A stretch of 26,853 bases of DNA from a virus (lineage: Duplodnaviria; Caudoviricetes): the IMG/VR virus record IMGVR_UViG_3300020045_002589, positions 1-26,853 of that record. One strand, 5' to 3'. Both the position numbers and the translations under genes were made by a program. The notes beneath the pieces are model-generated. The model did no database searches, was not told the origin of the DNA, and saw only the letters and a program-made list of their open reading frames with translations. Positions within the stretch are counted from its first letter, which is position 1. Each line of letters begins with the position of its first letter. This document shows positions 1 through 26,853 of this stretch, in pieces.

Positions 1-121
1 AATATGTTGACAATCCCGCCATTCCAAGTATAATGAATCATCAAATCAGTAAACACAACCCTAATTGGAGAGCCAAATGGAAACCATCATAAAGCCCGAA
101 ACTAAGACTAAGACAGTTGCT
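1..121. repeat. Terminal direct repeat, left copy (circular assembly overlap)
   Basis: Bases 1-121 are identical to 26733-26853. The repeat cuts through a gene, as expected for a circular or circularly permuted genome closed by an assembler. Confidence 0.95.
7..34 (+). promoter_or_regulatory. Consensus sigma70 promoter of the early operon
   Basis: TTGACA (7-12), 16-nt spacer, TATAAT (29-34), upstream of GGAG and ATG 77. Confidence 0.9.
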
Positions 122-250
122 ATACGAATGACCCCTACGGACTATGAAATCTTCACTCAAGCAGCTAAAGAACTTAAAGTATCAACCTCAACACTAATGT
201 TGGAACTATCTAAACGTAGACTACTGGAGTACAACAATGAAACTATTTAA
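77..250 (+). CDS. Ribbon-helix-helix (Arc/CopG/MobC-like) transcriptional regulator
   Basis: Beta-strand KTVAIRMT followed by helices PTDYEIFTQAAKELKVSTSTLMLELS is the RHH pattern. The TTG start at 65 overlaps the SD (TTGGAG), so ATG 77 is preferred. Confidence 0.7.
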   Translation: METIIKPETKTKTVAIRMTPTDYEIFTQAAKELKVSTSTLMLELSKRRLLEYNNETI

Positions 251-413
251 TCTTTTTGTCAAACAACCTGCTAAGACCTGCCCTTTAGTAAGTAAATTAA
301 AGGAAACTTTGCAATCTACCCAACTTATCATAGCAACATTGCAAGTTATTAATGACGCAGATGCCGCTGCTTTGCAAACATTCAAAACTAACGTACAAGC
401 TCTTGGAGAGTAA
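237..413 (+). CDS. Small hypothetical protein, 58 aa, not in the ORF track (MKLFNLFVKQP...QALGE)
   Basis: Translated by hand. GGAG at 226-229, ATG 237, TAA 411-413. It fills the gap exactly and ends 1 nt before ATG 415. Confidence 0.7.
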   Translation: MKLFNLFVKQPAKTCPLVSKLKETLQSTQLIIATLQVINDADAAALQTFKTNVQALGE

Positions 414-414
414 C

Positions 415-1008
415 ATGACTACTACAACTAACAACACAAGTGTAACTAACATTCCTACATTCAGTAATCGCTTCTTAGTCTTCGGAGTAGGTCTTAATGA
501 TAGCCAAGCCTCAGGAAGCTCCTCTTGTCCCTATTATGCTGTTTGGCACTCTATGTTATCAAGATGTTACAGTGCTAAGACACAAGCTAAGAATCCTGCT
601 TACATAGGTTGTACTGTTTCCGATGAATGGCTACGCTTTAGCAACTTTAAAAAATGGATGATGGAACAAACTTGGGAAGGCTTACAAATAGATAAGGATA
701 TTCTTGTTCTTGGCAATAAAGTCTACAGTGCCGATACTTGTCTCTTTGTAACCCGTGAAGTTAATACCCTTATTAGAAAGAATAGAGGAAAATATGCCTT
801 AGGGGTTACTTGGGTGGATACCATTGGTAAATTCAAAGCTGCTTGTACGATACATGGTTCACAAAAGACTCTTGGGTACTACTTAACAGAAGATGAAGCC
901 GCCCAAGTCTACTTAGTTTGTAAGAAAGAAGTAATAAAGATAGTTGCAAGTAAGCAAACAAATGAAAAGGTTCGTAAAAGACTCCTTGAGATTGCTGATG
1001 AAATGTAA
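415..1008 (+). CDS. HNH-type homing endonuclease-like protein with AP2-like C-terminal DNA-binding region
   Basis: Motifs YAVWHSMLSRCY, YIGCTVSDEWLRFSNFKKW and IDKDILVLGNKVYSADTCLFV..EVN, then GV.W......KF.A...LGYY.TEDEAA..Y. SD TTGGAG precedes ATG 415. Confidence 0.75.
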   Translation: MTTTTNNTSVTNIPTFSNRFLVFGVGLNDSQASGSSSCPYYAVWHSMLSRCYSAKTQAKNPAYIGCTVSDEWLRFSNFKKWMMEQTWEGLQIDKDILVLGNKVYSADTCLFVTREVNTLIRKNRGKYALGVTWVDTIGKFKAACTIHGSQKTLGYYLTEDEAAQVYLVCKKEVIKIVASKQTNEKVRKRLLEIADEM

Positions 1009-1065
1009 CTTTACTTTGCCAAGGATGGCATTAACTATCTACCAACCTAACTAAGAGTTAAACTA

Positions 1066-1449
1066 ATGAAAACAATACCAGAGTTAAAGAAAGCAATTGA
1101 CCAACTTCTTGAAGATGGTTACACAGTAATAGAAGCACAGGAGGCTACTTGGGCATACTTAATATACGGAGTAGGCTTACTGGCTAAAGAATCTTTAAGT
1201 GAAACCTTTACTAAAGAAGACTATGAGAAAGCCCGTAGAAACTATCACAGACTAGGACAACTTAATATCTTTGGGTTGCCAAAAGAGGAAGCAACACAAC
1301 TTCGTAAAGAATATGATGAGGCAAGCAATAAGTATCTCCGAATGAAAGAAATACTTGAGAAGCTTAGTAAGCCCTCGGAAGAACCTTTAGCTATTCTTGA
1401 TAGAGAAATTGATGTTGCAACAATAAGAGATATACTTCATAATCTTTAA
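1066..1449 (+). CDS. Hypothetical protein (helical, early region)
   Basis: 127-aa ORF co-oriented with the operon; no motif recognised. Confidence 0.7.
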   Translation: MKTIPELKKAIDQLLEDGYTVIEAQEATWAYLIYGVGLLAKESLSETFTKEDYEKARRNYHRLGQLNIFGLPKEEATQLRKEYDEASNKYLRMKEILEKLSKPSEEPLAILDREIDVATIRDILHNL

Positions 1450-1503
1450 TTAACACTTAATAGACAAAGATGTCTTTACTAATAACTATCCTAGAGAACT
1501 CTC

Positions 1504-2232
1504 ATGAACAATAAACCTTTTAACACAGAAGACTTTCTTACCAGTAAACCTTTTGTAAACGTAAAACCCTTCATTACAGTAAAGCAACCAGTTGAAACTA
1601 AGGACACTATAGAGGAACTTCCCTACCAACATCCTTTAATTAGACTATCTTGGCTAATAGCTTGCTTTATAATAGCTAGACTTTACCCAGCTTTAGGGCT
1701 ACTTTGCACAGTAATAGCCATCTATCAGTTCCTATACCTACTTGGAAACCTACCTACCTACTTTGAAACTCGTGCTAAGGCTAAGGAAGTTAAACGAATA
1801 GCTAAGGAAGCCATTAAGGCATACGAAAAGCGAGCTAAACAGGAGAAGTTACTAGCCCAACAACGATACAAAAATACTTTCGGCACTCCCCCTATCGATA
1901 ACCTAGAACTACTTTGGAAACTTAAATTTACCCTACTTGGTATCTTCCTTTTACTTGCCTACGGGATGTCAAATGCTAGGGCAGAAGTTAGTAAACTTGA
2001 ACAACTGACTAATAACCTGCGTGAAGTCCGATACTGTACAGTTGCTTATAAAGAAAATACACAGTATCCTGTTTGGAGAGAATATGTTGGACTTTGTTTA
2101 CCTGAGTTAACTAAAGCAGTTACTACTTGTGAATCTTACTATCTAAATCAAAGTTATAAAGAACTTTGTAAGGAGTATGTTTATCAAGTTTCTCTCTCAA
2201 CTTATAAAAGCACCTCTTACCTCAGTAAATAG
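1504..2232 (+). CDS. Membrane protein with a predicted exported Cys-containing C-terminal domain
   Basis: Hydrophobic segments LSWLIACFIIARLYPALGLLCTVIAIYQFLYLL and FTLLGIFLLLAYGM flank a basic helical segment. Four Cys lie in the C-terminal domain. Confidence 0.7.
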   Translation: MNNKPFNTEDFLTSKPFVNVKPFITVKQPVETKDTIEELPYQHPLIRLSWLIACFIIARLYPALGLLCTVIAIYQFLYLLGNLPTYFETRAKAKEVKRIAKEAIKAYEKRAKQEKLLAQQRYKNTFGTPPIDNLELLWKLKFTLLGIFLLLAYGMSNARAEVSKLEQLTNNLREVRYCTVAYKENTQYPVWREYVGLCLPELTKAVTTCESYYLNQSYKELCKEYVYQVSLSTYKSTSYLSK

Positions 2233-2253
2233 AACCTGTAACACCGATTCTTC

Positions 2254-2282
2254 TTGCAATTTCCCTCCAAACCCTGTAAGCT
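2254..2282 (+). promoter_or_regulatory. Putative sigma70 promoter for the tail/ejection block
   Basis: TTGCAA (2254-2259), 17 nt, TAAGCT (2277-2282) in the intergenic gap. Confidence 0.55.
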
Positions 2283-2331
2283 GTTCTTAATATTTCATAC
2301 CATCACTGGTTAGTAATTTTGAGAACAGCTT

Positions 2332-2568
2332 ATGAGCATCCCAACTGCACCACTCCAAACCCCTGAATTTGACCAAAACTGGATTCATTACTTTGCGGTG
2401 ATTAGTCCTATTATTGCCAGTCTTGCTGATAGCGGAACTACTACTGTACGTCCTATTAAGGGTCTTTGGATTGGTAGGCAATTCTTTGATACAACTATCG
2501 GTAAGCCAATCTATGTTAAGACTTTAGTTCCTATTGTTTGGGTAGATGCTGCTGGAGTAGTAGTCTAA
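2332..2568 (+). CDS. Small virion/tail accessory protein
   Basis: SGTTTVRP..L.IGRQFFDTTIGKPIY..WVDA.G..V is a motif common in phage tail/spike proteins. The stop overlaps the next start (TAATG). Confidence 0.65.
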   Translation: MSIPTAPLQTPEFDQNWIHYFAVISPIIASLADSGTTTVRPIKGLWIGRQFFDTTIGKPIYVKTLVPIVWVDAAGVVV

Positions 2569-3437
2569 TGGAAAACTCTACTATTATTAACCCATCTGAA
2601 CAGTTACTTGTCTCTGTAAATCTATCAACAGAGCTTGAACCTTTAGTTTTAACAGAGCCACAGTTAAGTTGTCCCGTCATTCATACTTTAGCCCCTAAGA
2701 TGTATATTCGGGAAGTCCATTTACCAAAGGGAGCTTTCATCTTAGGTAACTATCACACCACACTACACCAGAATATCATGTTAAAAGGTGAACTAGACCT
2801 AATACATGAGGATGGTTCTGCTACAAGGATAGTTGCTCCTTATATGTGTACTGGTAGTATTGGTCGTAAGATGGCTTTTATCATAGAAGATACTGTCTGG
2901 TTAAACTTATTCTCTGTAGAAGATGAAGAACAAGATATAGAAGTTCTTGAAGCGCGTTTCATGGATAGAAGTGAAGCCTTCCTGCAAGCTAGAGATAGTG
3001 CAAAGGTAACGCCCTTGGAGGATATTGAAGACTTTAGCTACTTCTTGGAATGCTTCCAACTAGATAGAGAAACAGTCCAAGCAATCCCAGAAGATACTTC
3101 CGATTTAATAAAGTTACCCTATGGTAGTTACAAATTCAAGATAGCAGACTCTACTATTGCTGGTAAAGGTGTCTTTGCAACAGCTAATATAGCTAGTGGA
3201 GAACTAATTGGAGCTAGTAGGATAGGAAATAAAAGAACTTCACTTGGCAGATACTTAAATCATGCTAAAGAACCCAATGCAACTATGATAAGAGTAGGCG
3301 AAGATATTCTCTTAATAGCTACAAAGGAGTTACTTGGTTGTTTTGGGGGTCTTGATGGGGAAGAAATTACAGTAAACTATGCGGATGTATTACAAGTAAC
3401 TCACTTGGCAAACGCAGTATCGGAGGATTTAAAATGA
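2568..3437 (+). CDS. Cupin-like domain fused to a SET-domain (putative lysine methyltransferase) protein
   Basis: N-terminal H.LAP.MYIREVHLPKG.FILG.YH...H.NIMLKG cupin pattern. C-terminal SET motifs STIAGKGVFAT..I..GE.I, RYLNHAKEPN and GEEITVNY. ATG 2568 is coupled to the upstream stop. Confidence 0.85.
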   Translation: MENSTIINPSEQLLVSVNLSTELEPLVLTEPQLSCPVIHTLAPKMYIREVHLPKGAFILGNYHTTLHQNIMLKGELDLIHEDGSATRIVAPYMCTGSIGRKMAFIIEDTVWLNLFSVEDEEQDIEVLEARFMDRSEAFLQARDSAKVTPLEDIEDFSYFLECFQLDRETVQAIPEDTSDLIKLPYGSYKFKIADSTIAGKGVFATANIASGELIGASRIGNKRTSLGRYLNHAKEPNATMIRVGEDILLIATKELLGCFGGLDGEEITVNYADVLQVTHLANAVSEDLK

Positions 3438-5353
3438 GTGGAGTAGCTGCCGCAGTAGCCGTGGGTACAGCCGTAGTAACGACTGGCGCACAAATGTATT
3501 CTTCTAGTAAGGCTAATAAAGCCCAGAAGAATGCCTTAAATCAACAGGGGGAGACAAGCCAAGGTAACTTTAATGATACTTCTGCCCTATATAGTCCGTA
3601 TGTAACCTCAGGTACTAATGCCTTAAATCGCTTACAGACGGGTACAGCTAAACCTATGACTGAGGAGCAGTTTACAAAAGCTAACCAAGCCTATCAAGTA
3701 GCATTGAATGACTGGAATAGCACGGAAGCTAGATACAACACAATGAAAGCCCAGTATAATCAACTAGACCAAAATGGAAAGAATGCCGTAGGTAACTCTC
3801 CAGAAGGTATGGTGGAATACTTTGATAAAGCATTAGCGGATAAGTATAAAGCTGGTAAACCAAGTGAACCTACCAATGAAGGTAGAGGAGAGTTTAGCCA
3901 ACTTGCTAATATGACCCCACAGGACTACTTTGCAGCCGAAGCCGCCGCTGGTAGACCAGTTTCCGCAGTTGACCAGAACTGGAACGCTAACTTTGACCAA
4001 GCAAGTTACTTAGCCTCCCAAGGTAAGAGTCCTACAGCTTTAAATGATAACTTTAACACCAATGCTCATTTAAAACAGTTTGGGAAGTCCGAAGCTGATA
4101 TGTATAAAGACTTTAGCATGAACGATTGGTTAACTGCCCAAGGTAAAGACCCAAATGCTTTAGTACAGAACTTTGACCAAGCGGGTTACTTAGCTAGTCA
4201 AGGTAGAAGTGCTGATGCTTTAAATCAAAACTTTGACCAAAACGCTTACTTAGTTTCTCAAGGTAAACAGGCAGGTGACTTAAATGCTAACTTCGACCAA
4301 GCCGCATATCTAGCTTCCCAAGGTAGAAGTGTAGTGGACTTAAATGCTAACTTTGATATGGGTAGTTGGTTACAAAGTCAGGGTAGAAGTACCAATGCGT
4401 TAACCCGTGACTTTGCTATGTCGGACTATCAAGAAGACCCCGCATATAAGTTTAGACTAGACCAAGGCAATAGAAGTCTTGAAGCAAGTGCAGCCTCACG
4501 AGGTACTACTTTAAGTGGTGCAACCTTGAAGGCTCTTAGTGCTTATAACCAAGGAGAGGCAAGTCAAGAGTATCAAAACAGTGTAACTCGTTACAATGTT
4601 AATAGAAATAATTTACAAAGTGTTGCTTATAACGCTCAAGGTCAATTTGGTACTGATAGAGGTAATCTTATCGGTAACACTAACCAAGCTGCAAGTCAGT
4701 TTGGACAAAACAGGGCTAATCTAGTTTCTAACACTGCTAATGCTTCCAGTCAGTTTGAACGGGATAGAGGTAATCTTATTAGCAATACCACTAATGCAGC
4801 TAACCAGTTTGGACAAGATAGAAGCCAATTAACTAATGTTGCTTATAATGCTCAAGGTCAGTTTATTGGTGATAGAAGCAACCTAGTAGCTAATGTTGGT
4901 AATGCCTCTAATCAGTTTACAAATGATAGAGCTAATCTTATTAGCAATGTTGGTAACGAGTTTAATAGATTTAACACTAACCAGAATAAGCTATATGGTA
5001 AGTTCGTTGATGCTTATGGCAGACAAAGTGGGGCAAAACAGACTGATTTTAGCAATATCTATGGACTAAGTAATCAAGGTTTACAGGCTACTTATGCACA
5101 AGCTCAAGCTGGACAGACTAATGCGGATAACCAAATGGGTGTTCAAGCTGGTATTGGTAATGCCCAAGTTCAACAAAGTAATAGCAATGCTAATGCTATT
5201 AGTGGACTAGCTGGTACTGTAGGTGGTGTAGCCGCTAACTACTTTAAGAACCAACCCTTATCCTCTGGTGGTGGTACCTCTGGTGGTAGTTCTAGTGGTA
5301 ATGCTTTAACTGGCTATACTCCATATCAATCACCTAATTATAGACTATACTAA
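3434..5353 (+). CDS. DNA ejection/pilot protein (P22 gp7-like) with expanded internal repeats
   Basis: Small-residue hydrophobic N-terminus, LYSPYVTSG..ALNRL, and conserved core DPAYKFRLDQG..SLEASAASRG..LSGATLKAL..Y.Q..ASQEY. Gln/Asn/Gly/Ala-rich. Confidence 0.8.
   Translation: MSGVAAAVAVGTAVVTTGAQMYSSSKANKAQKNALNQQGETSQGNFNDTSALYSPYVTSGTNALNRLQTGTAKPMTEEQFTKANQAYQVALNDWNSTEARYNTMKAQYNQLDQNGKNAVGNSPEGMVEYFDKALADKYKAGKPSEPTNEGRGEFSQLANMTPQDYFAAEAAAGRPVSAVDQNWNANFDQASYLASQGKSPTALNDNFNTNAHLKQFGKSEADMYKDFSMNDWLTAQGKDPNALVQNFDQAGYLASQGRSADALNQNFDQNAYLVSQGKQAGDLNANFDQAAYLASQGRSVVDLNANFDMGSWLQSQGRSTNALTRDFAMSDYQEDPAYKFRLDQGNRSLEASAASRGTTLSGATLKALSAYNQGEASQEYQNSVTRYNVNRNNLQSVAYNAQGQFGTDRGNLIGNTNQAASQFGQNRANLVSNTANASSQFERDRGNLISNTTNAANQFGQDRSQLTNVAYNAQGQFIGDRSNLVANVGNASNQFTNDRANLISNVGNEFNRFNTNQNKLYGKFVDAYGRQSGAKQTDFSNIYGLSNQGLQATYAQAQAGQTNADNQMGVQAGIGNAQVQQSNSNANAISGLAGTVGGVAANYFKNQPLSSGGGTSGGSSSGNALTGYTPYQSPNYRLY
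3989..4408 (+). repeat. 7 x 60-bp (20-aa) coding tandem repeat, consensus NFDQAxYLASQGxSxxxLNx
   Basis: The repeat register recurs exactly every 60 nt (CTTTG-like starts at 3991, 4051, 4111, 4171, 4231, 4291, 4351). Confidence 0.9.
4604..4981 (+). repeat. 7 x 54-bp (18-aa) coding tandem repeat, consensus RxNLxxNxxNAxxQFxxD
   Basis: Seven consecutive 18-aa units from RNNLQSVAYNAQGQFGTD to RANLISNVGNEFNRFNTN. Confidence 0.9.
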
Positions 5354-5364
5354 GGAGTAATCTC

Positions 5365-6603
5365 ATGCCAGTTAATCAACAAACGGATACCAGCTTAGTT
5401 AATAACTTTGCAGCCACTCAAAATGCTTTTAACAATGCCTACACAACAACTGTAGCCAATATGGATGCTATCCGTAAAGGACGGGAAAGTGCTACTGTTA
5501 ACAAACTAATGTCCGAAGCAGTTGACCCAGCTACAGGAACATTTGATAAGAATAAGTTAATAGGGGGCTTGGCTAGTGTTGGCTTAGGTAGCGAGATACC
5601 AACCCAACTAGCTAACATTCAAAGTAATGAAATTAACAATCTAAAGGTTGCGGGAGCTAAGATTGAAGCTTCCCAGCAACAACTTGGTTTAATCGGGCAA
5701 CTCTTTGGTGGTATTACTACTAAAGTTGAATATGATAATGCTAAAGCTAGGGCACAGGAACTTGGTATTGATGTTAGTAGGTATCCAGACGCTACTGATG
5801 ATGCTAGTGCAGCTAGTTTCGGAAAGACTGCTTCTAGTAATGCTGTCAGTGCTTCTGATAAGCTTGACTTTGAGTATAAGAATAGTGAACTCTATACTCG
5901 AATGGAGAAATATAAGCAACAAGATGCACTTGCGCAGTCTAAGTTAACACAAGATGAGGCTCAGTTTAATCAAGACCAACAAACTAAACAAGAGAATCAA
6001 CAAGCTTTACGAGAAGATAGACAGGCTAATAGAGAGGATAGACAAACTGCAAGACAGGAAGCCCTTGAGGCTAAGAAAGAAGCAGCCGCTAATAAGCCAA
6101 TGCCAGTAGGTTACGCTAAGCAGTATCAGGAACTACTTGATAAGGAAGCTGCCCATAATAGCAACATTGCAAGGGCTAATGACCTTCTTATTGACCCTGC
6201 TTTGGAGAATGTTAATCTTGTTACTGGTAAGGTTGCAGGGGTACAGAATTGGCTTGGAGCTGATAGCGAAACTTCAAGATATGTTGCTAAACTGCAATCG
6301 GGTATCAAGGAGATTGTTAATGAAGACTTAAGACTTAACAAAGGAGCGCAAACTGATAAAGACTATGTTAATTCTAAAGATGCCTTACTTAGTGCTACAA
6401 ACCAGAACAATCCAGCATTAATTAAGCAAGCATTGGGGAATTATATGGCGCAACAAAAGAGACTAATGAGTACAACTCTTGCTGGTAAGAAGGTTATTGA
6501 GAGTCAGTTCCCAACGCAAACAACAGGTGAGTCTGCTAGTGGCTCTAAAGGGAGAACTCATTCCACTCTTGGAACAATTAGCCCAGATGAGGAGGATTTA
6601 TAA
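5365..6603 (+). CDS. Second ejection protein (positional equivalent of P22 gp20)
   Basis: AGGAG SD, position between two ejection genes, helical Ala/Gln-rich sequence with a charged coiled-coil segment. Function is inferred from synteny. Confidence 0.65.
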   Translation: MPVNQQTDTSLVNNFAATQNAFNNAYTTTVANMDAIRKGRESATVNKLMSEAVDPATGTFDKNKLIGGLASVGLGSEIPTQLANIQSNEINNLKVAGAKIEASQQQLGLIGQLFGGITTKVEYDNAKARAQELGIDVSRYPDATDDASAASFGKTASSNAVSASDKLDFEYKNSELYTRMEKYKQQDALAQSKLTQDEAQFNQDQQTKQENQQALREDRQANREDRQTARQEALEAKKEAAANKPMPVGYAKQYQELLDKEAAHNSNIARANDLLIDPALENVNLVTGKVAGVQNWLGADSETSRYVAKLQSGIKEIVNEDLRLNKGAQTDKDYVNSKDALLSATNQNNPALIKQALGNYMAQQKRLMSTTLAGKKVIESQFPTQTTGESASGSKGRTHSTLGTISPDEEDL

Positions 6604-8459
6604 TGGCTAATAAACAAGAAGTTTATCAATGGTGGATAAATAAAGGTTATCCACCCCATGAAGCAGCGGCTTTAACAGGTAACTTTGTAGCCGAATCAGG
6701 TCTTGACCCAACTGTTTACAATAAACAAGGTAGTGGTGCTTTCGGTACTGCCCAATGGCTAGGTAGTCGTAAGAAGGATTTACTTAACTTTGCTAAGTCA
6801 GAGGGCAAAGACCCTTATGATACTGCTACTCAGCTAGAGTTTGCAGACTTTGAACTACACGGGAAGGAAGCTAATGCGCTAAAGAAACTCCAAGCTACCA
6901 ATAATGTTGAAGATGCGGCTTATGCAGTGGCTAAGTATTATGAAAGACCTAGTGATAAAGAGATTGCAGGTTCAATAGCAAAACGAACTAATGTTGCACA
7001 AAGTTTACTAGGTAGTGAAGGAGAGGGCGGCTCTGGTGGTGCTGGGGGCTTATCAACTGAACTATCCGAAGATAAGGTACAACGTATTCAGGCATATCGT
7101 AAGGCTAAGGAGAGTAATCCAAGCCTTACTGTAGCTGACTTCAAGGCAACTAGCCCTTTATATAGTGTAGAGAAACCAACTACGGGTGAACCTACTATTG
7201 ATGAAGCTAAAGTTGCTAAGATATTAGCATATAGAGCAGCAAAGTCACAGAATCCTAATCTAACTACCGCAGAGTTTAAAGCTACTAGCCCTTTGTATAA
7301 TAAACCCTTAACAGTAACAGATAATACAAAAACAGAAGCAGCTTCTCCACTATTAGATACTATCACTGACGTTCCTAGACTAGCTACTAATACGGCAGGT
7401 TTCATTGCTAACTCTGCTACAAAAGCTGTAGGTAATACTCTTGATACTATTGTTAATACTCCAGAGAATATTTCTAACTTAATGGGAGCTGGCTTAGGTT
7501 TTATTGGAGGAGAACTTGGTGTACCTGCTAAGTTTTTACCTGAATTAAACACACCAACTGCAAAGGTAAGTAATCTTGCAAAGGAGACTGGGGTTATTTC
7601 AAGCAACCCAGAGTATAATCCTACTTCAACAGGTGGTAAAGTAGCCGATGCTGCTATTCAAGGTGGGGTTGGGTATGCTACACTACCTGCTAGTGGACTT
7701 GCTAATGTTGGTAAGAACTTATTAACAGGTGCAACTATGGGTGGTACTGCATCCGCTGTCACAGAAGCTACGGATAATCCTTTAGTTGGTACAGTTGCAG
7801 GGGTAGTTGCTCCCGCAGTTATTACTAAAGGGTCTTCACTTGTTACAAATAACCCACTAACTAGGGGAGTTGGAAAGATTACTACTAAGATTGCTAATGA
7901 AGTTCCTTACTATTCAAAAGCTGGTGCTGAGAAGGCTGCTGCTGTTAGAATTAATGAGGAATTTAATACTTTACAAGGTCTTAGAAATAGGACGATATTA
8001 AGTCCAGAAGATAACTATGGAGTGATTAAACTACTTGCTGAACAAAGACTAGCTTTATCAGATTCTTTAAAATCAAAGATGCTAAAAGCTCCAGATACTA
8101 TTATTCATAGAAACCCTGAGTTAGTTTCAAGTTCTGCTGGGGCTGCACTTGGTAGTGCCTTAGTAGGTTCTCCTTTAGGTGGTGCTGTTGCTGGGTACTT
8201 CTTTAAAGGAGCTGCTAAGAAGCTTGTTGATAGTCTAACTACTAAGCAAAATCAAGCCCTGCAAGATGCAGTTAATAAAGGTCTTACTAACCCAGAGACT
8301 TTACAAGCGGCTTTCTCGAAGATGCAGCCTAAAGAAGTTCCTTCATTCTTCAAGGAACTAGAGAAACTTAATACACCTGAAAGTCAAGCAAGAATAGGTA
8401 TGGCGTTACCTAATGAAGATAAAGATAAGAAACCCGTAAATAAACTAATAAGTAATTAA
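6603..8459 (+). CDS. Third ejection protein with N-terminal phage tail lysozyme (Phage_lysozyme2-like) domain
   Basis: AAALTGNFVAESGLDP, GAFGTAQWLGSRK..L..FA, QLEF...EL.G.E and A...YERP motifs, followed by a Gly/Ala-rich helical region. Confidence 0.85.
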   Translation: MANKQEVYQWWINKGYPPHEAAALTGNFVAESGLDPTVYNKQGSGAFGTAQWLGSRKKDLLNFAKSEGKDPYDTATQLEFADFELHGKEANALKKLQATNNVEDAAYAVAKYYERPSDKEIAGSIAKRTNVAQSLLGSEGEGGSGGAGGLSTELSEDKVQRIQAYRKAKESNPSLTVADFKATSPLYSVEKPTTGEPTIDEAKVAKILAYRAAKSQNPNLTTAEFKATSPLYNKPLTVTDNTKTEAASPLLDTITDVPRLATNTAGFIANSATKAVGNTLDTIVNTPENISNLMGAGLGFIGGELGVPAKFLPELNTPTAKVSNLAKETGVISSNPEYNPTSTGGKVADAAIQGGVGYATLPASGLANVGKNLLTGATMGGTASAVTEATDNPLVGTVAGVVAPAVITKGSSLVTNNPLTRGVGKITTKIANEVPYYSKAGAEKAAAVRINEEFNTLQGLRNRTILSPEDNYGVIKLLAEQRLALSDSLKSKMLKAPDTIIHRNPELVSSSAGAALGSALVGSPLGGAVAGYFFKGAAKKLVDSLTTKQNQALQDAVNKGLTNPETLQAAFSKMQPKEVPSFFKELEKLNTPESQARIGMALPNEDKDKKPVNKLISN

Positions 8460-8479
8460 GATTAACTTTGGAGAACAGT

Positions 8480-9787
8480 ATGACAACTTCCGTAGCACTA
8501 GCCCCAGTAGCTAGACAACAATTCTTAGATGCTAATGGTAATCCATTAGTAGGTGCTAAGTTATTTACCTATCAAAGTGGTACTAATACTAAGTTAGTAA
8601 CCTACCAAGATAGCACAGGAACAAGTATGAATACCAATCCTATCTTATTGGATAGTTCTGGTAGACCTCCTCATGGGGTTTGGTTAAGTAATACAGCCTA
8701 TCGGTTTGTATTTGCACCTTCTACTGACACAGACCCCCCTACAAGTCCTATCTATACAGAGGATGGAATAATTACTAAAGCAGTAGTGTTATCAGATAGT
8801 TCTGAAAATCAGTGGCAAGCTAGTGGTTTGCTTCCAACTTACATTTCAGCTACTTCTTTCTCAGTTGTGGGGGATAACACGCTAGTCTTGGAGATTGGCA
8901 GACGTGTAAGGGTAGCCCTTGGTACAGGTTATGTTTATGGAACAGTTACTTCTTCTGTTTATGCTACTGGTATTACCACAGTTAAAGTTCTGTTAGATAG
9001 TGGGGTGATAAGTACCGCTATAAGTGGTGTTGACTACAGTGTCCTTACTTACAGTAATCATGCAGTACCAAATGTATATTCACCTAGTATTGTAGGTAAG
9101 AATTTATTAATAAATGGTTCTTTTGCTATTAATCAAAGACAAGTAGCGGATACTGTTATATTAACTATCGGGGGTTATGGGCATGATAGATGGAAAGGTG
9201 GAACCTCTGGATGTGTTTACCAATTTGCAGGTTCCCAAGGTTTAACAACAGTAACTATTTTAGCGGCTTCGTTGGTGCAAATTGTTGAAAGTATTAATGT
9301 ACCTTCTGGTACTAATACACTAACACTTTCATGGACTGGTACTGCACTAGGTAGGATAGGAACAGGTGCATACTCCACCTCCCCAGTTAGTGCTTCTGTA
9401 ACAGGTGGTGCTAACGTGCAAGTTGAGTTTACTGCTGGTACACTAGCTGAGGTGCAATTAGAAAAGGGTAAATTTCCAACTACTTATGAAAAGCGAATAT
9501 ATTCTCTTGAGTATTTATTATGCGCTAGGTATTTTACAAGGTTAGATAAACAAATAATTGCTGGGTATAATACAGCAGGAAGTAGAATATATGCGAATAT
9601 AATATTTCCAACTCTTGTAAGAGCTGGTGGGACTCCAACTATAGTAATCACACCTACATATTTTAATTCCTCAGGCGTACTTATTTCAGGTATAACTAAT
9701 AATAATAGTTGTTGGGTTTCTGCTGCGGTTACTGGAACAGGAGATGCTAATTGTTCTTTTAGTATGACAATAGATTGGGATATTTAA
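8480..9787 (+). CDS. Tail fibre/spike with N-terminal head-binding-type domain
   Basis: N-terminal QFLDANGNPL.GAKLFTY.SGT......Y.D.....NTNPI.LDSSGR. Distal module KNLLINGSF.INQR...YGHDRW...VQLEKG...T.YE.R....E...C.RYF. SD TTGGAG precedes ATG 8480. Confidence 0.8.
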   Translation: MTTSVALAPVARQQFLDANGNPLVGAKLFTYQSGTNTKLVTYQDSTGTSMNTNPILLDSSGRPPHGVWLSNTAYRFVFAPSTDTDPPTSPIYTEDGIITKAVVLSDSSENQWQASGLLPTYISATSFSVVGDNTLVLEIGRRVRVALGTGYVYGTVTSSVYATGITTVKVLLDSGVISTAISGVDYSVLTYSNHAVPNVYSPSIVGKNLLINGSFAINQRQVADTVILTIGGYGHDRWKGGTSGCVYQFAGSQGLTTVTILAASLVQIVESINVPSGTNTLTLSWTGTALGRIGTGAYSTSPVSASVTGGANVQVEFTAGTLAEVQLEKGKFPTTYEKRIYSLEYLLCARYFTRLDKQIIAGYNTAGSRIYANIIFPTLVRAGGTPTIVITPTYFNSSGVLISGITNNNSCWVSAAVTGTGDANCSFSMTIDWDI

Positions 9788-9801
9788 TAGAGGTTATGAA
9801 G

Positions 9802-10065
9802 ATGAGTTTTAAAGAGAAACTAGCTGAGCTTCCACAGCAACCATTGGGAACAAAAGACTTAATGGAAGGCTGGGAGTCTACAGTTCCACTTGAGAAAAGT
9901 GATAGGCTTAAATTGCTTAGTCATATTGCACAAGTATCAGACTCTATCCCTGATAGGCTACGAGCTATTGATTTATTATGTAAAATTAATAATGATTTTA
10001 AAGAGGAGGATAAGGGTAAATTCACAGTTGAAGTTGTTGTTAGTGAGACTGATATGAAACTTTAA
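9802..10065 (+). CDS. Probable small terminase-like protein (oligomerisation part only)
   Basis: L..IA......DRLRAIDLL.K....F.E followed by a beta-tail (FTVEVVV) resembles TerS C-terminal regions. GAGG at 9790-9793 favours ATG 9802. Confidence 0.5.
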   Translation: MSFKEKLAELPQQPLGTKDLMEGWESTVPLEKSDRLKLLSHIAQVSDSIPDRLRAIDLLCKINNDFKEEDKGKFTVEVVVSETDMKL

Positions 10066-10086
10066 TAGCATAGCTATTGCAAAGAG

Positions 10087-10116
10087 AAGGTTAGTTTTGA
10101 TTAACTAACCTTTTTT
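10087..10116. terminator. Intrinsic terminator between convergent genes, probably bidirectional
   Basis: Stem AAGGTTAGTT / AACTAACCTT, T-run downstream and A-rich upstream. Confidence 0.75.
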
Positions 10117-10152
10117 AATGAAAATAATGAAAATAATGCTTGACAAGTGAGG

Positions 10153-10176
10153 TGGAATCTTTTTTCTGATAATTCC
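10153..10176 (+). repeat. 24-bp inverted repeat, copy A
   Basis: TGGAATCTTTTTTCTGATAATTCC is the exact reverse complement of 21905-21928. Confidence 0.95.
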
Positions 10177-10220
10177 TTAATAGCGGTTAAACCGATATGA
10201 GAAAATGTTCCAAAAAATGC

Positions 10221-11438
10221 CTAAAATTCCCTAGGCAATGTCCATTTGTTGTTAAATCCGATTACAAATTTCTTAGTTAATGCAAATGCAAGTTCTCTGC
10301 TATAAGCTACACAGTCCCAGTTACGAGCTAACTCAATATGACTAAGCTGAACAAAGTCTTTTCCTTTAATCTTACTAAGTGAATTAACCCTTTGCTCAAG
10401 TAAATAACCAACAATCTCATTCTTACTAAGTAAGTTTGTTTGTTCTGCCAGCTTTGCTAATTCCCCCCATAACAACTGCTTATCATCTACCGTAAGTAAT
10501 TTATTAATTATAACATCCATTGGGATAATCTTATAATCAAAGTTAATTATCTGCTTTGCTGTTAGCTTACAAAGTAAGTTCTGCCTTCTATTAACTTCAA
10601 TATTCTTACCAAGGAACATTCTTGTAACTTTAGTAGTAGCTTGCTTGCTAAGTCCTAACTCCAAGCTACTAATTTGTTTCCAAATGGCAGAACTATCAAC
10701 CTCAGGGAATAGCTTTTCATAGTCGGAAGCTTCCCCAGTGAATACCCAATCCAGTAAACCACCAGTCTCCACTGAAAGTAATACCTGTCTAGCAAAACAA
10801 CCAAGGAACTTTGTTTCCAACGGAGTTAACCCAAGAGAAGCTATTTGGTCTATCTTATCTTCCCTTGGATAATCTAAGTATTCCTTAAGTGGATTACTCT
10901 TATACTTCATACTAACCAAGTGAACTCTATTGGTTAAACTTGTTGGTAAGCCATTAAGCGCAAGGAGGTCTTCCAGTTTTGCCTTAGCTAGTTCCTTTGG
11001 AATATTACTACCAAACTTAAGAGTAATAATATCATTTAATTCCTCATAAACAATATCAATCCCATAGCATTTACAAAGTATAGCTAAATTATCACTTGTT
11101 GCAAGGACTTTATCCCCTTTCTTATCCTTGAATAACTGTACTGGAATTGGCATCCCCATATCAATTATGTTAGTAAGAAGGCTTGCTTGCATCTTTTCAA
11201 CCTCTCCCTTAATAAGCATTTCAAGTATCTTACCCTTACCATGCAATTGAGGTAGCCCAGCTAGATAATGAGCAATAATAGGTATAAAGCTAACAGTTTT
11301 AAAAAGTCCTTCCTCTTTTAACTCATAAATATCCCCAACAATACCCTCAGAGATAGTAAACACATTACTCTCTTTTTGATACTTTCTACAAAAGTAAGCT
11401 ATGGCTTCCGTCCTAGTTTGACCTGTTATAGACTTCAT
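10221..11438 (-). CDS. Degenerate VapE/VirE-like (primase-associated helicase-like) protein
   Basis: NLAILCKCYGIDIVYEEL and KYKSNPLKEYLD resemble the N-terminal part of VapE-type domains, but no GxxGxGKS Walker A is present. Start MKSITG at 11438 follows GAAGGG. Confidence 0.45.
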   Translation of the reverse strand: MKSITGQTRTEAIAYFCRKYQKESNVFTISEGIVGDIYELKEEGLFKTVSFIPIIAHYLAGLPQLHGKGKILEMLIKGEVEKMQASLLTNIIDMGMPIPVQLFKDKKGDKVLATSDNLAILCKCYGIDIVYEELNDIITLKFGSNIPKELAKAKLEDLLALNGLPTSLTNRVHLVSMKYKSNPLKEYLDYPREDKIDQIASLGLTPLETKFLGCFARQVLLSVETGGLLDWVFTGEASDYEKLFPEVDSSAIWKQISSLELGLSKQATTKVTRMFLGKNIEVNRRQNLLCKLTAKQIINFDYKIIPMDVIINKLLTVDDKQLLWGELAKLAEQTNLLSKNEIVGYLLEQRVNSLSKIKGKDFVQLSHIELARNWDCVAYSRELAFALTKKFVIGFNNKWTLPREF

Positions 11439-11507
11439 GGGTAACCCTTCTTTAGTTGCTAATTTGCCCGAATAGTAGCATAAAAAGCCCAGAATTACTA
11501 GAAATAC

Positions 11508-11536
11508 TTGCCTTGCCAAGCAACCTATGATATGAT
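11508..11536 (+). promoter_or_regulatory. Putative sigma70 promoter for the portal block
   Basis: TTGCCT (11508-11513), 17 nt, TATGAT (11531-11536), with extended -10 TG. Confidence 0.6.
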
Positions 11537-11568
11537 GCCAACATACCTAACCAAGCAGGAATCTACTA

Positions 11569-12015
11569 ATGAGTTCCCCAATCACAGATAGTATCACCAC
11601 AGCCCTTGAGCTGGGAGTACCTTATGATAGCTTCGTAGACCACCTACTTAAGGTTTTCTCAGAAGATTCACTTACAAAAGGTTTCATTGCTTCCCAAACT
11701 TGCTTTTATCTAACTTCCGAACAAGTAGAGATTATGAAGTTAAGCTTGGATGTTGCAAACCACGCTGCCCTCTATACTCAAATAACTAAGATAAAATCCT
11801 TAACAAGAATATTACCACCAATGGCACTTACAGAACTTACTGAGGAGTTTAAACTCGCAGTAGCTTTTGTTAATGCAACAGGGGTTACTGGTGTAGTAGC
11901 TTGGGTACTTGCCAATGAACTCGTTCTAGCTAGAACAGGTATTGATTGCCATAAGTTACTACGCGTGAAGGAACTTATAGCTACACCAACTACTTTGGAG
12001 ACCGCTAATGCCTAA
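11569..12015 (+). CDS. Hypothetical protein upstream of the portal
   Basis: 148 aa, AGGA SD, overlaps the portal start; no motif recognised. Confidence 0.7.
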   Translation: MSSPITDSITTALELGVPYDSFVDHLLKVFSEDSLTKGFIASQTCFYLTSEQVEIMKLSLDVANHAALYTQITKIKSLTRILPPMALTELTEEFKLAVAFVNATGVTGVVAWVLANELVLARTGIDCHKLLRVKELIATPTTLETANA

Positions 12016-14173
12016 CATGGATAAGAAACAAGAACTAACCCAGTCCGAAGACGATGATAAAATCCTTAGTGAAGCCCTAAAACGCTTCGATTACTTAATG
12101 GAATTGGATGCTGATAATCGGGAACTTTGGAAAGAAGACCTTAAATTTGCTAATGGCGACCCTGATAATGGTTGGCAACTAGAGTCTAATGTTTTCCAAG
12201 ATAGACAAGCTGCTGGCAAACCTTGTCTTACGGTTAATAAAGTTAAAGCTCTTAACCGTGTTATCACAAACGAATACCGAATGAATAGGACAAGTCCTAA
12301 AGTTATTCCTTCTGGTGGTGGTAGTGATAAAGATACAGCGGAGACCTTTAACAGTATCATTCGACATATTGAAGCACAGTCTTGTGCAGATTCAGTCTAC
12401 AGTAATGCCTTTGAGTTCGCGGTAAATGCTGGACTTGGCTACTATCGTGTTGTAACTGATTATCTCCATGAGGAGTCTTTTGACCAAGAAATCTTCCTAA
12501 GAGCTGTCAGAAATCCACTTAATATCTTGATGGATTTAGGTAACTTCTCTGATGGTAGGGATAGTCGCTATGCTTTTGACTTTACGGATATGCCAAGAGA
12601 GGAGTTTGAAGCTGCTTACCCCGACGAGACTGTAGCAGACTTCTCCAGAAGTAATGGTTCTAATGGTTGGGTAACTGAGGAAACTGTCCGTCTTTGTGAA
12701 TACTTTAGAGTAGTTGCAGAAGAGGATACTTTATATTCCTTACCAGATGGTAACTCTATCCGTGCTAGTAAGATAAAAACTACCCTTGGCTTGGAAGACT
12801 TAGATACCAGTGAGCTTAAGTCTCGTAAGATTACTGCACATAAAGTTGAGTGGTTCTTACTAGGTAATAATACTATCCTAGAACGGGGTATTTGGGCTGG
12901 TAAGTATATTCCCATTATCCGTGTAGTTGGACATGAAATTGAAGTTGACAATAAGTTATACCGTTGTGGACATACCCGTGCAATGAAAGATGTACAAAGA
13001 ATGTATAACTTCTGGACTAGCTCTGCTGTAGAAGCTGTTGGCTTACACGGTAAACAACCATACTTTGCGGCTATAGCTGCTATTCAAGGTTTTGAAGATG
13101 AATGGGATAGCTTAAATACAGACGATGTTGCCTATCTACCTTACAATCATGTTGATTCGGCTGGTAATCCTATCCCAGTTCCAGTTAAACAAGAAGGCGC
13201 ACCTATCCCAGCGGCTTACTTACAAGGTATGAAGACTGCAAGTGATGAAATGCAAGCTATTAGTGGTCAGTATGATGCACAAACTGGACAGTCGGTTAAT
13301 AACCAGTCAGGTGTTGCTATTGATAACTTACAACGAAAAGGTGATGTAGCTACTTATCATCTTATCGACAATGCTGAAATGGCTAAGTTATTCACAACAG
13401 CCCTATTAATTGACCTTATTCCTAAAATCTATGATACTCCCCGTGTTGTTCGTATTGTTGGGGAAGATAATAAAGAAGGTGAGATTGAGATTAATCCTAA
13501 CTTACCAGTAGCTAGAGAAAGTCAACAAACTGAGACTGGAGAGATACGAAATATCTTTAACCCATCTGTAGGTAGATATGATGTTCAACCTGCTACAGGT
13601 GCTAACTATGCAACAGGTAGAAGAGAGCAAAGTGCCGCACTACTTTCCTTAGTTACTTCTAATCCTGCCTTGTGGGATATAGCTGGGGATTTAATAGCTT
13701 CTAGTTTAGATTTCCCATTAAGTGAGGAAATAGCAACTAGACTAGCAACAAGGATTAATCCACCACCAGTTGAACCACCTCCCTTACCAGAAGTTCCACA
13801 AGATGTACAAGAGCATATCATTGCTCAAGAGTCTATGATTAAATCAATGGATACTGTTATAACTCAAATGCAAGCGGATATTAACAAGAAAGAAGTACAA
13901 CTTGTTGAGAAAAGTAGAGCTGATACTATAAAGGAAAGAGAACTTGCAGTTAAAGAGTATGAAGCTGAGACAGATAGACTTAAAGTTCTTGAACCCACTA
14001 TGAGTCCAGAAGCTATTAGGACTATGGTAATGCAATTGATGTTTGATATGCGGGAAGCACCAAGAGTTGATGCTGAGGAAGCCTATACTGCACAAGAGTT
14101 CTCTCCAATGCCTGTACCGATGAGAGAACCAATGCCTGTAGTAACTGAACAACCAATTAACCCATTAATTTAA
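12008..14173 (+). CDS. P22-like portal protein
   Basis: 721 aa with EDLKFANG...WQ, PCLTVNK, F..AV..GLGY, YIPII.V.G, MKD.QR.YN, SGVAI, LIPKIYDTPRVVRI.G and GRYDV...G..Y.T.R, plus a C-terminal coiled coil. Confidence 0.93.
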   Translation: MPNMDKKQELTQSEDDDKILSEALKRFDYLMELDADNRELWKEDLKFANGDPDNGWQLESNVFQDRQAAGKPCLTVNKVKALNRVITNEYRMNRTSPKVIPSGGGSDKDTAETFNSIIRHIEAQSCADSVYSNAFEFAVNAGLGYYRVVTDYLHEESFDQEIFLRAVRNPLNILMDLGNFSDGRDSRYAFDFTDMPREEFEAAYPDETVADFSRSNGSNGWVTEETVRLCEYFRVVAEEDTLYSLPDGNSIRASKIKTTLGLEDLDTSELKSRKITAHKVEWFLLGNNTILERGIWAGKYIPIIRVVGHEIEVDNKLYRCGHTRAMKDVQRMYNFWTSSAVEAVGLHGKQPYFAAIAAIQGFEDEWDSLNTDDVAYLPYNHVDSAGNPIPVPVKQEGAPIPAAYLQGMKTASDEMQAISGQYDAQTGQSVNNQSGVAIDNLQRKGDVATYHLIDNAEMAKLFTTALLIDLIPKIYDTPRVVRIVGEDNKEGEIEINPNLPVARESQQTETGEIRNIFNPSVGRYDVQPATGANYATGRREQSAALLSLVTSNPALWDIAGDLIASSLDFPLSEEIATRLATRINPPPVEPPPLPEVPQDVQEHIIAQESMIKSMDTVITQMQADINKKEVQLVEKSRADTIKERELAVKEYEAETDRLKVLEPTMSPEAIRTMVMQLMFDMREAPRVDAEEAYTAQEFSPMPVPMREPMPVVTEQPINPLI

Positions 14174-14181
14174 CTAAACTA

Positions 14182-14207
14182 GGGGAGTTTATCTCCCCAT
14201 TCTTTTT
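14182..14207 (+). terminator. Intrinsic terminator after the portal
   Basis: GGGGAG-TTTAT-CTCCCC followed by ATTCTTTTT. Confidence 0.7.
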
Positions 14208-14218
14208 GGAGAATAACA

Positions 14219-14404
14219 ATGCTCAAACCTACTAAACTTCGTGCTGGAACAGACGTTAAAGGAGGCGATAACTATGGTACTTCCTCAAGTGTAACTCACT
14301 ATGGAAAAGGAAGTATCACCCGACCAACTAACCATGAGAAGTTTGCTTCTGAATGGGATAGAATCTTTGGTAAGAAAGCTACTTTGGAGACTCCTAATGT
14401 CTGA
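14219..14404 (+). CDS. Small conserved phage protein (GKGS..RP....F...WDRIFGKK motif)
   Basis: SD TTGGAG. I recall this motif from many short phage hypothetical proteins; function unknown. Confidence 0.7.
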   Translation: MLKPTKLRAGTDVKGGDNYGTSSSVTHYGKGSITRPTNHEKFASEWDRIFGKKATLETPNV

Positions 14405-14633
14405 CCAATCAAAAATTACAGGCTACAGAAGCCTTACTAAAGTCGAACTTGATTTAATAAACGAATCAAAGGAATTAGCAGGGCTAGTAGGAAAGTTTGT
14501 AGATAAACTAGCCTTAATGCCTAGCTCGGAAACTCTTGTAGTTGATATGCGCTGGGTTGCTATCGGCAAAACCGACCTACAAACAGGCTTCATGGCATTA
14601 GTTCGAGCTATTGCTAAACCAGAGTCCTTTTAA
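14397..14633 (+). CDS. acb2: Acb2-family anti-CBASS cyclic-nucleotide sponge protein
   Basis: KITGYRSL...E.DLIN..KE ... RWVAIGKTDLQTGFMALVRAIAKPESF matches the Acb2 signature (KI.GYR.L..EEI..MN..K ... RW.AI.KT..QTG.MA..RAIA.P.SF). GGAGA SD precedes ATG 14397. Confidence 0.88.
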   Translation: MSDQSKITGYRSLTKVELDLINESKELAGLVGKFVDKLALMPSSETLVVDMRWVAIGKTDLQTGFMALVRAIAKPESF

Positions 14634-14747
14634 ACTAGATAGAATTAGAAAGATACCGCTGAGTTACCAGAAGCTAAAGACTGCCTAACTCTAACTTAGT
14701 TAAAGGTTTGCCTGTGGTATACTACGAATAAAACAGTGTGGCAGGGG

Positions 14748-14776
14748 TTGACAATGCTGTAAGCTTCTGCTATGCT
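14748..14776 (+). promoter_or_regulatory. Sigma70 promoter for the scaffold gene
   Basis: TTGACA (14748-14753), 17 nt, TATGCT (14771-14776), with extended -10 TG. Confidence 0.75.
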
Positions 14777-14834
14777 TTGACCTTAGGTTTCTTCACTACC
14801 TCTTAAAAGTGATGCTTTACAAGGATTAATTCCA

Positions 14835-15560
14835 ATGACTATCAACGCCCAAGACCCTCAAGATACCGAAGCTACTATCGAAGTTACCGACCCTGTTAGT
14901 GAATCAACCACCGATGAAGCTTCCACCGAAGAAGATAATACCCCAGTTCCTACCTCCGAAGAAGAGAAGTCTGCTGTACAAAAGCGAATTAACGCTATGA
15001 CGAAGGAAAAGTATGAGCTTAAGCAGAAGTTGGCAGCCGCCGAAGCTAAACTAGCTACTCAACCAGTAGACCCTTTGAATGTAACTCCAGAAACTCTCCA
15101 AGACTTAGTTCATAAAGAAGCTACACGACTTGCACAAGAATCTTCCTTTAACAATCGTTGTAATGATATTTTTGAAGAAGCTGTAAGCAAGATGCCTACC
15201 TTTGCAGAAGATATTAATACCCTGAATACCATCGGCTTAGTTGCTAACAAAGACCTCTTCGACTCTGTTGTAGAGTCCGATGTTGCCGCAGATATTCTTA
15301 TCTATCTTGCAGACAATCTTGAGGAAGCTGAGAGACTTATTAATCTTCCCTCCCGAAGTATGTATCGTGAATTAGCTAAACTCGAAGTTAAGCTATCAGA
15401 CACACCCGCACCAGCTAAGAAACCAGTTAGTAAAGCCCCTACACCTATTAAACCAGTAGCTTCACGCGGTGTAGTCTCTGAGATTGATGTAGAGAAGAAC
15501 CCCGCTGGCTGGATTGAACAACGCAATAAAGCACTAGCCCTTAAAAGGCAAGGAAAGTAA
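14835..15560 (+). CDS. Capsid scaffolding protein
   Basis: Acidic N-terminus, VQKRINAMTKEKYE coil, I.IYLA.N.EEA.RL..L, KPVSKAP.PI.PV and a basic C-terminal helix; lies between portal and coat. Confidence 0.85.
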   Translation: MTINAQDPQDTEATIEVTDPVSESTTDEASTEEDNTPVPTSEEEKSAVQKRINAMTKEKYELKQKLAAAEAKLATQPVDPLNVTPETLQDLVHKEATRLAQESSFNNRCNDIFEEAVSKMPTFAEDINTLNTIGLVANKDLFDSVVESDVAADILIYLADNLEEAERLINLPSRSMYRELAKLEVKLSDTPAPAKKPVSKAPTPIKPVASRGVVSEIDVEKNPAGWIEQRNKALALKRQGK

Positions 15561-15561
15561 T

Positions 15562-15774
15562 ATGCCATCCCCCAACCTTCCGAATAAACTAGACCCAGAC
15601 TATGAGAAAGCTTTACTAGATAAAGCGGTAGTCTTGGTAATTGCAGAGTTACTTAACCGTTTTAACTATCAAGTTAAGATACTAGGCACACTTTGTAACA
15701 TCATTAAGTGGACTTCCTTGATTGGGGGTGGCATCTATCTAGCTATTAAGAATAGGAGTATCCTCCAATGGTAA
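15562..15774 (+). CDS. Small membrane protein, possibly lysis-related
   Basis: C-terminal hydrophobic segment IIKWTSLIGGGIYLAI; overlaps a holin-like gene. Confidence 0.55.
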   Translation: MPSPNLPNKLDPDYEKALLDKAVVLVIAELLNRFNYQVKILGTLCNIIKWTSLIGGGIYLAIKNRSILQW

Positions 15775-15974
15775 GTTTTTCAAGAATCTTCTCCTCTTTA
15801 GTCTTTCTTCAACGAAGAATTAAAGAACCATCAAGTATCTTGGCAATAGCTTATCTTAGTGATAAGCTTGGATTAAGTATCTCTGATGTTGCACCCTTAG
15901 TAACAACTGGTTTAGGCTTCTTGGCATTCTTTGTACCCGAATGTCCCCCCTTGACCAAGGTAAATACCGATTAA
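15768..15974 (+). CDS. Holin-like membrane protein
   Basis: RIKEPSS followed by two short hydrophobic segments ending in PE resembles the R.KEPSTW small holin-like pattern. AGGAG SD. Confidence 0.55.
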   Translation: MVSFSRIFSSLVFLQRRIKEPSSILAIAYLSDKLGLSISDVAPLVTTGLGFLAFFVPECPPLTKVNTD

Positions 15975-15986
15975 TGCAAAATAACC

Positions 15987-16015
15987 TTGACATACTAGGT
16001 GAAGTTGTGTACGAT
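15987..16015 (+). promoter_or_regulatory. Sigma70 promoter for the coat gene
   Basis: TTGACA (15987-15992), 17 nt, TACGAT (16010-16015). Confidence 0.75.
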
Positions 16016-16127
16016 AACACTATCTTACCAATTTGGTATGTTTAAGGTTCTTGAGTCCTTTAACTCTCGTAGCTAGACAAAACTTAAACTCTTTTAATCT
16101 TAACATACTAAATAGGAAGTCAATCTC

Positions 16128-17372
16128 ATGGCTAATAACGTCGTAACAAGTTCTATGATTACCGCTGAAACATTGCGTGTAATCCACAATAACTCCGCTT
16201 TCTTGGGCAATATTAATACCCAGTTTGATGGTTCTTTCGCTAAGACTGGTGGTAAAGTCGGGCAGACAATTAACGCTCGTGTACCAGTTCAGTTTACTGT
16301 TCGTGAAGGTGCAGTTGCTAACATTCAAGATGTGAATGAAACTACTGTTCCAATTACTATTCAACCTGAAACTGGTATTGACTGGGCATTCAGTGACAGT
16401 GACCTTACATTAGGTATCGATAAGTTCTCAGAACGCTACTTAACTCCCGCTGGTAAACGCTTAGCTTCTGCATTGGATATGAAAATTGCTGCTTTGTACA
16501 AAAGCGTAGCTAACTTTAGTGGTACTGTTGGTACTTCTCCAGCTACAGCGGCTTCTGCATTACAAGCTGCGGCTATCTTAGATAACAATGGTGCGCCGCG
16601 TGATGGTTTAAGAACCTTTGCCTTAAATCCTTTAGCTAATGCTTCATTAGTTGGTGGCTTAGCAGGTTTACTGAATGACCAAGCTACTCTCGGCAAACAA
16701 TACAAAGAAGGCTTAATGGCTACTTCTTTAGGTATGGACTTTCAAATGAGTCAGAACTTACCTACCCATACTGTTGGTGGCTTAGGTGGTACTCCTTTAG
16801 TGGACGGTGCTAACCAAGGTACTATTAACGTAGGTACAACTGATAACCCTCATGCTACTACAACTAGCTTGCTGACTAAAGGTTGGACTGCTGCCGTAGC
16901 TAACAGACTGAAAGCTGGTGACGTTGTTACTCTTGCAGGTGTTTATGCAGTTAATCCAGAAACTAAACAAAACACTGGTGCGTTGAAGTCTTTTGCGGTA
17001 ACGGCTGATGTTAGTTCTACTGCTGGTGGTGCTGGTACTTTGGTATTATCTCCTGCAATCATCGCTGGTGGTGCTTATCAGAACGTAACTGCCCTTCCCG
17101 CTGATGGTGCTGCTGTTACCGTCTTAACTGGTGGTGCTGGTGTATCTAGTCCACAAAACATCTTGTTCCATAAAGATGCTTTCACATTGGTTTCTGTTGA
17201 TATGGAAACTATCAATGGCATGGATATGTTCTCACAAGAAACAGTTGATGATATTAGCTTACGTTTTGTTCGTGGTTATGACATTACTAATAACAGACGT
17301 ATCTGTAGATTTGATATGTTAGCTGGTTATGCTTTGATTCGACCAGAATGGGCTTGCCGAGTTACAAGCTAA
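16128..17372 (+). CDS. Major capsid protein, P22 gp5-like
   Basis: MANN..T...I..E.L..I.N, K.G.TIN.R.P, F.D.DL.L.I..FSERYL.PA, a central insertion domain, FHKDAF.LV and R.D.L.GY..IRPEWACR. Confidence 0.93.
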   Translation: MANNVVTSSMITAETLRVIHNNSAFLGNINTQFDGSFAKTGGKVGQTINARVPVQFTVREGAVANIQDVNETTVPITIQPETGIDWAFSDSDLTLGIDKFSERYLTPAGKRLASALDMKIAALYKSVANFSGTVGTSPATAASALQAAAILDNNGAPRDGLRTFALNPLANASLVGGLAGLLNDQATLGKQYKEGLMATSLGMDFQMSQNLPTHTVGGLGGTPLVDGANQGTINVGTTDNPHATTTSLLTKGWTAAVANRLKAGDVVTLAGVYAVNPETKQNTGALKSFAVTADVSSTAGGAGTLVLSPAIIAGGAYQNVTALPADGAAVTVLTGGAGVSSPQNILFHKDAFTLVSVDMETINGMDMFSQETVDDISLRFVRGYDITNNRRICRFDMLAGYALIRPEWACRVTS

Positions 17373-17385
17373 AGTAATCCTTCCA

Positions 17386-17415
17386 AGTGGGTAGTTATTA
17401 GCTGCCCACTCCTTT
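17386..17415 (+). terminator. Stem-loop after the coat gene (weak terminator or mRNA stabiliser)
   Basis: Stem AGTGGGTAGTT / AGCTGCCCACT with a poor U-tract (CCTTT). Confidence 0.5.
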
Positions 17416-17434
17416 CCATTCTTGAGGAACTACC

Positions 17435-17647
17435 ATGTTGAAATCTGATATAATCAAAGCAAGAGCTGTCGGTGGCAGACCAAAAGCTAAAGCTACTACA
17501 GTCAAGTCTGCCCCTGTTAAACCAACTGTACGCACGAAACCTACCGTTAAGGCAGTTAATAAATTAATGGGTGCTAAGCCTGTAACCGTTATTGTTGTTG
17601 GCAAGCCTAGTAAATCCAGTAAAGGCAAACCTAAGTCTAAATGCTAG
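17435..17647 (+). CDS. Small, very basic Lys/Pro/Val-rich protein (histone-tail/H1-like composition)
   Basis: GAGG SD. 70 aa with 16 Lys, 3 Arg and 1 Asp. Bounded by a hairpin and a terminator. Confidence 0.7.
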   Translation: MLKSDIIKARAVGGRPKAKATTVKSAPVKPTVRTKPTVKAVNKLMGAKPVTVIVVGKPSKSSKGKPKSKC

Positions 17648-17679
17648 ACTAGAACTACGTTCTGGTAGCTAAATAAAGT

Positions 17680-17709
17680 AAAGGGAGGCTACTAATGTCT
17701 CCCTTTTTT
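17680..17709 (+). terminator. Intrinsic terminator
   Basis: Stem AAAGGGAGGC / GTCTCCCTTT followed by a T-run. Confidence 0.8.
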
Positions 17710-17738
17710 GTATCAAGTATCTTGTTGGAGATAGTAAG

Positions 17739-18380
17739 ATGAAGAATAATGCTACGAAGATATACGGTTTAAGGAGCGAGAGGGATTCTATCATTACCAG
17801 TACCTTACAGGTTGGGCAGATATTCCATGAACTTGATTCCTGCACTGAATATGAATGGGACTCTGTTAGATGGGTTAAGTCTAGTGAACCATGCTTAGGT
17901 ATCCCACTTAGGAAGTTCCTAACACAGTCATTTGATGGTTTAGGAGTTTATAATCTACGGGGTAATTACCCAGTAGCTACTAACTTTGGCTATACAGTAG
18001 TCGGAACACCTTACACACTCCATTCATTACTATTCACAATAACTGACAATGCAACCTTTAATGCGCTAGACTATGGCGGCATAGTTGATGGCTTAACTAA
18101 TGGAATTTCCCTTTGGTTCAAGCCTTTAGCTGGAACACCAATTCCCTTAGTCTTCAATAATCCAATTAAATACAACTATGAGTGGTTTACCCATGTTGCG
18201 GATACGAGTCTTTCTACCTTCGCTGGCGGTACACAAACATTGGTTATTCCTTTGGATATTATTGATGATTATGGTGTCCCATTAACTATGTTAGTTGGGG
18301 ATAGTATCTATGTAACATTAAACGACAACTTTACTAATCTAATCTCTCATACCTTTGGTATCAGAGGAACAAGTCACTAA
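17739..18380 (+). CDS. Putative minor virion (head fibre/decoration-like) protein
   Basis: N-terminal GQIFHELDS..EYEWD...W resembles small trimerisation/attachment modules; the rest is beta-rich. Lies between coat and adaptor; SD TTGGAG. Confidence 0.55.
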   Translation: MKNNATKIYGLRSERDSIITSTLQVGQIFHELDSCTEYEWDSVRWVKSSEPCLGIPLRKFLTQSFDGLGVYNLRGNYPVATNFGYTVVGTPYTLHSLLFTITDNATFNALDYGGIVDGLTNGISLWFKPLAGTPIPLVFNNPIKYNYEWFTHVADTSLSTFAGGTQTLVIPLDIIDDYGVPLTMLVGDSIYVTLNDNFTNLISHTFGIRGTSH

Positions 18381-18390
18381 GGAATTTCCA

Positions 18391-19059
18391 ATGACAACAG
18401 CTAACAATATAATTACTTTAGCCCTTAAAGACTGCGGTGTGGTGGGTGAAGGCGAGACACCATCTTCGGAGACTATTAATGATGCACTAACTACCCTTGT
18501 TGGTATGTTGGACTTATGGCAAGTTGATGGTTTAATACCTTTTGCAGAAGTCTTGCAAAACTTAACTGTTAATGGAGCAGCTTCATATAATCTAACTATC
18601 CCGTATGGAGTGCAATTCATTGTCTACACACCTGATGGTTCTGCTAAGTATCCTCTTAGAGATATTACATTGGAAGAGTTTAGCTCTCTTAGCTTTCCAC
18701 TAACAACAGGGATACCTACTAGATATACATACTCTGTAGGAGCTACCAGTGGAACACTAAAGTTATACCCAAATCCTTCTTCTGGAACTATCCAATACGG
18801 GGTTACAACGGACTTAACAACTGCATTGGGACTTACTGTTGATGTTCCAGTTCCTAAGGCTTATGTGCAAGCTATTAGATTTAATCTAGCAGTCTTACTT
18901 GCTACTACCTTTGGTGTTGCGGCTAGACCTGATATAGCTGCTATTGCTAGTGCTTCCTTAGGGATTCTTAAACGCGCTAATCTTAAGCAAAAGAGGTTAG
19001 CTAACACTATCCCAACAAGTAGCACTATATATTCTTTTAATATCTTCCAAGGAGCTTAA
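18391..19059 (+). CDS. Head-to-tail adaptor (P22 gp4-like)
   Basis: MTTA..II..AL...GV...GETPS.....DAL..L..ML..W and P..Y..AI..NLAV.L...FG. AGGA SD precedes ATG 18391. Confidence 0.8.
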   Translation: MTTANNIITLALKDCGVVGEGETPSSETINDALTTLVGMLDLWQVDGLIPFAEVLQNLTVNGAASYNLTIPYGVQFIVYTPDGSAKYPLRDITLEEFSSLSFPLTTGIPTRYTYSVGATSGTLKLYPNPSSGTIQYGVTTDLTTALGLTVDVPVPKAYVQAIRFNLAVLLATTFGVAARPDIAAIASASLGILKRANLKQKRLANTIPTSSTIYSFNIFQGA

Positions 19060-19060
19060 G

Positions 19061-20437
19061 ATGGCAACTAAATTAGACTTGTTTGGGACTAATGCTTCTG
19101 AGAGATTCCCTAAGACTGGTTCTGCTAAGTTAGTTAATATGTACTTGGAGAATACAGAAGATATGGGTGTGGTAGCTCTCCAACGTACAGGCTACACTGA
19201 GTGGCTTAATATGGGTGAAACACCTATACGGGGTATTAGAACTATTAATAGTAAGTTATACTTTATCCATCTTGATAATCTTTATGTTTGTTCAACTGAT
19301 AAGAGTACAGTTAATCTTGGTAAGGTTGATACGAGTAGTGGTAGAGTAGCTATGACAGATAATGGTGTGCAATTATTTATAGCTACCAGCGGTTCAGGAT
19401 ATATACTTACTCTAGCGACTAATGCCTTAACTAAGATAGTTGCCGCTGGCTACCCTAATGGTACTACTGCTCAGTTCAATGCTGGTTACTTTCTTGCAGT
19501 TAAACCTAATAGTATGCAGTTCTTTATTAGCTCCCTCTATGATGGCACAACTTGGGATGCCTTGGACTTTGCATCGGCAGAGGCTAACCCAGATAGCTTA
19601 GTAACAAGTGTAATTAGTAATGGCTTAGCTATTATGTTTGGAACACAAACTACCGAGTTCTGGGCAAACAATGGTAATGGTAGCTTTCCTTATGCACCAA
19701 GTGGCTTAGCTGCTGAATGGGGACTTGCAGCTCGTTGGAGTCTTAGTAAGTTCGATAGTTCACTGGTGTACCTTGCAAGGAACTCCTTAGGGGAAGTACA
19801 GATAGTTCGTTTGGATGGTTATAAGCCTACAAGGATTTCCTCTACGGCTATTGAAGCTATTATTAATAGTTTCTCAGAAGTTACTGATGCGGTGGGTTTA
19901 TCCTACCTTCATGCTGGACACCCTTTCTATCAGATAAGTTTCCCAACTGTTGCTAGAACCTTTTGCTATGATGGGCTTACTAATCTATGGTCAGAGATAA
20001 CTTCCTTTGGATTGACACGTTCGTTAGTTGACCAAGCTATTACTTGGGAAGGTAATACCTATTTTACTGATTATCGTAGGGCAATAATTTACAAACTAGA
20101 TGCTACTTCTTCTAAGGATGGGGCATTGCCTATTATTGGCTCAATTGTTAGTAAGCAGCTAAAGCCAACAGGAGATATTTTCAGTGTTAATAGTGTTAAG
20201 GTAGAGTTTGCGGCTGGACTTATTGCAAGCAATACTGAGAATCCTCAGATTAGTCTTAGTGTGTCTAAGGATGGTGGTAATACTTGGAGTAATACGCTAA
20301 TGCGTCCAATGGGAAAGGTTGGTGAGTATTTAACAAGTGCTAAATGGGCTAGACTTGGAAGTGGAAGAATGTTTACTTTCAAGATAAGTATCTCGGATGC
20401 TGTTGATAAGGCTATTATTGCCGCTTATGTTGAGTAA
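19061..20437 (+). CDS. Packaged-DNA stabilisation / tail hub protein (P22 gp10-like)
   Basis: GRVAMTDNG.QL, FASAEANPD, FG..TTEFW.N.G, Y..AGH.FY.ISFP, S.DGG.TWS and W.RLG.GR. Confidence 0.9.
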   Translation: MATKLDLFGTNASERFPKTGSAKLVNMYLENTEDMGVVALQRTGYTEWLNMGETPIRGIRTINSKLYFIHLDNLYVCSTDKSTVNLGKVDTSSGRVAMTDNGVQLFIATSGSGYILTLATNALTKIVAAGYPNGTTAQFNAGYFLAVKPNSMQFFISSLYDGTTWDALDFASAEANPDSLVTSVISNGLAIMFGTQTTEFWANNGNGSFPYAPSGLAAEWGLAARWSLSKFDSSLVYLARNSLGEVQIVRLDGYKPTRISSTAIEAIINSFSEVTDAVGLSYLHAGHPFYQISFPTVARTFCYDGLTNLWSEITSFGLTRSLVDQAITWEGNTYFTDYRRAIIYKLDATSSKDGALPIIGSIVSKQLKPTGDIFSVNSVKVEFAAGLIASNTENPQISLSVSKDGGNTWSNTLMRPMGKVGEYLTSAKWARLGSGRMFTFKISISDAVDKAIIAAYVE

Positions 20438-20442
20438 TTAAG

Positions 20443-21843
20443 ATGGAAAAGACCTTTGAACTAACGAGTCGGCAGAAAGAAGCAAATGAAGTTCTGGCTG
20501 GTATTGCTACACATGAGATGTTGTTCGGGGGTAGCCGTAGTGGTAAGACTTTCCTTATCTGTCGGAACATAGTGTTAAGGGCGTTGCTTGCTCCAACAAG
20601 TCGGCATGGTATCTTTCGTTACCGTTATAATGCTATTAGAAGTAGTATCATGATGGATACTATGCCTAAGGTATTTAAACTCTGCTTTCCTAATGTAACT
20701 TATGAGCTTAATAAGACTGAGGGGATATTCTACCTTCCTAATGGGAGTAGTATTGTACTTGGGGGGTTAGATGATGGTCAGAGAGTTGAGAAACTACTTG
20801 GCTTAGAGTTTGCTACTTTGTATCTTAATGAGACAAGTCAGATACCTTTCTCTTCAAGGAACTTAATTGTAACAAGATTGGCACAGAAGGTAGTTAAGCT
20901 TGATGGAACTGTCTTAACGCCAAGGATGTATTATGATGCTAATCCGCCTAGTAAGAGTCATTGGACATATAAGATGTTTGTGCTTAAAATAGACCCTGAG
21001 AGTAAGCGTCCTTTACCTAATCCAGATGATTATTCTTCCTTTCAGATTAATCCCGCCGATAATACTGCCAATGTTTCAGAAGGGTATTTGAATATTCTTA
21101 AGGGAATGAGTAGTAAGATGCAGAAGAGATTCTTACTTGGGGAGTTTAGTGATGAAGGGTTAGATACGTTGTTTAAGGAAGATAACCTAGCTAGGAATAA
21201 TGTAACTATTGATGAACTACCAGAGTTCACTAGGGTAGTTATTGCAGTAGACCCTAGTGGTGTTAGTGACTCTGAGAGTAAGGGTGATGCTATTGGGATT
21301 ATTGTAGCTGGACTTGGTACGGATAAGTTAGCTTATATATTAAAGGATGCGACTATTAAGGCTTCGCCAGCGGTGTGGGGTCAGTTGGTAACAGATGTTT
21401 TTGATGAATATGAGGCTGACTTAGTTGTTACGGAGATAAACTATGGTGGTGCTATGGTTAAGAATGTACTACGGGCAAGCCGTAGTAACTTACCGATTAA
21501 AGTAACTACAAGTACAAGAGGGAAACACTTAAGGGCGGAACCAGTGGCAACATTGTATGAACAAGATAAGGTTAAACATCTTACTAACCCAGCCAACGGT
21601 GTAGAAGGGGGATTATTTGAACTAGAAGAAGAGCTTCTTGGGTTCACCAGCACAGGGTACACTGGGGAAAGAAGTCCTAATAGGGCAGATGCACTCGTCT
21701 TTGTAGTAACTGAGTTGTTTAATGATATTATTACCCCACCAAGAAGTCCAAGAGACGGGGCTACCGCTGGTAGTGAAAATGGTGGTATTTTGGTCGGGCA
21801 AAGTGCGGGGAGAAGACGGGGGAAAAAGATGGGGAATTGGTGA
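20443..21843 (+). CDS. terL: Terminase large subunit
   Basis: Q motif (LTSRQ), Walker A GGSRSGKT, Walker B variant LYLNE, coupling motif DANP, nuclease motifs IAVDP, E.NYGG, GK..RAEPV and SPNRADA. Confidence 0.93.
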   Translation: MEKTFELTSRQKEANEVLAGIATHEMLFGGSRSGKTFLICRNIVLRALLAPTSRHGIFRYRYNAIRSSIMMDTMPKVFKLCFPNVTYELNKTEGIFYLPNGSSIVLGGLDDGQRVEKLLGLEFATLYLNETSQIPFSSRNLIVTRLAQKVVKLDGTVLTPRMYYDANPPSKSHWTYKMFVLKIDPESKRPLPNPDDYSSFQINPADNTANVSEGYLNILKGMSSKMQKRFLLGEFSDEGLDTLFKEDNLARNNVTIDELPEFTRVVIAVDPSGVSDSESKGDAIGIIVAGLGTDKLAYILKDATIKASPAVWGQLVTDVFDEYEADLVVTEINYGGAMVKNVLRASRSNLPIKVTTSTRGKHLRAEPVATLYEQDKVKHLTNPANGVEGGLFELEEELLGFTSTGYTGERSPNRADALVFVVTELFNDIITPPRSPRDGATAGSENGGILVGQSAGRRRGKKMGNW

Positions 21844-21904
21844 TTTCATCGGTGAGGGGGGTTTGTGGTGGTATTTTTTTTCATACTGGAAAGGCTGTTT
21901 ATAG

Positions 21905-21928
21905 GGAATTATCAGAAAAAAGATTCCA
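21905..21928 (-). repeat. 24-bp inverted repeat, copy B
   Basis: GGAATTATCAGAAAAAAGATTCCA is the exact reverse complement of 10153-10176. Confidence 0.95.
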
Positions 21929-21952
21929 ATTTATATTCCACTGTGTTACAAT
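21924..21952 (+). promoter_or_regulatory. Putative promoter of the helicase gene; its -35 overlaps the inverted repeat
   Basis: TTCCAA (21924-21929), 17 nt, TACAAT (21947-21952), with extended -10 TG. Confidence 0.55.
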
Positions 21953-21996
21953 AGACCCGTAGTAGAGATTTCCTCTACCCCCATTGGGAGCCATTC

Positions 21997-23823
21997 ATGA
22001 ACACAACCGACAACATTCAAATTATCCATGCAGGAAGTAACACTTACCTAAGTGACTTCATGGATGACCTACCAAACAATGTTATTCTTAATAAAGTAAC
22101 TACTGGTTCAGGTATGACAACCTTAGCATTAACTAACCCTGTTAAGTATGTCATCACAGTTCCCTATGTTAATATTATTCTAAGTAAGTTAGCAAATAAT
22201 GTCCTAAGTGTCTACGCAGAAGCTGATAGTGGCATAACCTATGATGATATTCTTAACTACCAAGGTGATAAAATCATCTGCACTTATGACTCCTTACCAA
22301 AGGTAACAGCCGCCTTAGCAGAACGTGGAGACCTTAAGTCATGGAAACTCCTTATTGATGAATGTCAGAAACTTGTTGATGCAGGTTCTTTCAGAGCTAA
22401 AGCTATTAAAGGAGTATTAACTTCCTATCCAACCTACGGCAGTTATGTCTTTGGAACAGCTACCCCTATTAAAGATGAGTTCCAACTACCTGAACTACGC
22501 AGTATCCCAAAGATTACTGTTGCTTGGGAAGGTTTAACCCCTGTTAATGTCAGACATACTTTCTACCCTAATAAATTAATGGAAGTAGTAGCTACTATTG
22601 CAAGAAACTATCTTGAAAACAACTCTACCGACAATGCCCATATCTTCCTCAACTCTGTCACAGACATTATTAAGGTTATTAGGTATCTTAAGGCAGGTTT
22701 CCCAACCTTACATGATAACTTGCGTATTGTCTGTGCGGATAATGAATACAATGTAGCTAAGATACCTGCTATGCTTGGTACTAAATACTCCCTTGCACCA
22801 ATTAACTCTCTTGTTAAGAAACTTAACTTCTACACTGCAACTGCCTTTGAAGGTTGTGACATCTTTGATACCAATGGTAAGACATTTATTATCAGTAATG
22901 GTAGCCGTGACCATGCAAAGATTGACATTTTAACAACTCTCCCACAGATTATTGGACGTATTCGTAACAGTATTTACAAGAATGAAGTTGAACTTATCTA
23001 CTCCGCAAGTAGTTACACTTCCCATGTTACTCAAGAAGAGTTCAGTGCTTGTGTTAAGGATAATCTTGCCAAAGCTGCCCAAAGTGTGGCTGACTACTAC
23101 AATGTCTCACCTGATACTCAGAAACTTATCAGAGAAGGAGCAAGTACAAACAATTATCTCCTTGTCGATGGAACTTCCATTGAGGTTAATAGCACTGCTT
23201 GGTACTCTGAAATGAATGCTTTCCATACCTTACGGGAACTTTATTATGTTAATAAGAGCAATACTGTCTTTGGTACTACCAATGCAAGCCTACTTGTTAA
23301 TGGGAAGGTTTTCAACTATGCCAAGCAAGAAGTCATTGAGATTAAAGGACTTAACAAGGCTAAGTTAGGTAAAGTACCTAAATACAGTGACCTTTGTAAA
23401 GAATATATTGCCTTGCTGGAACTACCAACCAGTGCAGAAGTACAGCGTCAACTCCATAGCATTGAAGTTCTTGAACCCTCCATCAAGCAAGCCTATAAGG
23501 AACTTGGTAAGGAGAAGATGAAAGCCCTAGGATTCACTAAGAAGTATTTTGTTAAAGAGACTAATACACAGGTTAGGTTTCAAAGCCAAGGTAGTCAGAT
23601 AGGAACTATGTTACAGTTACAAACTGGTAAGTTCTACCCAGCTAAGGAACTAAAAGAGACTTTACAAGCTGCTTATGATAAGGTTGGTTTGGTAAAGCCT
23701 GCCAAGGCTACCGACATTAGCACATGGTATGTTACGAAAAAGCAATCTATCCGTGTAGTAGGTATTAAAACGGCGGGTATCACCATTATTGCTCCAAAAA
23801 GTTCATTAACATTTACCCTTTAA
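21997..23823 (+). CDS. Superfamily 2 (DExx-box) helicase-like protein, possible origin-binding/replication protein
   Basis: Motif I variant TGSGMTT, Ia VP, II LLIDECQ, III GTATP, V TATAFEGCDI and VI QIIGRIR, plus a basic C-terminal domain. Confidence 0.8.
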   Translation: MNTTDNIQIIHAGSNTYLSDFMDDLPNNVILNKVTTGSGMTTLALTNPVKYVITVPYVNIILSKLANNVLSVYAEADSGITYDDILNYQGDKIICTYDSLPKVTAALAERGDLKSWKLLIDECQKLVDAGSFRAKAIKGVLTSYPTYGSYVFGTATPIKDEFQLPELRSIPKITVAWEGLTPVNVRHTFYPNKLMEVVATIARNYLENNSTDNAHIFLNSVTDIIKVIRYLKAGFPTLHDNLRIVCADNEYNVAKIPAMLGTKYSLAPINSLVKKLNFYTATAFEGCDIFDTNGKTFIISNGSRDHAKIDILTTLPQIIGRIRNSIYKNEVELIYSASSYTSHVTQEEFSACVKDNLAKAAQSVADYYNVSPDTQKLIREGASTNNYLLVDGTSIEVNSTAWYSEMNAFHTLRELYYVNKSNTVFGTTNASLLVNGKVFNYAKQEVIEIKGLNKAKLGKVPKYSDLCKEYIALLELPTSAEVQRQLHSIEVLEPSIKQAYKELGKEKMKALGFTKKYFVKETNTQVRFQSQGSQIGTMLQLQTGKFYPAKELKETLQAAYDKVGLVKPAKATDISTWYVTKKQSIRVVGIKTAGITIIAPKSSLTFTL

Positions 23824-23833
23824 CAAGCAAACC

Positions 23834-23861
23834 AAGGGTAGACTGGCTTGCCGCTACCCTT
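23834..23861 (+). terminator. Stem-loop after the helicase gene
   Basis: Stem AAGGGTAG / CTACCCTT with a weak U-tract. Confidence 0.45.
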
Positions 23862-23882
23862 ACTTAATCTCTGGAGAATCCA

Positions 23883-24038
23883 ATGAATACTTTCAGCAAT
23901 CAACCACTTAATCCCTACGCTACCCCACATATAAGCCCCTTAACTGGGAATGATAGAACGAAGACTGCACTAGCCTTCATGCTAATCAAGGAAAACTTTG
24001 TTAGAAATAGTAAAGTTTTCCTTGCTAATATTCCGTAA
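23883..24038 (+). CDS. Small hypothetical protein, 51 aa, not in the ORF track (MNTFSNQPLNPY...LANIP)
   Basis: Translated by hand. Its SD context TGGAGAATCC is the same as that of the next gene. Confidence 0.5.
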   Translation: MNTFSNQPLNPYATPHISPLTGNDRTKTALAFMLIKENFVRNSKVFLANIP

Positions 24039-24050
24039 GTTAGTTACAAT
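24022..24050 (+). promoter_or_regulatory. Putative sigma70 promoter
   Basis: TTGCTA (24022-24027), 17 nt, TACAAT (24045-24050). Confidence 0.55.
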
Positions 24051-24105
24051 AGCCAATCAGTTGCGAAAACTGAATCCCCTTAAACAAAGTCTCTTGGAGA
24101 ATCCC

Positions 24106-24630
24106 ATGACAACTGTAAACAAACAACGCATTAGAAGATTAACAGTAGCACAAATAGTCCGTGAAGATAAACTTGTCTTAGAAGTTGATGTTATTGATAC
24201 TGGCAGCTTAATCTTGGAATTGTCTCTTAATGATATTAGTCCAGAGTTCCTGCATAAGTTAGCCTTACGCGGTATTGCGTCATTTGTTCAAGACCGTACT
24301 GCAAAAGTAACTGAATTAGGGGAACTTCCAGCCGCCATTGCTCAGATTTTTAATGCTATTAAGGATGAGACTATTTTTAATAGCGTAAGAACTAGTAAAA
24401 CCAGTGTTGAACTTCCTAAATTCGTTGAAGCTATACTGGTTAGAGACCAAGTTAATAACAAGGACTTAGTTATAAGACAGGAAGCCTTACTTCATTGGGA
24501 AGCTTTAACGGAGATTGAGAAGAAAGCACTACGAGCTGATAAAGAACTACGCTCTTTGGTTGCTATTGCTAATGGTGAAGCTGCTAAGGAGAGACTGGGT
24601 ATTCAAGGAACAATAGACTTTACAAAGTAA
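24106..24630 (+). CDS. Hypothetical protein
   Basis: SD TTGGAG precedes ATG 24106 (MTTVNKQRIRRL); ends at a terminator. Confidence 0.75.
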   Translation: MTTVNKQRIRRLTVAQIVREDKLVLEVDVIDTGSLILELSLNDISPEFLHKLALRGIASFVQDRTAKVTELGELPAAIAQIFNAIKDETIFNSVRTSKTSVELPKFVEAILVRDQVNNKDLVIRQEALLHWEALTEIEKKALRADKELRSLVAIANGEAAKERLGIQGTIDFTK

Positions 24631-24660
24631 GAATAAAGTAAGTAAACAAAATAAATCATT

Positions 24661-24701
24661 AGAAGGGAAGATAGTTAATAAACCTATCTTCCCTTTCTTT
24701 T
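24661..24701. terminator. Bidirectional intrinsic terminator
   Basis: Stem AAGGGAAGATAG / CTATCTTCCCTT between convergent genes, with a T-rich tail. Confidence 0.8.
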
Positions 24702-24703
24702 GT

Positions 24704-24928
24704 CTAAGACTTTAGTAAATCTGCCCAGTCTGTAGGAAGATAGTTAGCTACTGAACAATTTATCCCAGTCTTTGTATGATAGATATAACCACAGGTAATA
24801 TAACCCTTACTATCCTTTAGTAATAAATGAGTTCCACTAGGAGCGGTAGCTATAGCTTTCCAAGGCATTAAAGCCCATAAGAGTTTAAGAAATATTTTGT
24901 TAACTTTAGTTAGTGTTTTATTGTTCAT
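24704..24928 (-). CDS. DUF551-like small phage protein
   Basis: WKAIATAP.G..LL ... PTDW..L pattern; AGGAG SD. Confidence 0.55.
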   Translation of the reverse strand: MNNKTLTKVNKIFLKLLWALMPWKAIATAPSGTHLLLKDSKGYITCGYIYHTKTGINCSVANYLPTDWADLLKS

Positions 24929-24938
24929 TTGTGTTCTC

Positions 24939-26054
24939 CTAGATTGTTAGAAAGTTAGTTAATAAGGCATCTAACCTAGTCTTAGTAAGCCCCACCCTAA
25001 GCTCTCCGAAGTAAAGCATTTCTAATAAAGGATGGAAGTAAGAATCATCGTTAGCTATCTTATTATTTAATTTCTTAGTCTCACTATCAACTTCTTTAAC
25101 TAAACTCTTACCAAGTTTGGTCTTAAAATGCTCATTATTTCCTACTTTAGACTCCCAAGTAGTAATAGCATCTAACTCCTCTAGCACTGTAGCTTCTGTA
25201 AAGGCTACATAGTATCCAGTAAGTATATCAGAGTATCCTAGATTCTCTTCAAGCAACTTCTTAAGCTCCCTTCTTTCTGGAACTGTCATTGTAAAGTCAT
25301 TCTTAATCTTACCCTTCCCCCTATTTGACAATTCCTTAAAGAAGTTATCCTTAATTAGATTGTGATGGGCAATTTCGGAGTTAGTTAATGCTACTGGATG
25401 TTTTACTTTACCAAAGTCACTTTTAACCATCCTAACTAACTCTTTTCTGTAATGTTGGATAACCTTTTTACTTCTTAAACTATCCAAGAGTGTTGCCCTA
25501 ACCTCATTACTTGTTGCATATTCTTCCTTAAGGAATACATCAAGAGTACAGTAATCAATTCCTTCCGCTATAAGAAACTCTCTTATTGGATTTCTATCCG
25601 ATAGTTTACTATCTTTTAAATTACGTCTATCATATCGGTATTGTTCTGGTACATAACCACAGATTTCAAGAATGTCAGAAGTGAATAGAAAGGTTTCAAT
25701 AAGTTCAGGGCATTTCTCAACTCTAGTAAATCGATGTGTGTCCTTATGTTCCATGAAATAGTTAAGAAGAAGTTTAGCACTATTAGTTGTGTGTTGTTCT
25801 TTGAAGAGTTTATCTAATTGGAGGGTATTGAAGATTTCAACTACTTTATAAGAGTAACCGATTGTTTCAAGGGTAAAGTAAGTATTCCAGACTTTACGCT
25901 GGGCAACTTTACTTTTACTGGTAAGCATTTCGCAACCAAGAGTATCACAGAGTTGTTTGTAGGAATAAGTAGTTCCAACCTTTAAGTGTTGTACTCTTTC
26001 AGCTAGATAAGAGGGTCTATGGTCAATTGGGGTTCTTGTTGCTTTAAGGGTCAT
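24939..26054 (-). CDS. Putative DNA-binding/replication-initiator-like protein
   Basis: N-terminal LKVG...SYKQLC..LG.....KSK.AQ.K.W..YF..E..G..Y.V.EIF looks winged-helix-like, and the gene abuts the palindrome-rich non-coding region. Function is inferred. Confidence 0.55.
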   Translation of the reverse strand: MTLKATRTPIDHRPSYLAERVQHLKVGTTYSYKQLCDTLGCEMLTSKSKVAQRKVWNTYFTLETIGYSYKVVEIFNTLQLDKLFKEQHTTNSAKLLLNYFMEHKDTHRFTRVEKCPELIETFLFTSDILEICGYVPEQYRYDRRNLKDSKLSDRNPIREFLIAEGIDYCTLDVFLKEEYATSNEVRATLLDSLRSKKVIQHYRKELVRMVKSDFGKVKHPVALTNSEIAHHNLIKDNFFKELSNRGKGKIKNDFTMTVPERRELKKLLEENLGYSDILTGYYVAFTEATVLEELDAITTWESKVGNNEHFKTKLGKSLVKEVDSETKKLNNKIANDDSYFHPLLEMLYFGELRVGLTKTRLDALLTNFLTI

Positions 26055-26079
26055 GGGAGTCTCCGATTAGTGAGTTCTA

Positions 26080-26108
26080 ATTATGGACTATTTTGGGACT
26101 AAAAGCAA
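26080..26108 (-). promoter_or_regulatory. Putative leftward promoter of the Rep-like gene
   Basis: Minus strand TTGCTT, 17 nt, CATAAT; two GGACTA repeats fall within it. Confidence 0.6.
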
Positions 26109-26130
26109 ATTATAGGCAAGGGTGATATTC

Positions 26131-26182
26131 TAGGACTATTCGACTCTATACATGAGAGAGTATATACAGTCGAATAGTCTTA
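26131..26182. repeat. Palindrome 1 of the non-coding control region
   Basis: GACTATTCGACT (26134-26145) and AGTCGAATAGTC (26168-26179) form perfect 12-bp arms. Confidence 0.9.
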
Positions 26183-26196
26183 AAAAATTCCCCCTG

Positions 26197-26210
26197 AAAT
26201 CAATAACTTA
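26197..26210 (+). promoter_or_regulatory. IHF consensus site 1
   Basis: AATCAATAACTTA fits WATCAANNNNTTR; an identical 14-mer is at 26359. Confidence 0.7.
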
Positions 26211-26283
26211 ACCACACAACCCTTGTTCCACAACCGACAACACTTGTCAAGGATTTATTTCCCCCCTAGTAATTCCAATAATT

Positions 26284-26351
26284 GAAAGTTTCGTGCCTGA
26301 TACGGGCGATATATCATAGCTCTTATGTCTTGTAATAGGCACGAAACTTTC
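26284..26351. repeat. Palindrome 2 of the non-coding control region
   Basis: GAAAGTTTCGTGCCT (26284-26298) and AGGCACGAAACTTTC (26337-26351) form perfect 15-bp arms. Confidence 0.9.
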
Positions 26352-26358
26352 CCCAATT

Positions 26359-26372
26359 AAATCAATAACTTA
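26359..26372 (+). promoter_or_regulatory. IHF consensus site 2
   Basis: AAATCAATAACTTA, an exact copy of 26197-26210. Confidence 0.7.
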
Positions 26373-26702
26373 GCAATAGCAACGCAATTCCCATTCACAA
26401 TTCATAAGCAACTGTCAACTTATTTTGAGTCGAGGAACGAGACCCTAGTTTCGGCACAATAATACCCTTGAGAAAGAGTCAAGTACGATAAATGGGGGCA
26501 TGAACATACTTACCACCCCTAGTAAAATTAATAGTTGAAACTAAAAATGGGGATAATTGGCATCATTGTGACGTGGGCGCGTAGTAATCTCAGTCACCGC
26601 TTGCGCCCCGCCAATGAACCGTAAGCCACGCCAGCCTTGCATTCTGCCGCCTATTTTCTATTACCTTTCGTTGCCCTGTAAGCCATTTTGGTAATTAATC
26701 CG

Positions 26703-26745
26703 TTAACAAAATGATTAACAAAATGTGTAACAAATATGTTGACAA
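26703..26745 (+). repeat. 12-bp-period direct repeats running into the -35 box (putative operator array)
   Basis: TTAACAAAATGA / TTAACAAAATGT / GTAACAAATATG / TTGACAA. Confidence 0.75.
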
Positions 26746-26853
26746 TCCCGCCATTCCAAGTATAATGAATCATCAAATCAGTAAACACAACCCTAATTGG
26801 AGAGCCAAATGGAAACCATCATAAAGCCCGAAACTAAGACTAAGACAGTTGCT
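26733..26853. repeat. Terminal direct repeat, right copy
   Basis: Identical to 1-121. Confidence 0.95.

Follow-up and report, generated by a model that had tools for sequence, protein, structure and literature searches.

A cupin-SET fusion encoded next to the first ejection gene of a P22-like podophage: a candidate methyltransferase for the ejection-protein N-terminus

SET domains are generally lysine methyltransferases, and vSET, the enzyme of PBCV-1, still methylates lysine with an aliphatic residue at its switch position. In podophages, the slot directly before the first ejection gene is held by gp14 in P22 and by gp13 in T7, both of which we take to be GNAT folds. A GNAT at the equivalent position has been noted for cobaviruses (PMC6775973). 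The sole characterised enzyme of an equivalent slot, the GNAT Rac (gp28) of phage LUZ19, acts on host RNA polymerase, with a reported effect on the alpha subunit (PMC7552054). As for N-termini, P22 gp7 loses a 20-residue leader to OpdA (record note). NTMT1 substrates begin with a small residue (Ser, Ala or Pro), like the ejection protein described below, and the N-terminal methyltransferases named in the available part of the same review are all seven-beta-strand enzymes, with no SET precedent there (PMC10293735).

Here we describe a SET protein encoded in such a slot. The window, by which we mean the whole analysed stretch of 26,853 nucleotides (IMG/VR record IMGVR_UViG_3300020045_002589), is a P22-like podophage fragment in which Pfam and PHROG matches revealed portal, scaffold, coat, head closure and terminase genes. 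A preliminary description of this DNA had proposed that a cupin-SET fusion gene is coupled to a tail protein gene upstream and to the first ejection gene downstream, in the position of P22 gp14. Both overlaps are present (TAATG upstream, ATGA downstream), with a GGAG ribosome site at 2554-2557. There is little to back the label of tail protein for the upstream 78-aa ORF, whose match to PHROG 20787 ("virion structural protein") reaches E 3e-4. The downstream gene is the first ejection gene as described (PHROG 598 "DNA ejection", E 2e-18), which places the fusion in the gp14 slot. PHROG 34170 (unknown function) spans the entire fusion protein, and PHROGs 12032 and 24280, both cupin families, match residues 20-142 (E 4e-20 and 8e-15). 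Coordinates are collected in Table 1.

Table 1. Coordinates of the fusion gene, its domains and its neighbours in the window.
Feature	Position	Strand	Remarks
78-aa gene, gp26 position	2332..2568	+	TAATG overlap with fusion
Cupin-SET fusion gene	2568..3437	+	289 aa; PHROG 34170
Cupin domain, aa 31-133	2658..2966	+	family invariants H39, Y46, R48, G74, K101; no invariant metal triad
Cupin strand, aa 55-61	2730..2750	+	predicted pairing with residues 3-7 of mature ejection-protein N-terminus
Helical linker, aa 134-177	2967..3098	+	remnants kept in SET-less relatives
Minimal SET domain, aa 186-272	3123..3383	+	S195, GxG 199-201, T224, N231-H232, N237, E266, Y271 conserved
Six-residue GCxGG insertion in SET	3336..3353	+	absent from MLL1 and some family clades
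P22-gp7-like ejection protein, 639 aa	3434..5353	+	ATGA overlap with fusion; inferred client
Client N-terminus: Met-Ser-Gly-Val, then hydrophobic stretch	3434..3556	+	
Two more genes, gp20 and gp16 positions	5365..8459	+	second opens with phage tail lysozyme domain (PF18013, E 5e-32)

Several features of the window stand apart from the fusion. Gene order across 2332-21843 is unusual, with portal and coat coming after the ejection module. Next after the head-closure gene (19061-20437) comes the terminase large subunit, not a gp26/gp14/gp7 block. The gp7-like protein has 639 residues, compared to about 240 in most relatives, and contains at least five copies of a repeat of about 20 aa (NFDQ..YL..QG) in residues 184-317, with more Asn/Gln-rich repeats behind the conserved core. 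Between the portal and scaffold genes lies an Acb2/Tad1 hairpin-domain gene (14301-14633; PF24729, E 2e-13), possibly encoding an anti-defence nucleotide sponge. Three long ORFs of 432, 608 and 371 aa (10221-11519 on the minus strand, 21997-23823 on the plus strand and 24939-26054 on the minus strand) gave no convincing Pfam or PHROG family.

We examined whether the SET assignment holds. The SET motifs are intact (GKGVFA, 3162-3179; RYLNH, 3249-3263; GEEITVNY, 3357-3380), and the fusion scored 25.8 bits against Pfam SET (PF00856; cut-off 22.4). A profile of the fusion family matched the SET domain of MLL1 (E 1.7e-11) and vSET (E 1.8e-7); a search of the PDB with the single sequence gave nothing useful (best E 0.17, PCNA). 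An AF2 model built with 61 homologues (pLDDT 89.8, pTM 0.84) contains both a cupin and a SET fold, in agreement with the proposed fusion, and its residues 186-272 align with SET domains (EZH2, Z 8.9, rmsd 2.2, 84 aligned). Among 208 distinct proteins of the family, the 200 with both domains form the set behind all counts out of 200. Residues S195, G199, G201, T224, N231, H232, N237, E266 and Y271 are each present in 193-199 of these 200 homologues (for example, G199 in 194, G201 in 199, N231 in 196, H232 in 193 and Y271 in 195), and the SAM-binding and catalytic residues overall are kept in ~97%. Because these residues are so widely kept, the domain looks catalytically maintained.

The substrate-binding side of the domain is different. 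At position 217 (serine in the window), which we take to be the site of the lysine-channel tyrosine, Tyr occurs in 0/200 homologues, Phe in two and Ala in 142; of seven stand-alone bacterial SETs compared, five have Tyr at this position, which lies three residues past I214, the conserved Ile of the GExI strand. At position 269 (valine in the window), presumably the Phe/Tyr switch, no homologue has an aromatic residue and 169/200 have Val or Ile; an aliphatic switch residue is a feature that we take the fusion SET to share with vSET. The i-SET insert is also reduced, with ~9 residues between the aligned blocks compared to ~44 in MLL1, and the spacing from I214 to N231 is 17 residues in 186 of the 200. 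Thus, across the 200 homologues, neither of the two tested hallmarks of lysine N-methyltransferases, an aromatic lysine channel and an i-SET insert forming the peptide groove, was found. The SET motifs listed in the preliminary description, which noted that SET domains are lysine methyltransferases, are there; the sequence argues against an ordinary lysine enzyme. A C-terminal "CQ/CL", which we considered as a post-SET cysteine or a CaaX motif, is common in homologues; we rejected it, as these residues come from reading the ATGTC of the following gene in a different frame and are gone where the gene overlap differs. When short proteins related to the SET region alone were sought, in a search too insensitive to show absence, 0/1 candidate scored.

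The N-terminal half is a cupin. In the AF2 model, residues 31-133 form the double-stranded beta-helix barrel of the cupin (RmlC-like) superfamily (best Z 9.5, rmsd 2.4, 84 aligned), and a short homologue (L178) scored 32.3 bits against Cupin_2 (cut-off 27.2). Among 285 distinct cupin rows, H39, F41, Y46, R/K48 and G74 are nearly fixed. Four histidine metal ligands are restricted to a short clade lacking SET (23 rows); fused cupins have Lys or Arg at the fourth ligand position (K101 in 196/200 fusions), and the window cupin has N61, H63, H67 and K101 at the ligand positions. A role as a metal enzyme, for which the conserved three to four His/Glu ligands are missing, thus found no support for the fused cupin, which without the four-His site reads better as a binding module. 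The members of the short clade, L178 and its relatives, are 104-120-aa cupins that occupy the same slot with a canonical four-His site and with clients starting mostly M-P-W; they may be true metal enzymes.

How widespread is the family? A word-indexed search recovered 63 proteins including the query. At E up to 1e-30, a full profile search recovered 654 clusters, some of which may be single-domain forms. Of the 51 phage records matched, 43 match the N-terminal part only, and in eight the match spans 80% or more of the query (P26218 and PH1 with two records each, zth2-2 and three spring-water genomes). P26218 and PH1 are cultured phages, of Rhodoferax and Pseudoalteromonas; in P26218 the fusion is gp30 and the putative client gp29. 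Full-length copies also occur in host-genome records, including Cupriavidus, Hydrogenophaga and an Oxalobacteraceae isolate, and many further matches are metagenome bins. One homologue (P0200) has the reverse domain order, SET then cupin, and a search for its locus gave none from 28 candidates; another (P0077) is extended at its N-terminus by a domain of ~270 aa, which on visual inspection resembles a glycosyltransferase. NCBIfam holds no model for the fusion; one GenBank record labels a homologue vSET-like, and the NCBI name of another is SET lysine methyltransferase. In literature searches that covered subscription journals poorly, we found no account of the fusion, of any bacteriophage SET or of N-terminal modification of an ejection protein, in keeping with the preliminary statement that no characterised phage system of this architecture was known. 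In the accessible parts of the papers on P26218, PBR31 and X14 the term "cupin" is absent, as is "methyltransferase" in those on P26218 and PBR31. We conclude that the cupin-SET family is real, widespread and unstudied, and is a variant of the SET methyltransferases.

Fusions and lone cupins directly precede the first ejection gene in P22-like and PH1-like phages and the T7-gp14-like gene in RSB3. A downstream start adjoins the gene in the window and in 105 of 108 resolved loci; two lacked one and one further locus gave no ORF. Because the fusion matched neither DUF2824 nor PF11090 in Pfam and PHROG searches, its sequence indicates that it is a positional analogue, not a homologue, of P22 gp14 and T7 gp13. 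Searches for a GNAT relation of P22 gp14 and T7 gp13 themselves returned only their own families in Pfam, one weak match in the PDB and a profile-comparison probability of at most 12%.

We collected 160 loci in two scans that used the ejection-protein core alone. The slot held a cupin in 74, a cupin-SET in nine, a partial SET in one, a GNAT-class protein in 30 and a DDxxD protein in one; in 19 there was no enzyme-like gene adjacent, 12 had a 140-aa gene and 14 were truncated or unlabelled. Of the GNAT-class groups, one was above Pfam cut-offs, two matched weakly and one had no match. The 140-aa gene (L585, L598, L569, L575, L601 and seven more loci) weakly resembles P22 gp14 (profile E 2e-5, against two sequences; DUF2824, E 0.17), and the clients beside it start mostly M-P-[PVIL]. 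The DDxxD protein (L224:1804-2274 and L258-L337) has 156 aa, is all-helical with an invariant DDLID and belongs to PHROG 21390. Its model (pLDDT 95) found isoprenyl-diphosphate synthases and prenyltransferases as its top 28 fold matches (Z 6.1-8.9, below the 13 that is advised for helical bundles with VIA-align; the match at Z 8.9 has rmsd 3.7 over 140 aligned), and Foldseek gave no match; going by the model, it is a candidate peptide prenyltransferase for an ejection protein. In phage H4/4, a cupin (L115:2468-3168) follows the RNA polymerase gene and is separated from the portal by a small gene, which puts it in the place of Rac in LUZ19. Since this small gene encodes an 84-aa protein starting MSF, the reader may also serve small pre-portal proteins, not only those of the gp7 and gp14 types.

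Cupin-only and cupin-SET loci thus occupy one slot but differ in how the next protein, the putative client, begins. Of 188 cupin-SET loci, 186 have a client beginning M-[ST]-[GAS], compared to 4 of the 244 loci with a cupin alone; dereplication at 92% identity leaves 94/96 and 3/91. The counts are restricted to loci with a readable downstream start (six SET and 11 SET-less loci without one were dropped in one of the analyses), and contigs recovered in several scans may be represented more than once. In the two ejection-core scans, the motif was found in 0/30 GNAT-class and 0/19 no-enzyme loci. Exceptions among intact or partial SET loci are L557, with a fully intact SET and client M-A-G; L558, with only the 3′ part of SET and client M-A-G; and L086, with client M-S-M.

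We asked whether this association survives correction for ancestry. A FastTree phylogeny of 187 cupins has 11 changes in SET state and 14 in the motif. When seven independent, supported pairs from the tree were compared, the motif went with SET in 6.6 and the opposite way in 0.0 (median p 0.016, which is optimistic since the motif was defined after most of the data had been seen); the result was identical before metagenome loci were added. No single residue among positions 2-12 followed SET in this test, and Ser alone was rejected as the covarying trait (p 0.63), so that only the two-residue motif holds. In one cupin clade, scanned after a Ser/Ala split had been noticed in seven loci, clients start M-S in 39/39 SET loci and M-A in 39 of 41 SET-less loci, the latter having five different C-terminal tails, one with a SET remnant. 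Each of the two exceptions with Ser groups as sister to Ala loci whose tail is the same, as would be expected if SET had been lost first and Ser had changed to Ala later, an order that midpoint rooting leaves unproven. In a second clade (D478-like), [ST][GA] was present in 12/12 SET loci and SV in 40 of 42 SET-less loci.

Other slot occupants have other client starts. Those of GNAT-class proteins start MG, MC, MAI or MAL, with one MIA, and those of lone cupins have TF, SV, AG, PW or SW. DDxxD clients overall start M-P-[DESN]-P: of 50 distinct sequences from close relatives, 37 start MP, another nine have M-[PS]-[DEN]-P slightly further in, by a few codons, and the remaining four start MAD, MSD or MDP. 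In these loci, each slot occupant pairs with its own client N-terminus.

To examine how the fusion might engage its client, we co-folded fusion residues 15-282, SAM and mature residues 1-40 of the window ejection protein. The score was 0.69, compared to 0.02 for the best control, the controls being unrelated proteins rather than other hydrophobic N-termini. Of 157 solved complexes, 116 attain the mark we used, as do 2 of 215 mismatched pairs, a calibration that holds only roughly here since custom alignments and a ligand were used. Runs agreed in at least 77% of contacts, with a partner pLDDT of at least 56. In the predicted complex, peptide residues 3-7 pair with cupin residues 56-60, and further contacts involve R48, H63, R100, N113, E128 and SET loop 258-261, which is part of the GCxGG insertion. 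N231, H232 and Y271 lie outside the confident interface. The model thus supports the cupin as a reader of the client N-terminus and does not place the Ser in the SET site. Sequence searches found no solved phage cupin complex.

The reading that we favour, with modest confidence and from sequence and model together, is that the N-terminus of the ejection protein is held out by the cupin to the SET domain, which methylates its Ser-Gly/Ala end; since that start is found almost only where SET is present, this end is the likely target. Methionine aminopeptidase removes Met when this exposes a small second residue such as Ser, and the host enzyme would in this way expose the Ser of the client. The cupin would bind residues 3-7 as an added beta-strand, and the two small residues could fit a widened channel without lysine-gripping aromatics. 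Within this reading, the alpha-amine is the probable acceptor because a lineage with intact SET tolerates Ala; O-methylation of the Ser hydroxyl is a less likely variant, which we keep because Ala replaces Ser after SET loss. Methylation may block or charge the terminus of a segment that inserts into the outer membrane, probably in the infected cell before the ejection protein is packed into the virion, and may serve protease resistance, correct loading or membrane entry. A point against this reading is that R48 and R100 line the pocket predicted in the cupin, with K101 beside them, an odd environment for a free amine. The preliminary description had envisaged a phage enzyme modifying virion, ejected or host proteins; protein modification is supported, with the target narrowed to the N-terminus of the adjacent ejection protein.

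Could SET instead methylate a lysine, either further along the docked ejection protein or on another virion protein, with small residues 2-3 merely making room for SET beside the groove? The general activity of SET domains favours this, as does the predicted complex, in which loop 258-261 touches peptide residues 3-6 and the catalytic residues stay away from the confident interface; the position of the first client Lys, at median residue 24, speaks for it as well. We nevertheless consider it unlikely, since the channel aromatics are missing, Lys is absent from the first 35 residues of 35 of the 134 distinct clients linked to SET and the position of the first Lys is alike without SET. It also leaves unexplained the change from Ser to Ala after SET loss in a clade whose SET has no loop 258-261. 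A purely physical role, in which the fusion acts as a chaperone, covering the hydrophobic N-terminus and bringing the ejection protein into the prohead, while SET binds SAM or peptide without useful catalysis, would account for the lack of an invariant cupin metal site outside the short clade, for the at least 11 changes in SET presence on the cupin tree and for the 19/160 ejection loci with no adjacent enzyme-like gene. The retention of the catalytic Tyr and SAM motifs and the transferase folds of other slot occupants make it improbable.

A host target is more doubtful still. SET could methylate a bacterial protein in late infection, much as the GNAT Rac triggers cleavage of RNA polymerase alpha; Rac lies between the RNA polymerase and the first structural gene of LUZ19, and the cupin of Alteromonas phage H4/4 is in the Rac position. 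This would explain neither the covariation of SET with two residues of a neighbouring phage protein nor the predicted peptide binding. Lastly, the association could reflect hitchhiking, to which we assign the lowest probability of all. The 3′ end of SET adjoins the ejection-gene start, so that the two may recombine as one piece, and SET and SET-less rows are interleaved on the cupin tree, implying recombination or repeated loss; an ATGA overlap also makes codon 2 begin with A. Yet where codon 2 is free of the overlap, Ser is present in 61/61 SET loci (41 TCN and 20 AGY codons), ruling out that the overlap forces Ser. All six Ser codons occur, at offsets from -43 to +4, Ala is encoded by three different codons across five different SET-less tails, and residues 4-12 do not track SET in the pair test.

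A broader proposal, which we hold more tentatively than N-terminal methylation itself, is that an exchangeable upstream enzyme (acyltransferase, prenyltransferase-fold, cupin or cupin-SET) matures the N-terminus of the first ejection protein according to a code of two to three residues. Under this proposal, cupin-SET would be the first SET-fold alpha-N-terminal methyltransferase, and N-terminal maturation would be the long-sought job of P22 gp14 and T7 gp13. That slot enzymes and client N-termini come in matched pairs suggests chemical finishing of DNA-ejection proteins ahead of packaging, which the ejection models in the part of the literature consulted do not include, and would mean that phage injection proteins undergo a maturation step so far unrecognised. 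For P22 gp14 and T7 gp13, which are poorly understood, this pairing supplies a hypothesis. For an unstudied, widespread phage SET family it supplies a specific, cheaply testable candidate client, and a SET acting on an N-terminus would, if true, be new chemistry for the fold.

Compared to described systems, the fusion combines familiar parts in a new setting. With PBCV-1 vSET (A612L; PDB 1n3j, 3kma), MLL1, EZH2 and SETD8 it shares the SET fold, GxG, NH and terminal Tyr, and with vSET also a minimal size. Unlike these enzymes, it has a cupin, an i-SET cut to a short hairpin and Ala, Gly or Ser in the channel, and it is encoded in a bacteriophage late operon with an N-terminus, not a histone lysine, as its inferred target. 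The PHROG 12032/24280 cupins (PHA00672) are homologous to its N-terminal half and occupy the same slot, but lack SET and have clients that are mostly bulky at position 3 (TF, SV, PW, SW) or AG. Their labels, "short tail fiber" and "tail fiber adhesin", are unsupported by fold or position, which suggests that many podophage "short tail fiber" annotations are cupins that bind an ejection protein. P22 gp14 (DUF2824), T7 gp13 and the slot GNATs share its position before gp7/gp14-type ejection genes and have unrelated folds. LUZ19 Rac, again of a different fold, is likewise a small transferase whose gene overlaps the first structural gene, as the fusion gene overlaps the ejection gene, and in phage H4/4 its position is taken by a cupin-only homologue. 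NTMT1/2, METTL13 and PrmA share the proposed chemistry; they are seven-beta-strand enzymes, a fold not seen in the AF2 model of cupin plus SET, whereas the fusion has a SET fold, a separate peptide-binding domain and no X-P-K motif. Judged from its model, the fusion may work like enzymes of the NTMT1/PrmA type, though it is not a member of that group.

What the first reader, a model, noticed from the sequence alone, without database searches (positions are those of the whole stretch)
17435..17647. Histone-tail-like Lys-rich protein next to the coat gene: possible substrate of the phage SET enzyme
Seen: 70 aa with 16 Lys, 3 Arg and 1 acidic residue, with KP/KA/KS motifs (KAKATTVKSAPVKP, KPSKSSKGKPKSK), co-transcribed with the coat gene up to a strong terminator. 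Known: SET enzymes methylate lysines in such basic disordered tails. Inference: together with the cupin-SET gene this may be a phage chromatin-like writer/substrate pair that tunes DNA condensation, ejection or shielding from host defences. The link is speculative and the genes are not adjacent.
Basis: inference. Interest (0 to 1): 0.7.

Follow-up and report, generated by a model that had tools for sequence, protein, structure and literature searches.

The report
Lysine-rich phage peptide, not SET's partner
A short-tailed phage carries a real, fast-changing gene for a small, very positively charged peptide right behind its coat gene; the peptide likely binds the phage DNA by charge inside the head, and it occurs largely independently of the phage's SET methyltransferase, so the proposed histone-like writer/substrate pair is not supported.

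Summary
The ORF is real: 70 aa, 16 K, 3 R, 1 D, with a Shine-Dalgarno site, a hairpin before and a terminator after; 0 of 5000 shuffles give its like; two homologues are 79% and 70% identical. The window is a whole circular P22-like podophage (26.7 kb). Relatives keep an 18-70 aa Lys-rich peptide ending in Cys in the same post-coat slot, and similar basic mini-genes are common in phage head modules. The SET link fails its own test. Two relatives have the peptide with a cupin but no SET (one 92% complete). None of 12 other SET phages has it. Of 20 viral records with Lys-rich ORFs ending MKGKC, only 1 has SET. SET sits in front of the ejection genes and tracks the next protein's start instead (MS[G/A] in 22 of 26 versus 0 of 25). 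A weak association in AT-rich loci (4/4 vs 5/15) keeps a side role open. Best reading: an ordinary, untested DNA-neutralising head accessory. Earlier notes of this scan reported both this peptide class and the SET-ejection link on other DNA.

The parts
17435..17647 (+). Lys-rich peptide gene, 70 aa, net +18, short Val/Ile patch at residues 52-55, C-terminal Cys
17424..17428 (+). Shine-Dalgarno-like GAGGA, 6 nt before the start codon
   Evidence: sequence
17386..17410 (+). Hairpin without a U-run between coat stop and peptide gene (likely mRNA stabiliser or leaky terminator); a hairpin of different sequence sits here in L001 and L002
17680..17710 (+). Intrinsic-terminator-like hairpin plus U-run closing the scaffold-coat-peptide unit; also present in L001 and L002, not found in L113
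16128..17372 (+). P22-like coat protein gene (PF11651, phrog_283)
17739..18380 (+). 213-aa gene of no known family, marker of the window's close clade (L001, L157, L113)
2538..3437 (+). Cupin plus minimal SET gene (the proposed writer), overlapping the start of the first ejection gene by 4 nt
3434..5353 (+). First DNA-ejection protein gene (phrog_598), beginning Met-Ser-Gly; the better candidate partner of SET

Best explanation
The gene encodes a small, strongly basic, predicted-disordered peptide that is likely made together with the coat protein, likely ends up in the head, and there would bind the packaged DNA by charge, without needing the SET enzyme. Shown: the ORF and its signals, its fixed place between coat stop and terminator, its presence in relatives with and without SET, and its fast sequence turnover with charge and terminal Cys kept. 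Inferred: expression at coat-like level, packaging, DNA binding, and a role for the Val/Ile patch as an anchor and for the Cys as a dimer or cross-link site. At one copy per coat subunit of a T=7 shell (415 copies, assumed) it would offset about 14% of the genome's phosphates, so it would be a helper and not a chromatin.
For: Same layout (coat, hairpin, peptide, terminator, orf213) in the window, L001 and L002 with unrelated hairpin sequences. Length varies from 18 to 70 aa, and only M1, a Pro-x-Lys and the last Cys are invariant over 7 sequences, while the coats of L001 and L002 are 96% and 91% identical. Contigs of two runs bridge coat to orf213 with 439 other letters in place of this region. 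This pattern fits selection on charge rather than on a recognition site. The Atlas model of the peptide has pLDDT 0.25. Other small Lys-rich ORFs are frequent in head and packaging regions of the fetched loci, including phrog_2423, phrog_16759, phrog_16028 and DUF6496; two of these modules also weakly match the N-termini of a head protease family and a virion protein family (E 0.017 and 0.036). Precedent: T4 IPI-III are basic, about 300 per head, bind DNA at low salt, are non-essential and poorly conserved (PMC9026906, passages). Charge arithmetic.
Against: No expression, virion or binding data. Most relatives have no such gene: only 4 of 74 deduplicated coat-to-gp10 regions carry the Cys-ended peptide, and many have nothing between coat and adaptor, so it is dispensable. 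Motor-packaging phages generally do not balance genome charge with capsid basic domains and use Mg2+ and polyamines (PMC7096446, passages). No capsid-targeting sequence or head protease was identified in this genome. Genes after the coat also include non-basic accessory families, so position alone does not show an internal location.
Confidence: 0.55

Rival explanations
1. The peptide is the dedicated substrate of the phage cupin-SET enzyme, a chromatin-like writer/substrate pair.
For: Both genes are in the window and in its nearest relative L001. The SET domain keeps GxG, RYxNH and the terminal Tyr and folds like MLL1/vSET. With a looser definition (any post-coat ORF with 20% K or a K-rich tail), AT-rich loci give 4 of 4 SET versus 5 of 15 non-SET (p 0.033). 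Precedent: C. pneumoniae cpnSET was reported to methylate the H1-like Hc1 (PMC3980110, passages).
Against: Peptide without SET in L224 (92% complete) and L113. SET without the peptide in 12 of 12 further records scanned whole, 10 of them complete or at least 97%. 7 of 7 GC-rich SET loci have no K-rich post-coat gene at all. 0 of 9 near-complete records with MKGKC-ended K-rich ORFs hold SET. The 4 of 4 is two gp10 lineages and includes the query; it falls to p 0.07 without the window and 0.33 when PH1 and MW202744 are added. No conserved Lys motif beyond Pro-x-Lys. The stretch before RYLNH has 4 basic and 0 acidic residues, which seems a poor fit for a polylysine substrate (inference). SET tracks the ejection-protein start (22 of 26 versus 0 of 25). 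C. trachomatis NUE did not methylate Hc1 (PMC2904774, passages).
Confidence: 0.07
2. The peptide acts in the infected cell and is not packaged: it binds phage or host DNA or RNA late in infection (nucleoid remodelling, shielding from nucleases, help for the packaging substrate).
For: Composition (K+A+P 43%) resembles bacterial H1-like tails (recalled). Fast turnover is typical of host-conflict genes. An Acb2/Tad1-family anti-defence gene lies in the same late region.
Against: It is tied to the coat transcript and to head-module positions in relatives. No family match to any nucleoid or anti-defence protein in Pfam or PHROGs.
Confidence: 0.15
3. It is a shell-bound accessory: the Val/Ile strand docks on the coat or portal and the basic arms face outward or line the shell.
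For: The hydrophobic patch is kept in 5 of 7 peptides. The slot holds other apparent head accessory genes in relatives.
Against: The patch is absent from the 18- and 20-aa versions, which leave almost nothing to fold.
Confidence: 0.12
4. It is a translated but nearly neutral by-product gene kept by read-through from the coat transcript.
For: Narrow family: 2 homologues among 5.8 billion proteins, 1 cluster among 1.84 billion representatives, none in GenBank phages. Large length changes.
Against: Charge, start signal, flanking hairpins and terminal Cys persist while the DNA is no longer alignable.
Confidence: 0.1

Closest known systems
T4 internal proteins IPI, IPII, IPIII (PMC9026906, passages read)
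   Same: Small, basic, non-essential, poorly conserved phage proteins that bind DNA at low salt and are carried in the head.
   Different: No sequence relation shown. IPs carry a 10-residue capsid-targeting sequence cut by gp21 and are 8-20 kDa; this peptide is 2-7 kDa across relatives, predicted disordered, and no head protease was found in this genome.
Small Lys-rich phage head-module proteins of unknown function (phrog_2423, phrog_16759, phrog_16028, Pfam DUF6496)
   Same: Size, charge and location among terminase, portal and coat genes; phrog_2423 directly precedes the Cys-ended peptide in L113.
   Different: The window peptide matches none of these profiles (best: phrog_30605, E 0.061); it shares the class, not the family.
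Chlamydial Hc1/Hc2 with cpnSET/NUE (PMC3980110, PMC2904774, passages read)
   Same: The nearest prokaryotic case of an H1-like basic protein reported as a SET substrate.
   Different: Contested even there (NUE did not methylate Hc1). Here the two genes do not co-occur consistently, and the SET is a cupin-fused minimal domain in the ejection module.
Histone H1 C-terminal tail, H3/H4 tails and protamines (recalled)
   Same: K/A/P-rich disorder; a Cys that could cross-link, as in protamines.
   Different: No globular or histone-fold domain, none of the tail motifs tested, Lys- rather than Arg-rich.
PBCV-1 vSET (PDB 3kma) and MLL1/SETD8 SET domains, for the proposed writer
   Same: Minimal SET fold and catalytic motifs.
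   Different: Fused to a cupin, coupled to an ejection gene, basic rather than acidic next to the cleft; substrate unknown.

Membership tests
Histones / histone H1 | Histone fold or H1 winged-helix globular domain | tested here: not met
   No Pfam hit; Atlas model pLDDT 0.25
Histones / histone H1 | Tail motifs ARKS, RK, SGRG, S/TPxK, PAKK (recalled) | tested here: not met
   All absent; three [KR][STA]K triplets are present, and the RTK one reads RKK in both homologues
SET writer/substrate pair | Co-occurrence of enzyme and substrate genes | tested here: not met
   Peptide without SET in L113 and L224; SET without peptide in 12 of 12 records; strict table 2/11 vs 2/63. A weak signal remains under a loose definition in AT-rich loci.
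SET writer/substrate pair | Intact SET catalytic motifs in the enzyme | tested here: met
   GxG, RYxNH and Tyr281 invariant in 7 sequences; fold matches
SET writer/substrate pair | Methyl transfer to the peptide | not testable with these tools
   Needs an in vitro assay or virion proteomics
T4-type internal proteins | Small, basic, non-essential, variable | tested here: met
   (non-essential inferred from absence in most relatives)
T4-type internal proteins | N-terminal capsid-targeting sequence cut by a prohead protease | tested here: inconclusive
   N-termini are not conserved; no protease among the 28 ORFs scanned; no direct comparison with T4 sequences was run
T4-type internal proteins | Presence inside the virion | not testable with these tools
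   Needs virion proteomics
phrog_2423 / 16759 / 16028 / DUF6496 basic mini-proteins | Profile match | tested here: not met
   No match for the window peptide or five relatives

The most novel reading that the evidence does not exclude
This podophage clade packages a protamine-like, Cys-ended polycation with its DNA (cross-linked by disulfide outside the cell, released in the reducing cytoplasm), and in AT-rich phages that also carry the cupin-SET the enzyme methylates these Lys-rich post-coat proteins as a second substrate, giving a phage a true chromatin-like mark.
Probability: 0.08. Interest if true: 0.75.

Novelty: new member of a known kind. Interest (0 to 1): 0.25.

Why it matters
Tailed phages are thought to neutralise packaged DNA mainly with ions and polyamines. 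Small basic head-module genes like this one are widespread in uncultured phages and untested, so showing that one is packaged and binds DNA would give a job to a large class of ignored mini-genes. The more exciting claim, a phage histone-like writer/substrate pair, is not supported here. The useful result is to redirect tests of the phage SET enzyme to the N-terminus of the first ejection protein.

Tried and rejected
Complex prediction of two coat copies with the peptide: no verdict, score 0.00 against a mark of 0.32; not used as evidence either way. Sequencing runs: no RNA holder listed; three DNA runs with a small share of words, which hold relatives rather than this phage. Profile searches with the 5-peptide alignment were insensitive: one cluster among 1.84 billion representatives, and over 38 records the profile missed L001's own peptide, so absence claims rest on composition scans. 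A locus scan with that alignment was not possible. No match in GenBank phages, where the low-complexity filter is on. Atlas hits were all under 0.9 and unnamed. The idea that the terminal Cys marks the whole class was tested and rejected: among 120 capped matches to MKGK-x-stop, 27 were K-rich ORFs, ending R 15, K 6, Y 3, C 3, so Cys is a feature of this clade and a few others. The overlapping minus-strand ORF 17398-17628 was rejected as a shadow. My first table missed the L224 peptide because of a Shine-Dalgarno filter; corrected. Literature searches listed no study of a phage SET with a basic virion substrate or of this peptide class; listings only, in a library that lacks most subscription papers. 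No supplements were read. The host was not identified.

Full report
Setting. The first 121 bases of the window recur at 26733, so it is a whole circular genome of 26,732 bp; IMG/VR classes it as a virus record with direct terminal repeats. Family scans give a P22-like podophage: portal 12008-14173, scaffold 14835-15560, coat 16128-17372, adaptor and head closure 18355-20437, terminase 20443-21843, and across the circle a cupin-SET gene 2538-3437, three ejection genes 3434-8459 and a tail fibre. The order is rearranged: in the nearest relative L001 (coat 96% identical) the cupin-SET follows gp10 about 3 kb after the coat.

Observation. The ORF, its composition, its start signal and both hairpins are as described. 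Shuffles of the intergenic gap gave 0 of 5000 comparable ORFs, codon use matches the structural genes, and two predicted homologues of 68 aa exist. The protein has no Pfam or PHROG family and is predicted disordered. It has none of the histone-tail motifs tested (motifs recalled), so the likeness is compositional.

What relatives show. L001 has a 29-aa and L002 a 45-aa Lys-rich peptide in the same slot, each with a Val/Ile patch and a terminal Cys, each between a hairpin and a terminator-like hairpin. L113 (20 aa) and L224 (18 aa) carry shorter Cys-ended versions after the coat. Over seven sequences only Met1, Pro27, Lys29 and Cys70 are invariant. Contigs of runs X1 and X2 match the coat and orf213 but bridge them with 439 other letters, so the slot changes quickly. 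On a quick gp10 tree of 75 rows the window, L157 (probably the same phage as L002: same sample, adjoining genes) and L001 form a supported group. L113 and L224 lie next to it under a weakly supported node (SH-aLRT 81). The peptide therefore seems to follow this lineage.

Co-occurrence with SET. I built a deduplicated set of 74 loci holding coat, gp10 and the region behind gp10 (out of 274 loci). The Cys-ended peptide is in 2 of 11 SET loci (window, L001) and 2 of 63 loci with no SET seen (L113, L224); Fisher p 0.10, or 0.36 without the window. 'No SET seen' is uncertain for fragments, for rearranged genomes and for L186, whose cupin is cut by the contig end. Two cases are firmer. The L224 record is 92% complete and holds only the cupin part (L001 rang as positive control). 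The L113 contig holds only the cupin, although the genome bin it was filed in has two cellular SET genes on other contigs. In the other direction, 12 further SET records scanned whole (five GenBank genomes and seven IMG/VR records; 10 complete or at least 97%) have no Cys-ended Lys-rich ORF; G019 has one 37-aa K/P/A-rich ORF without Cys far from its SET gene. That scan used a start-signal filter. A filter-free scan covered the five GenBank genomes and the flanks of the others, with the same result.

The wider class. A scan of IMG/VR for DNA encoding MKGKC-stop gave 34 loci; 20 end Lys-rich ORFs of 29-126 aa in several unrelated types, and 14 are short chance-like matches. Many of those inspected lie among terminase, portal or coat genes with other basic mini-genes (12 inspected). 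Only 1 of the 20 records (L001's own) has SET, and 0 of 9 near-complete ones do. These nine are a few lineages, and their homology to the window peptide is not shown. A control scan showed that Cys is not the usual last residue of such ORFs (R 15, K 6, Y 3, C 3 of 27).

With a loose definition (any post-coat ORF with 20% Lys or a Lys-rich tail), 4 of 11 SET and 8 of 63 non-SET loci qualify (p 0.07). Among AT-rich loci it is 4 of 4 against 5 of 15 (p 0.033). The two extra cases (L043, L050) belong to a different post-coat family and are sisters on the tree. The signal drops to p 0.07 without the window and 0.33 when the AT-rich SET phages PH1 and MW202744, which have no such gene after their capsid gene, are added. 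All 7 GC-rich SET loci lack one. I take this as mostly base composition and kinship, but it leaves a side reaction open.

A better target for SET. The SET domain looks intact. Its gene sits directly before the first ejection gene, mostly with a 4-nt overlap. The same slot holds a lone cupin, or genes that look like GNAT or hydroxylase enzymes by eye, in other relatives (the P22 gp14/T7 gp13 analogy is recalled). Of 26 distinct N-termini next to cupin-SET, 22 begin Met-Ser-Gly/Ala, against 0 of 25 next to a lone cupin. Left out of that count: 5 cupin-SET and 2 cupin loci without a called next gene, 3 cupins at contig ends and 1 SET-only locus; at least 3 cupin rows are followed by a non-ejection gene. 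SET needs at least 3 changes on the gp10 tree, so this is not one inherited block, but the p value is inflated by kinship. I saw this pattern before reading earlier scan notes that report it; those notes are not independent support.

Mechanism. The most likely reading is a polycationic head accessory made from the coat transcript, which would bind DNA by charge. T4's basic internal proteins are the working analogy (PMC9026906, passages), not a family match. 415 copies would offset about 14% of the phosphates (copy number assumed). Against it: most relatives lack the gene, and motor-packaging phages mostly rely on ions and polyamines (PMC7096446, passages). Expression, packaging and binding are all inferred. 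PMC8954989 (passages) was read for ejection-protein background only.

Verdict. Observation confirmed; writer/substrate pairing not supported; new member of a common, unexplained kind of basic phage mini-protein that this scan has noted before on other genomes. Interest 0.25.

Noticed in passing
window 2538-3437 and 3434-5353; L012-L064: Cupin-SET tracks a Met-Ser-Gly/Ala start on the next ejection protein (22 of 26 versus 0 of 25); lone cupins and other apparent modifying enzymes fill the same slot in relatives.
   Followed up: partly
window 1-26853: The genome is 26.7 kb, while near-complete coat relatives are 35-39 kb; CheckV gives 69% despite the terminal repeat. Capsid size or terminal redundancy may differ.
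   Followed up: no
window 19061-21843; L157:1283-5015: The terminase gene follows gp10 and the ejection module is moved elsewhere, in the window and apparently in L157 (gp10 also followed by terminase), but not in L001.
   Followed up: partly
L157:2730-5015: The terminase of L157 carries an insert of about 300 aa that looks like an intein (by eye), with a 214-aa HNH-like ORF on the opposite strand inside it.
   Followed up: no
window 14301-14633: Acb2/Tad1-family anti-defence gene (PF24729) between portal and scaffold.
   Followed up: no
window 17739-18380; L001, L157, L113: A 213-aa protein with no Pfam or PHROG match is shared by the clade, 86% identical in L001, and sits elsewhere in L113.
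   Followed up: partly
window 21997-23823, 10221-11519, 24939-26054: Three large ORFs (608, 432, 371 aa) with no Pfam match above cut-off; none of the 28 ORFs scanned in Pfam (of 77 listed) matched a polymerase or integrase.
   Followed up: no
L316-L349, L353-L472: Many unrelated Lys-rich phage mini-proteins end in Met-Lys-Gly-Lys-x, often in clusters near terminase, portal or coat genes.
   Followed up: partly
L001:5926-6087; L003:10375-10632; L043:6266-6517; L050:6008-6259: A common post-coat family starting Tyr-Pro-Lys/Thr, with an acidic body and either a small helical tail or a basic tail; in L001 it sits just before the Lys-rich peptide.
   Followed up: partly
L113 (G003:C57): This phage contig is filed in a Taibaiella genome bin that has two cellular SET genes on other contigs; the host link is unverified.
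   Followed up: no
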